From Armatimonadota bacterium (GTDB lineage: Bacteria > Armatimonadota > Fimbriimonadia > Fimbriimonadales > ATM1): a DNA stretch of 64,000 nucleotides. The stretch is taken from NCBI GenBank assembly GCA_040289295.1, contig PSLA01000001.1, positions 33,287 to 97,286 on the forward strand, written 5' to 3'. The translations under genes were made by a program, and so were the position numbers. Positions 1 to 64,000 of the stretch are shown here, piece by piece (within the stretch, counting starts at the first letter, position 1; every line of letters starts with the position of its first letter). The notes beneath the pieces are model-generated. The model had not been told where the DNA came from. It saw only the letters and a list, made by a program, of their open reading frames with translations, and did not search any database.

Positions 1-591
1 GCGCAGTAGCGCCAGGAGGATGACCAACAGGAGCGCATCGTGCCGCGCGAGAAACGCGAGGCCTAGGAGCACCGAGCAGAGCGTCCACCTCTCCGCTTGG
101 AAGGCAACGAGAGCGAAGCAAACCAGGGTAATCGCCATCGCAGTTTCCATGCCCGATGTGAAGTACACGGCGGGGAACAGTGCCACGGTGCCACCGATCG
201 CAGCGCCAAGCATCGCCCCAGCGGTTCGCCTGCGACCCAGCAAGAGGAGATAGACAGACAGCAACAGCAGCGGAGTCCAGCCGACGTGCAAAGCCTTCGC
301 TGCAATGACCGGGGCGTCGGAGGTTGGCGCGCCGAACAAGCTGCTAACGAACGCGACAAGAGCTATGAGCAGCAGGTTCAAAGGCGAGGTAACGACCTGC
401 ACAGGCGGAAGGCCAGGGTTATAGTACGGTCCGTTGCCTTCGAGCCAGTGTCTCACAACGCGCAAAAGGATGTAGGCGTCGTCGCTCATCGCGTTCCTGG
501 TGTTCCACCCAGCGACGATGCCGGCTCCGACGATCAACAAAGGAGGTGCCCAAAGAACAAGGCGCGAAACGGAAGATTCCTTAGCGGACAT
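1..591 (-). CDS. Polytopic membrane protein, N-terminal part (GT-C-like glycosyltransferase candidate); continues beyond position 1
   Basis: My own reverse-strand translation gives ATG at 591-589 followed by 197 stop-free codons to the window edge (MSAKESSVSRLVLWAPPLLIVGAGIVAGWNTRNAMSDDAYILLRVV...). There are several hydrophobic segments and an early DDAY motif after TM1, as in GT-C enzymes. It is absent from the ORF track because it is truncated. It overlaps the downstream gene by 11 nt. Confidence 0.5.
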   Translation of the reverse strand, partial: MSAKESSVSRLVLWAPPLLIVGAGIVAGWNTRNAMSDDAYILLRVVRHWLEGNGPYYNPGLPPVQVVTSPLNLLLIALVAFVSSLFGAPTSDAPVIAAKALHVGWTPLLLLSVYLLLLGRRRTAGAMLGAAIGGTVALFPAVYFTSGMETAMAITLVCFALVAFQAERWTLCSVLLGLAFLARHDALLLVILLALLR

Positions 592-1012
592 CAGCGTGAA
601 GCAGCAAGCCGAAGAGGGCAACTAAGAAGTACGGAACGAGCCCGGCGGCTCCCGCGTAGTCCCGGGCCATCCGCTGGCCGGCAAAAAGCGACAGCAAGGT
701 AATCCCCGCTGCAGCGAGTGCGGCGAGCGCAGTATCTCGTGCATCGCCCAATAGGAACTGCACAGCGGCGACGGCGGACAGCGCCCCAGTGCCAACCTCC
801 ATGACGGTCAATATCGGTAACAGCACTGGCACAAGCGGCGCAAGAGGCGAGGAGGCGAAGTGCTCCTTGTGGTACTGGAAGTTGCCCTTCCAATCGAACA
901 CCTTGTCCAGCCCCGACTGCAAGAAGAGCACAGCGAAGAAACCGAGCACGAACCACTGAGCCCATTCCAGCGCAGAGCCGACGTCCAAAGCCCCAACTAC
1001 CATGAGACGCAT
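581..1012 (-). CDS. DoxX-like small membrane protein
   Basis: 143 aa with 4 predicted TM segments. The motif FLQSGLDKVFDWKGNFQYHKEHF resembles DoxX-family proteins. Confidence 0.55.
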   Translation of the reverse strand: MRLMVVGALDVGSALEWAQWFVLGFFAVLFLQSGLDKVFDWKGNFQYHKEHFASSPLAPLVPVLLPILTVMEVGTGALSAVAAVQFLLGDARDTALAALAAAGITLLSLFAGQRMARDYAGAAGLVPYFLVALFGLLLHADVR

Positions 1013-1087
1013 TCTGGCGCAATCGGGAATGCGGTGGCGGTTGTCCTCTCAAAAGGTGTGACCTAGCCGGTTCTTCTGGACGTCTTT

Positions 1088-1465
1088 ATGGTAAGACAAA
1101 GAGTTCAGGCAAGGGCATGCGAAATGTATCATCGAACCATCATCCTGTATGGCCGGACGGAAGAGGCAGCGCCGGACGACAGTGGCTCAGTCGTAGTCTC
1201 ATGGAAGGAGGCAGTCAACTTCTCCGACATGGCGCCGCACATGCTGGCAGGCGAGTATGAGAGCGCAGTCGTCGTGCCGGTCAACTCGACATACGGCAAC
1301 GACAAGGGCGCGTGCGTTCGCATAACGGTTGATCACGCAAAGACGAACTTCAAGGGGTTCACTGCGACTCTGTGGCTGGGGGACCGGCGGCTCGCTGCGG
1401 AGGACGGCCTGACGGTTGCGTTCGACTGGGTCGCCTTCGTGCCCTGCGCTGAGTCGCTGGCGTAG
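1088..1465 (+). CDS. Hypothetical protein (possible lectin-like beta domain)
   Basis: 125-aa ORF with GC3-rich, coding-like codon usage. The true start may be the internal Met (MYHRT). No confident family assignment. Confidence 0.4.
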   Translation: MVRQRVQARACEMYHRTIILYGRTEEAAPDDSGSVVVSWKEAVNFSDMAPHMLAGEYESAVVVPVNSTYGNDKGACVRITVDHAKTNFKGFTATLWLGDRRLAAEDGLTVAFDWVAFVPCAESLA

Positions 1466-1505
1466 GGGCAACGAACGGCGTGAACGATCTAAACTGTGCG
1501 CACTC

Positions 1506-2972
1506 GTGACCGAGGTCAAGCGCACCGCCATCAAGGGTTTCGGTTGGCAAACATCCGGCGTCTTCGTGCAGAACGGCGTTCAGTTTCTTCTTTCTCTGGT
1601 CTTTGCACGCTTGCTACTTCGCGAGGAGTACGGCGTCGCGATGGTCGCGTTCACGGTTGCGGAACTTGCCTCGCTGCTGCGCGTAGCGGGCCTTGCACAG
1701 GCTTGCATCGCTTCCCCTCGCTCGGACGAAGAGGTGCGCGACACAGCCTTTTGGCTCGCCCAGGGGTCGGGCCTTCTGTACGGGGCTGTGTTGTTTTTCG
1801 GCGCAGACTTGTTTTCGGATGTCTTGGGCGCTTCGGGGTCGGCTCCACTGTTGCGCGCGCTTTCGCTGGTGCAAGTGGTGGACTCGTTCCGCGTTGTACC
1901 GTTTGCACTGCTGATGCGCCACTTGCGTTACCGAGACAACGCGATCTGCGAGGCGGTTCCTTTTGTCGTAGGCGCCGCAGTTGCGTTTGGGCTGGCAGTC
2001 GCACTGGACAGCAGCCATCGAATCTGGGCGCTCATGGCTATGCCGCTCACGCGGATCGTGGTTCAAGCGGCGCTGTTCAACTGGTTCCAGCCGGGCATCC
2101 CACGTGGCTGGCTCGATCGGAAGGTCGCGCGTGAGCTGTCCGTGTCCGGATATACGATCCTCGGGTCGAACCTGCCGAGCAGTCTTCTCGAGCTAGTGCC
2201 AACGCTGGCGGTTCAGCAACGCGCGGGCGAGGTTGCGGCTGGGGCATTCCGGATAGGCAACAACCTTATGGCCCCGGCTGTGCGTATTGGGCACACTGCG
2301 AACTATACGCTCTTTCCGATCCTCGCGAAGTTCCGCAACGACCTGGAGCGGCTGCAGCGATCCATCCTACGCTCGATGAGGACCATCGGCGCACTGGCGA
2401 TGGGAATCCTTGCTTGGGCGTGGGTGACGGCGCCGGACTTAGTGCCCCTGCTCTTCGGCAAGGCGTGGCTGAACGCGGTGCCTGCAGCCCAATGGCTGGC
2501 TGCCGCGAGCGCCTTGCGACTCTGCACCTACATCGGCACGAACGCGTTGCTTGCAACGGGACGAGAGCGCGCTTCCCTTGTGGTCTGGACGGGCAGTCTC
2601 GTAATCGGTATCGGCGCGCTTTACGCGTTACCCATGGTGGCCGAAGACCCAACGCCTGGCGCGGTTGCGCTCGCAATCGCGACCGGTGCCGGCTTCCTAC
2701 TGAGCGTAGGAGCGCTTGCGCTTGCACTCCAGTTGCGCCCGTTGGACGTGGTGATAGCTCTCGCGCCGGCACTGGTCTCCGGCTGCGCAGGAATCGGGCT
2801 CGGGTATGGCGCAGGTGCGCTCTTCGGCACAGATGCCGGATGGTTGCACCTCTTGGCCGTAACCGTAGGGTTCGCCACGGGCTTCCTGCCGATTTGCGGT
2901 GTCTTGCTGGGAGGAAAACCGCACTCTCTGCTCACCTTACGCGGAATCAAGCAGGTGATTCAGCGGAACTGA
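1506..2972 (+). CDS. Polysaccharide/oligosaccharide flippase (Wzx/MOP superfamily)
   Basis: About 488 aa and polytopic. The N-terminus VKRTAIKGFGWQTSGVFVQNGVQFLLSLVFARLLLREEYG is typical of Wzx-type flippases. I chose the GTG start at 1506, in frame within track ORF 1416..2972. Confidence 0.7.
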   Translation: MTEVKRTAIKGFGWQTSGVFVQNGVQFLLSLVFARLLLREEYGVAMVAFTVAELASLLRVAGLAQACIASPRSDEEVRDTAFWLAQGSGLLYGAVLFFGADLFSDVLGASGSAPLLRALSLVQVVDSFRVVPFALLMRHLRYRDNAICEAVPFVVGAAVAFGLAVALDSSHRIWALMAMPLTRIVVQAALFNWFQPGIPRGWLDRKVARELSVSGYTILGSNLPSSLLELVPTLAVQQRAGEVAAGAFRIGNNLMAPAVRIGHTANYTLFPILAKFRNDLERLQRSILRSMRTIGALAMGILAWAWVTAPDLVPLLFGKAWLNAVPAAQWLAAASALRLCTYIGTNALLATGRERASLVVWTGSLVIGIGALYALPMVAEDPTPGAVALAIATGAGFLLSVGALALALQLRPLDVVIALAPALVSGCAGIGLGYGAGALFGTDAGWLHLLAVTVGFATGFLPICGVLLGGKPHSLLTLRGIKQVIQRN

Positions 2973-3097
2973 GGCGTTCGAACCTCCGAGGGAAAGACGG
3001 GCGAAAGGCGGGCGTGGTCGGCCAACGCCGCATGGGCTCCGAGCCGCTCGCCCATGCCACACCATCCGAACGTCCATAATAGTAAAGGAGCGCGAAG

Positions 3098-4027
3098 ATG
3101 AACAACTGTGCCCGCTGTGGCTATTCCTTGGCGCAAGGCGCCGCCTTCTGCCCTCAATGCGGAACCCCGCCAGCCGTGCGGCCTGACCGCCGACTGCACG
3201 TGCTCAGCGTGGTCGTTGGGCTATTGATCCTCGCAGCGCTTGCGTTTACGGTACAGAAGGCGGGAGTGTTGCACCTTTTTGGCGGCTCACAAGCATCGCT
3301 AGGCAAGGGCTCCGGAGCGTACCCCTCGCTGGCGCTGGGCGGGGAGGGCGGGCCAAGCGTCGCGAAGCCGGGCGATGCGCCGCCGTCCCTCACACTGCCC
3401 GGCGAGCCTTCCTCAGGCATCGGGCGCAACAAGCAAAGCATGCCGGACGACGTTAGAGCCTGGCTGGATCATTTGAAGCGAATTGACCGACGGCGCGAGC
3501 GGCTAAACGAGGACCTCGCAAAGGAAGCAATGGACATGATGGGCTCCCTGCACCCAGGGATGTTCGCCGAGACGGAGTCAGACGCAGCCACGCGGGATGA
3601 CAGTCGAAGGCGAGGAACCGCAGCAGAGTTTATAAAGAGGGTGAACGAAACATTCGCCGCCCTCACACGCGACTTTCAAAATCTGCCACCCCCCGACGAA
3701 TGTCGCCGGATCGCCGCCGAGTACAACGACGCCCTGCTCGGCACGAGAGAGTTGATGTCCGACATAATTCGGGCTTTGGAGGAGTTGAGTATCCAGAGGG
3801 CGGCCACACTCGAGGGCAAGAGCCTGAGCCGCGTTGACAGGCCCGTACAAAACGCGAACGAACTAATCGAGGCGCTGTGCAAAAAGTATGAGGAACCAAA
3901 CGTATGGCGCCTCTTCGTCGAGCGCGGCAGCGGCCTTGCCTCCGGGATGGGCGCTGCCGCGGCGCTGGAAAGTTATGGCAAATTGCTTGAGAACGTTGAC
4001 AAGTGGGCGAACGACGGCGGCGGATAG
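3098..4027 (+). CDS. Zinc-ribbon membrane-anchored protein of unknown function
   Basis: N-terminal CxxC...CxxC (MNNCARCGYSLAQGAAFCPQCG) followed by one TM helix (VLSVVVGLLILAALAF). AAAGGAG lies upstream of the ATG. Confidence 0.6.
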   Translation: MNNCARCGYSLAQGAAFCPQCGTPPAVRPDRRLHVLSVVVGLLILAALAFTVQKAGVLHLFGGSQASLGKGSGAYPSLALGGEGGPSVAKPGDAPPSLTLPGEPSSGIGRNKQSMPDDVRAWLDHLKRIDRRRERLNEDLAKEAMDMMGSLHPGMFAETESDAATRDDSRRRGTAAEFIKRVNETFAALTRDFQNLPPPDECRRIAAEYNDALLGTRELMSDIIRALEELSIQRAATLEGKSLSRVDRPVQNANELIEALCKKYEEPNVWRLFVERGSGLASGMGAAAALESYGKLLENVDKWANDGGG

Positions 4028-4076
4028 GGGCAGCGCTTTCGGTTGGCCTCAGCCCATCGCGCTAAAATGCGGCGAT

Positions 4077-5468
4077 GTGGAGACCCAAAAAATCTACAAC
4101 ACCCTCACGCGAAGCCTCGTTGACTTTATACCGCGTGACCCAAACCGCGTAACCATCTACTCCTGCGGTTTAACGCCACAAGCGCCGGCCCACTTAGGTC
4201 ACATGCGCGGTGCAGTGCTCTTCGACGTGGTCAGACGGTGGTTCGAGTACAAAGGGTTTACCGTAGATTTCGTCCAGAACTTCACCGACATTGACGACAA
4301 GATTATTCGGAGAAGTCAAGAGGAGGGCATCCCGCCCGCCGAGGTTGCCAAGAAGTACGGCGAACAGTACCTTGATGACCTCGCCGCGCTTGGCGTTCGC
4401 CCAGCCCGTTGGGTGTACGTCACCGAGAACATGGACGCCATCATCGAGATGATCGAGCGAATCGTCGAGCGTGGCAACGCCTATGTCGTTGATGGGGATG
4501 TTTATTTCCGAGTTACCTCACTTCCGGGGTATGGAAAGTTGAGCAACCGCTCGCTTGAAAGCATGCAGGCTGGCGCGCGCATCGAAGTGGACGAGCGCAA
4601 AGAACACCCGATGGACTTCGCACTGTGGAAAGCTGCCAAACCCGGAGAGCCATCCTGGAAAAGCCCGTGGGGACCGGGCCGACCCGGATGGCACATCGAG
4701 TGCTCCGCACTCTCTCTAAAAGAGCTTGGCCCGAACTTCGACATCCACGCAGGCGGCACGGACCTAATCTTTCCCCACCATGAGAACGAGATAGCCCAGT
4801 CCGAGGCGTACCTTGGCAAACCGGAGTTCGCCCGGATCTGGATGCACTGGGGCGCGGTGAGAATGTCGGGCGACAAGATGAGCAAGTCTTTCGGTAACGT
4901 TTTCAACGCTCGAGACGCGATTACCAGGTACGGTCCAGCTGCCGTACGGCTTTTCCTGCTCGGCACAGGGTACCGCTCGCCTATCGAGTTCTCCGAGGAG
5001 CGCCTTGACCAGGCACAGGCGGTCGTCTCTCGCATCAATGCAGCCCTCGGACGCGCGCGGAGCGCTTTGGGGCCTGAGGCGGATGCCAAGCCCGCGTCCG
5101 ACGTCATAGCCCGCTTCGAGGCAGCGATGCTCGCTGATTTCAACACTCCTGCCGCTTTCGCCGTGCTCCACGACGCCATCGGCGAGATGAACGACCTGCT
5201 TGCGTCGGGGGCCCAAGTGGATTCTGCTCGGCTCGCCTCACTGTACTCTGCCGCTCGCTGGGTCGTCAATCACCTGGGACTTCCGCTCGACCAGGATGAT
5301 GTCGAGGCTGGATTTGTTGAAGAACTGATGGCAAAAGTGCTAAAATGGAGGCAAGCGTTGCGTGAACAGAAGCTGTTCGCTCTCGCCGACCAGGTTAGGG
5401 ATGACCTGGCAGAACTGGGCATCGTCCTGGAGGATGGAGTCGAAGGAACGACATGGCGAAGAAAGTGA
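4077..5468 (+). CDS. cysS: Cysteinyl-tRNA synthetase
   Basis: HIGH-type motif (PAHLGHMRG), KMSKS motif and WHIECS zinc site. I chose the GTG start at 4077 (VETQKIYNTLTR), in frame within track ORF 3888..5468. The upstream extension overlaps the previous gene. Confidence 0.93.
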   Translation: METQKIYNTLTRSLVDFIPRDPNRVTIYSCGLTPQAPAHLGHMRGAVLFDVVRRWFEYKGFTVDFVQNFTDIDDKIIRRSQEEGIPPAEVAKKYGEQYLDDLAALGVRPARWVYVTENMDAIIEMIERIVERGNAYVVDGDVYFRVTSLPGYGKLSNRSLESMQAGARIEVDERKEHPMDFALWKAAKPGEPSWKSPWGPGRPGWHIECSALSLKELGPNFDIHAGGTDLIFPHHENEIAQSEAYLGKPEFARIWMHWGAVRMSGDKMSKSFGNVFNARDAITRYGPAAVRLFLLGTGYRSPIEFSEERLDQAQAVVSRINAALGRARSALGPEADAKPASDVIARFEAAMLADFNTPAAFAVLHDAIGEMNDLLASGAQVDSARLASLYSAARWVVNHLGLPLDQDDVEAGFVEELMAKVLKWRQALREQKLFALADQVRDDLAELGIVLEDGVEGTTWRRK

Positions 5469-6937
5469 ACCGAATAAGAAGGGCGTTTTCTCTTGTACTT
5501 TTCCTTCTTCTCGTGGCAACGGCTGGCACGATGACAGTCGTATCCCTGCTGGCACCGAGGGCAGCTCCCGGGACCACGTTCGCGGGTATGAGCCTTGATG
5601 GGATGACTCGCCAGGAGGTGCTTCGCGCTTTTGAACGCTGGTGGGAGGCGGACCGGCAACGTATTATAACACTGGAAAGCCACTTGCTTTCGAAGAACCC
5701 TCCTCCACAGGCACTTGAGACGCTGGGGGTGGAACCTGATTTCGAGGCCATGCTGGACCAGATCCCCTTCGTCTCGGCTTTGGGAAGCTGGATCGCCAGC
5801 CACCCATCTGCCACGAACGTGCATCCTCGGTACAAGCCAGCAGAACCGAAAGCCGAAGGCCTTGCGCAATTCGTCTCTGAGCATGCGCTACCCAAGCAAC
5901 CTGCCCGCGTCTTTTACCGCGACGGAAGAATCGTTCGGCAGTACGAGGCCACTTCTTTCGAGTTCAATGTCAACTTGCTTGCTGAACGAGCAGTCGCGAT
6001 GGCGAACAAAGGAGGGGAACGAATGGAGCTGCCCGTGCGCGCGACCGATCCTCGCGTCCCGAGGGAATCGGTGGACTCCATTGCGGAAGTCATGGCGAGC
6101 TTCACGACCAGGTTCAACGCTGGACAGGTAAGTCGCTCGAGCAACATCCGCCTCGCTGCGGACAGACTGAACGGCATCGTGCTCATGCCCGGCGACGTGC
6201 TCAGTTACAACGAAACAGTTGGCAGGCGCACCACATCGCGAGGCTTCAAGCCAGCGGGAGTCTACGCGAACGGACGACACGGCGTGGACTATGGTGGTGG
6301 CATTTGCCAAGTGAGCACAACGCTCTTCAATGCTGCCTTGCTGGCGAACCTCAAAGTTGTATCACGGCAGAACCACTCTATGCCTGTGCCGTATGTGCCG
6401 GTCGGCCGCGACGCAACCGTTGACTACGGCAGCATTGATTTGAAGATACAGAATCCATTCGACCATCCGATCGCCATTTGCTCCGAGGTGAAGGGCGGGA
6501 AGGTCACCTTCTGGGTGCTTGGGCGCAAGGCCCCCGAGTTGAGTGTGTCCCTCGTCGTAGACGGCCATTCGTCGTGGGGCCCAACGGTTCGGTACATTGA
6601 CGACCCTTCGCTCGAACCTGGCACGACCGTTGTCGTTGAACCGGGTAGTACCGGACGGCGCTGCGTCACGTGGCGGCTGGTGATGCGACACGGCAAGGTC
6701 GTTGCCCGCGAAAAGATCGCCGAGAGCGTCTACCGCGCGTGGCCGAGAATCGTGCGACGGGGCCCCCGCGCACCGACACCCGTTGCTAACCCGGCCGACG
6801 GCGCAGAACACGCGACAACACCGCCCCTCACCCCCGACCCCTCTCCCGACGGGAGAGGGGAGCAAGCCCACCTAACGCATCTCGGCAATAAGGTCGGCGT
6901 AACGCTCCCGCACGACGCGACGCTTCACCTTCATTGA
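5453..6937 (+). CDS. VanW-family protein with N-terminal membrane anchor and G5-like C-terminal domain
   Basis: VanW core motif GGGICQVSTTLFNAALLANL and N-terminal TM segment FSLVLFLLLVATAG. The last ~35 codons run through repeat copy 6824..6860 and overlap the convergent gene by 66 nt. Confidence 0.8.
   Translation: MAKKVNRIRRAFSLVLFLLLVATAGTMTVVSLLAPRAAPGTTFAGMSLDGMTRQEVLRAFERWWEADRQRIITLESHLLSKNPPPQALETLGVEPDFEAMLDQIPFVSALGSWIASHPSATNVHPRYKPAEPKAEGLAQFVSEHALPKQPARVFYRDGRIVRQYEATSFEFNVNLLAERAVAMANKGGERMELPVRATDPRVPRESVDSIAEVMASFTTRFNAGQVSRSSNIRLAADRLNGIVLMPGDVLSYNETVGRRTTSRGFKPAGVYANGRHGVDYGGGICQVSTTLFNAALLANLKVVSRQNHSMPVPYVPVGRDATVDYGSIDLKIQNPFDHPIAICSEVKGGKVTFWVLGRKAPELSVSLVVDGHSSWGPTVRYIDDPSLEPGTTVVVEPGSTGRRCVTWRLVMRHGKVVAREKIAESVYRAWPRIVRRGPRAPTPVANPADGAEHATTPPLTPDPSPDGRGEQAHLTHLGNKVGVTLPHDATLHLH
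6824..6860 (-). repeat. Family-1 palindromic repeat, copy a (inverted orientation, divergent)
   Basis: CCCCTCACCCCCGACCCCTCTCCCGACGGGAGAGGGG is the reverse complement of the consensus CCCTCTCCC-NNN-GGGAGAGGG-TTGGGGTGAGGG. Confidence 0.85.
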
Positions 6938-8605
6938 GGGCGTCAATTCACCACCCTCGATCGTCCACTCGTCAGGAATCAACCGGAAAGCCTTCACCTT
7001 CTCGAAGTCGGGAAGCGACTGGTTCGCTCTTGCCACGTCCTCTCGGACACGCTTCTGCACGAACGGGGCGGACACGAACGCTTGGCGGTCGTTAAGCGAG
7101 ATGCCGTGCTCCTTCGCCTCCGCGGCGAAGAACTCGACTCGCGGGATGATGAGGGCGCTGACGTGATCCGAGCCGTCGCCAACCACCATACACTCGGCGA
7201 TGCTTGCCTGCGTCTTCAGGATTCCCTCGATCTTCGCAGGCGAGACGTTTTTGCCGTTCAGCAGAACGATGATGTCCTTTTTGCGGTCGGTGATAAAGAT
7301 GCGTCTGCCTTCGAGGTAACCGATGTCGCCGGTGTGAAACCATCCTTCCTCGTCAATCGCCTCTTTCGTGGCGTCGGGCTTGTTAAAGTAGCCATCCATC
7401 AGGCTCGGCCCGCGCACCAGGATTTCACCGTCCTCTGCTATGCGCACCTCGATACCCTCGAGCACCTCGCCCGCCGACCGGTACACGCTCCGGTCAGGAT
7501 AGTTGACGCTGATCACAGGAGCAGTCTCCGTTAGTCCGTAACCCTGTAGGATTAGAATGCCGAACGCCCCGTAGAACTCCGCCAGTTCGGGCGGCAGCGC
7601 GGCGCCGCCCGAGACCAAAAACCGGACCCTTCCGCCAAGCCTTGCGCGTACCTTTTTGCCGACCAAACGATCAAGCACCAAGCCTAACAGCCCGGTAGGG
7701 TTCAAGTTGTTCTCCAGCCGCGTTCGCCCGAGGGCGACTGTCTTGTCGAACAGCCACTTGCGCAGACCATGACCCGCTGACGCCTCGATTCGACTCTTTA
7801 CGCTCTCGAGGAAGCGGGGCACCGTAAGCAGAATCGTGGGAGCGGCAGCTCGTATGTCATCAGCGAGCGTCTTCGGCGAACGCGCATACGCGATAGATGC
7901 GCCGCACGAGACCGGCAGGAAATGGCCCGCCATGCGCTCGTACACGTGCGAAAGCGGAAGGAATGAGCAAAAGCGATCCGTCGCGTCCACGGGGAGTTGC
8001 TCCACGATGGCGTCGCAAAGAAAGGAGAACGCGCGGTGAGTCAGCACGACGCCCTTCGGCTCGCCTGTAGTCCCGCTTGTGTAAATAAGGCTGGCGACAT
8101 CGTCTGCGTTCGTCTTCAGCGCCCGCTCGCGCCATGCTTCGAGGTCCACCCGTTGGTCGAAGCCTTCACGCCCGACCCCACTCCAGGGCGAAGAGGGAGT
8201 TATGCCGCTCATCGGGAGCACGCGCGATTCGCACTCCTCCCGGCCCAGTAGCGCGCACAGCTTCTCGCTTCCGCCGAAAGCAAAGCGCGCCTCGGAGTCT
8301 CGCAGAATGATGCCCGCCTCGTGCGCAGGGAGCGTCGGATAGATCGGCACGGTGATCGCACCGACGCTGAGGATCGCCCAATCGAGCGTCGCCCACTCCA
8401 CGCTGTTCTCTGCCATGATGGCGATCCGGTCGCCCTTTTCAACGCCGAGCAAGCGCAGCCGCGCGGCACAGGACGCGACCCTTCTCTCAGCTTCGGCGTA
8501 CGGGATGCCGCGATAGCCCTCCCCCTCGCGAACGAGCCAACAGTCACGCTCCGCGTGTGCACGACAGGATTCGATGAACATCTGTGGCAGGCTTCTGAAC
8601 GTCAC
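6872..8605 (-). CDS. Long-chain acyl-CoA ligase (AMP-dependent synthetase/ligase)
   Basis: AMP-binding signature LIYTSGTTGEPKGVVLTH, plus GWFHTGDIG and the C-terminal KVKRR lysine motif. 577 aa. Confidence 0.85.
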   Translation of the reverse strand: MTFRSLPQMFIESCRAHAERDCWLVREGEGYRGIPYAEAERRVASCAARLRLLGVEKGDRIAIMAENSVEWATLDWAILSVGAITVPIYPTLPAHEAGIILRDSEARFAFGGSEKLCALLGREECESRVLPMSGITPSSPWSGVGREGFDQRVDLEAWRERALKTNADDVASLIYTSGTTGEPKGVVLTHRAFSFLCDAIVEQLPVDATDRFCSFLPLSHVYERMAGHFLPVSCGASIAYARSPKTLADDIRAAAPTILLTVPRFLESVKSRIEASAGHGLRKWLFDKTVALGRTRLENNLNPTGLLGLVLDRLVGKKVRARLGGRVRFLVSGGAALPPELAEFYGAFGILILQGYGLTETAPVISVNYPDRSVYRSAGEVLEGIEVRIAEDGEILVRGPSLMDGYFNKPDATKEAIDEEGWFHTGDIGYLEGRRIFITDRKKDIIVLLNGKNVSPAKIEGILKTQASIAECMVVGDGSDHVSALIIPRVEFFAAEAKEHGISLNDRQAFVSAPFVQKRVREDVARANQSLPDFEKVKAFRLIPDEWTIEGGELTPSMKVKRRVVRERYADLIAEMR

Positions 8606-8680
8606 TCCGATCTCTCCAATAGATTGCTTTTTACCCAGCGCCGCGCCTGCCTTCGAGTGACGAGGTTCGCCGCGAACCGG

Positions 8681-9187
8681 TTAGAGGTCTATGACGTCCT
8701 TCCTAACCCGTCGCAACCTGAGCAAGCGGAATCGAACCTCACGAATCTCCTCGGACGTCATCGGCCGCCCGAGAATCTTCTCCCCATCCTGCTTCAAAAA
8801 GGCAACCGTGTTGGACCCATCGTCCAGAGCGGCACAGCCCCGGCGAACCAGCTCGTCAACGAGAGGCAGGTAGTTGTGCCGCTTGGTAACAAAGCCGAGT
8901 TTCGGGCGGAGACGACTGAGGGCGGCAGCAACCCGCTCGGTGAGCGCCTCGGTGTCTTCCGCCCCGCGCCATGACTCGGGCAGCGGAGTCATGACGACGG
9001 GCGAAGTGGCGGCGAACGGCCCACGACGGACCACGACCTCAAGTCCGCCGGGCGCCTCGCGCACTTCCAGCGAGATCATGCCGGATCCGAGCCGAGCCGC
9101 CTGGTCCACCACCGGCCGCACGCCTTGCGTGAGAGCGTCGGCTAACTGCTCGAGTGCCTCTTCGTGTTGCGCGTCGTACCGTGCCAT
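8681..9187 (-). CDS. Hypothetical protein
   Basis: I chose the start MARYDAQHEE at 9187, which forms an ATGA overlap with the stop of the upstream permease gene. No recognisable motif. Confidence 0.5.
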   Translation of the reverse strand: MARYDAQHEEALEQLADALTQGVRPVVDQAARLGSGMISLEVREAPGGLEVVVRRGPFAATSPVVMTPLPESWRGAEDTEALTERVAAALSRLRPKLGFVTKRHNYLPLVDELVRRGCAALDDGSNTVAFLKQDGEKILGRPMTSEEIREVRFRLLRLRRVRKDVIDL

Positions 9188-10020
9188 CAGTTGCCGAATC
9201 CTGTGTATTGACGTACGCCGGCGCGGAAAAGCGCCCCTGAGGCGAGCACGAACAGGACAATCCAGCCGCACTGCATCGCCACGCCCCGGGCGACCGCCTC
9301 AGCCCCCGTCTCGCCCATCAGCACGGAGACCGGGAACGCGACAGTATATTTGAAAGGCGAGACGGCGGCGACCGACTGCGCCCAGGTGGGCATTGTTTCG
9401 ATTGGGACCAGCCTACCGCTCAGAAACATTTCAGGGAAGTAGTAAAGGCGGAAGACGCTCACAAACTCGGAGGTCCACAGCGACACCAGCGCGATCGTCC
9501 ATGCCACGAAGAAGCTGAGGAAGTGCGCCAGGATCAGGGAACACCAAAAGGCAATCCCGGCGTGGACGGAGAGGTCGCTGAGGTATCCGTGGTAAATGAG
9601 CAAGAAGGCAGCGAGAATCGGCGTAAAGAGCAACACCTTGACCACGCGCCAGCCGACGTTCCTCGACAGTTGCGCCCATACAACGCTCATTGGACGCAAG
9701 AGATAGACGGGGAAGATTCCTTCACGAATCTCGAAGGCGATGTCCCACATCAGATGGCAGACGACAAACTGCGACAGCAGCGTCGCCCAGAGGTAGTACG
9801 AAACCATCTCCGAGGCGCTTCGACCGCCTATGGCGTCTGTTCCGGAACCCATCGCGGCGATCCAAACTGCCGGGAGGATAAGCGCCATCTGGCCGTCGGC
9901 GAGCGTCCATATGAACGCACCCACCCGATAAGCGAGCGTTTCTTGAATGTAGATAGAAACAAGGGCATAGGTCTTCCGAATGCCGTGAACGAGCGGCTTA
10001 GGAGTAACGAGCGCGCTCAT
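9187..10020 (-). CDS. ABC-2 type transporter permease (no partner ATPase in window)
   Basis: Six hydrophobic segments. The N-terminus YALVSIYIQETLAYRVGAFIWTL resembles ABC-2 permeases. The start at 10020 (MSALV) overlaps the proS 3' end by 23 nt. Confidence 0.6.
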   Translation of the reverse strand: MSALVTPKPLVHGIRKTYALVSIYIQETLAYRVGAFIWTLADGQMALILPAVWIAAMGSGTDAIGGRSASEMVSYYLWATLLSQFVVCHLMWDIAFEIREGIFPVYLLRPMSVVWAQLSRNVGWRVVKVLLFTPILAAFLLIYHGYLSDLSVHAGIAFWCSLILAHFLSFFVAWTIALVSLWTSEFVSVFRLYYFPEMFLSGRLVPIETMPTWAQSVAAVSPFKYTVAFPVSVLMGETGAEAVARGVAMQCGWIVLFVLASGALFRAGVRQYTGFGN

Positions 10021-11710
10021 CTCTGACCTGTTGGGCGACCGTCGCAACCGCCGAATCCAGCGGAATCGCTAACGCCTCCGCCTCGCGTCGCCACTTCACT
10101 TCGACGTTCGCATCGGCGACCGTGCGCCCACATACCACGCGCAAGGGATAACCGATGAGGTCGGCGTCTTTGAACTTAACGCCGGCGCGCTCGTCTCGGT
10201 CATCCAATAGCGCATCCACGCCCTCGGCGATGAGGCCTTCGTAGACCCTCTCGGCAGCCTCGCGCTGCATCCTGTCTTCAGGATTGACGGTGACGACGAC
10301 GACCTCGAAGGGCGCTATTGAGATTGGCCAAACCAAACCAGCGTCGTCGTGTGAAACCTCAGCGACTGCCTGCATCGTCCTACCGATGCCGAGGCCGTAG
10401 CAGCCCATGAGGATCGGTCGCTTCTCGCCCGTCTCGTCGGCGAACACGGCACCCATCGGCTCACTGTATCTCGTACCCAGTTTGAAGATGTGCCCGACTT
10501 CGATGCCACGCACCTCGCGAAAGACACCGCCACCTGGGGATGGATCGCCGTCCTGTGCAACTCGGATGTCCATGAACTCCGCAACCTCGAAGTCTCGCCC
10601 GTGGCAGACGTTGATCAGGTGTGCGTCGTCTTCGTTGGCCCCGACGACAAATCCTGCCATCGAGAGGATCTCTTGATCCGCAACGATTCGTACGCCATTC
10701 AGTCCCACAGGGCCTGCGAAACCGACGTCCGCACCTGTTAGGCTTTGCACCTCAGCCGCACCGAGCATCTCGACCTTCGGCACTCCGAGGCGGCGGGCGA
10801 GCTTGTAAGGGTTCAGTTCGCGATCGCCTCGGACGAGCGCCGCGACGCGCTCTTCCCCTGCTCGAACCAGCAACGTCTTCACCAACCGGTCCGCTGGAAC
10901 GTTCAAGAAGTCGGTAACTTCTTGAACGGTTCTCCTGCCGGGCGTCTCGATCCGCTTGGCGGCAGGGACACCGTCCGAAGGGGCCGGTTCGTACACTCCG
11001 CCGATGTCGCACCGCTCGGCATTTGCCGCAACCCCCGATTGTTCGTCGAGCAAAACACGATCCTCTCCGCCGGGCGTAACGACCATAAACTCGTGGTTGT
11101 CAGAGCCGCCAATGTCGCCCGCCTCAGCCTCGCACACAAGCGTCTGGAGGCCGGCGCGTTTGAACATCCGCTCGTAGGCTTGCCACATCGCCTTGTAGAT
11201 TCGGTCCACGGCTTCGTCGTCTGCGTCGAAGGAGTATGCGTCGAACATCTCAAACTCCTTGGCGCGGACGAGGCCCGCCCGCGGCCGTGGCTCGTCGCGG
11301 AACTTCGTCTGGATTTGATATAAACAAAGGGGAAGGTCCCGGTACGACTGAATACTCGAACGAACGATGTCTGTGATGACCTCTTCGTGCGTAAAGCCCA
11401 GGGCAAATTGCCGGTTGGTGCGGTCTGCCGTTTTGTAGAGAACTTCGACGGCGTCTCGACCCGTCTCCTTGAGTAGGTCAAACGGAACGAGGGCCGGCAT
11501 GAGCAGTTCAACGGCGCCGATGCGGTTTGCCTCTTCTCGCACGATGTCGGCAACCTTGTTGAGGACACGCAAACCAAGCGGTAGGTACGAATATACGCCC
11601 GCTGACAGTTTGCGGATGAATCCGCCACGCAAGAGCAGGCGGTGGCTGGCGAGCTCAGCCTCCGCCGGCGCTTCGCGAAGGGTGGGGAAGTAAAATCTAC
11701 TTGCGCGCAT
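9998..11710 (-). CDS. proS: Prolyl-tRNA synthetase (bacterial type with editing insertion)
   Basis: MRASRFYFPTLREAPAEAELASHRLLLRGGFIRKLSAGVYSYLPLG and class II motifs. 570 aa. Confidence 0.95.
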   Translation of the reverse strand: MRASRFYFPTLREAPAEAELASHRLLLRGGFIRKLSAGVYSYLPLGLRVLNKVADIVREEANRIGAVELLMPALVPFDLLKETGRDAVEVLYKTADRTNRQFALGFTHEEVITDIVRSSIQSYRDLPLCLYQIQTKFRDEPRPRAGLVRAKEFEMFDAYSFDADDEAVDRIYKAMWQAYERMFKRAGLQTLVCEAEAGDIGGSDNHEFMVVTPGGEDRVLLDEQSGVAANAERCDIGGVYEPAPSDGVPAAKRIETPGRRTVQEVTDFLNVPADRLVKTLLVRAGEERVAALVRGDRELNPYKLARRLGVPKVEMLGAAEVQSLTGADVGFAGPVGLNGVRIVADQEILSMAGFVVGANEDDAHLINVCHGRDFEVAEFMDIRVAQDGDPSPGGGVFREVRGIEVGHIFKLGTRYSEPMGAVFADETGEKRPILMGCYGLGIGRTMQAVAEVSHDDAGLVWPISIAPFEVVVVTVNPEDRMQREAAERVYEGLIAEGVDALLDDRDERAGVKFKDADLIGYPLRVVCGRTVADANVEVKWRREAEALAIPLDSAVATVAQQVRDERARYS

Positions 11711-11721
11711 CCCGGGCGATT

Positions 11722-13278
11722 ATGAACGAAAGAGCAAGGTGGAACGTGAGTAACGAAGAGAAAGCGAAGATTTCGAGGCGCGAACTGTTTCGCACCCTGG
11801 GCGGGGCAACCGCGGGGTTAATGTTTGGCGGAGGGTCAAAAGCGCTCGCGCAGGTGCTTGGCGACGCAAACAAAATGGACCGCGCCCCTTACCTGCAAAT
11901 CGACTTGGCTGCCGGCCCCGGTGTTGCGCAGGTGAAGCCGGGGGCGCAGACCAACGTCCTTCGTTTCACTGGGAGCGTCTTGCGCGGACGCCTCGATGCC
12001 CTTGGCCCCTCGCCAGGCTCTTATCTTGGCCCGACCATTCGCCTTCGCAGCGGCGAGCACGTGTCCATCTTCTTCAGCAACAACCTTGCGGAAGAGTCCA
12101 TCGTCCACTGGCACGGTCTATACGTGCCGCACTACGCGGATGGTCACCCGATGGATGCGATTAACCCTGGCGCCCTCTACGCTTACCACTATCGCGTGGC
12201 AAATCGCGCTGGTACGTACTGGTACCACCCGCACCCGCACATGCTGACTGGTAACCAGGTTTATCACGGGCTTGCCGGCGGCTTGGTCGTTACTGATCCG
12301 GAGGAGCAGGCGCTGGACCTCCCTGACGGGGACCTGGATCAACTGCTCGTGCTACAAGACCGGACGCTCGACTCCAACAACCAATTCGTCTACTTGCCAA
12401 ACCCGATGCGGGGCACTCTGGGAAGCGAGATTCTTGTCAACGGGCAAGCCGACTTTGAGTTACCCGTCAGAACGCGTGCCTATCGTCTACGATTCCTGAA
12501 CGGCTCGAACGGGCGCGTCTACAAGTTGGCGTGGGAGGACGGCACGCCGATGACCGTCATCGGCACGGACGGCGGCTTGCTTGAGGTGCCTGTGGAGAAG
12601 CCATACGTCGTTCTTTCGCCCGGCGAACGCGTCGAAGTCTGGATGGACTTCCGAAACCGAGCCGTGGGCGATTGCCTGACGCTGAAGAGTCTCGCGATCC
12701 AGGGGTTGATGTTCGGTGTGGGCGGCGGGAACGATCCGCTGCCCAACGGGGCTGCATTCGATGTCATGCGCTTCGCCGTGGCAGAACTGGACAAGGAATA
12801 TCGCTCGCTGCCTAAACGCTTAACCACGATTCGGTGGAACCGCGAGGAGGACGCAATCAACCGTGACAAACCCCGCTACCTAACCGCAAGGTGGGACAAT
12901 GTTCTTGGATGGCTGCTGAACGACGAACCATTTGACATGTATAGCACCAAGCCGAACGAGCGGGTCCGCGCTCATACGCTCGAAGTGTGGGAGTTCGAGA
13001 ATATCGTCGGCAACATTGTTATTGCACATCCAATTCACTTGCATGGTCGGCAGTTCCAAATTCTGCGCCGAACGGTTCACCCCGATTACGTGCAAGGATG
13101 GGAGAGCGTGCGCGACGGCTATACGGATGAGGGCTGGAAGGACACGTTCCTACTCATGCCTGGCGAGAAAGTTCGCTTGCTAATCTCCTTCGGCCAATAC
13201 ACCGGAATGTTTCTCTACCACTGTCACAACCTCGAGCATGAGGATATGGGCATGATGAGGAACTACCTGGTGATGTAG
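11722..13278 (+). CDS. Multicopper oxidase with Tat signal
   Basis: Twin-arginine signal SRRELFRTLGGATAGLMF. Copper sites HWHG, WYHPHPH, HPIHLHG and HCHNLEHEDMGMM. Start uncertain (ATG 11722 or GTG 11746). Confidence 0.85.
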   Translation: MNERARWNVSNEEKAKISRRELFRTLGGATAGLMFGGGSKALAQVLGDANKMDRAPYLQIDLAAGPGVAQVKPGAQTNVLRFTGSVLRGRLDALGPSPGSYLGPTIRLRSGEHVSIFFSNNLAEESIVHWHGLYVPHYADGHPMDAINPGALYAYHYRVANRAGTYWYHPHPHMLTGNQVYHGLAGGLVVTDPEEQALDLPDGDLDQLLVLQDRTLDSNNQFVYLPNPMRGTLGSEILVNGQADFELPVRTRAYRLRFLNGSNGRVYKLAWEDGTPMTVIGTDGGLLEVPVEKPYVVLSPGERVEVWMDFRNRAVGDCLTLKSLAIQGLMFGVGGGNDPLPNGAAFDVMRFAVAELDKEYRSLPKRLTTIRWNREEDAINRDKPRYLTARWDNVLGWLLNDEPFDMYSTKPNERVRAHTLEVWEFENIVGNIVIAHPIHLHGRQFQILRRTVHPDYVQGWESVRDGYTDEGWKDTFLLMPGEKVRLLISFGQYTGMFLYHCHNLEHEDMGMMRNYLVM

Positions 13279-13299
13279 TACCCGGGGGCTCGCTGCACG

Positions 13300-14784
13300 C
13301 TACTGCTTCCCTAACGCGGGGCGAACGAAGATCACCTTCTCGCGGCTCAACATAACCGTGCCTGGGGGCGCGTGGCGTGGGCGGCGCACGTGCTTCGCCA
13401 AAGTGTAAGCGACCGGCACGAGGCTCGCGTGCTTCTGGCTGCTGTTTCGGGCCGCGATGTGTGCCGCGAAGAGGATCGTGTCGCGCGGCACGCGGTCAGG
13501 CTGGTTGTTTGTTCGAATCACCACGTGCGAGCCGGTCGCGCCACGTGCATGAAGCCATAGGTCGTTCGGCTTCGCAATTCGGCGCGTCAAGTAGTCGTTC
13601 GCCTCGGCATTCATGCCCCAAAGTACGGCGAAGCCGCGAGGGTCTTGTATCTCTCGAATCTTGTGCCCTTCGTACGGCCGCTGTTCGCGCCGCTTCGGTT
13701 TTGGCGTAAGCTCGACCTCTCCTTGCACGACCGACCGGAACCGCTTGCACAGGCTTTCGATTTCTTCGCTCAGTGCGTGCCGTCGTGCAAGCAAGTCCTT
13801 GCGCGCAGCCTTCGCTCGCCTGGCCTTGCTAAAGAGGCGCTCTGCGTTCGCAACGGGCGACAATGTTGGGTCGAGAGGTATTACGACCTCTTCGCCTTCA
13901 TATCCAACGGTGCGAAGCTCCGCAGCCCCCTCCTTCACCTGATGCTGGTACGCGAGGAGCAACTCCGCTTGGACCTGAAGTTCGCGCGCGCGGTCGCCAG
14001 CGTCAAGGGCGACCTGCACTTGGCGTAGCGCCAGTTCCTTGCCTTTGATCTCCTTCTGGAGGAGCGCCACCGCCTTTTCTCGCTCTTTCTCTGCCCTCTC
14101 GCGCTCGACGGTCGCAAACAGTTCGGCGACCGCACTTGAAAACGACTTACGCCGCTCCGCGGACTGGTGAAACGGCAGGGGGTACGCTCCTTCAGGATGC
14201 ATGTAGCCCGACGCGTGTCTGACGGCGTCGAGCACAGCTTGGTGATCGTGCTGATCAAACGCGAGTTTGAGCGCCCAAGAACCGCCTGCATCGCGCCTCT
14301 CGAGTGCCTGTTGCAGCGAGGCGACCCTTGGCTGTTGGTGTGTTAGGGGAGAACCGGCGCGGAACGCATCCGCCTTGCGAAGCGCTGCGATAACCTTGCC
14401 TTCTTCCGAAGCAAGCACCAGGTTCGCGTGTACTCCGAACAGAAAGGCGTACAGCCGAAGCGTCCCGTGATCCAAGGTTATCTCGACTGCGCGATCGAAG
14501 CCGATCTGCTGAACGGCAGACAAGGTCCTTCCCTTCAGGCGATGCGCCAAGCGATCGCTGAACTCCGAATCTGCAAGGGCTATGCGCTCGCGTGAGACGA
14601 AGGCGCATGGGTACTCCGCCGCCGCCGAGAGAATCAGCAAGCCGCGTTCGGCATCGCGCCGCAGCACCAGCGCGATTGCGGCTTTACCGTGCGCGCCGAC
14701 GCCTGTTACCTGCGCTCCAACCAACGCCTGCGCCTCGCTTACGACCGTCGAGGTGCAAAGAGCATCGAATGCCAGGCGCTTCAT
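13300..14784 (-). CDS. NFACT/RqcH-like protein (FbpA N-terminal domain plus DUF814)
   Basis: NFACT-N-like N-terminus, central coiled coil, and C-terminal DUF814-like [17 protein letters not shown]...[11 protein letters not shown]. Confidence 0.75.
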
Positions 14785-15854
14785 TTCAGCCGAGCGACAA
14801 CCGCATCGCCAACCTCAGATGTTGATGCAAAGCCGCCGAGATCCCGACTGCGCACGCCGTCGTTGAGCGTGCGTTCGACGGCGCGCTCGATTGCGTCCGC
14901 TTCTTCATCCATTTTGAAGGAGAACCGGAGCATCATCGCGGCGGAAAGGATGGTTGCGAGCGGGTTTGCTATGCCCTGCCCGGCGATGTCCGGCGCCGAG
15001 CCGTGCGCTGGCTCATAGAGACCGAAGACTGTGGCAGAGCGCTTGTCAGCGTCTGAGAGTGACGCGCTGGGCAACATTCCGAGCGAGCCTGTAACCTGTG
15101 CCGCTTCGTCGCTCAGAATGTCGCCAAACATGTTCTCCGTGAGGATGACATCAAACTGTCCTGGGTCACGAACGAGTTGCATCGCGCAGTTGTCAACCAA
15201 CATGAACTCATGCTCCGTGTTCGGGCGCGCTTGCGCTATCTCTCCAACGACTTCACGCCACAGGCGGCTCGTCTCGAGGACGTTTGCCTTGTCCACGGTC
15301 GTCACCTTTTTTCGTCGCCGGTCTGCAATGTCGAACGCGCGCTCGGCGATGCGTCGAACCTCCGTTCGCGAGTACACACACGTATCAACCGCAACCTCCC
15401 CACCGTCTCGGCGCTCGCGCGGCCGGCCGAAGTAGATACCTCCGGTTAACTCGCGACACACGATGAGGTCAATCGGCCCGCTCGGACCGAATTTGACGGG
15501 TGAAGCGTCCATCAAGCTGGGAAAGATACGGGCCGGACGCAAGTTGGCGTAGAGGTGCAACTCCTGCCGCAGTCGGAGGAGCGCGCCGACTTCGGGCCGT
15601 CTGGAGGGCGGTTGCAGGTTGTCCCACTTCGGGCCACCGACTGCGCCCAGCAAAACGGCGTGGCTGTCGCGACACAGTCGCAATGTTTCTTGCGGCAGTG
15701 GCTCACCCACGGCGTCTATCGCTGCGCCACCGACCGGCGCCTCCGTCATTGCAAGGTCGTTACTCGTGGCGCGCAGAACTTTGACAGCCTCCGCGACGAC
15801 TTCGGGACCGATGCCGTCGCCGGGAAGAACCGCAATCCGAAACATGGCGCGCAT
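14781..15854 (-). CDS. leuB: 3-isopropylmalate dehydrogenase
   Basis: [14 protein letters not shown]-terminus and the [26 protein letters not shown] signature. The alternative start at 15845 (MFRIAV) is equally plausible. Confidence 0.93.
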
Positions 15855-15900
15855 TATGCCTTGGCTGGCTTACCTGCCGCGTATGCCATAATTGGTGTAA

Positions 15901-18900
15901 GTGAAGGAATGGCTTACAGCAGGCGAACAATCTGAGATAGTGCGCGCGATGCAATCGCGCGTGCTTATCTGCGATGGCGCCGCCGGAACCCAAATCCAAG
16001 CCACCAACCTCACCACTGAGGACTTCGATGGGCTCGACGGCTGCAACGAGTACCTCAACCTTTCTCGCCCGGATGTAATCGCCGAGATTCACTGCAAGTA
16101 CCTCGAAGCAGGCGCTGATGTCATCCAAACGAACACGTTCGGCGCAATACGCTATGTTTTGGACGAGTACGACGTCGGTGACAAGCTTGAAGAGATCTCT
16201 GCCGCGGCCGCGAGGATTGCCCGCGAGCAGGCGGATCGCTTCAGTACGCCCGATAAGCCAAGGTTCGTGCTGGGCGGCATCGGCCCCGGCACGCGCTTGG
16301 TAACGCTGGGCAACGTCTCGTTTGACGACGTCGTGGAGAGCTATCGCTCTGCCTTCATCGAACTTATCCGCGGCGGCGTGGATGGCTTGCTGCTAGAGAC
16401 GCTGCAAGACCTGCTGCACGCGAAGGCGGGGTTAGTCGCCGTTGCCGAAGCAATGGAAGAGACGAGTAAGACCCTGCCGGTGTTCGTGCAGGTGACCATG
16501 GAGCAGACCGGTACGATGCTGATGGGGTCCGACATCCTGGCGGTTATTAACGCTGTATCAGCGTTCCCATATGTCATTTGCCTCGGCTTGAACTGCGCTA
16601 CCGGGCCCGAAGAGATGGTGCCGCACGTTCGGGCACTCAGCAAACACTGGCCGGGCTTTATCTCGGTCCAGCCCAACGCCGGATTGCCCGTCATGGAGAA
16701 AGGTGAAGCGGTCTACAAGCTTACGCCGGAAGAGCTTGCGACCTTCCACCGGCGATTCGTGTCGGAGTTCGGCGTAAACCTGGTGGGGGGTTGCTGCGGC
16801 ACGACGCCAAAGCACATAGAGGCGGTCGCGGAGGCAGTCGCTGGCCTCACAACAGCGAAGCGTGACGCAGTCGAGCCGCTGGTCGGCCTTTCGTCGCTAT
16901 ATCAGTTCCAGCCGTACGACCAATCTCCGTCCTTCCTCATCGTTGGCGAGCGGACGAACGCGAACGGAAGCAAGATGTTCCGCGAGCTGCTTGCTGCCGA
17001 GGACTGGCAAGCACTCACCGAGATGGCGCGCGAGCAGGAGCGTGAGGGTGCGCACGTGCTCGACGTCTGCGCCGCTTACGTGGGCAGGGATGAGGCGAGG
17101 GACATGGACCGCCTGCTCTTCGAATTCGCTCGACAGGTAACTGTGCCGATCATGATCGACTCCACGGAGGTGAACGTCATCGAGGCGTCGCTAAAGCGCC
17201 TCCCCGGCAAGCCGGTGATCAACTCGATCAACTTCGAGGATGGCGACGCGCGCACCGAGAAGGTGCTGACGCTGTGTCGCAAGTACGGTGCGGCAGTCGT
17301 TGGCCTGACGATTGACGAAAAGGGCATGGCAAAAACCAAGGAGCGAAAGGTCGCCATCGCAGACCGCATCCTCGAGTGGACGCGAAGGTTCGGCATACCG
17401 GACGAGGACGTGTTCATTGATGCGCTCACCTTCACTCTCGGCTCAGGCGACGCCGAGTTCCGCAGCGCCGGGATCGAGACCATCGCGGCGATTCGCGAAA
17501 TCAAGCGGAAGTACCCGAGGGTGAACACGCTTCTCGGCGTCAGCAACATTTCTTTCGGATTGAAGCCTCACGCCAGGCACATCCTGAACTCTGTGTTCCT
17601 TCACTACGCCCTCGAGGCGGGGCTAACGAGCGCGATCGTTCACTCCGCGCGCATCATGCCCGAGCACCAGGTTGACAAAGAGGTATGGGAGGTCGCGCGG
17701 CGGCTGGTGTTCAACGAGCGCACCGAGGAGTCAGACCCTCTCGTCGAGTTCATGGCCCTGTTTGAGAACGTCGAGCAGCGCATGGAGTCTGAGAAGCTTG
17801 AGTCGCTGCCGATCGAGGAGCGCTTGAAGCGACACATCATTGATGGCACCAAGAAGGACCTCGAGCGTGACCTGGATGAGGCGCTTCAGACGCACACGCC
17901 TCTCCAGATCATCAACGACATCCTACTCGATGGCATGAAGGTTGTGGGAGACCTGTTCGGTGAGGGCAAGATGCAACTGCCATTCGTGCTGCAGAGCGCT
18001 GAAGTAATGAAAGCGGCAGTGAAGCATCTGGAACCGAAAATGGAGAAAGTCGAAGGAGGCGAACGCGGCTCCATCGTGCTGGCCACGGTCGCCGGAGACG
18101 TGCACGACATCGGGAAGAATCTCGTGGATATCATCCTCTCTAACAACGGCTTTCGCGTCGTCAATATCGGCATCAAGCAACCTCTCAGCGCCATCCTTCA
18201 GGCCGCCGAGGAACATAAGGTGCAGGCTATCGGCATGAGCGGGCTGCTGGTCAAGAGCACGGTAGTGATGAAAGACAACCTCGCCGAGATGAACGAACTA
18301 GGCAAGCACCACTACCCTGTGCTACTCGGAGGAGCGGCGCTCACGCGAGGTTACGTGGAACAGGACTTACGCTCTCTGTATAAGGGGAAGGTGTGGTACG
18401 CGCAGGACGCCTTCGAAGGCCTTAAGCTAATGAAGGCGATCGCAGGCGGCGACGACGCGCAACTCGTTGAAGAGGAGCCCAAGCCGACGACGCCGCAGCG
18501 CTCCGTCCCCAGTCACCGCGTTTCGTCGGACACCGAGAGGTTCTATGTCTTTGACGGCGTAACGAGCGACGTGGCGAAGGACGTGCCGATTCCAGAGCCG
18601 CCTTTCCTTGGAAGACGCGTTGCAACGGACATCAACATCGAAGACGTCTACGAGTACATCAACGAAATCGCTTTGTTCCGCGGCCAATGGGGCTTCAGGC
18701 GACCCAAGGAGATGAGCAACCCCGAGTTCCAGAAGTACCTTGAGGAGACGGCCGCGCCGAGGTTTGAGCGGCTGAAGAAGGAGCTCCGCGATGTGTTCGA
18801 TCCGCGCGTCGTCTATGGCTACTTCCCTGCACAAAGCGAAGGGAACGACCTCATCCTTTACGACCCGGAAACGCGCGAAGAGTTCGAGCGCATCACCTTT

Positions 18901-19380
18901 CCAAGGCAAGCCACCGATCGGAGGCTGTGTATCGCGGACTTCTTCGCGCCCAAAGATTCGGGCAGGATGGACGTCGCAGCCTTCCACCTTGTTACCATCG
19001 GAAGCAAGGTGACCGAGCTGGAACGCAAGTTGTTCGCAGAAGGTCAGTACGAGGACTATCTTCTCGTTCACGGCATGGGCGTCGAAACAGCGGAAGCGCT
19101 TGCGGAGTACTGGCACAAGCGAATTCGACAAGAGCTTGGCATCGCGGACGAAGACCCAGACGAAATCCGGCTGCTGTTCAGCGTGAAGTATCGAGGATGC
19201 CGCTACTCATTCGGCTATCCAGCATGCCCGAACCTCGAAGACCAAGCGACGTTGTTCCGCCTGCTCGGGCCCGAAGAGATCGGTGTCGAGCTGACCGAGG
19301 AGTTCATGCTCGTGCCGGAGCAAAGCACCAGTGCGATCATCTGTCACCATCCGGACGCGAAGTACTTCAACCTCCGATGA
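15901..19380 (+). CDS. metH: Cobalamin-dependent methionine synthase
   Basis: Hcy-binding domain (GGCCGTTP), pterin-binding domain, B12-binding motif GDVHDIGKN and a C-terminal activation domain. 1159 aa. Confidence 0.93.
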   Translation: MKEWLTAGEQSEIVRAMQSRVLICDGAAGTQIQATNLTTEDFDGLDGCNEYLNLSRPDVIAEIHCKYLEAGADVIQTNTFGAIRYVLDEYDVGDKLEEISAAAARIAREQADRFSTPDKPRFVLGGIGPGTRLVTLGNVSFDDVVESYRSAFIELIRGGVDGLLLETLQDLLHAKAGLVAVAEAMEETSKTLPVFVQVTMEQTGTMLMGSDILAVINAVSAFPYVICLGLNCATGPEEMVPHVRALSKHWPGFISVQPNAGLPVMEKGEAVYKLTPEELATFHRRFVSEFGVNLVGGCCGTTPKHIEAVAEAVAGLTTAKRDAVEPLVGLSSLYQFQPYDQSPSFLIVGERTNANGSKMFRELLAAEDWQALTEMAREQEREGAHVLDVCAAYVGRDEARDMDRLLFEFARQVTVPIMIDSTEVNVIEASLKRLPGKPVINSINFEDGDARTEKVLTLCRKYGAAVVGLTIDEKGMAKTKERKVAIADRILEWTRRFGIPDEDVFIDALTFTLGSGDAEFRSAGIETIAAIREIKRKYPRVNTLLGVSNISFGLKPHARHILNSVFLHYALEAGLTSAIVHSARIMPEHQVDKEVWEVARRLVFNERTEESDPLVEFMALFENVEQRMESEKLESLPIEERLKRHIIDGTKKDLERDLDEALQTHTPLQIINDILLDGMKVVGDLFGEGKMQLPFVLQSAEVMKAAVKHLEPKMEKVEGGERGSIVLATVAGDVHDIGKNLVDIILSNNGFRVVNIGIKQPLSAILQAAEEHKVQAIGMSGLLVKSTVVMKDNLAEMNELGKHHYPVLLGGAALTRGYVEQDLRSLYKGKVWYAQDAFEGLKLMKAIAGGDDAQLVEEEPKPTTPQRSVPSHRVSSDTERFYVFDGVTSDVAKDVPIPEPPFLGRRVATDINIEDVYEYINEIALFRGQWGFRRPKEMSNPEFQKYLEETAAPRFERLKKELRDVFDPRVVYGYFPAQSEGNDLILYDPETREEFERITFPRQATDRRLCIADFFAPKDSGRMDVAAFHLVTIGSKVTELERKLFAEGQYEDYLLVHGMGVETAEALAEYWHKRIRQELGIADEDPDEIRLLFSVKYRGCRYSFGYPACPNLEDQATLFRLLGPEEIGVELTEEFMLVPEQSTSAIICHHPDAKYFNLR

Positions 19381-19384
19381 TGGT

Positions 19385-21940
19385 ATGCTTCCAATGATGT
19401 GCCTCGCGGTCGCCGTATACCTTCTTATCACCCCAATCCTCCCCCTTTGGGAGAGGGCCGGGGTGAGGGAGCCCCCCCTCTCCCTCTGGGAGAGGGCTGG
19501 GGTGAGGGAGCTTTTCGCCCTAACGACGGCAGCAGAGGGTCCCCCTCCCCCTTTGCGAAAGCGTTGTGGCGAGCGCCCTACATGCCTGCAAGACCTGCTC
19601 GCCGAAGCACGAGCCGCGGAGCATGAGGGGAAGACGGCGGAGGCGATACGGCTTTATCGCGCCTACTTGCGCGAGCACCCCGACGAGTTCATCGCACTCT
19701 ACAACCTCGGAGCGCTGCTGATCCGCACCGGGCAGCCCAACGACGCGCTGGAGGCTGAGCCGAATCGCCTGGAGCCGCGGATGGCACTCGCCAACGCGTA
19801 CCTGCTGCTCAACGAGCCGCTGACGGCACTGGAGGTTCTGCGACCGGCGGAGGCTACTGGGGCAAACGTTCCGGAGTACTGGAGCCTGCGTGCCGGAGTG
19901 GAGGCCTCGATAGGCGACGGGGCTGCCACCGCGTCCGCGCGCCGAGCAAAGAGCCTGGCGCCGAAGCGCTTTGACCTGGCTATGCAGGCTGCCGCGATCT
20001 TCGTCGCCTTCGGCAAGCACGCGGAGGCGGCGGACGCCTACAGGGACGCAGCGCTTCTGAGCCCTGGCGACCCAGCGCCCGTGCTCGGAGAGGCCCGCGT
20101 TCTGATTGCCATGGGCAACCCACAACAGGCTGCGGAACTGTGCGAGTCGGCGTATTCTCGCTTTCCGACCAACGCCGAGATCGCCGAGCAGCATGCGCGG
20201 GCACTGCTGACGCTGAGCCGTGCTGAAGATGCCCTGAGTGTGTTGGATGCGGCGCAGGGTCGTGGGGTAGACCGACTGTCGTTGGCGGTGGCTCGCGCGG
20301 AGGTTCTTCAAGCCCTCCAGAGGCATAGCGAGGCGCTTCGCGCGCTCAATGAGGCACTCGAGAGCCGACCGGACGACACGCGCGCTCTGGCGGCGCGATC
20401 GCGACTGCACCTCCTCTCGAAGCGATACAAGGAAGCAGAGCGAGACGCGGACATGGCGATGCGCGTTGCCCCGCGGTGGCGGGAGGCGTACCTTCTCGCG
20501 CTCGAGGTCGCCCGCGCACAGAACAAGTCCCACGCGGAGGAGGTAATTCTACGCAACTGGATCGCGAATGCACCGGAGCAGCCCGAGGCTTATCCAATTC
20601 TTCTCCAGATTCTCCTAAAACGAGAAGCATGGTCGGAAGTCGGAGTGCTCGCGGACTTCTATCTGAGAATTCGGCCCAACGACAAAGAGGCGCTCGGCAT
20701 GCTGGCGCAGGCGTTTCTGGGAAGCGGAGACGTCGGGACAGCCATCGAACGCCTGAACGCCGCCTTCGCACGAGGCGTCGAAAGCGAGCAACTGTACCTC
20801 TACCTTGCTTTGTGCTATCGTAAGCAACAGTCCGCCGCAGAGGCGATTCGCGTGCTCGAAACGCTTGTGCGCAAGTATCCCAACTCCGAACGAGGCTGGT
20901 CGTTGCTGGCGACGATTCAGGAGCCGCAACGCCCCGACGCCGCGCTCGTTGTGTATGACCGGATGCTTGCGGCGCTACCTGGCAACCTGGAAGCGATAAA
21001 GGGACGCGCGCGGATGCTGAGCCGGTTGCAGCGCCACGAAGAGTCGGCACGCGAGTGGATCCGCCTCGCTGAGTTGCAAGGTTCAAAGGGGCCGTACTAT
21101 TTCGCCGCGATGGAGTGGGCAGCCGCAGGCAAACCGGAGCAAGCCGACGCGATGTTCGCGCGTCTCCGAGATCAACACAAAGAGGATGTGGACCTGTTTG
21201 TGGTTCACGCGCAGTACCTCGCCGATTCGGAGCGACTAGACGAAGCGCTGACTGTTTTCAAGGGGATAACGCACATCGCCCCGACCGACCCTCGGGGCTA
21301 TCTCGCCGGTGGACGCGCGCTGGTGGACCGACACCGACCCGATGCTGCGATTGACCTCCTGCTCCCCGGTGGCAGACATCTCTACAAAGACTTTCAATAC
21401 TTCCGACTGCTCGAAGAAGCGGCGCTGAAAGCGCAAAGGCCTGATGTCATCGCCACCGTGACGGAAGACCTCGTTGAGCGAGGGCTGTTTTCTCTGCCTA
21501 TGGTTGTCGCGTATGTGAACGCACAAGCGCGCAAGAAGGCCATCGCAGCCGCCATTGCGCGCCTCGAGCGAGCAGCGAAGGACCATCCAAACGAGATGGC
21601 TGTTTTCTTCGGCTTGGCACGAGCCAAGGCGTTGAACAACGACGGAAAAGGCGCACTGGAGGCACTTGACCGAGCTGTTGACCTGGCCCCCTCCGACGTG
21701 GAAGTGCTCCAGGTGTATGCCCAAGCAGCCGAGGCGGCGCAGGACCCCCAGCGAGCCGCTCGAGCCTACGGGCTACTCGCCGTTGCGCTGCCGAACGACT
21801 CACGCTACGTTCTCAAGCAGGCGGGCTACCTCAGGGAACTGGGGCGAAAGGACGAGGCCATCGCCGTCTTGCGGCAGGCTCGCGATCGCTTCCCCAATGA
21901 CAGCGAGATTGTCGAGATGCTCCGCGCGCTCGGCGGCTGA
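19385..21940 (+). CDS. Large TPR-repeat protein
   Basis: Many TPR-like helical repeats (AIRLYRAYLREHPDEFIALYNLGALL and others). The start is uncertain. The first ~45 codons after ATG 19385 include two repeat copies, and the real start could be downstream (for example TTG near 19553). Confidence 0.72.
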   Translation: MLPMMCLAVAVYLLITPILPLWERAGVREPPLSLWERAGVRELFALTTAAEGPPPPLRKRCGERPTCLQDLLAEARAAEHEGKTAEAIRLYRAYLREHPDEFIALYNLGALLIRTGQPNDALEAEPNRLEPRMALANAYLLLNEPLTALEVLRPAEATGANVPEYWSLRAGVEASIGDGAATASARRAKSLAPKRFDLAMQAAAIFVAFGKHAEAADAYRDAALLSPGDPAPVLGEARVLIAMGNPQQAAELCESAYSRFPTNAEIAEQHARALLTLSRAEDALSVLDAAQGRGVDRLSLAVARAEVLQALQRHSEALRALNEALESRPDDTRALAARSRLHLLSKRYKEAERDADMAMRVAPRWREAYLLALEVARAQNKSHAEEVILRNWIANAPEQPEAYPILLQILLKREAWSEVGVLADFYLRIRPNDKEALGMLAQAFLGSGDVGTAIERLNAAFARGVESEQLYLYLALCYRKQQSAAEAIRVLETLVRKYPNSERGWSLLATIQEPQRPDAALVVYDRMLAALPGNLEAIKGRARMLSRLQRHEESAREWIRLAELQGSKGPYYFAAMEWAAAGKPEQADAMFARLRDQHKEDVDLFVVHAQYLADSERLDEALTVFKGITHIAPTDPRGYLAGGRALVDRHRPDAAIDLLLPGGRHLYKDFQYFRLLEEAALKAQRPDVIATVTEDLVERGLFSLPMVVAYVNAQARKKAIAAAIARLERAAKDHPNEMAVFFGLARAKALNNDGKGALEALDRAVDLAPSDVEVLQVYAQAAEAAQDPQRAARAYGLLAVALPNDSRYVLKQAGYLRELGRKDEAIAVLRQARDRFPNDSEIVEMLRALGG
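19437..19469 (+). repeat. Family-1 repeat, copy b1 (degenerate left arm)
   Basis: TCCTCCCCCTTTGGGAGAGGGCCGGGGTGAGGG. Confidence 0.8.
19476..19508 (+). repeat. Family-1 repeat, copy b2
   Basis: CCCTCTCCCTCTGGGAGAGGGCTGGGGTGAGGG, 6 nt after copy b1. Confidence 0.9.
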
Positions 21941-21960
21941 TCATCGGCAGACAGCCGCCG

Positions 21961-22063
21961 AGGGAAGGCGAGCGTCCCCGCGAGCAGTTCTTTGATGGCG
22001 GTCCTCTGGTGCTCGCAAGACGCTCACGCTCCCTGGTGCGTGAGGTAGGGAGCGAGAGCCGCC
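21961..22063. repeat. Family-2 REP/BIME-like cluster (3 units, mixed orientation)
   Basis: AGGGAAGGCGAGCGTCCCCGCGAGC (21961-21985), GCTCGCAAGACGCTCACGCTCCCT (22011-22034, inverted) and AGGGAGCGAGAGCCGCC (22047-22063). The last two can pair as a hairpin. Confidence 0.8.
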
Positions 22064-22070
22064 CACCAGG

Positions 22071-22889
22071 TCAGCCGCGAGCCTTCCAGACTCGCAGCAC
22101 GTCCCTGAGCAATGCTTCGGCATCGGCAAGGCGCCATTGCGTCGCGCTATCGGAAAGAGCTTTCTCGGGCTCTGGGTGAACTTCCAGGAACAAGGCGTCA
22201 ATCCCCACCGCGGCAGCCGCGCGAGCGAGCGCCGGAATCGCGTCGCGATTGCCACCCGACTGCGTGCCTGCTGCTCCTGGCCGTTGGGCGCTGTGTGTGG
22301 CGTCGAAGCACAGCGGCCAGCCGAACGAGCGCAACACAGGCACCCCTGCCATGTCGACAACGAGCGCGTGGTAACCGAACGTTGTTCCACGCTCCGTGAG
22401 GACGATCCCCTGTGCGCCTGCGGCCTCGAGTTTGCCCACGATGTGCTTTGCGTCTTCTGGCGCCAGGAACTGCCCCTTCTTCACATTCACCGGCGCGCCG
22501 GTCTCCGCGCAGGCAGCCAAGAGGTCTGTCTGCCGACAAAGAAATGCGGGGACCTGTAAGAGATCAACCTCCTGTGCGACCGGTTTGGCTTGTTCCGGCA
22601 GGTGCACGTCGGTCGTCGTCGGCACGTGGAACTCCCGCTTCACTCTTGCCAGCAGTTCGAGCCCCGCATCCATCCCTCGGCCACGCGGAGTGGAGACGCT
22701 GCTGCGATTCGCCTTATCAAACGACGCCTTGAAGATGTAGCCCACCGAGAGCACCGAGCACAAACTTTTCATCTTCTCTACAACGCGTGCGCAGACGTCC
22801 CAGCTCTCGGCGAGGCAGGGCCCCGCGATGATGACCGGATGCCCTCCGCCGATCGGTACGCCTGCAACGTCAACGCTCTTCACGTCCAT
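22071..22889 (-). CDS. kdsA: 2-dehydro-3-deoxyphosphooctonate aldolase (KDO-8-P synthase)
   Basis: MDVKSVDVAGVPIGGGHPVIIAGPC..., FKASFDKANRSS and QVPAFLCRQTDLL motifs. The start at 22889 lies 2 nt after the dsbD-like stop. The track ORF's extra 117 codons overlap dsbD. Confidence 0.9.
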   Translation of the reverse strand: MDVKSVDVAGVPIGGGHPVIIAGPCLAESWDVCARVVEKMKSLCSVLSVGYIFKASFDKANRSSVSTPRGRGMDAGLELLARVKREFHVPTTTDVHLPEQAKPVAQEVDLLQVPAFLCRQTDLLAACAETGAPVNVKKGQFLAPEDAKHIVGKLEAAGAQGIVLTERGTTFGYHALVVDMAGVPVLRSFGWPLCFDATHSAQRPGAAGTQSGGNRDAIPALARAAAAVGIDALFLEVHPEPEKALSDSATQWRLADAEALLRDVLRVWKARG

Positions 22890-22891
22890 GC

Positions 22892-24901
22892 CTAAGGTAT
22901 CGCCCCCGCGTCCCTCAGCAGTCGCAGCCAGCCCTCCGCATCGATAAACTCCTTCTGGATATGCGTCAGCCTTCCCTGCGGGTCGTAGAACCGGATATGC
23001 GGCAGTGACTGCCAGCCGAAGTGCTCCTGCGTTGCCTTCTGATATGCGGCATCCACACCGGTCGAGAGATCCATCTTGAAGGCGCGAACGCCGCGCATCG
23101 CTCGGATGACGTCCGGGTCGGTAAACGTCTTGTGTTCGATTTCCATGCATGCCGCGCACCAGTTCGCCGTACCGTCTACCACCACGGGTGTTCCGCTTCC
23201 CACCGCCTGTTCGAAAGCCTCGATCGTGAACGGCTCCCACTTGATCCCTTCAGGCGGAGGTTTTGTCGCGTCGTTGATGTAACCAGAACCGTACCAAGCC
23301 ATGAACAGAATCGCAACTGTGCGCACAAAGGCAACGATCTTTGATGAGAACGACCGGTCGAACCAAAGAAGATACGCAGCCGAAACGAAGAACGCCACAG
23401 CGTTGACCCACAGCGTTGCGACGTACGGGATGTTTGCGCTCAACCCTTGCATCGCCGGACCGAGGTAGCGCGTTACTGCGAATAGGACGATAACCAGGCC
23501 GATAATGCGCTTCAGCGTTGTGAGCCAGTCTGCGGAGCGCGGAAGCTGAGCGCCAGCGACCGCAAGGAACACATAAGGCAAGCCAAGCCCAAGACCGATC
23601 GCGGTGAATACTGAGATCCCCAACGGGAAACTTCCCTGCTGCGCGACCACGATCGCAAGCGCGGCGATGAGCGCGGTACCGCACGGGGCCGCCCCGACAC
23701 CAAGTAGTGACCCCATCATGAACGCACCGGCCGTACCGGAACGCCCGCGCAACTGTTTCTGCAGGAAGCCAGGCAGTCGGATTTCGTACACGCCGAACAT
23801 GGAAAGTGCAAGACCAAACAGCAAGGCGAACACGCCTAAGTTGAACCACGGGCTTTGGAACAGCGTGCCGAACCCCTTTCCCACCAGAACCGACACCGCT
23901 CCGAACACCCCGAAGCTGAGCGCGATGCCGAGCATGTACGACACGCCGAGCGCGAACTTGCCGCCGGTGCTTTCCCTCGCCTGCTGGCTGAAGAACGAGA
24001 GCGTTATCGGAATGAGCGGATAGACGCATGGAGTGAGGTTCAGCAGCAGTCCGGCGAGGAAACCAGCGAGGAGTAGTGCCAAGAACCCTGTGTTCGTTGC
24101 CTGCCCTTGTTCGTCGAGCGGCACCTCGCCGGCCCGACTCGGGTAGCGGTCAACGCCCGCGAGCGGGTCCCTAACAGTTGGCCGCTCCTGCGTCTCTACG
24201 GTTTCCGCTGGTGCAGCATCCACCTGTGGGTACAAGCCCGGCGCAGCGCCATCCTCCATGTCGAACCGCTGGTCGTTGCTCGACACGGGCGTGTCATCCC
24301 GCAAGACGTCCTCCCTGTCTTGCGCCGGCGGGTGCTTCGGTGGCGCGGTATCGCCCGCACGTGACGAGCCGGTGTTCGTCAGCGGCGTCTCATCCCGCTC
24401 TATCGTTAGCGACGCGCTTGCGGTAACGATGTCCGGTGGGAAGCAGGACGAGTCGTCGCACATTTGTACCTGCACGGCGACCTCAACAGGCACCTCGCCT
24501 TGGGCATTTGCGGGCAGGCGCACCCGAATCGGGATGCGGATGTTGCCCTCGTAGACAGCCAGCGGCTCGTCGCTGAAGCCGAACGTCTTCATCTTGCCCT
24601 TTGGGTACTCAGCGGAGACCAGCGTGCCTCCGGTCTTCAGCGAAATGCTCACCGGAATGAACCCGTCGACGTTTGGTGGGTTCTGGTTCGCATGCAGACC
24701 GGTAGGAATCCTGACTTCCACAACGCCGGGCACGACCGCACCTGGCTTCGCGGACCTGACGTCAAAGCGAAGGTTGGCTTTGGCTTGCTGGGCAACGGCG
24801 CTGCCCAACGCGGCAAGCGCAAACAGGAAGAGGAGGGCGATTCGAACGTAGCGAGCCAATTCAGACGATAGGTTACTCCATCCGGGGCGTCGGGAAGTCA
24901 T
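22892..24901 (-). CDS. dsbD: Thiol:disulfide interchange protein DsbD-like (N-terminal domain, CcdA-type TM core, C-terminal thioredoxin)
   Basis: Signal peptide, TM core with LTPCVYPLIP and GAAPCG motifs, and C-terminal thioredoxin WCAAC. A ~100-aa acidic/Pro-rich linker follows the N-terminal domain. Confidence 0.8.
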   Translation of the reverse strand: MTSRRPGWSNLSSELARYVRIALLFLFALAALGSAVAQQAKANLRFDVRSAKPGAVVPGVVEVRIPTGLHANQNPPNVDGFIPVSISLKTGGTLVSAEYPKGKMKTFGFSDEPLAVYEGNIRIPIRVRLPANAQGEVPVEVAVQVQMCDDSSCFPPDIVTASASLTIERDETPLTNTGSSRAGDTAPPKHPPAQDREDVLRDDTPVSSNDQRFDMEDGAAPGLYPQVDAAPAETVETQERPTVRDPLAGVDRYPSRAGEVPLDEQGQATNTGFLALLLAGFLAGLLLNLTPCVYPLIPITLSFFSQQARESTGGKFALGVSYMLGIALSFGVFGAVSVLVGKGFGTLFQSPWFNLGVFALLFGLALSMFGVYEIRLPGFLQKQLRGRSGTAGAFMMGSLLGVGAAPCGTALIAALAIVVAQQGSFPLGISVFTAIGLGLGLPYVFLAVAGAQLPRSADWLTTLKRIIGLVIVLFAVTRYLGPAMQGLSANIPYVATLWVNAVAFFVSAAYLLWFDRSFSSKIVAFVRTVAILFMAWYGSGYINDATKPPPEGIKWEPFTIEAFEQAVGSGTPVVVDGTANWCAACMEIEHKTFTDPDVIRAMRGVRAFKMDLSTGVDAAYQKATQEHFGWQSLPHIRFYDPQGRLTHIQKEFIDAEGWLRLLRDAGAIP

Positions 24902-24939
24902 GCTTGTTCGAACGTCCGCATCGCGCTCGCGGGTTTCCT

Positions 24940-25935
24940 CTACTCGAACAACCGAACCGTCTCACCCGTGGCGGCACTCTGCCTCGCAGCCTCGAGGATC
25001 GCAATGCTGCACCGCACTTCCTCGGGCTTGACGGCGAGTTCCTTGCCATCCAGAAGATGGTCGCGAACGTTCTCATAGACCGTGCGCCAAGTGGACTCCG
25101 GCGCCTTCAAAGTGAGATCTCCCGAAAGGCTGCCGCGAATCGCGCCACGGACGAGCGCAGTATCCCAACCCTCCATCCTGAGAGCCGCGTCCTCTCCTCG
25201 AACCAACCAGCGCGGTCGAGAGAGGTGGCTGACGCACCCTACGTCGAACTGCGCGACCACGTCGTTCTCGAACGTGATGCTAACCGTGGTCTGTGTCTCA
25301 ACGTTTACCCCCTCGTGGCCACCGTAGTGCTGGGTAGCGAAAACCAGCCTCGGCTTCACCGGATTCATCAATTGGACCAGTTGGTCGGCCAAGTGAGCGC
25401 CCCAATCGTACAGCATGCCACCACCATGCTCCTTGCTGCCGCGCCAGCCCACCGGAAACCAGTGCCCGTTGACCGAAGATTCGATTTGAAACACCGCGCC
25501 TAAAACGCCAGATTTGATCACCGAGCGCACGAGCAGGTAGTCCCCGTCCCAACGGCGGTTCTGATAGACGCTCAGCATTCGCCCTGCCTCCGTCGCGGCA
25601 TCGATCATGGCGTCCGCCTCCGCCACGCTAAGGCACATCACCTTCTCAGTCAAGACGTCTTTGCCCGCGCGGCTGGCTTGTATGCTCAGCCTGGCGTGCG
25701 TATCGTGAGGTGTGACCAGCACAACGAGGCGCACATCCTCACGCTCAAGGAGCTGCTCGAAAGAATCACAGACCACCGCGGCTGGCTGCTCTTCTCGCGC
25801 CGCCTCCCGACGCTCAGGGAGCACGTCGAAGATCGCGCGCAGTTCCATTCCCTCGACGGCGTGCACATGCTCGGCGTGATGCCTTCCCATTTGAAACCGC
25901 GCGCCATACCCAACCAGACCGACGCCGATCGCCAT
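24940..25935 (-). CDS. Gfo/Idh/MocA-family oxidoreductase
   Basis: N-terminal Rossmann motif GVGLVGYG and the EKVM motif (VLTEKVM). 331 aa. Confidence 0.8.
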   Translation of the reverse strand: MAIGVGLVGYGARFQMGRHHAEHVHAVEGMELRAIFDVLPERREAAREEQPAAVVCDSFEQLLEREDVRLVVLVTPHDTHARLSIQASRAGKDVLTEKVMCLSVAEADAMIDAATEAGRMLSVYQNRRWDGDYLLVRSVIKSGVLGAVFQIESSVNGHWFPVGWRGSKEHGGGMLYDWGAHLADQLVQLMNPVKPRLVFATQHYGGHEGVNVETQTTVSITFENDVVAQFDVGCVSHLSRPRWLVRGEDAALRMEGWDTALVRGAIRGSLSGDLTLKAPESTWRTVYENVRDHLLDGKELAVKPEEVRCSIAILEAARQSAATGETVRLFE

Positions 25936-26066
25936 GTCAGCGTGTCTACCCGTTGTGTCGGTGGGGATGCGAGTTGACGGCGGCTAAGCCCCAGGCGCGA
26001 CCGCATCGCTGGCGCTGCACCTCGGTGCTGACCGGTAGGGCGAGGCTATCAACATCAAGAAGCCTT

Positions 26067-26247
26067 GCTCGCGGGGACGCTCGCCCTCCCTTCAACATAG
26101 GGAGCGTGGACGTCTCGCGAACACAGGGAGCGTGAGCGTCTCGCGAACACCAAACCATCGCCATCAAAAAACGGCTCGCGAAGACGTTCGCCCTCCCTTG
26201 TTGCCAGCCGCATACCAGCCAGGGAGGGCGAGCCTCCGGCGAGCCGT
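26067..26247. repeat. Family-2 REP/BIME-like cluster (5 units: inverted, direct, direct, inverted, direct)
   Basis: Unit coordinates: 26067-26091 GCTCGCGGGGACGCTCGCCCTCCCT; 26099-26124 AGGGAGCGTGGACGTCTCGCGAACAC; 26125-26150 AGGGAGCGTGAGCGTCTCGCGAACAC; 26174-26198 GCTCGCGAAGACGTTCGCCCTCCCT; 26221-26247 AGGGAGGGCGAGCCTCCGGCGAGCCGT. Confidence 0.88.
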
Positions 26248-26401
26248 CGCGATGCCCTCCCGAGGAGGAACGCGAGGAAGTTAAGCCACCTTGTGCAGCA
26301 AGCATGACCTTAGGTAACCAGATGGCTGGAACCTCACGCATTATCCTGCGAAACACTAAAATCAAGAACCGCTTGACCGCCCTCGTGATTCTGCCGAGGT
26401 G

Positions 26402-27823
26402 ATGCAAGATTTGCAACGTCTTTCTCCTTCCGGGTGGGTTTGCGCACGGGGTAGGCTTCTGCGAGTGTCGAAGCCCATACCGGAGAGCAAGTTTCACGTT
26501 GAGACTCCGCCGATTCGGCAGATACCCTTTGTCCGGCCGATCCTGGAGTTCACGAAGCTACAAGCCTCGTCGGGCATCTTGCTCATCACCGTTGCCTTGA
26601 TTGCCATGGCTTGGGCGAACTCTCCGCTAAGCGAGCAGTACTTCCACCTCTGGAAGCGCCCCTTGGTCGTCGGGTTCGACACCTACGTGTTCAGTATGAG
26701 CTTTCACGACGTCATCTCCGACGGGCTCATGGCGATTTTCTTCCTGCTTGTGGGGCTGGAGATCAAGCGAGAGTTCGTGATGGGCGAGCTGTCAACGGTC
26801 CGGCGCGCTGCGCTTCCCCTGATGGCAGCCGCCGGCGGCATGGTTGTCCCCGCACTCATCTACCTCATATTCAATAAGGGACTGCCGACCGAGGGCGGGT
26901 GGGGCATCGCAGTGGCGACAGACATCGCGTTCACGCTTGGCGTCATCACGCTGCTGGGCAACAGAGTGCCACTGGCGCTGAAGGTATTCCTCACAGCGTT
27001 CGCCATCGCCGATGACATCGGGGCTGTCATCATCATCGCGCTCGTTTACAGCAACGATTTGAACTTGAACGCGCTCGCCGCCATGGGCGCTATCTGCCTG
27101 CTGCTCGCGCTGCTCAACATCGGGGGAGTTCGCAGCCTGGTACCGTACCTGGTGCTCGGCGTATTCCTCTGGCAAGCTACGTACTTCTCCGGCATCCACG
27201 CGACCGTCTCGGGCGTCTTGCTGGCGTTCTTCATTCCGATGAATTTCCGGATGAGGACGAAACAGTTCCTCGGCCTGGTCCGCCGACAGCTCAACCGTAT
27301 CGAACGAGAGAACCCGTCCGACGACGCGCCGGTTACCGAGCGCCGACACTACCTGCTCGGCGAGGTTGAACGTGCCGCAGAGAGTGCCAGCATGCCCCTC
27401 ATTCGGCTGGAGCACGCCCTTCACCCGTGGGTCTCGTACGCCATCATGCCGCTGTTCGCGTTGGCGAACGCAGGCGTCGCTTTGTCAGGGATGGGGTTTG
27501 AGGCCCTTGCCCACCCAGTATTTCTTGGGGGGGCTTTCGGCTTGGCGGCAGGCAAGGGGATCGGAATCTCCCTGTTTTCCTGGCTGGCGGTCCGGCTGGG
27601 GTTTGCCGATCTGCCGCGCAACGTCACCTGGAGGCAGCTGGTCGGGGCGGGCATCCTGGGCGGGATCGGGTTTACCATGTCCCTGTTCATCGCGAACCTC
27701 GGCCTCTCCCCGGAGGACCTGCCCGAAGCGAAGCTTGGCGTGCTGACCGCAAGCTCGGTAGCCGGGACCGTCGGCCTGGCCTGGTTGCATTGGGCGTCCC
27801 GGAGGCGAACTACCTCCAAATAG
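26402..27823 (+). CDS. nhaA: Na+/H+ antiporter NhaA
   Basis: ASSGILLITVALIAMAWANSP and the AIADDIGAVIIIAL (DD) motif. Start uncertain (ATG 26402 or in-frame GTG 26465). Confidence 0.88.
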   Translation: MQDLQRLSPSGWVCARGRLLRVSKPIPESKFHVETPPIRQIPFVRPILEFTKLQASSGILLITVALIAMAWANSPLSEQYFHLWKRPLVVGFDTYVFSMSFHDVISDGLMAIFFLLVGLEIKREFVMGELSTVRRAALPLMAAAGGMVVPALIYLIFNKGLPTEGGWGIAVATDIAFTLGVITLLGNRVPLALKVFLTAFAIADDIGAVIIIALVYSNDLNLNALAAMGAICLLLALLNIGGVRSLVPYLVLGVFLWQATYFSGIHATVSGVLLAFFIPMNFRMRTKQFLGLVRRQLNRIERENPSDDAPVTERRHYLLGEVERAAESASMPLIRLEHALHPWVSYAIMPLFALANAGVALSGMGFEALAHPVFLGGAFGLAAGKGIGISLFSWLAVRLGFADLPRNVTWRQLVGAGILGGIGFTMSLFIANLGLSPEDLPEAKLGVLTASSVAGTVGLAWLHWASRRRTTSK

Positions 27824-27997
27824 GAAGGAGAACAACCCTAAACCCCTTGCTTTTTGCCACCTGGACGGGGTAGAGTGCGTGGAGAGTCTCAGCACAGGTC
27901 GCCGTTGTACGGAGCTGCTGACGAGGCGGCTGCATAGAGCGGCAATCCTGCTGGGGCTCGAGAAACTAAAACAAACAAGGGGCTTTTGTCACGCAGT

Positions 27998-28279
27998 ATG
28001 CCGCTTCCCGAGGAAGTCAAACAGCAGGTTATCGAGAAGTACCGGACGTCGGATACCGACACGGGCTCGGTTGAAGTTCAGATCGCGCTCCTCACAGAGC
28101 GGATTCGACAGATCACGGAGCACTTGCGAACGAACAAGAAAGACTTCCACTCCCGGCTGGGGCTGCTGAAGTTGGTCGGCAAGCGACGCCGGCTCGAGCG
28201 CTATCTACGCCAGCGAGACATCGATCGGTATCGCGCGTTGATTCAGGAACTCGGCATACGAGAACAAAAGCCTCAATAA
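27998..28279 (+). CDS. rpsO: 30S ribosomal protein S15
   Basis: [50 protein letters not shown] chose the ATG at 27998. Confidence 0.93.
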
Positions 28280-28288
28280 GGAGGCAAA

Positions 28289-30667
28289 ATGATCGAAACC
28301 ATCAGTTTCGAGGTCGGGGGCAAAGAGCTCTCGATTGAAACCGGCCGTGTCGCAAAGCAAGCGAACGGCGCTGTCCTCCTCGGCATGGGCGAAACCGTGG
28401 TGCTGGGCACCGCGACGATGAGTAGCCAGCCGAGAGAAGGACTTGACTTTTTCCCGCTAACTTGCGACTATGAAGAGCGAAAGTACGCCGTCGGCAAAAT
28501 ACCAGGCGGGTTCATCAAACGTGGAGGCAGGCCCTCGGAGAAGGCTGTACTTACCTCTCGGCTGATTGACAGGCCGGTGAGACCTCTCTTCCCCGACGGG
28601 ATGCGCAACGACGTCCAGTGTATCGCCATGCCGTTCGCTATGTCGCAGGAAGACCCATCGGATGTTCTTGCCATCAACGCCGTCTCTGCCGCGCTGGCCC
28701 TGAGCGATATTCCCTGGGAAGGACCGATAGGCGCCGTTCGCGTAGGCATGGAAGGCGACGAGTTAGTTCTGTTCCCCAGTGTACAGCAGATTCTTGACGG
28801 TAAATTGGACCTGGTCCTAGCGGGAAGCAAGGACAACATCATCATGGTCGAGGCAGGCGCGTCCGAAGTGCCCGAGTCCGTCATGATCGAAGCGATGCGG
28901 TGGGGTCACAGCTTCATTCGCATCATCGCCGAACAGATCGAGGCATTCGCCAAGAAGCACGGCAAACCGAAGACGACGGTACCCCTCTTCCAGGTCAACC
29001 CAGAGGTGATGGAAGTCGTCACCAAGGAGTACGGCGCGCGCGTCGAGCAGACGCTTGTCAACCCCGACAAGCAGGCCCGCGAGGGTGCCCTGCAAGCGCT
29101 GATGGAGGAGGCATACGAGAGGCTCTCCGCCACCACGTTTGCCGACTCCGAATCAAAGCAGAAGGACGTGCTTCTTGCGATGGACAAGCTCATCAAGAAG
29201 ACCGTTCGATCGCTCATTGTGCACAAGAGCGTGCGGCCTGACGGGCGCGGCACGCGGGACATCCGCGAGATCTCGTGCGAGCCTGGACTATTGCCCAAGG
29301 TGCACGGCTCTGGACTCTTCACTCGTGGACAAACGCAAGTGATGACCGTCGTCACTCTCGGTGCGCCCGGCGATTCCCAAATCATGGACGGGTTGGAGGA
29401 TGTGCCAGACAAACGGTACATGCACTACTACAACTTCCCGCCCTACTCCACGGGCGAAACCAGACCCATGCGCGGGCCTGGACGACGCGAAATCGGACAC
29501 GGAGCGCTTGCGGAACGCGCGCTGCTCGCCGTCCTGCCCAGCGTTGACGAGTTCCCCTACACGATGCTCCTAATCAGCGAGGTGCTCGAATCAAACGGCT
29601 CAACCAGCATGGCCAGCGTTTGCGGGTCCACCCTTGCGCTGCTCGACTGCGGAGTGCCGCTCAAGGCGCCCGTGGCAGGCATCGCCATGGGGCTCATCAG
29701 CGAAGATGGAAAGTACACGGTCCTGACGGACATCCAGGGCATGGAAGACTTCTGCGGCGACATGGACTTCAAGGTCGCAGGCACGCGCGAAGGCATCACT
29801 GCGCTCCAACTTGACACCAAGATAGGGGGGATTCCTGACCAGGTGCTCGAGGCGGCGCTCGACCAGGCGCGTGAGGCGCGGCTGTTTATCCTCGACCGAA
29901 TCGAAGAAGCGTTCCCAGAGCGTCGTCGCGAGCTCAACCCGAATGCACCGCGGATCAACGTCGTTACGATTGATCCGACGCGTGCGGGCGAACTCATCGG
30001 ACCCGGCGGGCGCACGGTGAAGCGCATCCAACAGGAAACCGGTGCTGAAATCGACATCCAAGACGACGGACGCGTATTCATCCTTGCCACGAACAGCGAG
30101 AGCGCTGAACGGGCAATGCGCACGATCAAAGGACTCATGACCACGCCTGAAGTTGGCGAAGAGTACGAAGGCGTCGTCACCCGCCTGTTCGGGCGCGGCG
30201 CGATGGTCGAATACCTCCCAGGAAAGGAGGGAATGGTGCCAAACGACCAGCTCTCGCCGCGAAGTGTCCGACATCCCGAAGAGGTTGTCAAGCCCGGCGA
30301 CGTGATTCGCGTGCGAATCCACGAGATTGACGCAATGGGTCGTGTGAACCTCACTGCGCTCGGCCTTGCGCAGACTCTCGAAGCGCTCGGTGAGAACGAG
30401 AGCGCCGAACCTGGCGCTCCTCGACCCCGTAGTTCACGCCCGCGACACGAAAAGAATGACCGCCGCGGCGGCCAGGGCGCTAGAGGACGGGACGGCGGCG
30501 ACCGCGATAGGGACCGCGAGAGCAGGGGGCCTCGCAGGCGGGAGCACAACGAGCGACCGCTGCGCCAAGAGGTTCGCGAACCGGAACTTGCGCCCCGTGA
30601 GGGCGGAAGCCTGCCACAACGCGACGCCCCCGACACGCCATCGGCTCGGTTCAGACCGAAGCGGTAA
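28289..30667 (+). CDS. pnp: Polyribonucleotide nucleotidyltransferase (PNPase) with Arg/Asp/Gly-rich C-terminal tail
   Basis: Two RNase PH domains, a KH domain (IGPGGRTVKRIQ) and an S1 domain. AAGGAGG lies upstream of the ATG. 792 aa. Confidence 0.95.
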   Translation: MIETISFEVGGKELSIETGRVAKQANGAVLLGMGETVVLGTATMSSQPREGLDFFPLTCDYEERKYAVGKIPGGFIKRGGRPSEKAVLTSRLIDRPVRPLFPDGMRNDVQCIAMPFAMSQEDPSDVLAINAVSAALALSDIPWEGPIGAVRVGMEGDELVLFPSVQQILDGKLDLVLAGSKDNIIMVEAGASEVPESVMIEAMRWGHSFIRIIAEQIEAFAKKHGKPKTTVPLFQVNPEVMEVVTKEYGARVEQTLVNPDKQAREGALQALMEEAYERLSATTFADSESKQKDVLLAMDKLIKKTVRSLIVHKSVRPDGRGTRDIREISCEPGLLPKVHGSGLFTRGQTQVMTVVTLGAPGDSQIMDGLEDVPDKRYMHYYNFPPYSTGETRPMRGPGRREIGHGALAERALLAVLPSVDEFPYTMLLISEVLESNGSTSMASVCGSTLALLDCGVPLKAPVAGIAMGLISEDGKYTVLTDIQGMEDFCGDMDFKVAGTREGITALQLDTKIGGIPDQVLEAALDQAREARLFILDRIEEAFPERRRELNPNAPRINVVTIDPTRAGELIGPGGRTVKRIQQETGAEIDIQDDGRVFILATNSESAERAMRTIKGLMTTPEVGEEYEGVVTRLFGRGAMVEYLPGKEGMVPNDQLSPRSVRHPEEVVKPGDVIRVRIHEIDAMGRVNLTALGLAQTLEALGENESAEPGAPRPRSSRPRHEKNDRRGGQGARGRDGGDRDRDRESRGPRRREHNERPLRQEVREPELAPREGGSLPQRDAPDTPSARFRPKR

Positions 30668-30679
30668 CAGGCGAATGTA

Positions 30680-30726
30680 GAAGCCCCAGCCGGTTCGCTC
30701 GGTTGGGGCTTCTTGCTTTGTTCGTT
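30680..30726. terminator. Bidirectional intrinsic terminator between pnp and the convergent amidase gene
   Basis: GAAGCCCCAGCCG / CGGTTGGGGCTTC forms a 13-bp stem (one G-U pair) with a 7-nt loop, followed by TTGCTTTGTTCGTT. Confidence 0.7.
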
Positions 30727-30757
30727 GATGGTGCCCCCGTTCCGGGCGGGGGCTTCC

Positions 30758-31258
30758 CTAACGCGCCAGCGTTCTATGGCGTACGGAGTCGAGGTCAAGC
30801 CCCAACGGGTCGGTCTTACGTCCTGGCGGTACGGCTATCTCCGCGTGGGAGACGATATATCGAATCGGGTGCCTTGTCGAAACCTCCATGATCAGGCTGA
30901 CCAACGCGTCCACTTGCGGTTGCGGATAGGGGTCCCTTCCGTCGTTACGATTTACCAGTTCGATACCGATGGAGAAGTCGTTAGCGGCTACCCTGCCGTC
31001 CGGCATGCGGCTCGCGCCGGCGTGCCAGGCACGGAGGCTCTCGTCGACGTGCACAATGACGGAACCGTCCCTGTCAATTGTGTAGTGGCTGGAGACGCCG
31101 CTTCGGGGATCTGCGAATCGGCGCACGACCTCCTGGGGGGTATTCAGTACCGTGGCATGGACGACGATGGTGTCCACCACGACACCCCGCGGGCGGACGT
31201 CGCAGTTTGGCGACGGGGCGCAGATCCAACCTGGCATTTTGGTAAGTGCCTCCCTCAA
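30758..31258 (-). CDS. N-acetylmuramoyl-L-alanine amidase (Amidase_2/AmpD-like)
   Basis: IVVHATV...SSHYTIDRDGSV...AWHAG...IGIELVN...SHAEI pattern of zinc amidase_2 enzymes. Confidence 0.8.
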   Translation of the reverse strand: MREALTKMPGWICAPSPNCDVRPRGVVVDTIVVHATVLNTPQEVVRRFADPRSGVSSHYTIDRDGSVIVHVDESLRAWHAGASRMPDGRVAANDFSIGIELVNRNDGRDPYPQPQVDALVSLIMEVSTRHPIRYIVSHAEIAVPPGRKTDPLGLDLDSVRHRTLAR

Positions 31259-31381
31259 AGCGATGGGGGAACGAGAGGATTGTGACCGAAGGTGCTGGGC
31301 GAAATCTCAAACAGCCCTACAGGATTTGCCCCAATCATCCGATTCTTTTACCGGGATCACCGTCCCGGAGGACCTAACTGG

Positions 31382-32203
31382 ATGTACGAATCCTATTGGG
31401 GCTTGACTGAGCCACCTTTCAGTTTAACGCCTGACCCGAAGTTCTTGTACCTGAGTCGCGCCCACGAGGATGCGTTGATGATGCTGCATTACGCCATTAG
31501 CCGGAACAAGGGAGCGGCGATGCTGTGTGGGGACATCGGGATGGGCAAGACGACCATTAGCCGGAAGCTTCTCGAGTACCTGGACCCGGTGAATCACAGG
31601 GTCGTGCTGATCGTGAACCCGATTCTGACCCCGATTCAGATCATGCACGAGATCTTGTCGCAACTTGGCGCGCCCTCGTCTTCCCGGAATCGGCAAGTGC
31701 TGGTGCAAGCGATGCACGAAGTGCTGATCCAGCACTACGAACGAGGAAAGCGAGTTGTTGTGATTCTTGACGAGGCGCACCTTATCAAGTCGAGCGCTAC
31801 GCTTGAAGAGTTGCGACTGTTGCTCAACTGCCAGATGAACGACTCGTTCCTGATGAGCCTGATTCTGCTCGGGCAGTTGGAATTGAAACCTAAGATTGAG
31901 AAAGTCCCTGCTCTGCAGCAGCGCATCGCGGTTCGGTATGTGCTGAAGCCGCTGAGCGTTACGGAAACCGGCGAAATGATCGAGCATCGCCTTCGCACGG
32001 CAGGTTTCGCCGGTGAGAGCAGCCCATTCACGCCAGATGCAGTCTTCGAGATTCACAAGTACTCGGGCGGCGCCCCACGCTTGATCAGCCAGGCTGCGGA
32101 CAACGCGCTGCTGGTTGGCGCGATGCAGAAGCTGAAGTACATTGACGGCTTCACGACGCACTCGGTGATCCAGGACCTCGTTGGAGCAGAGGAGGTGGCG
32201 TAG
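31382..32203 (+). CDS. ExeA/MshM-like AAA+ ATPase (short form, no peptidoglycan-binding domain)
   Basis: MYESYWGLTEPPFSLTPDPKFLYLSRAHEDAL, Walker A GDIGMGKTT and Walker B VVILDEAH. I chose the start at 31382. Confidence 0.75.
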   Translation: MYESYWGLTEPPFSLTPDPKFLYLSRAHEDALMMLHYAISRNKGAAMLCGDIGMGKTTISRKLLEYLDPVNHRVVLIVNPILTPIQIMHEILSQLGAPSSSRNRQVLVQAMHEVLIQHYERGKRVVVILDEAHLIKSSATLEELRLLLNCQMNDSFLMSLILLGQLELKPKIEKVPALQQRIAVRYVLKPLSVTETGEMIEHRLRTAGFAGESSPFTPDAVFEIHKYSGGAPRLISQAADNALLVGAMQKLKYIDGFTTHSVIQDLVGAEEVA

Positions 32204-32205
32204 AG

Positions 32206-32706
32206 ATGCATTTGATCGACGCCATTCGAATGGCTGCCCAGCAATCACGCGACACGCAGCAAAAGGATGCTCCAGAGGCGATCGTGAGGGAGTCGCAGCC
32301 AACTGAGCAGGAGGTTCCCATGAGCCCAACGGATCCTAAACCCCTCTCCCCTTCGCAGGCACCGCTGAGCGTTGAATCCGGGGTGCCTCAGCCGGTTGAC
32401 CCTGCCGTCACTGCTAACGCGGGCAGCGTGGTGCGCCTCGAGCTGTTCCTCAGCCCAGAGCAGATGCACCTGTTGCTTCGGAGCATCCTGCAAGGAGCGC
32501 ACTCAGTGATGACGTTGCGAGAGGCTTCGCAATTCCTTCGCATCAAGAACGACACGCTCGCTCGCATGGCGGAGGAAGGCGAGATTCCCGCGTTCCTCGT
32601 GGACGGACGGTGGAAGTTCCCGCGGCAAGCGGTCGAGGAGTGGGTGACCCTGCAAGCAGTCTCCCGCAAAACCGAGAATTCAGAGGTGGACAAAGATGTC
32701 GCTTAG
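32206..32706 (+). CDS. Excisionase-type helix-turn-helix protein with disordered N-terminal half
   Basis: The C-terminus MTLREASQFLRIKNDTLARMAEEGEIPAFLVDGRWKFPRQAVEEWV matches the HTH_17/excisionase pattern. It overlaps the pilM start by 11 nt. Confidence 0.6.
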   Translation: MHLIDAIRMAAQQSRDTQQKDAPEAIVRESQPTEQEVPMSPTDPKPLSPSQAPLSVESGVPQPVDPAVTANAGSVVRLELFLSPEQMHLLLRSILQGAHSVMTLREASQFLRIKNDTLARMAEEGEIPAFLVDGRWKFPRQAVEEWVTLQAVSRKTENSEVDKDVA

Positions 32707-33790
32707 TCTGTTTGGTAGCGAAAAGTACGTTGGCATTGACATAGGCCACTCGACCCTCGCTGTGGCGCAGGTCGAGCAGTCGGGGAGCACCCTTCGTGTG
32801 CTCCATCTGGGCAAGGCACCGATCCCGCCAGACTGTGTCGCCGACGGTGTGGTAGTGGACCCCGATGCGTTGGGACATGCCATCCGCGACCTCATCCGGG
32901 AAATGCGCATCTCGGCCTCGATGGCGAACGTCGCGGTCGCTGGCCCGGCTGTCGTTGTGCGCACGGTGAGAATGCCCGTAATGTCCGAGGATTCGCTGCG
33001 CAAATCCATTCGATTCGAAGCTGGGCGCTATGTGCCGAGTTCGATCGAGGAGAGCTACATTGACTTCGAGATCGTCGGGACAACGGACGATCAGCAGATG
33101 CTCGTACTGATCGCTGCCAGCCCCCGTGACATGGTCGAAAGCAAGATCCGAGCCGTTCAGCGCGCAGGACTGGAGGTTGAGAATGTCGAAGTTGAAGCGT
33201 TTGCCCAGTTTCGCGCGCTCGTTGAAGCGGACGACCTCAGCGACTTTGAAAGCCATACGGTCGCGCTTGTTGACGTGGGAGGAGAAACGACAGAGGTAAC
33301 CGTCGTGGACCACGGAGCTTTCTCGCTCACCCGCTCGATTCCGATTGGTGGAACCGCCCTAACAGGGGCACTCCAAAACTACTTTAAGATGAGCAGCGAC
33401 GATGCAGAGAGCGGCAAGCGGTCGCTAGATCTGACGGAGTTGATCAAGTCTGGACCACAAGAGAACCCACCCCTTCGAGTCATTCAACCGATTGTGGACG
33501 AGCTTGTCCGCGAGATTCGGCGCTCACTGAACTACTTCCAGTCTCAGCAAAGCGAAGCCGGGCAACCCGCGCAGGTGACACACCTGATGTTCTCGGGTGG
33601 TGGAGCGTTACTGAAGGGCTTTCCCGAATACATTAGCCACAAGTTAAATATGACGCCGGTGATTCCGAACCTGTTCGAGAACCCGCGATTCGTCTTTGCC
33701 GGACACGAACCGCCAGCCGACGCCGGAGCGTATGCCGTTGCCATCGGCCTCGCGATGCGGCGCGCCGGAAAGCTGGTCGTCGCCGCATAA
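32696..33790 (+). CDS. pilM: Type IV pilus assembly protein PilM (actin-like ATPase fold)
   Basis: VGIDIGHSTLAVAQVE..., 364 aa, followed by pilN/O/P/Q-like genes. Confidence 0.85.
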   Translation: MSLSLFGSEKYVGIDIGHSTLAVAQVEQSGSTLRVLHLGKAPIPPDCVADGVVVDPDALGHAIRDLIREMRISASMANVAVAGPAVVVRTVRMPVMSEDSLRKSIRFEAGRYVPSSIEESYIDFEIVGTTDDQQMLVLIAASPRDMVESKIRAVQRAGLEVENVEVEAFAQFRALVEADDLSDFESHTVALVDVGGETTEVTVVDHGAFSLTRSIPIGGTALTGALQNYFKMSSDDAESGKRSLDLTELIKSGPQENPPLRVIQPIVDELVREIRRSLNYFQSQQSEAGQPAQVTHLMFSGGGALLKGFPEYISHKLNMTPVIPNLFENPRFVFAGHEPPADAGAYAVAIGLAMRRAGKLVVAA

Positions 33791-33803
33791 GGAGAATAAA
33801 ACG

Positions 33804-34406
33804 ATGCCGACCATCAACCTAATCCACGATCAGAGAAGGGCGTTTCGCCAGCGCCTAAAGGCCTCGCGCCTATGGTTTCTGGCGTTCCTCGGCGCCGCCA
33901 TTTCAACCGCCGGGATGACGGCGATGCTCCTGATCGGTAGCATCACGCTCCGCGGGGAGGCGCGGGACCTGGAGGTGAAATCAGAGGCGTTGAAGCCATA
34001 TCGCGAACTTATCGAGCAGAGCGACAAAGCGTTTAGCCAACTCCGGCCGAGGTTAACGACTCTGACGACAGCGCGCACTGACACGGAGCGCTGGACACGG
34101 ATTCTCCAGGCCATGAGTTACGTAATGCCTACGAACACATGGCTGACAGGCGTTCGCTCGGTTCCCAATTCGGACGAAAGCGCCCCTGTCGAGGTTGCAC
34201 TGACAGGCATGAGCGGCCAGCAGGAAAGCGTTGGGGAGTTCATGTTGCGTCTTCAGTCGCTGGGGGACATCTCTAACGTTCGCCTTCGCTATACAGAGGA
34301 GAAGAAGACGCAGTACGGCGAGGGGCTCGAGTTCCAAATCGTCTGCAATGTTCCAACTTCCAAAGAGAGCAGCAAGGAGACTAAGAATGACAGTACGCGG
34401 TCCTAA
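33804..34406 (+). CDS. pilN: Type IV pilus assembly protein PilN
   Basis: MPTINLIHDQRRAFRQR followed by a single TM helix. Position after pilM. I chose the start at 33804 with GGAG upstream. Confidence 0.7.
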   Translation: MPTINLIHDQRRAFRQRLKASRLWFLAFLGAAISTAGMTAMLLIGSITLRGEARDLEVKSEALKPYRELIEQSDKAFSQLRPRLTTLTTARTDTERWTRILQAMSYVMPTNTWLTGVRSVPNSDESAPVEVALTGMSGQQESVGEFMLRLQSLGDISNVRLRYTEEKKTQYGEGLEFQIVCNVPTSKESSKETKNDSTRS

Positions 34407-35064
34407 TCCAACCGTCTTCGCGCTGATGTTCGTGTTCGCCCTGCTGGCTGGCAGCGGCGCAGCCTACTGGCAGTACACGAACTACCGTCACAACGCCACC
34501 CGGGTCGAGAAATTGCGACAAGAGCTGGAGTCGTCCTCCGATCTGGAGCGACAGGCACGGATGGCCGCACAACGAGTCAGCGACGCGCTGGAACAGATCA
34601 AGCACCTGGAGACGACGGTTTCGACCGTCGAGTATGTGCCGACGCTGCTCAAGGACCTCCAGTACACCGCCGAGGCGTGCAACCTCCGCGTTACAGGCGT
34701 ACGCCCAGCCCCGCCTAAGCCCGAAAGAAAGGGCAAAAAGGACGAGGTCGACAAGAAGGTCGCGAAGCCGTACGAGGAGATTGACGTAGAGGTCAAGGTG
34801 CTCGGGAGCTTCGAGAGCACGATGTCGTTCCTGCGAAATCTGGAAGAGTTTCCCAAGATCGTGTCCGTTCAGTACGTCAGCGTGGACCCGCGGGTGGATG
34901 CACGCACTCGCGTGCTGACGGCAATCGAAACGACCTTCAACATCCGGGTGTACGCGTTCCCGACCGTGCCAACGGCGAAGAAACCGGAGAAGGAGTCGCA
35001 GACGGTCATCAACCTCAGTCCGGAATCTCGAGGACTTAATCAGAACATGGAGGAGTCGAACTGA
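34387..35064 (+). CDS. pilO: Type IV pilus assembly protein PilO
   Basis: N-terminal TM helix, a coiled coil, then an alpha/beta domain. Position after pilN, with a 20-nt overlap. Confidence 0.65.
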   Translation: MTVRGPNPTVFALMFVFALLAGSGAAYWQYTNYRHNATRVEKLRQELESSSDLERQARMAAQRVSDALEQIKHLETTVSTVEYVPTLLKDLQYTAEACNLRVTGVRPAPPKPERKGKKDEVDKKVAKPYEEIDVEVKVLGSFESTMSFLRNLEEFPKIVSVQYVSVDPRVDARTRVLTAIETTFNIRVYAFPTVPTAKKPEKESQTVINLSPESRGLNQNMEESN

Positions 35065-35663
35065 TGGCGCAAGACAAGAAAAAACTACTCATTATCGGCG
35101 TTTTGTTCCTCGCCCTTGTCGCCGTTAGCACGTACCAGTTCATTGGTTCGAGCCCGGCCCCCAAGAAAAGCAACGTTTCAAAGCCTGAAGAGGCGAAGAA
35201 AAACGACGCGGCAGAGCAACCTGAAGATAAAGGCGTGGCGGACAACCTGTATGCCTTGGGGAAAACACCGAGAAACCCATTCCAACCAGGATCATTGCCC
35301 AACGAGCAGAGCCCAAGTGACTCGGAAAACAACAACCGAATCGTGCAAGCCCCGCCCGAAAAGCCGAACGTGACAAGACCGTATAAACACCAAGTACCAC
35401 CATGGAACCCGACGATCCCGGGGGTTGGGCTGAATCCCGGCGGGGAGCCCCTTCCGCCGGTCAAGGAGTTCTCTTACACACTCATCGGCTTCGTGGACGG
35501 ACCGACGCCCGTCGCAGTGTTCCTAACCGGCGACGGCGTTCAAAAGATGGTCAGGGTCGGAGAGTACGTAGGTCAGAACGCCAAGGTCGTCCGAATCCAG
35601 AACGGATCCGTGACGATCCAGGCAGACGGAAAAACAATCACCCAGAGGGTGGGAGGTAATTAG
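35064..35663 (+). CDS. PilP-like pilus assembly protein
   Basis: N-terminal TM helix, a low-complexity linker and a C-terminal beta domain (FSYTLIGFVDGPTPVAVFLTGDGVQKMVRVGEYVGQNAKVVRIQNGSVTI). TGATG overlap with pilO. Confidence 0.5.
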   Translation: MAQDKKKLLIIGVLFLALVAVSTYQFIGSSPAPKKSNVSKPEEAKKNDAAEQPEDKGVADNLYALGKTPRNPFQPGSLPNEQSPSDSENNNRIVQAPPEKPNVTRPYKHQVPPWNPTIPGVGLNPGGEPLPPVKEFSYTLIGFVDGPTPVAVFLTGDGVQKMVRVGEYVGQNAKVVRIQNGSVTIQADGKTITQRVGGN

Positions 35664-35664
35664 A

Positions 35665-38379
35665 GTGAGAAAGAACAGCATACGAATCGCAACGTTCTTG
35701 CTCGCCGCACTCATGGCGTCGTTCGCGCTTGCTTCGGGCAAGGTCACGGCGTTCGACGCAGCCAAGAGCGGCGAGGGAGCCATCATCAAGGTGAAAGGCA
35801 CGAACCTGCCGAAACCGAAACTGCAGACGGCGTACGGCGGTTCGCTCGCCATTCTCGAATTCCAGGCGGTGCTAATCGGCAAGGCGGAGTTCGTTCGTCT
35901 GAACGCACCGAACGTGACGTACGCGAAGATTGCTCAATTCACGGCGAAGCCCCCGGTCGTACGCGTGGTGGCCAAGACAAGCCCCGCAGCGAGCATCAAC
36001 ATGGCGCAGACTGAGAACGGCTGGCAGATCTCGATCGGAACGCCGGCGAAGACCGGGGTGAACCTGATCGAACACACACAAAAGGCGGACCAGGAAGCGT
36101 TCGAGAAGGCGCAACAGGCGCTGAAGAAGGGCACCCCTGCGACGAGCACCGCGAACACGACCGGAACGGCCGACGGAGCTACGCCGGAAACGAGCAATAT
36201 CGGTTCCAAGGCCTGCACGCCGCTTGAGGATCTCATCGAGGCTGCAAAGCAGCAAGATGAGAAGATGTTTGGCGAGGCGATGAGACAACTCCGCGCCTCG
36301 AAGTCGAGCAAGAGCGCAGCGACCTCCCCGCAGGCGGATGCAGTGACCACAACCGCTCAGGTAAAGGTTGCCGCCCCGACCAAGGTTGACGGCCCCAAGG
36401 TATCTGAGCCGACCACTTGGACGATAAGCGGCTCAACGCTCGGCGGTGGCCCGGCCTCGGCACAGCGACGCGTTTCGCTTGATTTCGTTGACACGCAAGT
36501 TGTCATCATCCTGAAGGCACTTGCGGAGCAGTCGGGTGCGAACATCGTCACGGCGCCTACGGTACAGGGCACGATCTCCGTTACGTTGCGGAACGTAACG
36601 GTGCAGAGCGCTCTGGACCTGATCACGAAGTTGGCTGGTGTTCGCTATGCATTTGTAGATGGGACGTACATCGTTGGCTCGCCCGAGTTCATGCGGTCGA
36701 TGCTGATTCAGGACACGGGCACGGCGTCTCGAAATGGGACGGTGATGCGCGTGGTTCCTCTTGCCAGTAGAAAAGCCGGCGAGATCAAGCGCGCGATCAC
36801 TCAGGCGATGACCATGGACGTTCTGAATGAGACCATCCAAATCATCAATCCGGCCGCACCAGTGGAGCAGCAACCCGCGGCGGCAAACGGCCAGAACGGT
36901 AATCAGAGCGGCGCTCCCACCATGGAGGGTGACGCTGACTACCTGATCCTGATCGGAGAGCCCGGGCGTGTTGAGCAAGCGAGTCTCCTGATCACGCAAC
37001 TTGACCGGGGTCTCGCCGGCATCCACGGAATCACAGAGGTCGGCGCCGACGCGTTGCGCCCCGTTTCGAAGGCGTACCGGGTGCAAGGCGGCCGCGCCGC
37101 TGAGTTGGCGGCTGCTGTCGAAAAGTTTGCGACTGGCGTGTCGGTGGTCGCCACGCCGGCAGGTAGTCGCGCAGAGCAGTCACTCGTGATAACTGGGCGT
37201 CCGTCAGACGTGGATCGTGTTCTGGAAGTACTGGCGCAGATTGACGACGTAACTGCCGGCGGCGAGTGGGTTGTCGAGATCTACGACGTCCGCCACGCCG
37301 ACCCTCGATCGCTGAAGGCTCAGGTTGAGGAGAGTTTCGAGACCGTCCGCGTCGCCATCGGCCCGCAGCACGCTGCAGGTCGTAGTTTTACTCCTGCCAT
37401 GGCGGCGGGTGCGAGTGGTCAGGGCGGGGGCCCTTTGGGCGCAGCGTCGAACCAAGGCTCCGGTGGAGTCGCGACGAGCGCAGGCTTTAAGGCTTCTCCT
37501 CAGTACGGAGAAGACGAAACGCGAGCGGTACCGATGATGCTCGTCTTGAGTGGTCCTCGCGATCAAGTGGGCCAAGCGCTGGACATGATGAAAAGGCTGG
37601 ATCGAAAGATGCCAGAAATCGTTCTGGAGGCTCGCGTCGTGGATGCGAACAAAGAGGACCTGCTCAAGTTGGGTATCGACTGGAGCGCTGTTACCGGCTC
37701 TGCAGTCAAGATCATCAACCTCAGCTACGGTCAACCCGCTGGCGCAGACGGTAGCCCGTTTTCCGAGATCACAGGGCGGTTTGCAGGGCCGGGTTGGCTT
37801 GCTACGGGTATTGCTAACATTGACAAGTTGGTCGCACGGGACAAGATCCTCGCCCGACCGAACGTTCGAGCTATGGACGGACGCGAAGCGGTCGTGTTCA
37901 TGGGCGACATCGTGCGGTACGTCAAGTCCGTCCAAGCAACGCAAAACGGTATCACCGTAGAAGTGGGCGAGGAGGAAGTTGGTGTGAAGCTGAACGTGCT
38001 ACCTCGGGTAACGCGCGACGGCCACATCATCATGGAGGTCCAGCCGACATTGTCGTTCATCAAGGAGTTCCTTGAAGTGCCGGGCGGCGGTCGGATTCCG
38101 ACCACTTCCATTCGCACGGCACGGAGCACTCTGACGATCCGCAGCGGCGACACGATCGCGATCGGAGGTCTGATCACGGATGAGGACCGTCGGCAGATCG
38201 TAGGGGTTCCGATTCTGATGGACATTCCTATCATCGGCAACCTGTTCCGACGCATGACGACTGACAAGGTGCGACGCGAAATCGTCATCTTCCTCTCTGC
38301 CCGCATCGTGGACGAAGAAGAAACGACTGCCGCCCCAAGCAACGGTCCTGCCGGCTCAGGTGCTGGCGGAGGCAAGTAA
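35665..38379 (+). CDS. pilQ: Type IV pilus secretin PilQ with N-terminal AMIN-like domain
   Basis: Signal peptide, AMIN-like domain (ILEFQAV...VVRVV), N0/N1 repeats and a secretin core (ILARPNVRAMDGREAVVFMGD...GVPILMDIPIIGNLFR). Confidence 0.88.
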   Translation: MRKNSIRIATFLLAALMASFALASGKVTAFDAAKSGEGAIIKVKGTNLPKPKLQTAYGGSLAILEFQAVLIGKAEFVRLNAPNVTYAKIAQFTAKPPVVRVVAKTSPAASINMAQTENGWQISIGTPAKTGVNLIEHTQKADQEAFEKAQQALKKGTPATSTANTTGTADGATPETSNIGSKACTPLEDLIEAAKQQDEKMFGEAMRQLRASKSSKSAATSPQADAVTTTAQVKVAAPTKVDGPKVSEPTTWTISGSTLGGGPASAQRRVSLDFVDTQVVIILKALAEQSGANIVTAPTVQGTISVTLRNVTVQSALDLITKLAGVRYAFVDGTYIVGSPEFMRSMLIQDTGTASRNGTVMRVVPLASRKAGEIKRAITQAMTMDVLNETIQIINPAAPVEQQPAAANGQNGNQSGAPTMEGDADYLILIGEPGRVEQASLLITQLDRGLAGIHGITEVGADALRPVSKAYRVQGGRAAELAAAVEKFATGVSVVATPAGSRAEQSLVITGRPSDVDRVLEVLAQIDDVTAGGEWVVEIYDVRHADPRSLKAQVEESFETVRVAIGPQHAAGRSFTPAMAAGASGQGGGPLGAASNQGSGGVATSAGFKASPQYGEDETRAVPMMLVLSGPRDQVGQALDMMKRLDRKMPEIVLEARVVDANKEDLLKLGIDWSAVTGSAVKIINLSYGQPAGADGSPFSEITGRFAGPGWLATGIANIDKLVARDKILARPNVRAMDGREAVVFMGDIVRYVKSVQATQNGITVEVGEEEVGVKLNVLPRVTRDGHIIMEVQPTLSFIKEFLEVPGGGRIPTTSIRTARSTLTIRSGDTIAIGGLITDEDRRQIVGVPILMDIPIIGNLFRRMTTDKVRREIVIFLSARIVDEEETTAAPSNGPAGSGAGGGK

Positions 38380-38412
38380 GTCTACCGGCCTGCGCCCTTC
38401 CACCCAACGAGT

Positions 38413-38440
38413 CTCGCCCTTCCCGACCGGGGAGGGCGAG
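38413..38440. repeat. Short family-2-related hairpin 34 nt downstream of pilQ
   Basis: CTCGCCCTTCCC-GACC-GGGGAGGGCGAG forms a 12-bp stem (one G-U pair) with a 4-nt loop. No U-tract follows. Confidence 0.6.
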
Positions 38441-38568
38441 GCTTCTCACTGGGCAGCCCGCTACCGAGAGATCCGCGCCACCGCAGCATTGCCGGGTTGT
38501 CGAGAGAAGCCGTACGGAAGAAGTGAACAGGGATGCTGCAGTACCACTGAGGCAGGGATTCCGTTCGC

Positions 38569-40293
38569 ATGATTAACGGAGAGGTTTTCGTCCAGGAAGG
38601 GCTCATCAGTCAAGAGCAGCTCGACCAGGCCATCGCCAAGCAAAAGGAACTGGGAGGGAATGAACCCATCGGTAATGTCCTGGTTTCCATGGGCTACGTC
38701 TCCGAACGAGACCGCGTGCGGTGCATGGGACGAATATGGGGAGTCGAGTTCATTGACCTTGCAGAACATCCACCTGATTCGCAGGTCGTAGGCAGGATCT
38801 CCTCAACCTTCGCAAAGAAGTTCAAAGTTCTGCCCGTCCGAATCGTCGAGGGGCGTTTGTTGGTGGCGATGGCAAACCCTCTCGATATCTTCGTGATCGA
38901 CGAGCTCAGGCTCCTCGTGGGCATGGACGTCGAGCCGCTGATCACGGTGGAGGAGGAACTTACGGACGCCATCGCCAGCGCATACGCCAACGATGGCAGC
39001 GTCAGCGATGCGCTCAAAGGAGTCATTGAGGACTTCGACGGCGACATTGAGATCACTGCGGGCGGCGACGAGGATGAACTCACAGCCGACGAACTCCGAA
39101 ATCTCGGGGAAGAGGCGCCCATCGTTCGACTGGCGAACCTGATCATCAATCAAGCCATCGCCGACGGCGCGAGCGACATCCACATTGAGCCCAGGCGTAA
39201 TGAGGTCAAGGTTCGCATCCGCATGGACGGCGTAATGCACGAAGCTATGACCCTTCCCAAGAAGGTTCAGGCGCCTCTCATTAGCCGCTTTAAGATTATG
39301 GCTGAGATGGACATCGCCGAAAAGCGCGCGCCCCAGGACAACCGTATCGCAGCCAACGTCGGAGGCAAGCCATACGACTTCCGCGTCAGCACCCTCCCAA
39401 CTGTGCATGGCGAGAAAGTCGTTATGCGCGTCCTCGACCGGGGCAGTGTGAACATTGGCCTGAGCAAGCTGGGATTCCTGCCCGACACCTTGGCCCTGCT
39501 CGAAGACGTTGTTGCGCGCACCTTCGGCATTATCCTCATCACCGGGCCTACCGGCTCCGGCAAGTCCACGACGCTGTACTCGATTCTGAACAAGATCAAC
39601 AACGGCGAGTCAAACATCATCACGATTGAAGACCCCGTCGAATATGAACTGGAGGGCATCAACCAGTGCAACGTCAATAACAAGGCGGGCATGACGTTCG
39701 CCGCCGGTTTACGAGCAATGCTGCGTCAAGACCCCGACGTCATCATGGTGGGCGAGATGCGCGACACCGAGACTGCGACGATCGCCATGGAAGCAGCGCT
39801 GACGGGCCACCTGGTCCTCAGCACGCTCCACACAAACGACGCATCGAGCGCGCCGTCTCGACTGATTGACATGGGCGTCGAGCCGTTCCTCATCGCCAGT
39901 TCCATCATCGCTGTTTGCGCGCAACGCTTGGTGAGAACCATTTGCCCGAAGTGCAAGGAGGAGTACGTCGCGACGCGCGAGGCGCTCCTTCGCTACGGCT
40001 TCCCCGTTCCTGAAGAGGTGGGCGCCGAGACGGGAGGCTCGGTCCACATCTACCGGGCAACATCTTGCGAGGCGTGCCGCAAAACTGGTTACAAAGGCCG
40101 AACAGGCGTGCACGAACTGCTGCGGGTTACGGACTCGATTCGCGACGAGATCCTAAGGAAGAGCGCATCCCACTCGATTCGACAAATCGCGACCAGCGAA
40201 GGGATGCGCACGCTCCAGGAAGATGCTGTACAAAAGGTTTTGGTCGGACAGACCACAGTGGACGAGGTCCTGAGGGTCATCTACTCTGGGTAA
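38569..40293 (+). CDS. pilB: Type IV pilus assembly ATPase PilB (GspE family)
   Basis: T2SSE_N-like N-terminus, Walker A GPTGSGKST, Asp/His boxes and a tetracysteine motif (CPKC...CEAC). Confidence 0.9.
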   Translation: MINGEVFVQEGLISQEQLDQAIAKQKELGGNEPIGNVLVSMGYVSERDRVRCMGRIWGVEFIDLAEHPPDSQVVGRISSTFAKKFKVLPVRIVEGRLLVAMANPLDIFVIDELRLLVGMDVEPLITVEEELTDAIASAYANDGSVSDALKGVIEDFDGDIEITAGGDEDELTADELRNLGEEAPIVRLANLIINQAIADGASDIHIEPRRNEVKVRIRMDGVMHEAMTLPKKVQAPLISRFKIMAEMDIAEKRAPQDNRIAANVGGKPYDFRVSTLPTVHGEKVVMRVLDRGSVNIGLSKLGFLPDTLALLEDVVARTFGIILITGPTGSGKSTTLYSILNKINNGESNIITIEDPVEYELEGINQCNVNNKAGMTFAAGLRAMLRQDPDVIMVGEMRDTETATIAMEAALTGHLVLSTLHTNDASSAPSRLIDMGVEPFLIASSIIAVCAQRLVRTICPKCKEEYVATREALLRYGFPVPEEVGAETGGSVHIYRATSCEACRKTGYKGRTGVHELLRVTDSIRDEILRKSASHSIRQIATSEGMRTLQEDAVQKVLVGQTTVDEVLRVIYSG

Positions 40294-40297
40294 CGAG

Positions 40298-41173
40298 ATG
40301 TCTGCGATACCAAACAACGACTCGGCAAGAGCGGTGGACGCCATCCTGAGCGGAGTAGGCGACCTCGCCGCGCTGCCTCAGGTTGTTTACAAGATCGTTG
40401 AGCTTACGGGCAGCACAATGACCGCGGCGCAGGAGATCGAGCGCACCATCTCAGTGGACCCGGGCTTTAGCAGCAAGATCCTCATGCTGGCGAACAGCGC
40501 TTACTATGCCCTTCCAAGAAAGCTTACGTCCATTAGCGAGGCGGTTACGATGCTCGGATTCAAAACGGTGCGTCAACTCGCGATGACCATCGGCGTCTTT
40601 GAAATGTTCATTGGTAAAAACGACGCAAGCAGCCTCCGACGAAGGACATGGTGGCGCCACAGCGTGGACACAGCCCTTTGTGCCCAAGCGATATCGAAAA
40701 TCACAGGTATGGTTCCCCACGATGAGGCTTACACGTGCGGTCTACTTCACGACATCGGCAAGCCGCTCCTGGATAGATACGCCACGCCATCCTACGAAGA
40801 GGTGACTGTGCTGGTTGAAGCGGGCATGGACGCTATGCGAGCCGAGACGCGCGTCTACGGCTGCGACCACGCAACGGTCGGCGGTGAGGCAGCCCAACAG
40901 TGGGGCTTTCCCGAAGCTCTGTGCCAGTCTATCCGTGACCACCACGTTCCTGAACCGGAGCACGCAACAGCGCGCCTTGCGACAACCGTTGCGGCGAACC
41001 AAATGGCAAAACTCATCGTTGAAGGCACTGGATGCGAGGATGAGGCTGAGTTGATGCACCGCTTCCCCGCCTGGGCGCTATCCACGTTGGGACTTGACGA
41101 ACTGAAACTAAACAACGCCTTACGCGCATGCCGAGAGGCAGTAGCCACGAAGGCAGCGATGGGCGCATTCTAA
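40298..41173 (+). CDS. HDOD domain signalling protein
   Basis: LPQVVYKIVELT...DPGFSSKILMLANSAYYALPRKLTSISEAVTMLGF...LLHDIGKPLL. Confidence 0.8.
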   Translation: MSAIPNNDSARAVDAILSGVGDLAALPQVVYKIVELTGSTMTAAQEIERTISVDPGFSSKILMLANSAYYALPRKLTSISEAVTMLGFKTVRQLAMTIGVFEMFIGKNDASSLRRRTWWRHSVDTALCAQAISKITGMVPHDEAYTCGLLHDIGKPLLDRYATPSYEEVTVLVEAGMDAMRAETRVYGCDHATVGGEAAQQWGFPEALCQSIRDHHVPEPEHATARLATTVAANQMAKLIVEGTGCEDEAELMHRFPAWALSTLGLDELKLNNALRACREAVATKAAMGAF

Positions 41174-41188
41174 GGAGGTATAAAAACA

Positions 41189-42412
41189 ATGTCGACATTC
41201 GATTGGAGCAAACATATGGAGAGCGAAGAGCCGCTCGAACGGCCTCGCGAGAACTTGGTGATTGACCCGCGCAACGGTGAGCCAATCCTGATGCGCCAGG
41301 AAGATAGCGAACAGGCACAAAGACACGACGTCGAGCAAGTTCGCTCGATCGAAGACCTGCACGTTGACGACTTGCTTGCAGATGCAGTAAAACGCGGCGC
41401 GTCTGACTTGCACCTCACGGTCAAACTGCCGCCCATCGCGCGGATTGACGGTGACCTGGTGCAACTGCCCTACCAAGCTCTTGACTCCCGCGATACGAAC
41501 CGACTCGTTTATGAAATCATGAGCGACGAGCAGGTCGCGCGGTTCGAACAAACGCACGACACGGACTTCTCCTACGGTGTGAAAGGCCTTGGGCGGTTCC
41601 GTGTGAACGTGTATATGCAGCGGGACAGCATCGGCGCTGCTTTCCGCACCATTCCTGCGAAGATTCCCTCGTTCGAGGAGCTTGGCCTGCCCCCGATCCT
41701 GCGTGAGGTTTCGAAGCGAACCAGCGGACTCATCTTGGTTACCGGTCCGACCGGATCCGGTAAGTCGACAACAATCGCATGCATGATCGACGATATTAAC
41801 CGCATCCGTCCGTGCCACATCATGACAATCGAAGACCCTATCGAGTACCTCCACCCCCATCAGAAGGCCATGGTGAACCAACGCGAGGTACACCACGACA
41901 CGATGTCGTTTCAAAACGCGCTGCGCGCGGTGCTGCGCGAGGACCCCGACGTCATCCTCGTCGGCGAGATGCGGGATCTTGAAACGATTACCGCGGCATT
42001 GACGCTCGCCGAGACGGGCCACCTCGTGTTCGGGACATTGCACACGCGAAACGCACCACAAGCGGTGGACCGCATCATTGACGTCTTCCCGCCGGACCAG
42101 CAGGAACAGATTCGCGTGCTCCTCGGCAACACGCTCGAATGCGTGGTGGCTCAGCAGCTGCTGCCGAAATTAGGAGGGGGTCGAGTTGCCGCCATAGAGA
42201 TTATGATTGCGACTCCTGCCATCCGAAACCTAATCCGAGAGGGCAAGACACACCAAATGTACAGCATCATCGAAACCGGCACTCAGTACGGCATGCAGCA
42301 TATGGATCGCCAACTCGAGGATCTTGTCAAGAACGGATACGTGTCGTTCGACGAAGCGCTGATGCGGGCGATCGATAAGGAATCGTTCGCACGTAGCGTC
42401 CGCGCGGCATAA
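41189..42412 (+). CDS. pilT: Twitching-motility retraction ATPase PilT with a ~58-aa N-terminal extension
   Basis: GASDLHL, Walker A GPTGSGKST, ILVGEMRD and the AIRNLIREGK motif. AAGGAGG lies 10 nt upstream of the ATG. Confidence 0.9.
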   Translation: MSTFDWSKHMESEEPLERPRENLVIDPRNGEPILMRQEDSEQAQRHDVEQVRSIEDLHVDDLLADAVKRGASDLHLTVKLPPIARIDGDLVQLPYQALDSRDTNRLVYEIMSDEQVARFEQTHDTDFSYGVKGLGRFRVNVYMQRDSIGAAFRTIPAKIPSFEELGLPPILREVSKRTSGLILVTGPTGSGKSTTIACMIDDINRIRPCHIMTIEDPIEYLHPHQKAMVNQREVHHDTMSFQNALRAVLREDPDVILVGEMRDLETITAALTLAETGHLVFGTLHTRNAPQAVDRIIDVFPPDQQEQIRVLLGNTLECVVAQQLLPKLGGGRVAAIEIMIATPAIRNLIREGKTHQMYSIIETGTQYGMQHMDRQLEDLVKNGYVSFDEALMRAIDKESFARSVRAA

Positions 42413-42421
42413 CATCCGTTC

Positions 42422-42535
42422 GAGTGCGTGAGCGTCCTCGCGAACATTGAAGACTTAGGGAGCGTGAGCTTCCTCGCGAACACGAAGCGAGCTTTCGAAG
42501 GCTGGGTATTGGCTCGCGGGACGCTCGCCCTGCCT
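42422..42535. repeat. Family-2 REP/BIME-like cluster (2 direct units plus 1 inverted unit)
   Basis: 42422-42447 GAGTGCGTGAGCGTCCTCGCGAACAT; 42457-42483 AGGGAGCGTGAGCTTCCTCGCGAACAC; 42512-42535 GCTCGCGGGACGCTCGCCCTGCCT. Confidence 0.85.
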
Positions 42536-42555
42536 CGGACGGTACAATTCGCCCC

Positions 42556-43044
42556 GTGGCTGACGACTATCCATACGACGACCCGAAGAAACCAGAGGTA
42601 CCTGAAGGAGCAGGTAAGGCGGAAGAAGCGGGCGAACCGGAGCGGCCTCCTGAACCGGAAACCTCACCCTTCGCCGGGCCCCACGCGGACCCATACGGCC
42701 TCGGTTCGACCAGATTCGGGTTGGCGGCGCACGTTGTCGCCGGATTGAGCTATTTTTTCTGGCCGGTCCTGCCCCTAATCATCTATCTGATGGAGTCGGA
42801 TAACCGATTCGTCCGTTTTCACGCGATGCAGTCACTGCTTCTGGGAGTGGGCGCGTTAGTCGTGGTCATTGCTGCGTTCGTGCTGAAATTTGTTCCGATC
42901 TTCGGTTGGCTTGCATCGCTGGCGTTATGGGTCGGGTTCTTGGGTCTCGTGATTTGGGGCATCGTGAGCGGGTTTACCGGACAGTGGAAGCGGCTGCCGA
43001 TCGTCGGCGAGATAGCGGCGCAACAGCTGAAACTCGACGGTTAG
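42556..43044 (+). CDS. DUF4870-like membrane protein
   Basis: Acidic N-terminus then LSYFFWPVLPLIIYLMESDNRFVRFHAMQSLLLG, typical of DUF4870/Tic20-like proteins. GTG start. Confidence 0.6.
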   Translation: MADDYPYDDPKKPEVPEGAGKAEEAGEPERPPEPETSPFAGPHADPYGLGSTRFGLAAHVVAGLSYFFWPVLPLIIYLMESDNRFVRFHAMQSLLLGVGALVVVIAAFVLKFVPIFGWLASLALWVGFLGLVIWGIVSGFTGQWKRLPIVGEIAAQQLKLDG

Positions 43045-44960
43045 CGCACCTGAACGACTTCGTACGCCTCGATGATGTCGCCTTCCTTGAAGTCAGACCA
43101 GCCAGCGAATTGAATACCGCAGTCGAAGCCTGCGGCAACTTCGCGCACGTCCTCTTTCAAGTGTTTTAGAGAAGCGACCTGCCCTTCGAAGACGACTTCG
43201 CCATCACGCCGGACACGCACCTTACTGTTCCGTGTGATCTTTCCGTCGGTACAGTGGCACCCAGCGACCTTGCCAACCTTGGTCAAATTGAACACGGCGC
43301 GAACCTCGACGGTTCCCTGGTACTGCTGCTCGAAGACGGGTTCCAGCATTCCCTTCACCGCCTTCTCAATCTCCTCGATGAGTTCGTAGATGACGCGGTA
43401 GGTTCGCACTTCGATCTTTAGGCGCTCCGCTTCTCTCTTCGCTTGCCCTTCGATACCAACGTTGAACCCGACGACGATGGCGTCCGCAGCCTCGGCGAGG
43501 TTAATGTCGTTCAGGCTGACGTTCCCCACGCCCGCATGCAGCACCTTGACATCAATCTCGTCATTGTCAATCTTCTCTATGAGTCCCTTCACGGCCTCGA
43601 CGCTGCCCTGCACGTCCGCTTTCACGATGATGCGCAGCTCACGCGTCTCGCCTTGCTCGAGCGCACGCTTCAAGTCGGCAAGCGTCAGGTGCTGTGTAGC
43701 GAAGCCAAGTTCCTCGTCGCGAGCCTTCTCTCTCAACGCTTCAATTCTCGCCTTCGCCTGCCTTTCGTCGAGGTACACCACTAAGCGATCGCCTGCGTTG
43801 GGGACCTCGTCGATGCCGAGAATCTCGACCGGAGTCGAGGGACCCGCGTCCTTGACCTCTTTGCCGGCGAAATCGAACATCGCCCGGATACGCCCATATG
43901 CGAGGCCGACCACGACGACGTCTCCTCGCTTCAGCGTACCGTTCTGCACGAGAATGGTCGCGACAGGCCCGCGCCCCTTGTCCTTCTTCGCTTCGATAAC
44001 CACGCCCTCGACGTCTCCGGCGGGGTCGGCCTTCAGCTCCATGATTTCCGCCTGAAGAAGGATGATCTCGAGCAAGTGATCTACCCCTTCGCCCGTTACA
44101 GCTGAAACGGGAACCATCTCTACGTCACCGCCGAAATCGGTGGCAACAACGCCGTGCTCAACAAGTTGCTGCTTTACGCGCCCAACATTCGCCTCGGGGC
44201 GGTCTATTTTGTTGATAGCGACGATGATGGGCACTTCTGCGTTGCGCGCATGATTTATTGCCTCGACGGTTTGAGGCATAACCCCGTCGTCGGCGGCGAC
44301 GACAAGCACCGCGATGTCGGTTACCTGCGCCCCGCGTGCACGCATTGCGGTGAAAGCCTCGTGCCCCGGCGTGTCGAGGAACGTAATTTTTCCTGAACCA
44401 ACGGCAACTTGGTATGCGCCGATGTGCTGCGTGATGCCGCCGTGCTCCTTCTCCGCGACTCGACTGTTGCGGATATAGTCCAGCAAACTCGTCTTGCCGT
44501 GGTCAACGTGCCCCAAAATAGTGACAACGGGCGGACGAAGCGTGCCCCCGCCAACAGCCTTCCTGCGTAGCGTTGTTGGCTCCTCTTGCTCCTTCTTCTT
44601 CGGTGCCTCCGCCCACCGAACAACAAAGCCGAACTGCTTGACCGCGTTTTCAGCTACTGCTGGCTCGAGAACCGTTGTAAGGCTGGCAAGTATGCCCTTA
44701 CCGATAAGCGCCTTCTGCACGTCGCTCTGTGGCACGTCAAGGGCAATGGCGATATCGCGCGGCGTTGGCTTCGGCGCAAGTGTGACGATCTTAGATTCGA
44801 CGAGGTCTCGAATCTCGTCCGCCGCGAGTTCTAGCGTCTCCTCGTCCACCTCTACGGCGCCGTTCTCGGGGAACGCGCCGAGCTGCGCAAGCACAAAGGC
44901 AACCTGGGAGGGCAGCGCCCCCAGGTCGGAAGCAAGCTTTGTTAGTTCAACCTTCGGCAT
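43041..44960 (-). CDS. infB: Translation initiation factor IF-2
   Basis: G domain [27 protein letters not shown] chose the start at MPKVELTKL (44960). The track ORF's extra 47 codons overlap ylxR. Confidence 0.93.
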
Positions 44961-45219
44961 TGCGCTCCTTCGCCATCTCGAGTAGGCGCCCCATACATTG
45001 TTCCCAATCGGAGGGCATGGATTCCACCCTGAGCGCGCGCAGGAGCAGCCGCTTCTCGAACATTCGGGCGACGCACTTCTCGTCTGGGCAAACCCACGCA
45101 CCGCGCCCTGGGCCGCTGCCGCATCGGATCGCTGAGTTCACCTTTCGCACGCGCAGCATCTCGCCGGCTGGCCGCTTGCGCTTGCACGCAACGCACGTCC
45201 TTATCGGCGTATGCGTCAT
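44947..45219 (-). CDS. ylxR: YlxR/DUF448 RNA-binding protein of the nusA-infB operon
   Basis: IRTCVACKRKRPAGEMLRV motif. Position between nusA and infB. Confidence 0.8.
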   Translation of the reverse strand: MTHTPIRTCVACKRKRPAGEMLRVRKVNSAIRCGSGPGRGAWVCPDEKCVARMFEKRLLLRALRVESMPSDWEQCMGRLLEMAKERNAEG

Positions 45220-46301
45220 CCTTGGGCAGCCTGTGTGCCCTCCTGGTTCGCCTTCGATTCAGGGGTGACGGTGATGTCGTAACCTGTAAGGAAACCGGCC
45301 AATCTCACGTTCTGCCCGCCGCGCCCGATCGCGAGGCTGGACTGTGAGTCCGGTACGATGACGTGCGCGGTGCGTCGTTTTCCGTCATTCGTCTCCACCT
45401 CGCCGAGGGTAATGGAGAGAACCTTCGCCGGGCTGAGTGCGTTGCCGATGTACTCAATCGGGTCTTCGCTGTACGGCACGATGTCAATCTTTTCGTCGTA
45501 CAGCTCGTTAACGATGACCTGCACGCGCGCGCCCCGTTGTCCGACACAAGCACCGACAGCATCTACGCGCTCATCGTGAGAACGCACGGCGATCTTGGTT
45601 CGATGTCCTGCCTCTCGAGCGATGCCCATGATCTCGACGACGCCGCTCGCGATCTCTGGCACCTCAACCTCGAAAAGCTTGCGCACGAGGTTGGGGTGCG
45701 TTCTTGAAACGATGACCCGCGGGCCGCGTTTTTCGGTCTCTTGAAGCTCCAGCACGTACACGCGAATCCGGTCGTTCGGGCGATACGGCTCAGTAGGCAC
45801 CTGTTCCTTCCTCGGCAGGAAGCACTCTCCCCGGCCCACGGTGAGGAGAACGTCGCCGCCGCTCAACCGACGATTGACCACGGCGCTCACAACGTCACCA
45901 ACCTTGTCCTTGAACTCTTCTCGCGTCCGCCTTCGCTCGGCGTCGCGCAGCAGTTGTTGCAGCACCTGCTTGAACGTGCTCGCAGCGATTCGGCCGAACG
46001 TCTCGGGCGAGATGGGTGCGGGGATGAAGTCTCCTATCTCTACGTTTGGGTCCCGCCGTCGAGCCTCGTCAATCCCGATTTGGAAGAAGTGGTTGGTAAC
46101 GTGACCGACGACCTCCTTCTCGCAGACGGCTTGAAGGTCTCCGGTTTCGAGGTCAATCTTTACGGTTACGTCACCGCTTGCGCCGACGTGGCGTTTGTAG
46201 GCGGCAGCGAGGGCGCGCTCCAGTTCACCCTGGAGGTCCGCCATGGACAGGCCGCGCTCCCGCGCGATCTGCTGCATGGTTTCAAAAAGTTTTCGATCCA
46301 T
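45216..46301 (-). CDS. nusA: Transcription termination/antitermination factor NusA
   Basis: N-terminal domain, S1 domain and two KH domains (AVGACVGQRGARVQ, LAIGRGGQNVRLA). I chose the start at MDRKLFETMQ (46301). Confidence 0.92.
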   Translation of the reverse strand: MDRKLFETMQQIARERGLSMADLQGELERALAAAYKRHVGASGDVTVKIDLETGDLQAVCEKEVVGHVTNHFFQIGIDEARRRDPNVEIGDFIPAPISPETFGRIAASTFKQVLQQLLRDAERRRTREEFKDKVGDVVSAVVNRRLSGGDVLLTVGRGECFLPRKEQVPTEPYRPNDRIRVYVLELQETEKRGPRVIVSRTHPNLVRKLFEVEVPEIASGVVEIMGIAREAGHRTKIAVRSHDERVDAVGACVGQRGARVQVIVNELYDEKIDIVPYSEDPIEYIGNALSPAKVLSITLGEVETNDGKRRTAHVIVPDSQSSLAIGRGGQNVRLAGFLTGYDITVTPESKANQEGTQAAQG

Positions 46302-46439
46302 CGCTTCCCCGGCACTCTGCTGACAAAAAAGGGACGGCCGGAGAGCCATCCCCCTGAATCCCCAGATGCGCCGCACATAGTATAGCATGCCGGGCACCCG
46401 GCGGGGATGGCAATCTCTCCCGCCAGGTAAACTTTCGAC

Positions 46440-47015
46440 GTGAGCCGCCTCCGCGTCCTCGTGGCGGACGACGACCCTATCATCCGCCTTGATCTCAAAC
46501 AGATGTTGGCGAACCTCGGCTATGAGGTGGTCGCCGAGGCCGGTGACGGCAACGAGGCGGTGCTTCTCGCGCGCTCGGTCAAGCCCGACGTGTGCGTCCT
46601 AGACGTTCGCATGCCGGAACGAGACGGCATCTCAGCCGTCGCGGAACTCGTCGCGGAAGGCATATCCGCAGCCATCGTGCTGACTGCCTACAACGACCAG
46701 GAACTGGTGCAGAAAGCCACGGATGCTGGCGCATTCGCTTATCTCATCAAGCCGTTCAAGCCTCAAGACCTGCCACCCGCCATTGAGGTCGCCGTCTCTC
46801 GCTTTCGACAAACCCAGGCGCTCCACAAGCAGGTCAAGGAGCTGAACCAGCGCCTGGAAGCACGCAGAGTAATCGAGAAGGCGAAGGGCGTGCTCATGCG
46901 CAGGCAAGGTATCTCGGAAGAGGAAGCCTACAAGCGAATCCGACAGCGCAGCATGGAAACACGGCGGAGCATGCGCGAGGTCGCTGAGGCGATACTGATG
47001 ACGGGGGACATGTGA
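46440..47015 (+). CDS. REC-ANTAR response regulator (PdtaR/AmiR-NasR type)
   Basis: Receiver domain VLVADDDPIIR...DVRMP...LIKPF, then ANTAR RRVIEKAKGVLMRRQGISEEEAYKRIRQRSMETRRSMREVAEAIL. Confidence 0.85.
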   Translation: MSRLRVLVADDDPIIRLDLKQMLANLGYEVVAEAGDGNEAVLLARSVKPDVCVLDVRMPERDGISAVAELVAEGISAAIVLTAYNDQELVQKATDAGAFAYLIKPFKPQDLPPAIEVAVSRFRQTQALHKQVKELNQRLEARRVIEKAKGVLMRRQGISEEEAYKRIRQRSMETRRSMREVAEAILMTGDM

Positions 47016-47070
47016 CCACGATTCTGATTGTGGGCATTCCTCAGGCAGAACTGACAACGGAGGAAGGATA

Positions 47071-48090
47071 GTGACGGTACGACGAACCAGAATATGGCTT
47101 GCTGCGGTGGGAACGGTCGCTCTCTTGGCGGGTTGCACCGGCGGAAGCGACCGGGGGAGCAACCTCGCCTCCGAGAAGGGCGACGACGATGGAGCGTTCA
47201 AAGTCGCACTCATCACGCCGTCGCCAGTCAACGACTCAGGTTGGAGCGCCCTTGCGTATCGGGGCCTCGAGGCGATTCGGGTGAACCTCGGCGCAGAGGT
47301 CAGCAATGTGGTCGCTTCCACGCCAGCCGACATCGAGGACGCGATGCGCTCGTTCGCCCAAAAAGGGTTTGACCTCATCATTGGCCACGGCTACGAGTAC
47401 AACCAACACGCTATCAAAGTGGGCAAGGAGTTCCCTAACACCGTATTCGTCAGCTCGTCCGGCGATCAAACGGCGAAGAACGTCGGCGCCTTCCGATTCT
47501 ATCTCGAGCAAGGCACCTATCTCTTGGGAGTGCTGGCCGCGAAACTGTCGAAGTCTGGCGTGGTCGGCATGGTAGGAGGCCCGGACATCCCCAGCATCGA
47601 GAGCACGTTTCAAGCGTTCGAGGCAGGAGCCAAGGCAGAACGGCCCGACATCACGGTTCTCAAAGCATACACGGGCTCGAATGGCGACATCGGTGCCGCT
47701 AAGCAGCAAACTCTCGCATTCATCAACCGAGGGGCAGACATCATCATTCACCAAACCAACGCCGCGGCGGCGGGCGTGTTCGAGGCCTGTCGTGAACGGA
47801 AAGTGTGGGCATTCGGAACGAACAGCGACCAGTCCTCGGTTGCTCCGGACGTGGTGCTCGCGAGCGCGGTGATTCGTGCGGATACGGTGTTCACCGACCT
47901 TGCCGCCCGCGTGCGGGATGGCAAGTACTCCGGAGCCGTCGAACTTGTGGGAGTCAAAGAGGGCGCCATCAACGTCGTATTCAACCCTAAACTGCTTGAC
48001 AAGATTCCAAAAGAGTATCAGGACATTTTAACAAGACAGTTCGCTGAGATTATGAGCGGCGATCTCGTCGTGCCCAAGTTGGAGTTCTGA
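47071..48090 (+). CDS. BMP-family (PnrA/Med-like) ABC substrate-binding lipoprotein
   Basis: Lipobox LLAGC. FKVALITPSPVNDSGWS and GFDLIIGHGYEY motifs. GGAGGAAGG upstream. Confidence 0.85.
   Translation: MTVRRTRIWLAAVGTVALLAGCTGGSDRGSNLASEKGDDDGAFKVALITPSPVNDSGWSALAYRGLEAIRVNLGAEVSNVVASTPADIEDAMRSFAQKGFDLIIGHGYEYNQHAIKVGKEFPNTVFVSSSGDQTAKNVGAFRFYLEQGTYLLGVLAAKLSKSGVVGMVGGPDIPSIESTFQAFEAGAKAERPDITVLKAYTGSNGDIGAAKQQTLAFINRGADIIIHQTNAAAAGVFEACRERKVWAFGTNSDQSSVAPDVVLASAVIRADTVFTDLAARVRDGKYSGAVELVGVKEGAINVVFNPKLLDKIPKEYQDILTRQFAEIMSGDLVVPKLEF
48081..48084 (+). promoter_or_regulatory. Candidate Shine-Dalgarno (GGAG) 8 nt upstream of the inferred CTG start at 48093
   Basis: GGAGTTCTGAACCTG. Position only. 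A weak 4-nt motif. Confidence 0.35.
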
Positions 48091-48092
48091 AC

Positions 48093-49440
48093 CTGGAGAT
48101 TCAAGTCCGCGCGGTCACGAAGCGTTTCGGCGACGTCGTCGCCCTTAGCGAGGCGTCGCTGACGATCCGTACCGGCGAAGTTCACGCCCTGCTCGGCGAG
48201 AACGGCGCGGGCAAAACCACGCTCGCCTCCATTCTTTCAGGTAACCTGCAGCCCACATCGGGCGCACTGATCGTTGACGGACGAAACGTGCGCTTCCGGG
48301 ACGCGGGGGTGGCGCGCAACTTTGGCATCGACATAGTGCACCAGCACTTTATGCTAATTCCTGCGTTCACCGTTGCCGAAAACCTCGCTCTGTTTGGCGC
48401 GACGGATGGCGTGTCAGAGTTAGACGTTTCACCCGACGCGATTGTGCGCGACCTGTCGGTCGGCGAACAACAGCGGGTGGAGATTGCGCGGGCGCTTGCG
48501 TCCGGGCGCGCAGTCGTCTTGTTCGACGAGCCGACAGCCGTTCTCACGCCTGACGAGTCGCGTCAGTTGCTTGATCGCCTGCGCCGCCTTGCGGACGAGG
48601 GCAGGGGCGTTGTCCTCATCACCCATCGAGTGGAGGAAGCGCTCGCTGTCGCCGACCGGATCACTGTTCTTCGCGGCGGAAAGGTAGTGCGTCAGTTGAC
48701 CCCACGGGAGGCAACCGAGGAAACTCTCAAGACCCTTATCGCAGGTGGCGAGGTGCAGCTGGAGGTAAGCAACGGCGAAAGCCACCCAACTGACGAGATT
48801 CGGGTTCTCGCGCAGGACGTGTGCGTCAGAAGCGATAGGGGGCACATCGCGGTCGCGGGGGTTACCCTATCGATTAGAGCCGGCGAGGTGGTGGGCGTCG
48901 GAGGCGTTGACGGGAATGGGCAGCTGGAATTGGCGGAGGCGATCGCAGGCGTCCGAAACTATGAGTCTGGAGCCGTGAAGACCACAGGAAACGTCGCCTA
49001 CATACCAGCAGACCGCAACCGAGACGGCCTTGCGCTCTTGATGACCGTTCTCGACAACCTTCTGATCGCGGGACATCGCAGGAGGAACCTCCGCGTCGGC
49101 CCGCTTTTGCATCCTCGGCGAGTCCTACAGTGGGCGCGTTCCGTCCTTCGGCGGTACCACGTTCGCCCCCAAAGGATCGACCTCCCCCGCCCTCAGCGGC
49201 GGCAATCGGCAGAAGCTCCTCGTTGCGCGCGAGCTGGACGCCAAGCCTGATGTTATCGTCGCTGTCCATCCAACAAGAGGCCTCGACGTTCGGGCAAAGG
49301 CGCAAGTCCATCGCATGCTTCAAGAGGCGAAGGTGCGCCGCTGCGCCATTCTCCTCGTCAGCGCCGACCCTGACGAACTCTCTTCCCTATCAGACCGCAC
49401 CCTCGTCATGAGCCGAGGGCGGTGCAAGGACAGCACGTGA
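48093..49440 (+). pseudogene. Two-domain ABC ATPase of the BMP-family importer, split by a 1-nt frameshift (or sequencing error) and lacking a canonical start
   Basis: Frame A (48093-49190) contains Walker A GENGAGKTT, LSVGEQQRVEIA and VLFDEPT. Frame B (about 49189-49440) encodes LSGGNRQKLLVARELDAKPDVIVAVHPTRGLDV...ILLVSADPDEL. Total length is 1348 nt, which is 3n+1. The switch maps to the C5 run at 49184-49188. Confidence 0.75.
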
Positions 49441-50444
49441 GGCTCATCCCCATCCTACTCGGCTTATTGCTAACCCTCGCGCTCACCCTCGCCGCGTTCG
49501 GTTTGCCTGTCCTCGATTCGCTCGGCCATCTATGGGAAGGGGCGCTGGGCGATAAGTTCGCCATTCACCGCACGCTCGTCAAGGCAAGCCCCCTGATACT
49601 CGCCGGCCTCGGCATGGTCGTAGCGTGGCGGGGCGGCATGTTTAATATTGGCGGCGAGGGGCAGCTCCTCATGGGCGCGTCAGCGGGGGCGATCACGTAT
49701 CACCTCCTCAGCCGAATCCAAGGTCCCGCGCTAACTGTGCTGGTGTTAGCCGCGTGTTGCCTGGCGGGCGCGTTGTGGGCCTGCATTGCCGCGCTTCTCT
49801 ACACGAAACGAGGCGTCAACGTAGTTATCAGCACGATCCTCCTGAACTTCGTCGCAATTCATATGGTGTCGTACCTCGTGCGCGGGCCGCTCCAGGCAGT
49901 GGGCGAGACAATCCCTCAGACGACGCCCCTGCCGGCAAGCGCAATGTTCCAGCGCCTCGACCCGCAAAGCAGCTTGCACACCGGGTTGTTCATCGCCCCG
50001 CTGCTCGCCCTAACCGTGCACGTGTGGCTGAAGTTGACCGCGTCGGGCTTTCAATTACGCTTGGTAGGGCAGAACCCGTCGGCGGCTCAAGCGGCACGGA
50101 TACCGGTCGCGCAAACGCAGGTGCTCGCCCTCACCGTCAGGGGCGCGCTGTGCGGCCTTGCGGGAGGTGTCGAGTATGTCGGCGTCAGTGGCTACCTCTT
50201 CGACGGCTTTTCACCCGGCTGGGGGTACTTGAGCATCGCGGTCGCGCTTCTGGGTGGCCTGGAGGCTTGGGGCGTGGTGCTTTCGGGCCTCTACTTCGGA
50301 GCGCTTGTCGCCGGTTCGAGGAACCTCGAGGCATTCGGTGGTGCGTCCTCCGCATTTGTGTATGCGGTGCAGGGCATTGCGGTGATTGCGTTCGTCGCGC
50401 TGCAACAATGGGCGCGCCGGAAGGTTGAGAGGACCGCTTCATGA
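49437..50444 (+). CDS. ABC transporter permease (BMP-family importer, first subunit)
   Basis: Polytopic, with the GGMFNIGGEGQLLMGA motif. The GTG at 49437 forms a GTGA overlap with the ATPase stop. Confidence 0.8.
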   Translation: MRLIPILLGLLLTLALTLAAFGLPVLDSLGHLWEGALGDKFAIHRTLVKASPLILAGLGMVVAWRGGMFNIGGEGQLLMGASAGAITYHLLSRIQGPALTVLVLAACCLAGALWACIAALLYTKRGVNVVISTILLNFVAIHMVSYLVRGPLQAVGETIPQTTPLPASAMFQRLDPQSSLHTGLFIAPLLALTVHVWLKLTASGFQLRLVGQNPSAAQAARIPVAQTQVLALTVRGALCGLAGGVEYVGVSGYLFDGFSPGWGYLSIAVALLGGLEAWGVVLSGLYFGALVAGSRNLEAFGGASSAFVYAVQGIAVIAFVALQQWARRKVERTAS

Positions 50445-51325
50445 GCGAGCTCCTCGGCGTTATCGGCGCCATGCTGTCACTCGGCACTCCACTCGTCATC
50501 GCGGCAACCGGGGAAACGATTTCAGAGCGCGCCGGAGTGCTGAACATCGGCCTGGAGGGCGCGATGCTCGCCTCGGCGTACGCGGGCTTCTACACTTCCT
50601 GGCAAACCGGGAGCCCGTACCTCGGCCTGCTCGCAGGCTGCCTCGTGGGGGCGCTCGTGCTGGGGGGAACCGCGCCGCTGGTGCTGCACCTCGGCGCTGA
50701 CCAGGTTGTCGTAGGTACAGGAGTGAACCTGCTCTGCTTGGGCGTCACGGGCACGTTGTTCGTGATGGCATTCGGTCGCGCAGGGCAGTTGGTGCAAGTT
50801 CCCACGGTCGGAAAGTTCGCGGGGGACCTCAGCCTGAATGTCGTGATGCTTGCCGCCCCTGCGCTCGTATACCTGAGTTGGCGCCTCCTTTTTCGCACTG
50901 ATTGGGGCCGCGCGCTTCGTGCAGCCGGTGAAATGCCGGAAGCCGCAACAGCCGCCGGCTGGTCGGTCTACCGCCTCCGTCTGCAGGGCATCCTCGCATC
51001 TGGGCTCACGGCTGGTCTGGCGGGGGCGTACCTGAGCGTCGCGCAAACGAACTCCTTTGCGGAAAACATGACGGCAGGGCGCGGGTTTGTCGTGATTGCG
51101 GCGGTAACATTCGGGCGATGGACCCCGCTCGGAGCAGCCGCCGCGGCAATGCTGATCGCATTTGCCTATGGTCTACAGTTCTTGATCAAAGCGTATTCCT
51201 TGCCGCTGCCGTACCAGCTGTTCGACGCGCTGCCGTATCTGATTGCGCTCGGCGTACTGGTGGGCAGTGGGCGAGGCAAAGCAGGCCCCGCGGCTCTCGC
51301 AATGCCCTACAAGGAGCACCGGTAG
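50441..51325 (+). CDS. ABC transporter permease (BMP-family importer, second subunit)
   Basis: ATGETISERAGVLNIGLEGAML motif. ATGA overlap with the previous permease gene. Confidence 0.8.
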   Translation: MSELLGVIGAMLSLGTPLVIAATGETISERAGVLNIGLEGAMLASAYAGFYTSWQTGSPYLGLLAGCLVGALVLGGTAPLVLHLGADQVVVGTGVNLLCLGVTGTLFVMAFGRAGQLVQVPTVGKFAGDLSLNVVMLAAPALVYLSWRLLFRTDWGRALRAAGEMPEAATAAGWSVYRLRLQGILASGLTAGLAGAYLSVAQTNSFAENMTAGRGFVVIAAVTFGRWTPLGAAAAAMLIAFAYGLQFLIKAYSLPLPYQLFDALPYLIALGVLVGSGRGKAGPAALAMPYKEHR

Positions 51326-51328
51326 CAC

Positions 51329-51355
51329 AGGGAGGGCGAGCCTCCGGCGAGCCGT
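51329..51355 (+). repeat. Family-2 unit, 27/27 identical to 26221-26247
   Basis: AGGGAGGGCGAGCCTCCGGCGAGCCGT, between the permease gene and the PTPS gene. Confidence 0.9.
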
Positions 51356-51374
51356 GGCAAGGAGCAACCGTAGC

Positions 51375-52211
51375 ATGAGGCTGACACGAATCGCCCGCTT
51401 CTCCTGCGGGCACAGGTTCTGGAACCCGGAGTGGAGCGACGACGAGAACCGCCGCGCGTTCGGACAGTACGCTTCACCCTATAACCACGGCCACAATTAT
51501 CTCCTTGAAGTAACGGTGGAAGGAGCCGTACGTCCTGAAACCGGTATGGTGATTAACATCGGGGACGTGAAGAAAGACATCGTCGAGCAGGTAGTACATG
51601 CGCTCGATCGGAAGAGCCTTAACGACGAGGTGCCCCCGTTCGACCGAGTCGCTCCGAACCTTGAGAACCTTATTCGTTGGATCGCAAATCGGATCCCCGC
51701 GCCCGGAGGAGCTAAACTGTGCAGGTTGCGACTGTATGAGATGCAGGACTTCTACGCGGAATTGTCATTCGACGCTGGCGACGCGAAGGGGGAGCGCAAA
51801 GTGCTGACCCTGACGCGCGGCTACCACTTCTCCGCTTCGCACCGGCTGCACAACCCCCAACTGTCCGACGAAGAAAACCGCGAGCTGTTCGGAGCGTGCA
51901 ACAACCCACACGGTCACGGCCACAACTACGAGATGGAGGTTACCGTCGGCGGCCAGATGGACGAAACCACAGGAATGATCGTGGATATTGACGCCCTGGA
52001 TGAAGTGGTGATCCGAGAAGTCGTTGAGCGCTACGATCATCGGAACCTGAACATGGAGTTGCCCGAGTTCGCCGACAAGAACCCGACCTCCGAGGCGCTA
52101 CTAAAAGAAATTTGGAACCGCCTCGAGCCGACCGTTCCAGCCAAACTGGTGCGTGTGGTTTTGAAAGAAACACCGAGAAACGTGTTCGAATACACCGGAG
52201 GTGATGCGTGA
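51375..52211 (+). CDS. Tandem-duplicated 6-pyruvoyl-tetrahydropterin synthase / QueD-like protein (two PTPS domains in one chain)
   Basis: Domain 1 has FSCGHRF...[12 protein letters not shown]. Domain 2 has FSASHRL...[18 protein letters not shown] chose the start at MRLTRIARF (51375). Confidence 0.85.
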
Positions 52212-52777
52212 CCGACCGTCTCCAAGAGGTGTACCGTCGGCTCCTGGAAGAGATTGGCGAAGACCCCAGTCGGGAAGGGCTCGCCAGGACGCCCAGTCGC
52301 GCGGCGAAGGCGATTCGCTTCCTAACGCGCGGCTATCAGCAGAGCCTCGTCGACATTGTGAACGGCGCGGTATTCACCGAGAACCTTGAGGACATGGTCA
52401 TCGTGCGCGACATTGAGTTCTTCAGCCTCTGCGAGCACCACTTACTGCCGTTCTTCGGCTTCGCCCACGTCGGCTACATCCCGAACGGCAAGATCATCGG
52501 CATCAGCAAGATCGCGCGGATCGTGGATATGTTTGCGAGGCGCCTCCAGGTGCAGGAGCGCATGACGCAACAGGTCGCCGAGGCGCTACACGAGACTCTG
52601 GAACCTCGCGGCGTCGTGTGCGTCTCCGAAGCAAAGCACCTGTGCATGATGGCGCGGGGCGTTGAGAAGCGCGCTTCCAACGTCTTAAGCAGCTACCTGA
52701 CGGGCGTGTTCCGCGACAACCCCCCCACACGGCAGGAGTTCTTCGAGTTGATTCAACAAAGGAGGACGTATCTCTGA
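52208..52777 (+). CDS. folE: GTP cyclohydrolase I
   Basis: [14 protein letters not shown] and [23 protein letters not shown] motifs. GTGA overlap with the PTPS gene stop. Confidence 0.92.
52759..52765 (+). promoter_or_regulatory. Shine-Dalgarno AAGGAGG 8 nt upstream of the inferred CTG start at 52774
   Basis: Perfect 7-nt anti-SD complement inside the folE 3' end. The spacing suits initiation at 52774. Confidence 0.55.
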
Positions 52778-53481
52778 GCCGCATCCCCAACGCGTGCCTG
52801 GTAACGGGAGCCAGCAGCGGTATCGGCCGTGCGGTGGCGCTTTGTCTTGCGCGACGAGGCGTGCACGTGGCGCTCAACGGGCGCAACCGGGAACGACTTG
52901 AACAGACCCGTCAAGCCTGTGCCGAAAGCGGCGTGGATGCGTTCGCTGTTGATGGCGACGCGGCCGACGAGGCGGTACTGCGCGAGCTCTTACTCCTCTT
53001 GCCGGAAGGGCCGATTGGAGCCGTCTTCGCCGCGGGCTACGCCCGTTTCGGTGATACTCTGTCGCTCGAAGCCGAAGTCTGGGACTCCAGCATTCACGCC
53101 AACCTAACCGCACTCTATCATGGCAATCGACTTGCGATTGAGGGCATGCTTTCTCGGGGCGGAGGGCGCATCTTGAACGTCTTGAGCGTGGCGAGCAGGG
53201 TCGCGTTCCCCTCCTCGGCGGCGTACGTCGCTTCGAAGTACGGCGCGCTCGGACTCACGCGGAGCCTCGCGGCTGAGTTTCGTTCGCGCGGGATCGAAAT
53301 CATCGCCTTCATGCCCGGCTCAACCAACACCGAGTTGTGGAACAGCCAGGGCGCGGCGCCCGACCGCGAACGCATGATGAAACCGGAAGACGTCGCCACC
53401 GCGGTGGCGAACGCGATCCTGCACGAGGGCGACGCTTTCTTCGACGAGGTGCTACTAATGCCTCCGGGGGGGGTGTTGTGA
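52774..53481 (+). CDS. Classical short-chain dehydrogenase/reductase (sepiapterin-reductase-like candidate), inferred CTG start
   Basis: [10 protein letters not shown] (52804-52833), NVLSVAS and YVASKYG (YxxxK). The first canonical start, GTG 52834, would remove the cofactor-binding motif. Confidence 0.78.
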
Positions 53482-54509
53482 TGCGGGTCGGCATCATCGG
53501 CGCAGGAGCTATGGGGCGGACGCACGCGCGGCACTATTCGAAGATGGACGACGTCTCCCTCATCGTCTTCGACATCGAGCGCGAGTCCGCGGAGTCGCTT
53601 CGAAGCCAAGCGGCGAACGCCAGCGTTTGCAACAGCCTCGATCAACTTCTGTCCAGCGTGGACGCGGTTGACGTCTGCCTGCCTACGCATCTACACAAGG
53701 AGGTCGTCCTCACGGCGCTCGAAGCGAAGCTACCCACCCTCTGCGAAAAACCCCTCGCGCGCACCGTTGCCGAGTGCGCCGAGATGGTGGATGCGGCGTA
53801 TCGCCACAGCACGTTGCTCATTCCCGCGCAGGTCGTCCGCTTCTTCCCGGAGTTCGAAACTGCGCACAGGGTCGTTAAGTCGGGGAGATTGGGTGTCATC
53901 TCTGCCATACGAACGCGACGGGGCGGCGCGCAGCCCAGAGGCGCAGGCGAATGGTTCCGCAACCCAGACCTTTCGGGCGGAGTCCTGTTGGACCTCGCTG
54001 TGCACGACTTCGACTGGATTCTGTGGACGTTTGGGCCTGTCGCGCGAGTGTTCTCTCAGGCACTGACCTGGTCGAACGTCGGCGCGCTGGATTACGCGCT
54101 GACGATTTTGACCCTCGATAGCGGCGCGCTCGCCCACGTGGAGGCGACATGGGCAGATCCGGGCGGCTTCCGAGTGACGTTCGAGGTCGTCGGTTCGGAG
54201 GCGCTCCTCGAGTTCGACAGTCGGCTGAAGGCCACGCTGCGAACGGCCACAGACCCCCTCTCCCTGTGGGAGAGGGTTGGGGTGAGGGCAGCTGAGTCCA
54301 ACCTTGCGCCGTGCGACGATCCTTACTTCAAGCAACTGCGCGCGTTCTTGAAGGCAGCTATGGGAGAGGCGCCTCCCGCCGTTCGTCCTGAGGAGGGAAT
54401 GGCCGCCGTGGCAGTTGCGGAGGCGGCGATCGAAAGCGCATGCAGCGGCAGGCCTGTGGCCCCCTCGCGAATCGAACCCCGGCGAACTGCCGAGGCGTCT
54501 GAGATCTGA
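53481..54509 (+). CDS. Gfo/Idh/MocA-family oxidoreductase (contains one in-frame repeat copy)
   Basis: [19 protein letters not shown] Rossmann motif and the CEKPLA motif. TGATG overlap with the SDR stop. Repeat-encoded segment [15 protein letters not shown]. Confidence 0.8.
   Translation: MRVGIIGAGAMGRTHARHYSKMDDVSLIVFDIERESAESLRSQAANASVCNSLDQLLSSVDAVDVCLPTHLHKEVVLTALEAKLPTLCEKPLARTVAECAEMVDAAYRHSTLLIPAQVVRFFPEFETAHRVVKSGRLGVISAIRTRRGGAQPRGAGEWFRNPDLSGGVLLDLAVHDFDWILWTFGPVARVFSQALTWSNVGALDYALTILTLDSGALAHVEATWADPGGFRVTFEVVGSEALLEFDSRLKATLRTATDPLSLWERVGVRAAESNLAPCDDPYFKQLRAFLKAAMGEAPPAVRPEEGMAAVAVAEAAIESACSGRPVAPSRIEPRRTAEASEI
54256..54292 (+). repeat. Family-1 repeat, copy c
   Basis: CCCTCTCCCTGTGGGAGAGGGTTGGGGTGAGGGCAGC, inside the oxidoreductase ORF. 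Confidence 0.92.
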
Positions 54510-56977
54510 TGATGCTCCTCCCTTTCGCGCTCCTTCTGGGGCAAAGCACCGAGCCGTCAGGGGTCTGGCAAGGTCAGGAGTGGCGTGTGAACCCGGCGCA
54601 CGCGTTGATTTGGGATGGTCGCGCGTACACGCCGGTGGGCCTGGCAGTGCCGGCAGCGACGGAGGCGATCCGCAAGGCGGAAAGCGCGGGTGTTAAAGAC
54701 CTTATGATCGAGGCAAGCCTAACCGATGATTGGGCGGCTGCGTTCGCTGCGGCGGAGCGTCTGTCCGCTCGCTACCTGTTGTCCCTGAACGAGCGTATGC
54801 CGCAAGCCTCCGGATGGCTGTGCACACCCGAGGCATTACGGGTTCTGAACGTCAGTCATCGTTCGGTGGTGGAGGTCGCATTGCCGGGCGCAGTGCGGGC
54901 GTACTTTGTGGTCGTTGGACCGTCGTCTTCCATCATGGCGCGTGGCTGGGCGACGATGCACTTCGGCAAGGCCTCCGTGGAAGTGAACCTGAAGGTTAGC
55001 GCGGACGACTACCAGGTGCTTCTCTTCCCACTGATGCGAGAGAGCGACCTCGTGGACTATTGGGAGGGGCTGGACGCAAGGCGCGACGAAGTAATACGAA
55101 AACTGAGGGACGCTGCACCAGGAAAGGGGCTCCGCGGCATAGTAAATCCGTTTGGCCGACCCCCGTCTCACTTCCTCTCCCTGCGGGAGAGGGTTGGGGT
55201 GAGGGCAGCAGACGGCTGGACGACGTCCGGCGGGATCGTGCCCGATTCTATTCTGTTCCGCCTCGAGTTTGAACAGTATCTTCGGGAGAAGTATCAGACG
55301 ATCGAGGCGCTCGCACGCGCATGGCGCATTGACCCGCTGGGGCTCAAGACTTTCGCCGAGGCCGCGGCGCTGATTCCACTCTTCTCACCCGACATGGGCG
55401 TGGACGCGTTCCTCGACCCAGTGAACGACCGAACCGTCTCCGGCCGCCGGGTTGGATCAAGGTTCTGGGACGACGTGCAAGTGGTCATCGAGAGCGCGTG
55501 CGTTCGAAGGCTTTCTCGACTTGCTTCGGCGACTCGGAGCATCGCCAACGTGCCGGTAGTATACGACTGGGCTGGCTGGAGCCCCCTTCACGAGCGGCGA
55601 GATATCGCCGGCGACGGCATTGGTATCCCTACCGTAGGCGCGGGGCGGACCATAGACTCCCTCTCCCTGTGGGAGAGGGTTGGGGTGAGGGCAGCAGACG
55701 CTCTGTCCTCCGCGCTGGCGTGGGGGTCGCGATCGTGGATCGTAAGCACGCGCATCTGCTTTTCAGAAAACGGCGCACCCTTCCCAACCGAGGCACAGTT
55801 GCGCTCGGTGATTGCAGCGCTCGTGGACCTTGGCGTGAAGGGGTGGTTCGTGGAGAGCACGGGAGGAGACGAGGCAGTGTGGGTGGCTGCGATGAACGGT
55901 GAGGCGCAGCAGGACCTCGCTCTGGGGGACCGCTCTCCGCGCGCCATCTTCTATCCCATCAACGCTCGTTACCCGGCGGACACGATGCAACTCCCTGGCG
56001 GCGTATGGTGGCTTCCCACTCCGGCTGCAGGCGATAGGCTCGATGTGGGTGCGAACTATGAAGCGTACCGCCTCACCGCGCCCTATGATCGGCATATCGC
56101 CATCTGGACGACTGGCGCTCCGCGAAAGACGAAGCTGCTGACACCTAACCCTCAATCTGTAACGCTGCATTCGGTTTCGGGAATGGCTGTTGACGCACGA
56201 GTGGTGCGCGACGGCATAGAGGTTACGATTCGGAATGAGCCGCTGCTAATCTTCGGCGCGGACACGACGCCCGTTCCCGAGGACGCAGTTCAGGAACTAG
56301 TAGAGGCGGAGGCTGCGATTACGGCGGAGGCTGTGCGCAAGGGCGCCGACATTACTGAAGAGCGTTTTCTCTTCGCCGACGCGTTGCGCAAAGCGAAGAC
56401 GTCGCCCGGAGCATCGCTGATGCAGATGACAGAGGCCTATCGCCGAATGCTGCTTAAGGTCGCGCCGTACGTCTGGCGAGAAGGGGAGCGGGCGGACTCG
56501 GCAGGGTTGGGTGTTCGAATGCAGTCAGCGGGCTGCTCGCAGGGAGAGGCGCTGCGGCTGCGGCTGGCCATTCCAGCGCGCTTTGTTCAGGTGGACGGCC
56601 GCGACGGGTTCAATGGAATGAGGGCAGTGTACAAGCTGTCTGTATCCGGCAGCCGCGACGAGCACACGGTGTGGTTGGCTGCGAGGATCCCGGAAGAGTC
56701 TCGACCTTTCGTCCGCGTCGAGGTCAAGGGAGACTCCCTCTCCCCGTGGGAGAGGGTTGGGGTGAGGGCAGCACTGTCCGCACCGCCGGTTTCCGAATAT
56801 GGCGATGGATTCGGGTGGTACCAAGTTGGGACGATGCTCCTACCGAAAGGGGAGTATGAGTTCACAGTTTCCATGGACCCAGGCGCGCCGGTGATGGACA
56901 TGGCGATTGACGTGTTGTTGGCTACGCCTCAACCGTTCCGGCCGTCCGGCCCGCGGATGCCGAGGTTCCTTCGATAG
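54509..56977 (+). CDS. 822-aa secreted/exported protein of unknown function (three in-frame repeat copies)
   Basis: The 2.47-kb ORF is stop-free, whereas antisense ORFs here are under 140 aa. Signal-like N-terminus MMLLPFALLLGQS. TGATG overlap with the upstream gene. No motif I recognise. Confidence 0.6.
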   Translation: MMLLPFALLLGQSTEPSGVWQGQEWRVNPAHALIWDGRAYTPVGLAVPAATEAIRKAESAGVKDLMIEASLTDDWAAAFAAAERLSARYLLSLNERMPQASGWLCTPEALRVLNVSHRSVVEVALPGAVRAYFVVVGPSSSIMARGWATMHFGKASVEVNLKVSADDYQVLLFPLMRESDLVDYWEGLDARRDEVIRKLRDAAPGKGLRGIVNPFGRPPSHFLSLRERVGVRAADGWTTSGGIVPDSILFRLEFEQYLREKYQTIEALARAWRIDPLGLKTFAEAAALIPLFSPDMGVDAFLDPVNDRTVSGRRVGSRFWDDVQVVIESACVRRLSRLASATRSIANVPVVYDWAGWSPLHERRDIAGDGIGIPTVGAGRTIDSLSLWERVGVRAADALSSALAWGSRSWIVSTRICFSENGAPFPTEAQLRSVIAALVDLGVKGWFVESTGGDEAVWVAAMNGEAQQDLALGDRSPRAIFYPINARYPADTMQLPGGVWWLPTPAAGDRLDVGANYEAYRLTAPYDRHIAIWTTGAPRKTKLLTPNPQSVTLHSVSGMAVDARVVRDGIEVTIRNEPLLIFGADTTPVPEDAVQELVEAEAAITAEAVRKGADITEERFLFADALRKAKTSPGASLMQMTEAYRRMLLKVAPYVWREGERADSAGLGVRMQSAGCSQGEALRLRLAIPARFVQVDGRDGFNGMRAVYKLSVSGSRDEHTVWLAARIPEESRPFVRVEVKGDSLSPWERVGVRAALSAPPVSEYGDGFGWYQVGTMLLPKGEYEFTVSMDPGAPVMDMAIDVLLATPQPFRPSGPRMPRFLR
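55173..55213 (+). repeat. Family-1 repeat, copy d
   Basis: TCCTCTCCCTGCGGGAGAGGGTTGGGGTGAGGGCAGCAGAC, inside the 822-aa ORF. Confidence 0.92.
55654..55699 (+). repeat. Family-1 repeat, copy e (bounded by AGAC on both sides)
   Basis: AGAC-TCCCTCTCCCTGTGGGAGAGGGTTGGGGTGAGGGCAGC-AGAC, inside the 822-aa ORF. Confidence 0.92.
56736..56772 (+). repeat. Family-1 repeat, copy f
   Basis: CCCTCTCCCCGTGGGAGAGGGTTGGGGTGAGGGCAGC, inside the 822-aa ORF. Confidence 0.92.
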
Positions 56978-56999
56978 GTTCCGCACGCAGTCTCGTACT

Positions 57000-57032
57000 C
57001 CCTCTCCCTGCGGCAGAGGGTTGGGGTGAGGG
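57000..57032 (+). repeat. Family-1 repeat, copy g (intergenic, between the convergent 822-aa ORF and ftsZ)
   Basis: CCCTCTCCCTGCGGCAGAGGGTTGGGGTGAGGG. Confidence 0.9.
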
Positions 57033-57056
57033 GAACACGGATGCGTTGCGTTACAC

Positions 57057-58325
57057 TTACGACTCCTCTCGCTGCTGCTTGTGCTTGCGGATGAACGCGG
57101 GCACGTCGAGGTCTTCCGGTTGTGTTGACGTTCCGTCCTGCTTTGCGGGGCGAGGGACACCCGTTGCCGGCGCGGTTCCGGGAGGCAAGCTGTTGCCATC
57201 GGTTGCGGCGCGCTCGGTCGCAGGCTGGGGCGTACCGGCGCGCTGATGTACACGCTCGCTCTCTGCGGACGTGGTGGCGCTGGATTCGCGACCCCCTCTC
57301 CCTGTGGGAGAGGGTTGGGGTGAGGGCAGCAGACGCCCCGATTCCGTTCCGGCGGCGCGAGGTGGTCGGGCGGTCGGGTCAAAACCAGCGGCGAGGACGG
57401 TAATGCGGACGTCGCCTTTGAGGGCGTTGTCATACACTGCGCCGAAGATGATGTTGGCGTCGTCCGCCGCCGCAAGGTCTGCGATGTAACTCATCGCCTC
57501 ATTCATCTCCGCTAAGGTGAGGTCCTCCGCGGACGTAACGTTGACGAGGAGTCGGCGTGCGCCGTGGATGTCGCTTTCGAGCAGCGGGTTGGCGACGGCA
57601 GACTGCGCGGCCTGCATCGCACGGTGCTCGCCAGTGCCAATTCCGATGCCCATCAAAGCGGGGCCAGACTGGGACATCACGGCTCGCACGTCTGCGAAGT
57701 CCACGTTGATGAGGCCCGGCACCGTGATGATCTCAGAAATCGCCTGCACGCCTTGGCGCAGTACGTCATCGGCAACGCGAAACGCCTCGATGGTGGATGT
57801 GTGCTTGTCAACTACGGCGAGGAGCCGGTCATTGGGAATAGTGATAATCGTGTCGACGATTTCGGTTAGTTCGGCAATTCCCTTTTGTGCTTTGATTTCG
57901 CGCCCCCGTTCCCACATGAAAGGCTTTGTCACAACGGCGATGGTAAGCGCTCCGACATCCCGGGCGAGCTCCGCGACGATCGGCGACGCTCCGGTTCCGG
58001 TTCCGCCCCCCATACCGGCGGTGATGAAGACGAGGTCCGCGCCGGCAAGCACATCGCGGATCGCTTCTTTGCTCTCTTCGGCTGCTTGCCTTCCCCGTTC
58101 GGGATCGCCTCCCACTCCGAGCCCCCGCGTTACCTTTTCTCCGACTTGGAGTTTCACAGGCGCCTGCGAGTCCTCGAGCGCCTGGGCGTCGGTGTTGATT
58201 GCGACGAACTCGACGCCTCGGACCCCAGTTTCGATCATGCGGTTGACGGCGTTGGAGCCCCCTCCGCCGACGCCTACCACTTTGATTACCGCTTGTCTTT
58301 CAGTGTTCTGCTTCGTTGCACTCAT
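57057..58325 (-). CDS. ftsZ: Cell division GTPase FtsZ
   Basis: [23 protein letters not shown] and the C-terminal peptide [10 protein letters not shown]. Confidence 0.95.
57294..57334 (+). repeat. Family-1 repeat, copy h (inside the ftsZ linker-coding region, antisense to the gene)
   Basis: CCCTCTCCCTGTGGGAGAGGGTTGGGGTGAGGGCAGCAGAC. Confidence 0.92.
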
Positions 58326-58357
58326 GGTGTTGTTTCACTCCTATTATGAAATGGTGG

Positions 58358-59596
58358 TCAAGGAATATCCTCTCTGCTTTTCGATCCGAGAACCGAGCCT
58401 ATGGCGTTCATAAGACGGCGGATGCCCTTCGCTTCCGAGCCTTCTCGCTTGGTCGCCACACTCTTTTGTGCGTGCTTGAGCAAGCCGACAATAGCGGCGT
58501 GCTCATAACTGCTCACAACGTCCCCCAGCCCGTGCAGCGGCGTCGGCTTCGCCACGCGTATCGGTGTGTCGCGGAAAATACGCGCTGCGAGGCGGTCCAG
58601 CCCCGTCAGTGCGGCGCCCCCGCCGGTCAGCACGACGCCTGCGTTCAGGTCGTCAAAAGATGCTATCTGTTCAATCCAGTCGCGGACGAGCGTAAGGTTC
58701 TCCTCTGCGCGGGCTTCGATGATCTCACAGAACACGCGACGCGCCATGGGCCTGGGCTTCTCGGAGCCGATCTGCCTCACGAGCACCGCCTCCTTCTCGC
58801 GGGCATCCGCGGGCACGCAGGAACCCGCCTGAAGTTTGAGTCTTTCGGCCTCTTCGGGAGTCGTCTTCAGAAGTTTCACCAGGTCTGAGGTGATGTGTGA
58901 ACCGCCAATCGGGACGATGCACGAGTTGGTGATGCCGCCCTGGCGGAACACGGCGACGTCGGTCGAATACCCGCCGATGTCTACAACAGCACAGCCCGCT
59001 TGCCGATCGCTTGGCGCGGTTACGCTCTCGCTGGTGGCGAGCGGCTGCAGCACGACGTCCTCGACTTCAATCTGCGCTCGATTCACACAGCGCTCGATAT
59101 TCAAAATGTGAGACTTTAGGCCAGTGACGAGGTAAGCCTCTACCTCGAGGCGCTCGCCGTTCATGCCGACGGGCTTCGTCACGCCAGCCTGGCCGTCCAC
59201 TTTGAACGAGACGGGTACAACGTGCAGTAATTGCCGCTCGGCGGGAATGGGGATGTTCTCGCTGTGCTTAATGACGCGGTGAACGTCCTCGTTCGTAATG
59301 GTTCGCCCCGGAGGCACGATCGGAACGATGCCCGGACTGCGCGTTCCCGTGATGTGTTCTCCGGTAACGCCCAGCACCACGCTGTCGAGTTTACGATCCG
59401 CCATCTGCTCGCATTGGCGAACCGCTCGAAGAATCGCCTGCGCCGTCGTTTCAATGTCAACGACGGTGCCGCTTCGCACGCCGTCGTTGGGCGCCGAGCC
59501 CACAGCGAGAACGCGGAGCAGCCCGCTTTCCTCAACGTCTGCGAGCGCTACCACGACTTTCGTGCTGCCGATGTCCATTGCGGCGACTTGGCTCAT
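58358..59596 (-). CDS. ftsA: Cell division protein FtsA
   Basis: MDIGSTKVVVALA..., VVDIGGYSTDVAVF, actin-like fold. Position upstream of ftsZ. Confidence 0.9.
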   Translation of the reverse strand: MSQVAAMDIGSTKVVVALADVEESGLLRVLAVGSAPNDGVRSGTVVDIETTAQAILRAVRQCEQMADRKLDSVVLGVTGEHITGTRSPGIVPIVPPGRTITNEDVHRVIKHSENIPIPAERQLLHVVPVSFKVDGQAGVTKPVGMNGERLEVEAYLVTGLKSHILNIERCVNRAQIEVEDVVLQPLATSESVTAPSDRQAGCAVVDIGGYSTDVAVFRQGGITNSCIVPIGGSHITSDLVKLLKTTPEEAERLKLQAGSCVPADAREKEAVLVRQIGSEKPRPMARRVFCEIIEARAEENLTLVRDWIEQIASFDDLNAGVVLTGGGAALTGLDRLAARIFRDTPIRVAKPTPLHGLGDVVSSYEHAAIVGLLKHAQKSVATKREGSEAKGIRRLMNAIGSVLGSKSREDIP

Positions 59597-59988
59597 TGCG
59601 CACTACCCTCTTCCGTTTTCTTTTGCTCTCTCACGTCGGCAAGACGTGTCAAAAGGATTCGCCTCAGCACGGAGGCGTTGACGAACATCCTTCCGCCCAG
59701 CGCGATAACGGCTGCAAGATACAGATCCACCCCAAGCGAAGCGCCGAGGAAGACCAACCCGATGGCGAGCACGATGTTCGTAAAAAAACCGCTAACGAAG
59801 ATATCAGGACGGAATCGCTTCTCGGCGGCGGCCCGTGCACCTCCGAGAACGGCGTCTAACCCTGCGACGGCGGCAACTCCGACATAGACCGGCTCCACCG
59901 CTTCGATGATCTGCGGAAAGAAGACGGCAAGCAGCCCGCCCACGATGAGCGCCAACAGGGGCACCAGCAGGGCAACCAGGTTCGTCAC
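59593..59988 (-). CDS. Small basic membrane protein (DUF1290/Sbp-like)
   Basis: 131 aa with 4 TM segments (GVAAVAGLDAVLGGARAAAEKRF...). Position between the DUF881 gene and ftsA, as for ylxX in Bacillus. Confidence 0.65.
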   Translation of the reverse strand: MTNLVALLVPLLALIVGGLLAVFFPQIIEAVEPVYVGVAAVAGLDAVLGGARAAAEKRFRPDIFVSGFFTNIVLAIGLVFLGASLGVDLYLAAVIALGGRMFVNASVLRRILLTRLADVREQKKTEEGSAQ

Positions 59989-60734
59989 TTCTGCTCGTCC
60001 TTCTCCTTTACTACTGGTTTGGCGAACTGAAGTTTCGTGTTGCCTGTGAAGGCGGGCAAAACGATGCGATCCAACTTGCGCACGACCGCCATGTTCGGAT
60101 CGTTGCTTCGGATCGAATCAACCACGCGCCCGGGCATGACGAGCGCGCCGTAAAGGGTATCGGGGTCTCCGATCGCTTGTATCACAACCGGTGAGGAGGT
60201 TGGCACACCTTTGACGTTGACCACCGGGCCTTCGCAACGATAGTAGGTCGTGGCAACCACGCGCTGCCTACCCACGGAAATCGCCTCTGCGCCACTCATA
60301 AACAGTTCATTCACAACGCGGAGAATGTCCACCTCGTGTATCACATATTCTGGCATAAGGATCGGATCCTTCGGTGGCGACTCGCTGTCCTTAAGCACAA
60401 TCTCGATGCCCGGTCCCTCCACTTCGGTAAGACCTGCAAGCACTTTCAAGTCCTGCAGTTGCTCGTTCAACACCTGCGCCTGAGAAGATTGTTCACCAAG
60501 CGCCGTCTGAAGTTGCGTTATCTGTTGGCGGAGGTTCTGTACCTCTTTTTCACGCTCGAACAGCGTCTGCATCACGTCAACCGGTGGTCCGGAAGAGCTG
60601 TCCAGCATGCGCGAAGTAAACGGCGCATAGCCCGGCGGCTTCGGACTCTTCCACGCAGCAACGATCGTGAAGCCGAGGACGAGCGTCATCAACGACGTCG
60701 GAAGAATCCAGTTGTTACGGCTCTGTTTCATCAT
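59985..60734 (-). CDS. DUF881 (YlxW-like) division-associated protein
   Basis: N-terminal TM helix, coiled coil, GPGIEIVLKD, HEVDILRVVNELFMSGAEAISVGRQRV and IQAIGDPDTL. Confidence 0.65.
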   Translation of the reverse strand: MMKQSRNNWILPTSLMTLVLGFTIVAAWKSPKPPGYAPFTSRMLDSSSGPPVDVMQTLFEREKEVQNLRQQITQLQTALGEQSSQAQVLNEQLQDLKVLAGLTEVEGPGIEIVLKDSESPPKDPILMPEYVIHEVDILRVVNELFMSGAEAISVGRQRVVATTYYRCEGPVVNVKGVPTSSPVVIQAIGDPDTLYGALVMPGRVVDSIRSNDPNMAVVRKLDRIVLPAFTGNTKLQFAKPVVKEKDEQK

Positions 60735-60740
60735 GTTGTC

Positions 60741-61484
60741 TTATCTCCAACGGACGGCCGGGCGCTCCGGCACGACCAGATTCACCGTGCGCGCTCGCCG
60801 AAGCAGATCGGGGCTTTGCTCCAACGCCCGCGCCAAGACGGAGACCTTCTCGTCCAACCTTTCCCGGTTGCCAAACTCGACGCGTGCGCCTTCCGTCACC
60901 GTTAAGGCTAACCCACCCGAGGCGAGTAGGCTTAGTTTACCGCCTAAGGAAGGCAACTTTTGTTGTACTTTCGCCGCCAGGTCGAGCAGCCCGCCAAGTC
61001 GACGACTGTCGAAAACGGATAGGTTTGGACTGGATTCCATTAACTTTCCGTCCACCGACAGAGGAGGAGGCTCCCCGATCAGTGGAAAGACAACGCCCTC
61101 AGTGGACACGGCAAACTCCATATCGCCCCGCGTGAACCAAGCCACCGCAGGCCGATACTCGACCTCCAATCGCGCTCGCCCGAAGACGTTTCGACGAAAG
61201 TCTGAGCGTAACACCGCAGGATGCCATTCGACTTGGCGCTCGACCTGAAGTGGGTTGATTCGCAGGGCGGGAATGCCTTCGTAGGCACGCAGCAGTGAGC
61301 CGATTCTCTCGCGGTCCCACGGCGGAACACCGCTGACTCGGACCACGCGAACCTTTGTCATCTCGCTTGTGAACAATCCGGCTAGGACAACTCCGGCGAG
61401 CGCGGTTGAAATCAGCGGCAACTGCACAATCGGAAGGTGCAGTCGAAATCGCCGCGCACGCCTACGCCTACTTCGAGATGCCAT
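60741..61484 (-). CDS. ftsQ: Cell division protein FtsQ/DivIB (POTRA)
   Basis: Arg-rich N-terminus, one TM helix and a POTRA-like VRVVRVSGV... segment. Position between murC-ddl and ftsA. Confidence 0.65.
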   Translation of the reverse strand: MASRSRRRRARRFRLHLPIVQLPLISTALAGVVLAGLFTSEMTKVRVVRVSGVPPWDRERIGSLLRAYEGIPALRINPLQVERQVEWHPAVLRSDFRRNVFGRARLEVEYRPAVAWFTRGDMEFAVSTEGVVFPLIGEPPPLSVDGKLMESSPNLSVFDSRRLGGLLDLAAKVQQKLPSLGGKLSLLASGGLALTVTEGARVEFGNRERLDEKVSVLARALEQSPDLLRRARTVNLVVPERPAVRWR

Positions 61485-63783
61485 ACCTCTCCATCGCGGA
61501 ACGAAGGATGCGCTCGCACAGTTGCGCGAACCCGATACCCACGCTCGCTGCGGAGCGAGGAACGAGGGATGTCGACGTGAGCCCCGGGAGAGTGTTCACC
61601 TCGAGCGCGACAACCTCCTCGTTGCGAGTAACGATGAAGTCGCTACGGCTCAGGTCGCATGCGCCCACAGCGTTGTGCGCGATGAGCGCCGCCTGTCGAA
61701 CCTGTTCCTCTGCCCTCTCGGAGATGCGCGCCGGCACGATCTCTTCCGTGGCGCCGGGCGTGTATTTGGCCGAAAAGTCGTACCGACCTCCCAGGGGTAC
61801 GATCTCGACGGCCGGCAGCGCCTCCTTGCCCACAACCGGCACGCTCACTTCGACACCTTCGACCCACTCCTCTATGAGAGCCGCTTCGTCGTACTTCCAA
61901 GCGATGCGAACGGCTCGTTCCTGTTCATCGCGCCGCCTTACGAACGTCAAGCCGACAGTGGAGCCTTGCGAGTTCGGCTTCACCACAGCCGGGAGCGGAG
62001 CGTTCGGGGGAATCGCCGCTCCTCTGGGTACGAGCATGCCCTCTGGAACGCGCAAACCGGCCGACCTTAAAGCACCCTTAGCGGAGTGCTTATCCATTGC
62101 AAGCGCGCTCGCCGCAACCCCTGACCCCGTGTACGGCACCTCCAGCAGGTCGAGGAGCCCCTGAATACGACCATCCTCCGCGCCGGTGCCGTGCAACGCC
62201 AGAAATGCGACGTCGGGCCGGTCGGGTCCCGTCAGCGCCCGAAGGCCCTCGCCTCCCCAAAGCAACTGCTCTGGATCGAGCGTTATCACGTCGAGGCCCA
62301 ACGACCGAAGCGCATCCGCAACCATCTTGCCGCTCAAGAGTGAGACTTCCCTTTCGGCGGACGCCCCACCTTGAAGGACGGCAACGCGCAACGGACGAGC
62401 GGAACGCTCCAACTCGACGATGAAGGCCCTTGGGAAGGCGTCAATGTTGCCCGCGCCCATCGCTACCACCACATCGCCCGGTACCGCGGAGCGCGCCACC
62501 TCCCGCGCCAATCGGAAGCGTGATGGAACGTAGGAGAGATCTACATCAGCCTGCTCAAGTTGCTGCACGATGAGCAACGAAGAGATGCCCGGTATTGGAG
62601 TCTCGCGTGCGGCATAGATGTCTGTTAGGAATACGCAATCTGCGAGCGCGAGTGTGGGGGCGAACTCGTTCAATAAGTCCCGCGTGCGGCTGTAAAGATG
62701 CGGCTGAAAAACGCACACGAGCCGACGACCGGGATGCGCTTCGCGAAGAGCGCGAAGGGATGCCGCGATTTCCGTTGGGTGATGCGCATAGTCATCGTAG
62801 AGCAGAACGCCGTGATGCTCGCCAAGCGGCTGTAGCCTTCTAACGCAGCCTTTGACGTACTGAACGTACGGCAGCAGTTGTGCGACGTCACAGGAGAGGG
62901 CAACCGATGCGGCGACGACGGCCCCCCACAGGTTCTGGGCGTTGTGCTCGCCGATGAGAGACGGTGTCACGGCAACGGCGCCGTGTTTCAACACCCCTCC
63001 CTCAAACTGTGCGACATAGTCGCCCCGCACAAGACCGTATCCGATCGTTTCGCTGAAACGCGAAGCCACATCGCAAGCGCCCACATCGTCCGCGCAGAAG
63101 ACGAAATTCGGTGCGCCGCTTGCCTTGCGGATAAACGCGGCAACGCTTTCGCGAAGTGCGCCGAACGAGCCGTGGCGATCGAGGTGATCCGCCTCGAGGT
63201 TCGTCAGCACAACCAGATGCGGGTCGAGGTCGAAGTAGCCTTCGTACGCCTCACACGCCTCGACGACAGCCCACGGACCCTCGCCATGCAGCACATTTCC
63301 ATCGAAGCCCAAGACGTCTGCACCCACCAGGGCGAGTGGAGATTCGCCTGCTAGCGCGAGCACCTGTGCGATCGCCGCCGTGACTGTGCTCTTGCCGTGA
63401 GTTCCGGTAACGGCGATGACCTTGTATCCTTCGAGCACGATCCCCAACAGGCGACTTCGGCGGACTCTGGGCAGGCCGAGCCGCGCCGCCTCGACCGCCT
63501 CGGGGTTCTCGTCCAGCGGTATCGCGTCGCTAACGACGACCAGGTCGGCACCTTCCACGGCGCGGGCATGGTGTCCGATGGTGACGCGCGCCCCAAGCTC
63601 GGCGAGATCCGCCGTGGTCTTCGACCTTACCACGTCGCTCCCAGTTACTCGATACTTTCGGGCGAGTAGGACGCGAGCAAGCGCGCTCATGCCGGCACCA
63701 CCGATGCCAATGAAGTGCACCGTTCCCGTCTTAGGCAGGCGTGCATCTGCGCTGAACCAGGTCTGCTCTTCTCGAGTTCTCAT
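61468..63783 (-). CDS. murC-ddl: Fused UDP-N-acetylmuramate--L-alanine ligase / D-alanine--D-alanine ligase
   Basis: The N-terminal half has MurC motifs (HFIGIGGAGMSALA, VTGTHGKST). The C-terminal half is Ddl (LRVAVLQGGASAEREVSLLSG..., ALHGTGAEDGRIQGLL, LEVNTLPGLT). The junction is near 62391. I chose the start at 63783 (MRTREEQ), an ATGA overlap with the murG stop. Confidence 0.9.
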   Translation of the reverse strand: MRTREEQTWFSADARLPKTGTVHFIGIGGAGMSALARVLLARKYRVTGSDVVRSKTTADLAELGARVTIGHHARAVEGADLVVVSDAIPLDENPEAVEAARLGLPRVRRSRLLGIVLEGYKVIAVTGTHGKSTVTAAIAQVLALAGESPLALVGADVLGFDGNVLHGEGPWAVVEACEAYEGYFDLDPHLVVLTNLEADHLDRHGSFGALRESVAAFIRKASGAPNFVFCADDVGACDVASRFSETIGYGLVRGDYVAQFEGGVLKHGAVAVTPSLIGEHNAQNLWGAVVAASVALSCDVAQLLPYVQYVKGCVRRLQPLGEHHGVLLYDDYAHHPTEIAASLRALREAHPGRRLVCVFQPHLYSRTRDLLNEFAPTLALADCVFLTDIYAARETPIPGISSLLIVQQLEQADVDLSYVPSRFRLAREVARSAVPGDVVVAMGAGNIDAFPRAFIVELERSARPLRVAVLQGGASAEREVSLLSGKMVADALRSLGLDVITLDPEQLLWGGEGLRALTGPDRPDVAFLALHGTGAEDGRIQGLLDLLEVPYTGSGVAASALAMDKHSAKGALRSAGLRVPEGMLVPRGAAIPPNAPLPAVVKPNSQGSTVGLTFVRRRDEQERAVRIAWKYDEAALIEEWVEGVEVSVPVVGKEALPAVEIVPLGGRYDFSAKYTPGATEEIVPARISERAEEQVRQAALIAHNAVGACDLSRSDFIVTRNEEVVALEVNTLPGLTSTSLVPRSAASVGIGFAQLCERILRSAMERYGISK

Positions 63784-64000
63784 TGGGCCACTTCCGTTAT
63801 GATGTTCCAAATCCTCTCGGTCGCATCGCGGATGACCCAGCTGCGGAGGGTATCGCTCGCTGCCTGTCGCTTCGCTTCGTCTTCCCGCCAGGTGCGCCAG
63901 GCTGCTGTGAGATGCTCTGGCGTCAACTCGCTTTGCGCGATAACAGTACCGCCGCCGAGCCTCGAGATAACCTCCGCATTGCGCCGCTGATGGTCGGCGT
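63780..64000 (-). CDS. murG: MurG (UDP-GlcNAc transferase), C-terminal 72 codons; gene continues beyond the window
   Basis: My own reverse translation: ADHQRRNAEVISRLGGGTVIAQSELTPEHLTAAWRTW...NIITEVAQ*. DHQ..NA is the MurG C-terminal signature. Position upstream of murC. Confidence 0.75.
   Translation of the reverse strand, partial: ADHQRRNAEVISRLGGGTVIAQSELTPEHLTAAWRTWREDEAKRQAASDTLRSWVIRDATERIWNIITEVAQ

Follow-up and report, generated by a model that had tools for sequence, protein, structure and literature searches.

We propose that the first three of five overlapping genes in the window, the 64,000-nucleotide stretch of Armatimonadota DNA analyzed here, encode a module for a tetrahydrobiopterin (BH4)-type tetrahydropterin (51375-53481). 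On balance we favor a reading in which its 6-pyruvoyl-tetrahydropterin synthase (PTPS) would also supply queuosine synthesis and the two remaining genes, a Gfo-type oxidoreductase and an 822-aa protein, would form a separate pair. The host is a 2.06-Mb Fimbriimonadales (Armatimonadota) MAG.

Organization of the locus

Five open reading frames occupy 51375-56977 of the forward strand (Table 1), with neighbors overlapping at all four junctions. Read directly, GTG 52208, the FolE start, overlaps the PTPS stop (GTGA), CTG 52774 overlaps the FolE stop (CTGA), and ATG 53481 and ATG 54509 overlap the stops of the SDR and Gfo genes (TGATG in each case). The genes, order and overlaps reported by an earlier sequence-only reading are all present, and Pfam and NCBIfam agree with its domain calls. 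The SDR gene appears to begin at a CTG codon. The TGASSGIG nucleotide-binding motif occupies 52804-52827, ahead of the earliest canonical start codon (GTG 52834), so translation must begin farther upstream, where CTG 52774 is the sole candidate; AGGAGG stands 8 nt before it, and the CTGA junction is preserved in relatives L009 and L010. Overlapping junctions are frequent in this compact genome, and they argue for co-transcription, not for common function. Upstream lies a Bmp/PnrA-type ABC importer, a conserved neighbor: of 60 Armatimonadota loci, about 29 have it next to the tandem PTPS.

Table 1. Features of the locus and its upstream neighbor (window coordinates).
Feature	Coordinates	Strand	Evidence or remark
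Bmp/PnrA-type ABC importer	47071..51325	+	PF02608, PF00005, PF02653
Importer binding protein	47071-48090	+	closest PDB entries are purine-base binders 6PI5, 3S99
Importer ATPase	about 48087-49440	+	frameshifted near 49188, seen against intact orthologs
Importer permeases	49422-50444 and 50441-51325	+	
PTPS, two-domain (bimodular), 278 aa	51375..52211	+	PF01242 matched twice
GTP cyclohydrolase I (FolE), 189 aa	52208..52777	+	PF01227 2e-72; TIGR00063 244.5 bits (cut-off 181.6, equivalog)
Classical SDR, 235 aa, CTG start	52774..53481	+	PF00106
Gfo/Idh/MocA sugar-type NAD(P) oxidoreductase, 342 aa	53481..54509	+	PF01408, PF22725, PF02894
822-aa Armatimonadota-specific protein, hydrophobic N-terminus	54509..56977	+	no Pfam/NCBIfam match
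Hairpin repeat copy (CCCTCTCCCTGTGGGAGAGGGTTGGGGTGAGGGC), in-frame within Gfo gene	54254..54292	+	pattern search
In-frame repeat copy, 822-aa gene	55171..55209	+	insertion vs L009 ortholog; low-confidence loop 220-233
In-frame repeat copy, 822-aa gene	55657..55695	+	missing in both orthologs; low-confidence loop 378-387
In-frame repeat copy, 822-aa gene	56734..56772	+	missing in both orthologs; low-confidence block around residue 745

A tandem PTPS with one complete site

The two PF01242 stretches of the PTPS (E 7e-58) divide it into domain 1 (about residues 1-135) and domain 2 (about residues 141-278). Domain 2 carries a complete PTPS-II-type site (Cx5HGH, Asp-His and Glu), and CxxxxxHGH is the signature of PTPS-II (PMC5041015). 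Domain 1 is degenerate: it lacks the catalytic Cys and His, and DR replaces DH. The full set of domain 2 motifs, next to a domain 1 devoid of the Cys and His, recurs in 61 of 61 tandem proteins (the window's own and those of 60 Armatimonadota loci).

In subtyping, which the sequence-only reading had named as a check, domain 2 matches the rat and human enzymes far more closely than it does E. coli QueD (E 2e-33 against rat 1B66, 4e-12 against QueD), although a review warns that, in cyanobacteria, closeness to rat PTPS fails to separate QueD from PTPS-II (PMC5041015). Domain 2 aligns end to end with the animal enzymes (rat 1B66, human 3I2B) at about 50% identity and is in register with 1B66 at the Zn-binding His triad, the Cys/Asp/His catalytic triad and the Glu, so that equivalents of the three Zn histidines, Cys42, Asp88-His89 and Glu133 are all present; domain 1 fails this catalytic register. 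Animal PTPS is a single-domain homohexamer, whereas the window's enzyme has a degenerate N-terminal copy fused to it, and for that reason only half of its sites could be active. It differs further in that this clade has Ala or Pro where a Lys precedes the catalytic Cys of the animal enzyme.

Read literally, the domain 2 sequence of this clade, CNNPHGHGH, fits Cx5HGH and, by way of its extra His, also Cx3HGH; alignment places the Cys in the PTPS-II register. The short QueDs of relatives carry CRFPHGH or CARLHGH. With QueD/PTPS-I (E. coli 4NTK) the window's PTPS has its T-fold family and substrate in common; it differs in that, in the alignment, its Cys does not take the Cx3HGH register and its gene is not clustered with queC or queE. 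An assignment to PTPS-III (the folate branch) was rejected, since the Glu position of ExxHGH is Pro in both domains and FolB is present (contig C27, 42690-43025).

In architecture and motif the protein can be likened to bPTPS-II of Synechococcus sp. PCC 7942, which likewise has two PF01242 domains per polypeptide, shares the Cx5HGH signature and is assigned a part in BH4 synthesis (Kong et al. 2006, FEBS Lett 580:4900, reference 152 in PMC5041015). A separate QueD-type paralog coexists with the tandem enzyme in most relatives, as in the comparison with bPTPS-II, but is absent from the window genome, and the host here is a non-photosynthetic Armatimonadota MAG. The window's PTPS thus looks like a member of the already-known dual-domain PTPS-II-type enzymes.

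A candidate side-chain reductase

In a genome search, the SDR ortholog adjoins the tandem PTPS in 17 genomes from five families, and each PTPS-adjacent SDR of Armatimonadota that was tested found its best match in the window genome in the SDR at 52774-53481. The SDR family alignment (A2) shows no variation at G12, A13, G16, G18, S138, Y151 and K155, in keeping with TGxxxGxG and Ser/YxxxK. Against the PDB, the family profile scores 191.8 bits with 2EHD, 191.6 with 2JAH and 191.0 with the Chlorobium tepidum sepiapterin reductase 2BD0, the fourth match falling to 171; 2BD0 thus ties with two generic SDRs and is not clearly separated from them. The Chlorobium enzyme, which makes L-threo-dihydrobiopterin, is likewise a classical SDR (about 240 aa), and its alignment to the PTPS-linked profile is full-length. 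The eukaryotic-type sepiapterin reductase model was not among the top NCBIfam matches of the SDR. Its conserved place beside PTPS and the shared best match with the Chlorobium enzyme agree with the earlier proposal that the SDR is a partner in a pterin route, and we regard it as a candidate sepiapterin-reductase-type side-chain reductase, with a soft subtype assignment.

That softness lends something to another role, in which the SDR would be a ring reductase (dihydropteridine-reductase-like or FolM/PTR1-like) regenerating or making reduced pterin, and the PTPS would serve mainly queuosine. DHPR, FolM and PTR1 are SDR-family enzymes of similar size, and the genome has a carbinolamine dehydratase with no dihydropteridine reductase identified. 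We nevertheless consider this role improbable: none of the three lies among the best 60 PDB matches of either the single sequence or the family profile, where the Chlorobium enzyme is joint first, and the conserved neighbor of the SDR is PTPS, which suggests consecutive steps. Moreover, the window genome has a single FolB-family gene and hence no FolX paralog for the monapterin route.

The distribution of the SDR is less regular than its placement. Of the 19 genomes in the host's own order that have both hydroxylase and tandem PTPS, 7 lack its ortholog, including one of the same family (G078), and so do 19 of 31 hydroxylase carriers overall; the SDR is therefore dispensable or replaceable. Five genomes in which PTPS and SDR are adjacent yet the hydroxylase is absent count against a pterin reading.

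Candidate cofactor users and co-occurrence

Two genes that the sequence-only reading had suggested seeking are both encoded: a PF00351 pterin-dependent aromatic amino acid hydroxylase of the phenylalanine-hydroxylase type (contig C48, 96669-97382) and a PF01329 pterin-4a-carbinolamine dehydratase (contig C10, 54500-54760). Together with the adjacent, softly subtyped SDR, which several hydroxylase-carrying relatives lack, they co-occur with the PTPS. Among 201 Armatimonadota genomes the hydroxylase is found in 31, of which 30 have the tandem PTPS (raw counts that ignore kinship). Outside the host's own order, again ignoring kinship, the tandem PTPS is present in 11 of 12 hydroxylase carriers as against 48 of 170 genomes without hydroxylase.

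A probable link to queuosine

The tandem PTPS is the only PF01242/COG0720 gene of the window genome, which has QueC and QueE intact and adjacent (contig C4, 70996-72539) and Tgt intact on contig C2. As the earlier reading stated for queC and queE, none of queC, queE and tgt is in the cluster; they are sited on other contigs, and no PTPS gene stands beside the queC/queE pair on contig C4. A sole queD in a genome with the queuosine genes, which that reading had named as refuting it, is what is found, and the same holds for two other genomes (G156 and G078). The search it had proposed for a second queD came up empty in the window genome, whereas the sister family retains one: besides the tandem gene, each of the 16 f2 genomes yields a further PF01242 match, which in all seven genomes read is a separate short Cx3HGH PTPS.

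These observations bring in the possibility that the tandem PTPS is simply a QueD of unusual architecture, working with FolE only toward preQ0 and queuosine, with the SDR and downstream genes as passengers. Besides the sole COG0720 gene, it can draw on the match to the QueD model TIGR03367 (score 114 bits, cut-off 89), on relatives automatically named 6-carboxytetrahydropterin synthase, on a lineage (f5, about 15 genomes) with the tandem enzyme as its only PTPS, with QueC and without hydroxylase or SDR, and on the frequent adjacency of FolE and QueD (PMC5041015). We judge it unlikely all the same. QueC is absent from 25 of the 78 tandem-PTPS carriers among the 201 genomes, which indicates a function of the tandem enzyme independent of queuosine, and families f2, f26 and f9 hold a separate Cx3HGH QueD, often next to QueC, in addition to it. 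The alignment of the catalytic Cys with rat Cys42 and the conserved SDR partner also tell against a purely QueD function, as does the genome's hydroxylase, which requires a tetrahydropterin where a FolX route is not evident.

The earlier claim of a tetrahydropterin pathway rather than queuosine synthesis is thus supported as to the pterin route, by domain 2, the SDR, the hydroxylase, the dehydratase and the separate QueD of the sister family, and fails as to exclusivity. With QueC, QueE and Tgt all retained and no other COG0720 gene to go with them, the tandem PTPS probably serves both branches, pterin cofactor and queuosine precursor; the f5 lineage, whose only PTPS is likewise the tandem enzyme alongside QueC, offers a second such case. 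To our knowledge, the pairing of PTPS-II and QueD activities in one enzyme is undescribed, and such bifunctionality has been demonstrated for no enzyme so far. A COG0720 enzyme with roles in two pathways has precedent in the validated PTPS-I/III enzymes of dual function (Phillips et al. 2012, as presented in PMC5041015); the pair proposed here differs, being PTPS-II plus QueD, and the window's PTPS is the sole candidate for the QueD step. Since QueD catalysis proceeds via a sepiapterin-like intermediate (PMC9894224), the first half-reaction is common to QueD and PTPS.

The Gfo and 822-aa genes

The sequence-only reading had also suggested that the pterin could be tailored or used by the last two gene products, Gfo and the 822-aa protein. 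That all five genes form one pathway, the last two glycosylating or otherwise tailoring or using the reduced pterin, would suit the four overlapping junctions, which are retained in two close relatives, and glycosylated pterins do occur in cyanobacteria and Chlorobium. The linkage is, however, restricted to the window's own family: these genes are absent near PTPS in the other 58 loci examined, and in G078, which lacks FolE and SDR at this place, a gene on the opposite strand lies between them and PTPS. The 822-aa protein has 36 homologs, all unnamed; in other genomes their neighbors are ftsZ/ftsA or transketolase, and in no case PTPS. The nearest PDB entries to Gfo are sugar, inositol and glycoside dehydrogenases. 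For the 822-aa protein, the AF2 model (pLDDT 88.5, pTM 0.86) matches GH106, GH98, GH30, GH35 and CBM6 in Foldseek with probability 1.0, at whole-chain TM-scores of <=0.3 and with no catalytic residues identified; the predicted fold is multi-domain and glycoside-hydrolase-like, ending in a CBM6-like domain, and is not that of a glycosyltransferase. Because the two genes are unlinked to PTPS elsewhere and the larger product is predicted to be glycoside-hydrolase-like, we see no support for a tailored or glycosylated pterin pathway of five genes, which we hold to be very improbable; in our reading the pterin module includes neither Gfo nor the 822-aa protein.

Proposed pathway

From gene content, motifs, synteny and co-occurrence, we propose the following enzyme activities, dual role and co-transcription. 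FolE would convert GTP to dihydroneopterin triphosphate, which domain 2 of PTPS would turn into 6-pyruvoyl-tetrahydropterin. Domain 1 would be structural, probably giving its conserved Glu to a neighboring site in a pseudo-hexamer. The side-chain keto groups would then be reduced by the sepiapterin-reductase-like SDR, and the reduced pterin may be used by the aromatic amino acid hydroxylase and recycled via the dehydratase. The sister family retains a separate QueD; the window's family has lost it while keeping QueE, QueC and Tgt, and a promiscuous PTPS probably also yields 6-carboxy-tetrahydropterin on the way to preQ0 and queuosine. The remaining two genes, for Gfo and the 822-aa protein, would be a separate carbohydrate pair that has come to share one compact transcription unit with the module. 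If this reading is true, a small genome maintains a BH4 pathway of known type in which the same synthase is the only possible source of the queuosine precursor.

A bimodular PTPS and its neighbors

The first three genes of the cluster at 51375-56977 are best read, from sequence comparison, as a pterin module of the BH4 type, of a kind already known, built around a bimodular PTPS-II and a Chlorobium-type reductase. Direct reading of all four junctions confirmed the five overlapping + strand genes described in the sequence-only reading, with overlaps of GTGA, CTGA, TGATG and TGATG. On the upstream side are an ABC importer of the Bmp/PnrA type, whose last permease gene is separated from the PTPS gene by 50 nt, and an ANTAR response regulator; a convergent ftsZ-ftsA-DUF881 block forms the downstream border. 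Promoter and terminator scans gave background level.

Features of the cluster, its upstream region and related genes elsewhere in the genome (window coordinates unless a contig is named)
Feature	Location	Strand	Detail
ANTAR RNA-binding-output response regulator	46440-47015		
Bmp/PnrA-type importer	47071-51325		
Importer ATPase gene	48087-49440		
Tandem PTPS	51375-52211	+	278 aa; two PF01242 (PTPS) domains
FolE	52208-52777	+	PF01227; exceeds TIGR00063 cut-off
Classical SDR	52774-53481	+	235 aa
Gfo/Idh/MocA oxidoreductase	53481-54509	+	342 aa
822-aa protein	54509-56977	+	no match in Pfam and NCBIfam searches
CCCTCTCCCTGTGGGAGAGGGTTGGGGTGAGGGC repeat copies	54254-54292, 55171-55209, 55657-55695, 56734-56772, 57293-57330		
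QueC and QueE	contig C4		adjacent to each other
Tgt	contig C2		
PF00351 aromatic amino acid hydroxylase	contig C48		HDVAGH iron-ligand-type motif
PF01329 pterin-4a-carbinolamine dehydratase	contig C10		DHHP motif

The COG0720 paralogs are a textbook case of mis-annotation between biopterin, queuosine and folate synthesis. Over its whole length, domain 2 of the tandem protein can be aligned with rat and human PTPS (E 2e-33); its match to E. coli QueD is far weaker (E 4e-12). Domain 2 carries the three zinc histidines, Asp-His and Glu, plus a Cys placed as in Cx5HGH. In domain 1 the zinc histidines and Glu remain, the Cys and the triad His having been lost. The same division into a complete domain 2 and a degenerate domain 1, the latter often more degraded than here, holds in 60/60 other Armatimonadota tandem proteins. 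We infer that three tandem chains may assemble into a mimic of the PTPS hexamer in which half the sites are active. PMC5041015 gives Cx5HGH as the signature of PTPS-II, Cx3HGH as that of QueD and ExxHGH as that of PTPS-III. PTPS-II enzymes with two domains are already known: in Synechococcus PCC 7942 such an enzyme is reported to account for the synthesis of BH4 (Kong et al. 2006, cited as reference 152 in PMC5041015), and the window's protein resembles it, by description, in its two-domain PTPS-II architecture. A PTPS-III (folate) role for the tandem protein was ruled out by the missing ExxHGH motif and the presence of FolB. The genome has a single FolB-family gene, so folate synthesis would not need PTPS-III, and with no FolX paralog the monapterin route is not suggested.

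The SDR apparently starts at CTG 52774, 8 nt after AGGAGG and within the CTGA overlap with the folE stop; no other start is possible, because the first canonical one comes only after the TGASSGIG motif. Two relatives, 80% identical, retain the CTGA junction. In a phylum-wide search the SDR ortholog adjoins the tandem PTPS in 17 genomes from five families, sometimes with FolE between them. All (100%) of the Armatimonadota PTPS-adjacent SDRs tested found the window's SDR as their best match in its genome, by a wide margin (e.g. 179 vs 100 bits). PTPS-adjacent SDRs of Planctomycetota and Krumholzibacteriota, which form a separate FabG-like lineage, were excluded as orthologs. When the family profile was compared with the PDB, Chlorobium tepidum sepiapterin reductase (2BD0) tied for best at 191.0 bits with an uncharacterised Thermus SDR and clavaldehyde dehydrogenase, the fourth-ranked match scoring ~20 bits lower; none of the top 60 PDB matches was of the DHPR, PTR1 or FolM type. 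Of the 19 genomes in the window's order that have both hydroxylase and tandem PTPS, 7 lack the ortholog, as do 19/31 hydroxylase carriers overall, which counts against a strict requirement for this SDR.

Pterin use and queuosine synthesis

The genome (2.06 Mb in 51 contigs, 97.7% complete) encodes both the hydroxylase and the dehydratase that the sequence-only reading had named as genes to look for; their neighborhoods, on inspection, held nothing informative. By the names that its close homologs bear, the genome falls in Armatimonadota, order Fimbriimonadales. Its sole PF01242 gene is the tandem PTPS, as found by HMM search and by tblastn, in which short QueDs from four relatives matched only the tandem gene. 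Genome content thus combines a consumer of reduced pterin with a queuosine pathway without a dedicated QueD. That the only PTPS of the genome accompanies QueC, QueE and Tgt speaks against the earlier exclusion of queuosine.

Among 201 Armatimonadota genomes, the same set being used for several searches, the tandem PTPS occurs in 78, QueC in 124 and the hydroxylase in 31, of which 30 carry the tandem PTPS. The tandem PTPS is present in 11 of the 12 hydroxylase genomes outside the window's order versus 48 of 170 genomes without hydroxylase (naive Fisher p 2e-5, which ignores phylogeny). Twenty-five tandem carriers have no QueC, so the tandem enzyme has a role independent of queuosine.

Many genomes (e.g. 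G007, G073, G135 and G153) pair the tandem gene with a short single-domain Cx3HGH PTPS adjoining QueC. In the sister family Fimbriimonadaceae, 16/16 genomes have a single further PF01242 match besides the tandem gene; this proved to be a separate, short PTPS with Cx3HGH in 7/7 genomes read. The window's own family (three genomes, two genera) has the tandem gene alone, with QueC intact, and family f5 is tandem-only plus QueC in about 15 genomes. On these comparisons the tandem enzyme is by descent the non-QueD paralog, and the window's lineage has no other candidate for the QueD step.

We propose that the dedicated QueD would have been lost in at least two Armatimonadota lineages, the window's family and f5, and that the bimodular PTPS-II-type enzyme would have taken over its step. 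Because of this loss, the pterin module probably also feeds queuosine. PMC9894224 describes QueD catalysis as proceeding via a sepiapterin-like intermediate. QueD and PTPS-II would thus share their first half-reaction, which makes promiscuity of the tandem PTPS plausible. It is quite possible, though we would stop short of favoring it, that after QueD loss one PTPS-II-type site has two products, 6-pyruvoyl-tetrahydropterin going into a BH4-like cofactor and 6-carboxy-tetrahydropterin into preQ0 and queuosine. We know of no PTPS-II/PTPS-I dual-function enzyme described so far.

No consistent active-site difference separates the tandem PTPS of genomes with a separate QueD from those of genomes without one. 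In the window's genus-level clade the motif is CNNPHGHGH, a literal string that fits both Cx5HGH and Cx3HGH spacing, and the Lys preceding the Cys is Ala or Pro; these K-to-A/P and N-to-H changes beside the Cys occur only in that clade and not in G078, a genome of the same family.

The short PTPS adjoining QueC in G073 (contig C3; locus L103, 4544-4987) has the motif C-E-T-M-HGH, and CExxHGH is the motif described for dual PTPS-I/III enzymes. Families f13 and f29 (e.g. G012, G026, G121 and G184) have tandem and short PTPS and no QueC, so the short PTPS there must serve something other than queuosine synthesis.

The Gfo and 822-aa genes

Genes 4 and 5 are passengers. They adjoin PTPS in the window's family only, and in G078 an opposite-strand gene lies between PTPS and the pair, FolE and SDR being missing. 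The 822-aa protein has 36 homologs, all named ones from Armatimonadota, which elsewhere adjoin ftsZ/ftsA or transketolase. This places the gene in the synteny block on the right and PTPS, with the ABC importer, in the one on the left. Confidence in the AlphaFold model of the 822-aa protein is high (pLDDT 88.5, pTM 0.86); the predicted fold is glycoside-hydrolase-like, with matches to multi-domain glycoside hydrolases (GH106, GH98, GH30, GH35) and CBM6 modules. The nearest solved relatives of the Gfo protein are sugar, inositol and glycoside dehydrogenases. By predicted fold and homology, the two resemble a pair acting on carbohydrates rather than enzymes that tailor pterins. The family-restricted linkage and the glycoside-hydrolase-like model go against the suggestion that they tailor or use the pterin, and a five-gene tailored-pterin operon was rejected on synteny and predicted fold. 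Of the reduced-pterin pathway in the sequence-only reading, the BH4-type assignment of genes 1-3 survives; the exclusion of queuosine and the membership of genes 4-5 do not.

A hairpin repeat of ~35 nt, CCCTCTCCCTGTGGGAGAGGGTTGGGGTGAGGGC, is inserted in frame once in the Gfo gene, three times in the 822-aa gene and once in ftsZ. Compared with the orthologs at loci L009 and L010, those in the 822-aa gene are all three indels, and they map to low-pLDDT surface loops of the model. Genome-wide there are 68 copies (<=5 mismatches), 41 of them inside open frames of >=250 codons, resembling the in-frame palindromic elements of Rickettsia.

The upstream importer

In ~29/60 Armatimonadota loci from many families (L030-L089), a Bmp/PnrA-type importer directly precedes the tandem PTPS. 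The nearest solved relatives of the binding protein are purine-base binders (AtzT 6PI5, Brucella 3S99), which makes a guanine-like compound (guanine, preQ0/queuine or a pterin) a possible substrate of the importer. The ATPase gene, compared with intact orthologs of 496-572 aa (loci L010 and L030), is split by a +1 frameshift in a C-run near 49188, and no canonical start precedes its Walker A region; it is a true pseudogene, or else the assembly is in error. The ANTAR regulator sits immediately upstream of the importer and PTPS unit, which it could control by antitermination.

Implications

These data correct the view that the sugar oxidoreductase and the large 822-aa protein are part of the pathway. 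With this locus, a whole phylum, Armatimonadota, joins the few bacteria considered likely to produce a BH4-type cofactor. Sister lineages in which the tandem PTPS occurs alone or alongside a separate QueD also amount to a natural experiment, through which the supply of queuosine by a PTPS-II-type site becomes directly testable.

Follow-up and report, generated by a model that had tools for sequence, protein, structure and literature searches.

Of the Armatimonadota source genome, the analysis covered a window of 64 kb, which includes three neighboring genes that carry copies of a short G/C-rich repeat (Table 1). The ORFs hosting five of these copies were verified by Pfam or by orthologues. Pfam gives no match for the 822-aa product of the middle gene, whose fold is predicted to be similar to that of GH35/GH42-type glycosidases with a CBM-like domain. 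The repeat itself is a three-block unit of ~45–55 nt (CCCTCTCCC / GGGAGAGGG / GGGGTGAGGG). A search for CCCTCTCCC-N3-GGGAGAGGG-N2-GGGGTGAGGG tolerating up to 3 mismatches, complemented for the inverted copy by the looser published pattern given below, places nine copies in the window, whereas the chance expectation is none: 100 shuffles of the window produced no core at up to 3 mismatches. Six co-oriented copies are concentrated within 3.1 kb, five of them inside ORFs and in frame. This hot spot holds 6 of the 9 copies in 4.8% of the window (binomial P ~1e-6, our own calculation), and the placement of all six copies on one strand has P ~0.03. The search recovered the copies listed in an earlier note on this DNA, and the hot spot is genuine; the positions given there stand with the exception of 55654, which marks the AGAC preceding the core rather than the core start at 55659.

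Table 1. Host genes and repeat copies in the window; core starts on the + strand are those returned by the pattern search
Feature	Position	Strand	Core start	Description
Host gene 1	53478..54509	+		GFO/IDH/MocA oxidoreductase (Pfam); 343 aa vs 335 aa in relatives; carries copy a
Host gene 2	54509..56977	+		822 aa; Armatimonadota-restricted; carries copies b, c, d
Host gene 3	57057..58325	-		ftsZ; 422 aa vs 404-406 aa in relatives; carries copy f
Copy a	54251..54292	+	54256	AGACC + core 54256-54288 + CAGC; in frame in oxidoreductase gene
Copy b	55173..55213	+	55173	One-mismatch core (TCCTCTCCC…) + CAGCAGAC; in frame in 822-aa protein gene
Copy c	55654..55699	+	55659	AGACT + perfect core 55659-55691 + CAGCAGAC; in frame in 822-aa protein gene
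Copy d	56731..56773	+	56736	AGACT + core 56736-56768 + CAGCA; in frame in 822-aa protein gene
Copy e	57000..57032	+	57000	Intergenic, between convergent 822-aa gene and ftsZ
Copy f	57290..57334	+	57294	GACC + perfect core 57294-57326 + CAGCAGAC; in ftsZ, read from minus strand
Tandem pair	19437..19508	+	19437, 19476	19437-19469 degenerate, 19476-19508 perfect; 39 nt apart; between metH and TPR gene
Inverted copy	6825..6859	-		Convergent gene junction; in C-terminal tail of ORF 5453-6937

Copies a, b, c, d and f display 78–94% mutual identity over 49 nt including flanks, against 59–73% identity with the copies near 19.4 kb, and form one local subfamily with the consensus AGAC(T/C)-core-CAGCAGAC. 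Copy e is the most diverged member of the hot spot: its hairpin is broken by GGCAGAGGG and its tail is different. The 19437/19476 pair belongs to another subfamily, with loops TTT/CC and TCT/CT and the tail AGC, and the inverted copy is located just downstream of an acyl-CoA ligase gene ending at 6872. The peptides that the earlier note assigned to the + strand ORFs were reproduced by translation. Direct reading likewise agrees with its count of five stop-free frames out of six, the sole stop being a TGA in GGGGTGAGGG in + frame 1. FtsZ reads the opposite strand of the element as a 14-residue peptide.

Judged by its sequence, the element is not new: the hot-spot copies are the BoxC repeat of E. 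coli, alias PIT or TMECO, which has been known for thirty years. The element is identical to the E. coli repeat at 40 of 41 nt (97.6% over 41 nt). Matches are present in 4891 of 5426 E. coli genomes at a median of 10 places per genome, and we read the K-12 ilvC-ppiC copy of the repeat directly. All nine window copies match the TMECO pattern CCCTCNCCC N3-6 GGGNGAGGG N3 GGGNGAGGG, taken from Holder 2015 (PMC4666352), with 0–2 mismatches, against a chance expectation of zero; the match of the inverted copy covers 6827-6859. In the literature BoxC, PIT and TMECO are treated as one and the same repeat, for which triplex, G4 and hairpin folding was shown in vitro (PMC4666352, PMC5100583). The likeness to BoxC/PIT/TMECO/HPGQ of E. 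coli and other Proteobacteria (Bachellier 1999; Hoyne 2000; PMC4666352; PMC5100583) extends from the three-block sequence and its spacing to the hairpin, the purine-triplex geometry and the G3N3G3N2G4N3G3 quadruplex motif. It also includes interspersed, multi-copy occurrence that varies between relatives (here nine copies in 64 kb), the lack of terminal inverted repeats, target-site duplication or known transposase, and a tendency to form pairs or tandems and to occupy convergent gene junctions (here copies e, 6825 and 19437/19476). By contrast, BoxC in E. coli K-12 was reported to be always intergenic and without strand bias, whereas 5 of the 6 hot-spot copies here are translated in frame, and all six are co-oriented and packed in 3.1 kb. 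The host is a member of Armatimonadota, whereas the TMECO pattern survey covered 262 proteobacterial genomes (PMC4666352).

Three syntenic Armatimonadota relatives (L001–L003) lack a copy at each of the six hot-spot sites, and for b, c and d the site is likewise empty in orthologues that are more distant. The loci of the relatives contain no copy of the element and no other repeat families. The flanks of the copies align with them base for base, and synteny and reading frames remain unbroken across every copy. In the two + strand genes the copies lengthened the sequence by a net +24, +48, +24 and +27 nt; for ftsZ the figure is ~+48 nt, and for the intergenic spacer +55 nt. At site a, which is empty in L001–L003, the gain amounts to 8 aa. 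Copy b is absent from P0003/L002 and distant orthologues; at site c, empty in 11 of 11 orthologues, ~45 nt stand in place of ~21 nt; at site d, empty in all orthologues, ~43 nt stand in place of ~16 nt. The spacer holding copy e measures 79 nt against 22–24 nt in relatives, and copy f is absent from FtsZ of L001–L003. Since the six sites are empty in syntenic relatives and the orthologues lack the peptide, the copies are, in agreement with the earlier note, derived insertions rather than remnants of an ancestral motif. On this comparison they are evidently recent, having been inserted after the lineage split from its nearest sampled relatives.

Every copy substitutes for 9–28 nt of older sequence, with ragged ends, in a comparison with relatives that are only 75–90% identical in protein sequence, so that later indels in variable loops could mimic replacement. 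These replaced lengths and the actual net gains do not support the insertion signature proposed in the earlier note, in which a core of 38 nt and a target-site duplication of 4 nt add up to 42 nt. We looked for target-site duplications, including 4-nt ones, by aligning the hot-spot copies with the empty sites of orthologues, and found none. AGAC, the supposed duplicated target, stands on both sides of one copy only (55654–55699). The left AGACT is missing from the empty sites and the right CAGCAGAC tail is constant in copies with differing left 4-mers (TCAC, AGAC, CGAC); therefore, both AGACs belong to the copied unit. Terminal inverted repeats are lacking in the element. The lack of IS-matching terminal inverted repeats or target-site duplication, along with the far shorter length of ~46 nt, distinguishes it from MITEs (Correia, ERIC, RUP), which are also small non-coding interspersed elements, sometimes intragenic and fused in frame with host ORFs. 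Targeting by homology or microhomology was considered and rejected: the empty sites in L001–L003 do not resemble the element more closely than 40-nt windows taken at random (percentiles 0.07–1.0), and microhomology-guided switching is therefore left without direct support.

The insertions in host proteins change the length by multiples of three and coincide with flexible portions of the products. Copy b is located in a variable loop of the 822-aa protein, where residues 220–238 have low pLDDT, as do residues 378–391 at the site of copy c and residues 745–750 at the site of copy d. The position of copy f corresponds to the disordered C-terminal linker of FtsZ, and the 10-residue C-terminal peptide is intact; an essential gene is among the hosts, as the earlier note stated. 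A functional analogy, and only that, is offered by the Rickettsia palindromic elements—palindromic selfish repeats found in frame in unrelated genes, which are tolerated because the added peptide is placed where the fold is undisturbed (PMC10969869). Described as unrelated in sequence, they are set apart by the size and host given in the review: ~100–150 bp and Rickettsia only (PMC10969869), as opposed to a ~46-nt unit in Armatimonadota that adds 8–16 residues and occurs in many phyla.

By an exact-pattern scan, the element is present in numerous phyla, including plasmids and viral contigs. It is heavily repeated outside the window. Published work on BoxC/PIT/TMECO concerns an intergenic repeat, surveyed mainly in Proteobacteria; here a distant phylum harbors the same element in active form, almost identical in its bases. 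In-frame copies are also found in other phyla, in the genes for LysRS (lysS), Tex, CobN, HsdR and YgiQ; therefore, in-frame residence is not peculiar to the source genome, and the element is able to settle in frame in real genes, including the essential ftsZ. In the literature we found no paper on in-frame copies in such genes, and searching for the peptides that the element encodes led to none either. Subfamily-specific strings of 41 and 29 nt gave no match when scanned against metagenomes, nor did look-ups of P0001 and of ORF 3098-4027 that sought to extend the sequence beyond the window. Some plasmid matches under ilvC seemed intragenic at first sight, but represent a captured chromosomal ppiC-ilvC spacer overlapping the last 4 nt of ilvC. 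Cassettes with a DUF559 (Vsr-like PD-(D/E)xK) nuclease gene are located between co-oriented copies in an Acinetobacter chromosome, in a prophage and in an hsdR gene; a search of viral contigs for further DUF559 loci recovered only the same contig.

The likeliest mechanism, inferred from end products only and given a probability of about 0.45, is a spread of the BoxC-type repeat by local templated copying that replaced the target, followed by a selection filter. The AGAC(T/C)-core-CAGCAGAC subfamily would have multiplied locally to give the six co-oriented copies. In the course of replication or repair, a short patch of DNA could have been synthesized on the template of a nearby copy, either through template switching at a structure-stalled fork or through short-patch gene conversion. 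The patch would have displaced from a few to ~28 nt of the target, keeping the orientation of the donor, with variable end points and no target-site duplication. Selection would then have retained only those events whose net length was a multiple of three, which were read in one of the five stop-free frames and which fell into disordered loops or linkers. A host function is improbable here; the element behaves as selfish or structural DNA that is tolerated. The replacement of older sequence and the variable end points support this course of events, as does the same pattern at the E. coli ilvC-ppiC and adk-hemH loci, each of which has two alleles differing by a swap of whole short segments. As primary events these two loci are doubtful, however, since they may be whole-cassette swaps. 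We had considered them as a source of exact junctions and rejected them: the alleles look like exchanges of whole intergenic cassettes, and because they differ by whole-segment replacement, no primary insertion is shown. The six recent events in the window, with empty-site comparators, a replaced target and no target-site duplication, place a constraint on the mechanism, and as six dated events they provide material for studying the spread of the repeat.

That the three blocks are exactly conserved in many phyla is easier to understand if a sequence-specific protein takes part than from structure-driven copying alone. Accordingly, the repeat might be non-autonomous and owe its movement to a dedicated enzyme acting in trans, which would recognize the hairpin in single-stranded DNA at the replication fork, the candidates being a RAYT or IS200/IS605-type Y1 HUH transposase, or the DUF559 nuclease. 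We consider this possible but rather doubtful. On this view, the strict co-orientation of the six copies regardless of host-gene strand would result from targeting to the lagging-strand template; GC skew of the 64-kb window was uninformative on replication direction. In other genomes, however, neighboring copies are often in opposite orientation. The preference for CT or CC just 5' of the core (116 of 138 copies) and the strong variation in copy number between strains (PMC4666352) agree with an enzyme, and HUH enzymes leave no target-site duplication, but the ragged ends and the replaced target are unlike precise cleavage. The REP/REPIN repeats with their RAYT offer a parallel: short G/C-rich hairpin repeats, often paired, without target-site duplication, for which movement as single-stranded DNA was proposed. 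The element differs from them by its third G-rich block, by its intragenic location and by the absence of the typical GTAG or CGTC tag, the left flank being (A)GAC(T/C) and the right one CAGCAGAC; CGTC is present only at copy b, ~7 nt upstream. In the sequence covered, no cognate RAYT was found nearby. A tblastn search with E. coli RayT gave no match in the window, and in ~1 Mb around 138 copies, comprising ~120 genomic loci, it gave one weak match (L105, E 6e-4) at ~2.5 kb from any copy. As for the nuclease, co-oriented copies bracket DUF559 genes at every locus having one (L009, L122, L140/L264, L258). Among the matches listed, 58 of 120 DUF559 homologues, mostly from Acinetobacter, end in a C-terminal 'SP', the residues that the first block of the element would encode in + frame 1. 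Against this stand the lack of a DUF559 ORF in the window and the single genomic context in which the identical Acinetobacter DUF559 protein occurs.

A broader proposal would combine copying that replaces the target with mobility between hosts: BoxC-type repeats would constitute one pan-bacterial selfish DNA family, entering intergenic and coding DNA without target-site duplication, traveling between phyla on plasmids and phages, perhaps with an unrecognized autonomous partner in the DUF559 cassettes. The hot spot in the window would represent a fresh local burst of six independent events. In this full form we hold the proposal to be unlikely.

It is still less probable that the repeat is a functional motif selected by the host, such as a G4/hairpin switch or a protein-binding site affecting transcription, translation pausing, mRNA stability or chromosome organization. 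Three structures are open to the element as single-stranded DNA: a 9-bp hairpin, an intrastrand triplex of the purine motif and a G-quadruplex. Its sequence follows the canonical G4 rule, element copies accounting for 8 of the window's 11 G4 motifs, and has the purine-triplex geometry by inspection. Very strong sequence conservation across bacteria, a K+/Mg2+-dependent switch between G4 and hairpin in vitro (PMC5100583) and a predicted RNA hairpin energy of ~-18 kcal/mol (-10.9 kcal/mol as DNA) would fit such a role. Yet the hairpin energy is unremarkable relative to shuffled sequences (z -0.4 to -2.1), the mutation in copy e breaks the stem, Rfam has no family match at gathering and E-value thresholds, and a scan for terminators and promoters found the element not terminator-like and without a terminator-like tail. 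E. coli experiments revealed neither promoter nor terminator activity, and no triplex in vivo (PMC4666352). Furthermore, the copies occupy loops of unrelated proteins and are missing from the orthologues.

It is highly improbable that the copies arose in assembly or binning, through chimeric joins at the repeat, or that they encode an ancestral conserved peptide: the source is a metagenome-assembled genome and short-read contigs do break at the repeat, but the copies differ slightly from each other, their flanks and frames continue into those of relatives that lack the peptide, and an independent JGI metagenome contig (L128) has identical neighboring genes and the same ftsZ junction, ending inside copy f. 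The repeat is also of practical concern, as it interrupts short-read assemblies and seeds spurious 'GEG/WER/GRG' hypothetical proteins in annotation.

The + strand of the window carries the 33-nt core CCCTCTCCC-N3-GGGAGAGGG-N-TGGGGTGAGGG at the six hot-spot positions (copies a-f), with at most one mismatch, and twice more near 19.4 kb; 100 dinucleotide-preserving shuffles of the window gave no match. An inverted copy was recovered with the looser published TMECO pattern. The pattern search thus places copies at the sites where the earlier note had seen them, with the third hot-spot core starting at 55659. Six of the nine copies lie within 4.8% of the window (binomial P ~1e-6). The four + strand intragenic copies encode the peptide LS[LP][WR]ERVGVRA, and FtsZ translates the opposite strand. 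Five of the six frames of the element are stop-free, as had been noted from translation: the stop is in + frame 1 only. The tandem copies near 19.4 kb have a 39-nt period; a mechanical ORF (19331-21940) would render them as PLWERAGVREPPLSLWERAGVRE, but its start codon probably lies further downstream.

Coordinates of element copies and associated features (plain numbers refer to the window; L numbers are fetched loci or contigs)
Feature	Coordinates	Context	New DNA	Older DNA replaced	Net change
Copy a	54256	GFO/IDH/MocA oxidoreductase gene, 53478-54509; 343 aa, relatives 335 aa	~52 nt	~28 nt	+24 nt
Copy b	55173	gene of 822-aa protein, 54509-56977, without Pfam match			
Copy c	55659	gene of 822-aa protein	~45 nt	~21 nt	+24 nt
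Copy d	56736	gene of 822-aa protein	~43 nt	~16 nt	+27 nt
Copy e	57000	spacer between 822-aa protein gene and ftsZ; 79 nt, relatives 22-24 nt			
Copy f	57294	ftsZ, 57057-58325, minus strand; 422 aa, relatives 404-406 aa			
Tandem copies	19437, 19476 (19437-19508)	between metH (end 19380) and TPR-repeat gene			
Inverted copy	6827-6859				
Second FtsZ linker gain	57180-57260	residues ~357-364			
Fused ligase gene	61468-63810; L001:12802-14415	dcw cluster			
P0002 gene	L001:6001-8415	orthologue of 822-aa protein			
Contig end	L128:5180-5220	loop of ftsZ copy			
E. coli ilvC-ppiC allele	L125:4447-4501	55 nt; 14 nt in L126/L127			
E. coli adk-hemH allele	L253:423-580	158 nt; ~54 nt in L254			
Plasmid copy	L251:2501-2541	NZ_CP026205.1			
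DUF559 ORF	L009:820-1470	Acinetobacter			
DUF559 ORF	L140:477-1197 = L264:2870-3590	prophage, between portal gene and DUF4055 gene			
DUF559 domain	L122:5576-6997	itself inserted in frame in hsdR			
DUF559 ORF	L258:1930-2413	co-oriented BoxC-type copies on both sides			

The window belongs to an Armatimonadota MAG, with P0001 as a 100% identical match. Syntenic loci of related Armatimonadota (L001-L003) share the gene order of the window: ABC transporter, PTPS, GTP cyclohydrolase, SDR, oxidoreductase, 822-aa homologue, ftsZ, ftsA and onward. In nucleotide alignment all six hot-spot sites are empty in these loci, where we found neither element copies nor other repeat families. Orthologues of the 822-aa protein show 74-82% identity, and others 24-56% (31-56% for the six of these that were aligned); none of the 11 aligned orthologues has the peptides at sites c and d, and site b is a variable loop, empty in the orthologue P0003 and in distant orthologues. 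The copies are therefore insertions that were absent ancestrally. Independent evidence comes from a JGI metagenome (sample 3300003453): its contig L128, whose organism is the same or nearly identical, carries DUF881 and FtsA genes identical to those of the window and terminates exactly in the ftsZ copy, indicating that the insertion is real and that the repeat fragments short-read assemblies. The orthologue P0002 has a 21-nt near-repeat of its own, CGCGGGGA(T/C)GC(C/T)CG(T/C)TCTCCC, which encodes RGDARSP twice (residues ~222 and ~685), once in the site-b loop and once in another lineage-specific insert.

Every net length change in the host genes is a multiple of three, and the surviving copies are only in-frame ones in loops. 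The AlphaFold2 model of the 822-aa protein (mean pLDDT 80) has low-confidence segments that include the three insertion sites (220-238, 378-391 and 745-750), and its predicted fold resembles GH35/GH42-type glycosidases (beta-galactosidases or rhamnosidases) with a CBM-like beta-sandwich. FtsZ carries the insert in its variable C-terminal linker, past the FtsZ_C domain; the C-terminal peptide is intact, and relatives have a near-identical core (90% identity across the full-length protein). In different lineages these loops have taken up short G/C-rich insertions more than once. The FtsZ linker also holds a second lineage-specific gain, of ~7 residues (RVHQRAGT), outside the repeat. The 822-aa protein is confined to Armatimonadota, and its gene is invariably flanked by the GFO/IDH/MocA oxidoreductase gene and ftsZ. 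In the division/cell-wall (dcw) cluster, a gene of ~771-780 aa fuses a Mur ligase to a D-Ala-D-Ala ligase (Pfam matches Mur_ligase, Mur_ligase_M, Mur_ligase_C, Dala_Dala_lig_N and Dala_Dala_lig_C).

As judged by sequence, the window element belongs to BoxC/PIT/TMECO, a repeat family already described and here found in a new phylum. The TMECO pattern, CCCTCNCCC N3-6 GGGNGAGGG N3 GGGNGAGGG, has been equated with the BoxC and PIT elements, with 3610 copies counted in 262 proteobacterial genomes (Holder et al. 2015, PMC4666352). According to the same work, K-12 copies are always intergenic and favour neither strand, single-stranded TMECO DNA folds into a stable triplex in vitro with none detected in vivo, earlier studies saw neither promoter nor terminator activity, and the loci are unusually variable among strains with no mobile-element association found. 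The motif has also been described as a G-quadruplex/hairpin/duplex switch (Kaplan et al. 2016, PMC5100583). In the window element the G-rich strand reads G3-AGA-G3-TT-G4-TGA-G3, and 8 of the 11 G4 motifs in the window are element copies. The predicted hairpin energy (-10.9 kcal/mol as DNA, ~-18 kcal/mol as RNA) is unexceptional at this base composition; an Rfam search with the element gave no match, and no terminator-like tail was found at it.

That the element is repeated outside the window is clear from a scan for the exact pattern in one genome of each species, which found it at no fewer than 120 loci; among the matches listed are Pseudomonas, Enterobacter, Citrobacter, Klebsiella, Leclercia, Acinetobacter, Variovorax, Geomonas and Akkermansia, together with Planctomycetota, Chloroflexota, Acidobacteriota, Myxococcota, Omnitrophota, WOR-3, Vampirovibrionales and Methylomirabilis. 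The 46-nt hot-spot consensus is 97.6% identical to E. coli sequence over 41 nt, with matches in 4891 of 5426 complete E. coli genomes (median 10 places per genome), for example in the ilvC-ppiC spacer of K-12. Whereas the 2015 TMECO study found no plasmid or phage association, 481 plasmids, of which 145 are typed as conjugative, carry related copies, and at least 120 IMG/VR viral contigs contain the exact core (among the matches listed, L131-L210). On IncN pKPC plasmids the copy simply belongs to a captured chromosomal ppiC-ilvC-ilvY fragment, and curated phage genomes contain almost no copies.

The BoxC literature consulted treats the element as intergenic, whereas here it resides within coding sequence. 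Such residence is not peculiar to the source genome. The 120 listed non-window loci contain 138 exact copies, from which candidate coding copies were taken as those whose ORF runs uninterrupted for 60 codons or more on each side. Six candidates checked against Pfam are real genes with in-frame copies: a Polaromonas YgiQ radical-SAM protein, lysyl-tRNA synthetase (where the copy separates the OB fold from the catalytic domain), Tex, CobN, an FtsX/MacB-type permease and the HsdR subunit of a type I restriction system, which holds two copies. Own-strand copies (LysRS, Tex, CobN, HsdR) are read as PLPxGEGxGEG; a literature search found no published mention of the encoded peptide strings. The closest described parallel is the in-frame residence of Rickettsia palindromic elements (PMC10969869). 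The locus reveals no new kind of system, and its coding context is unusual and well documented; it extends the known niche of BoxC to coding sequence and constrains the long-unsolved question of how BoxC spreads.

The consensus AGAC(T/C)-core-CAGCAGAC is common to copies a, b, c, d and f, which are 78-94% identical over 49 nt; their identity to copy e is 73-78%. By contrast, the copies near 19.4 kb show 59-73% identity to the six, with different loops and tails, so the hot spot represents one local subfamily. Its insertions are derived and co-oriented, have neither target-site duplications nor terminal inverted repeats, and replaced part of the target. The empty targets resemble the element no more than random windows do. 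The tail is shortened in copies a (CAGC) and d (CAGCA) and the left 4-mers vary, hence the ends of the unit are ragged. Taken together with in-frame residence in loops, these features suggest local templated copying: the hot spot would have arisen during replication or repair, for instance by template switching or by short-patch conversion, with selection acting afterwards. Judging from the end products, we give this reading a probability of roughly 0.45. The main rival, an enzyme acting in trans on the element hairpin, would account for why the blocks and the 5' CT/CC are exactly conserved from phylum to phylum, but it fits poorly with the ragged ends and the absence of a REP tag; a RayT-like gene is also absent from the window, and ~1 Mb around the 138 copies yielded one weak, non-adjacent match. 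The earlier note was right to propose insertion, but its 4-nt AGAC target-site duplication fails, since AGACT is absent from the relatives' empty sites and CAGCAGAC is invariant in b, c and f despite left 4-mers TCAC, AGAC and CGAC respectively, which makes AGAC part of the copied unit.

Segment replacement rather than clean insertion is also seen between E. coli alleles of the ilvC-ppiC and adk-hemH spacers. Both spacers exist as two sharply different alleles, with or without BoxC, between identical or nearly identical flanks (identical for adk-hemH); these differences may be old exchanges of whole intergenic cassettes.

A further lead concerns DUF559 (PF04480, a Vsr-like nuclease), which might be the repeat's autonomous partner or might prefer it as a landing site. 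We found no DUF559 gene in the window. Across 2 Mb of element-containing loci there are only three DUF559 ORFs, in L009, L140/L264 and L122, each between two co-oriented copies. At another Acinetobacter locus an exact element copy begins 9 nt past the DUF559 stop codon, and among 120 listed homologues of DUF559, most of them Acinetobacter proteins, 58 have 'SP' at the C-terminus, the residues that the first block of the element would encode.

Follow-up and report, generated by a model that had tools for sequence, protein, structure and literature searches.

How does a cell division gene come to carry a copy of a dispersed repeat within its reading frame, and what allows the copy to stay there? 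This question is raised by the ftsZ gene of an uncultured Armatimonadota (Fimbriimonadales-like) species, in which a 33-nt repeat lies inside the part of the gene that encodes the C-terminal linker of the protein. The DNA analyzed here, called the window below, is a stretch of 64 kb from a genome assembly (MAG) of 2.06 Mb in 51 contigs, with 61% GC and 97.7% completeness. The features of the ftsZ locus are the following.

57057-58325, minus strand: ftsZ coding sequence, from the open reading frame (ORF) list; 422 aa, adjoining ftsA
58358-59596, minus strand: ftsA, with ftsZ directly downstream
57114-57377, minus strand: FtsZ C-terminal linker, residues 317-404, beginning after the end of FtsZ_C at residue 316
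57294-57326, plus strand: BoxC/TM core inside ftsZ, CCCTCTCCC-TGT-GGGAGAGGG-TT-GGGGTGAGGG, matching the family consensus exactly (33/33)
57285-57338, minus strand: segment missing from close FtsZ relatives in DNA and protein alignments; codons 330-347, 18 residues
57084-57113, minus strand: conserved C-terminal peptide (10 aa), residues 405-414, intact and in frame past the insert

The repeat copy in the FtsZ linker

The predicted protein has all the features of an FtsZ, namely a GTPase domain, FtsZ_C, a disordered linker and the conserved C-terminal peptide. Pfam placed the Tubulin/FtsZ GTPase domain at residues 14-172 (9.4e-47) and FtsZ_C at residues 221-316 (1.9e-28). A search of the window with the 33-mer CCCTCACCCCAACCCTCTCCCACAGGGAGAGGG gave an exact match at 57294-57326 on the minus strand, and, read in the ftsZ frame, the copy corresponds to 14 residues (331-344, window positions 57335-57294). 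It is laid out as a 9-bp hairpin with a third, G-rich block after it, and the ftsZ mRNA bears the C-rich complement of the repeat's plus strand. The original prediction had described such a copy in the linker, just past the globular core and upstream of an intact C-terminal peptide, with a second copy downstream of the ftsZ stop, and all four points hold. The distances given with them do not: the copy starts 14 residues after AAGFD (counted from 316) and not about 20, and the second copy lies 24 nt and not 25 nt past the stop. The description was correct, and these differences of counting are trivial.

We used AlphaFold2 on the FtsZ alignment to characterize the surroundings of the insert. Residues 323-407 have pLDDT values below 50 and no secondary structure, and a helix is predicted at residues 410-421. 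As the insert falls within the low-confidence stretch, it is placed inside the disordered C-terminal linker. The insert lengthens this linker from 72 to 88 aa.

Orthologous ftsZ was found in all 40 relatives searched (three congeners, here named G001, G002 and G003, and 37 more distant genomes). The FtsZ of G003, which belongs to the same genus, is 90% identical to the one studied here. At the position of the linker copy the DNA of G003 and G002 lacks ~46-48 nt while the flanks align cleanly, G002 being compared via two contigs that jointly carry the gene; at the position of the post-stop copy both show a gap of ~55 nt. Three FtsZ homologues from a large protein collection (P0001-P0003), with 82-87% identity and a length of 406 aa each, have a single clean gap exactly opposite the 18-residue segment (alignment A1), and the C-terminal 10-aa peptide is conserved across the aligned relatives. 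A comparison of the middle segment gave a difference of 48 nt, so that the net insertion in ftsZ is 48 nt (16 codons), with borders uncertain by a few bases. In summary, the segment is absent as a clean in-frame indel in five of five close relatives (G003, G002 and P0001-P0003), which is the outcome that had been proposed as a check on the insertion, and a homologous linker segment was found at this position in none of the five. By these DNA and protein alignments, the ftsZ linker carries a genuine in-frame BoxC-type insertion, and the observation is confirmed.

The genome also encodes a second, shorter FtsZ-like paralogue (G000:C10:33482-34492, where G000 is the host genome), with ~56% identity over the core; second matches are present in most of the 40 relatives searched as well.

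A local mis-assembly or consensus error, by which a short high-copy repeat was stitched into ftsZ, would produce the same picture. The element is indeed multi-copy with a GC-rich hairpin, the assembly of G002 breaks exactly at the ftsZ site, and the assembly at this site rests on a single MAG contig, since an exact-protein look-up returned no record of the 422-aa FtsZ in other assemblies. Against this, no stop interrupts the reading frame across the insert, and the conserved C-terminal peptide beyond it is still in register. In unrelated genes on 13 contigs, at least 25 other copies are likewise in frame, and 33 nt is less than the k-mer length with which assemblies are usually finished. With an uninterrupted frame and at least 25 parallel cases elsewhere, we allow mis-assembly the slimmest chance of the readings considered.

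The break in G002 falls inside ftsZ, ~12 nt upstream of the insertion site (between the end of contig C98, locus L003, and the start of contig C91, locus L031). The two contig ends share just a 5-nt overlap (CAACC) and, when joined, read as an empty site. At the break density of this assembly (roughly one in 10 kb), the probability that a break falls by chance no more than 30 nt from the site is ~0.3%. The G002 population may be polymorphic for insertion at the ftsZ site.

Identity and multiplication of the repeat

The repeat unit consists of a 9-bp hairpin, CCCTCTCCC-N3-GGGAGAGGG, followed by NN-GGGGTGAGGG. Elements named BoxC, PIT or TM (Bergler 1992; Bachellier 1990s; Hoyne & Maher 2000) have been known since the 1990s and are found in hundreds of genomes. 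Comparison of the ftsZ copy (CCCTCTCCCTGTGGGAGAGGGTTGGGGTGAGGGC) with copy 1 of TM_ECO from Escherichia coli K-12 (CCCTCTCCCTGTGGGAGAGGGCCGGGGTGAGGGC) showed that 32 of 34 positions are identical and that the 2-nt spacer alone (CC/TT) differs. The three-block layout of the ftsZ copy agrees with Table 1 of PMC4666352. Judged by sequence, the repeat is the known BoxC/PIT/TM_ECO family, an intrastrand triplex motif; this identity had been missed in the original prediction.

TM_ECO is the sequence earlier named BoxC and PIT (Holder et al. 2015, PMC4666352). According to the same study, the consensus is 34-37 nt long, the motif is present in >260 genomes, and the 23 copies of E. coli K-12 are "always located intergenically". 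A TM oligonucleotide formed a stable triplex in vitro, neither promoter nor terminator activity was found for the elements, and no transposase or integrase was found near the loci; local genome variability is raised at TM-bearing loci, and comparison of E. coli strains shows frequent deletion of copies (PMC4666352).

The element studied here shares with this family the order of the three blocks (CCCTCTCCC, loop, GGGAGAGGG, 2-nt spacer, GGGGTGAGGG), its multi-copy state, both orientations, the lack of an associated transposase, and a wide, patchy spread across phyla. Its first block is pyrimidine, the second is the purine complement of the first, and the third is G-rich; a single strand of the element could fold as a hairpin or as an intrastrand triplex. 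It differs from the family in E. coli in two respects: its location is not restricted to intergenic regions, at least 26 copies being in frame in genes, and its density is ~57 copies per Mb, compared with ~5 per Mb in E. coli K-12.

Within the window we found seven copies with at most three mismatches, while dinucleotide-preserving shuffles predicted none. The copies outside ftsZ, and the ORF that hosts three of them, are listed below.

57000-57032, plus strand: second repeat copy, 2 mismatches, past the TAA stop of ftsZ
54509-56977, plus strand: ORF of 822 aa, no Pfam match, convergent with ftsZ
54256-54288, plus strand: in-frame copy, 12 residues, near the 3' end of an oxidoreductase-like gene (53337-54509, plus strand)
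19437-19508, plus strand: two adjacent, more diverged copies (19437-19469 and 19476-19508)

Six same-orientation copies make up a hot spot of 3.1 kb (54256-57334), five of them within coding sequence. The sixth, the post-stop copy, lies in the 79 nt that separate ftsZ from the convergent 822-aa ORF. The 822-aa ORF contains three in-frame copies (55173-55205, 55659-55691 and 56736-56768), which read LSL(W/R)ERVGVRA, and its mRNA would contain the G-rich strand of the repeat, with four G-runs. Its orthologues in G003 and G002 (~79-82% identity) lack the copies, with net differences of 24 and 27 nt, and 48 nt with respect to G002 at site 1; the copy of the oxidoreductase-like gene is likewise missing in both, with a net difference of 24 nt. 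An Rfam search of 54000-58500 matched no family, even at E<=1. We also considered a terminator role for the post-stop copy and rejected it, as both a T-run and a terminator-like match are absent at 57000-57032.

Genome-wide, 77 copies of the 33-mer with at most five mismatches and 117 hairpin cores were counted, spread over at least 24 contigs and on both strands. The full pattern with at most two mismatches occurs 75 times in this genome, compared with 0 in G003, 0 in G001 and 5 in G002. Among the 37 more distant relatives, 35 are without the pattern and the other two have one and five copies. The repeat burst is specific to this lineage, with ~117 copies compared with 0, 0 and 5 in the congeners, and is new. 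Copy identity is unusable as a clock for it, since the motif is nearly identical in E. coli.

Two variants and one unusual arrangement were also observed. Tandem arrays of hairpin cores without the GGGGTGAGGG tail are present at G000:C30:4663-4780, C45:24513-24608 and C7:47253-47351, with 3-4 units, a period of ~32-36 nt and subfamily-specific spacers such as TTTTCCTCACT. In a longer variant, the purine arm and the GGGTGAGGG block are separated by an additional small hairpin (GGCCGAAGGCC or GGCCGGAGGCC), as at G000:C7:14023-14075, C7:58552-58600 and C32:14973-15020. Finally, an ORF at G000:C2:84699-86609 has inverted element pairs at both ends (two elements at 84899-84990 and two at 86374-86465), with an interior of 1.4 kb that, by eye, is glycoside-hydrolase-like and not a transposase.

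The distribution among relatives bears on the direction of the change in ftsZ. If the element were ancestral in the linker and had been deleted in the relatives, no insertion would have taken place in this lineage. Deletion of TM copies between E. coli strains lends this idea some support, as does the degenerate copy that G003 retains at two other sites (the nnr gene and site 1 of the 822-aa ORF). The five FtsZ relatives, however, are all cleanly without the segment, G003 and G001 have no copy genome-wide and neither do 35 of the 37 distant relatives, and the empty ftsZ site of G003 is no more element-like than expected by chance (p=0.33). Ancestral presence is unparsimonious because it would need five independent clean losses, in copy-free genomes, and we give it a very slight chance.

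Copies inside genes

To call copies intragenic, we used a codon-usage score trained on the long ORFs of the genome. With this score, 26 of the 117 cores fall in ORFs with at least 40 codons and a positive coding signal on both sides of the element. Under a looser gene call, predicted genes contain 53 of 131 copies. The intragenic share is ~22-40% of the copies, and ~87% of the genome is coding. Ten host genes were confirmed by Pfam, as follows.

RpoC: copy inside domain 3
TopA: copy inside the Topoisom_bac domain
DnaE: copy between the HhH and OB domains
SMC: copy in the hinge
GcvPA: copies at two sites
NuoE-like ferredoxin: copy inside the domain
YceG/MltG: host of a copy
Nnr: host of a copy
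Xanthine-dehydrogenase-family protein: host of a copy
Acyl-CoA dehydrogenase: host of a copy

On these gene calls, at least 20 of the insertions are in predicted working genes, several of them housekeeping. The proposal that the linker tolerates the element stands, and the linker is not the sole type of site that does, as copies lie inside the Pfam envelopes of RpoC, TopA, SMC and NuoE.

To locate the orthologous sites, we joined the surroundings of 19 insertion sites into one chimeric query. G003 lacks the full copy at 19 of 19 tested sites, and G002 lacks it at all 17 sites found there; at the two sites named above, G003 retains a degenerate copy. The net differences are 21, 24, 24, 24, 27, 30, 30, 30, 33, 33, 33, 36, 48 and 51 nt where a single element is involved and 66, 66, 81 and 93 nt for double elements; all net indels are divisible by 3. 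The element is stop-free in five of six frames, and the intragenic copies use all five, in both orientations. The peptides they would encode fall into the types LPLPxGEGxGEG, PHPNPLPxGEG and ALTPxLSxxER, plus two types of 11 residues. No relevant paper on these peptides, and no report of intragenic BoxC/TM copies, was found in the literature searched; an in-frame intragenic location is a behaviour new for the BoxC/TM family. The earlier suggestion that the element inserts indiscriminately and is then filtered by selection fits the use of both orientations and five frames, the intragenic share in a mostly coding genome, and the net indels in multiples of 3.

Such a distribution also bears on whether the copy was recruited for a function in ftsZ, either as an mRNA hairpin that would modulate translation or decay, as a template-strand triplex or G-quadruplex that would affect transcription or replication of the division cluster, or as a Pro-rich docking peptide. 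A hairpin is predicted in both strands, and the 9-bp GC hairpin in the ftsZ mRNA appears stable (~-27 kcal/mol in a 56-nt context), yet its fold z-scores are unremarkable (-1.3 to -2.0). The plus strand of the ftsZ copy has four G-runs and two copies flank the 3' part of the gene, which would suit a function; against it, numerous unrelated genes carry identical copies, which take either orientation and, between them, every open frame, and the relatives divide without the copy. In addition, no terminator-like site was found here, and elements of this type have shown no promoter or terminator activity (PMC4666352). We consider recruitment for a function highly unlikely.

The reading that we prefer, at a probability of roughly 0.85, is that a BoxC/PIT/TM_ECO copy, of a family recently multiplied in this species, was inserted in frame in the ftsZ linker and has been kept there by tolerance. 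One copy would have landed in the linker, adding a net 48 nt with the frame kept, and a second just past the stop. The linker copy is presumably transcribed and translated as part of FtsZ, and copies that break a frame or a fold would presumably be purged by selection. On this reading, the ftsZ copy survives because five of the six frames are free of stops, because a Pro/Ser/Gly/Arg-rich peptide suits disorder, and because the C-terminal linker, as a flexible tether, accepts changes of length and sequence. Tolerance of the FtsZ linker is established from linker-swap work in Bacillus subtilis and E. coli.

Insertion in frame is also met outside this phylum. Screening a single genome per species for the exact pattern returned at least 120 stretches, with Pseudomonas, Enterobacter, Variovorax, Planctomycetota, Verrucomicrobiota, Chloroflexota, Myxococcota, Acidobacteriota and others among the matches listed. 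Of 138 exact-pattern copies retrieved from other species, 19 lie within ORFs that extend for 100 codons or more to either side, and Pfam confirmed four of these as genes with domains flanking the element on both sides.

L141, Phycisphaeraceae MAG: lysyl-tRNA synthetase (LysRS), element between the OB and catalytic domains
L060, Polaromonas MAG: YgiQ radical-SAM protein, element in frame
L149, Acetobacteraceae MAG: CobN, element in frame
L150, Limisphaerales MAG: HsdR, element in frame, two or more copies

We put forward only tentatively, with the odds somewhat against it, the broader idea that BoxC/TM elements are cross-phylum protein-invading repeats that spread without an element-encoded transposase, copying of a structured single strand in repair or replication being one possible route.

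How the copies arise and what they mean

A target-site duplication had been proposed from "AGAC...AGAC" flanks, and this did not hold. None was found between filled and empty sites (G003 and G002) or in the alignment of 80 oriented copies, in which conservation ends 2-3 nt outside the 33-nt core. Net insert lengths vary between 21 and 51 nt. A length below that of the element, seen in many cases, implies that target bases were reused or were lost in small deletions. Profile searches of the genome for Y1_Tnp/RAYT (PF01797), RVT_1, TnpB Zn-ribbon, IS110 DEDD, rve and DDE_Tnp_1 returned no match, with control genomes positive every time, although this absence is weak evidence because 51-contig MAGs often lose insertion sequences. 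Mobilisation by a RAYT, as for REPINs, was considered and rejected, the 97.7%-complete genome having no Y1 transposase.

Empty alleles were compared with control windows for resemblance to the element. They resemble it more than the controls at 5 of 19 sites (combined p=0.006), two of which look like old degenerate copies; no such resemblance was seen at the other 14 sites, nor at the empty ftsZ site of G003. In nnr (G000:C8:14517-16217), a full element is present in this genome, a degenerate one in the opposite orientation (CCCTCACCCCGCACCTCTCCCTAAGGG) in G003 (L168), and none in G002 (L197). Site 1 of the 822-aa ORF likewise has a degenerate copy in G003 and none in G002. Together the two sites suggest recurrent insertion at preferred sites; taken by itself, the nnr site points to either recurrent insertion or an old polymorphism. 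The orientation of copies with respect to local GC skew gave an odds ratio of 0.47 (p=0.075), which is not significant, and the copies are clustered. As there is no target-site duplication, net length is variable and none of the six transposase and reverse-transcriptase families was matched, we infer that templated, repair- or replication-associated copying of a structured element is more likely than cut-and-paste transposition.

Several known systems resemble this behaviour in part. The closest behavioural analogue is that of the Rickettsia palindromic elements (RPE), which, as here, insert in frame, keep the ORF open and add an extra peptide. RPE, reportedly described by Ogata and colleagues in 2000, are said to be ~100-150 bp long, AT-rich and found in Rickettsia only; the element studied here, in contrast, is ~35 nt, GC-rich and cross-phylum, and has no sequence similarity to them. 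REP/REPIN sequences are likewise short GC-rich hairpin repeats, dispersed and in high copy, with lineage-specific bursts, but REPs are extragenic, no Y1/RAYT gene is found here, and REPs have no counterpart of the third triplex block. The small non-autonomous MITEs, such as Correia of Neisseria and Nezha of cyanobacteria, can lie in or beside genes, and a 2008 review by Delihas is said to describe repeats of the MITE type landing in or next to genes. Terminal inverted repeats and a target-site duplication of fixed length are MITE features, and neither is seen here.

The contrast between ~117 copies in this genome and 0 to 5 in sister species offers a setting in which to seek the factor behind copying, and comparison with the repeat-free congeners gives a direct way into the long-standing question of their multiplication. 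The absence of target-site duplication and of a match to the six families argue for an unconventional copying route.

In conclusion, the copy in the FtsZ linker is one clear example of the in-frame insertions of this lineage. The insertions add 7-17 residues per protein and thereby provide natural tolerance data for FtsZ, RpoC, DnaE, TopA, SMC and others. For FtsZ, an insert of 16 Pro/Ser/Gly/Arg residues in a linker of 72 residues agrees with the linker acting as an entropic tether.
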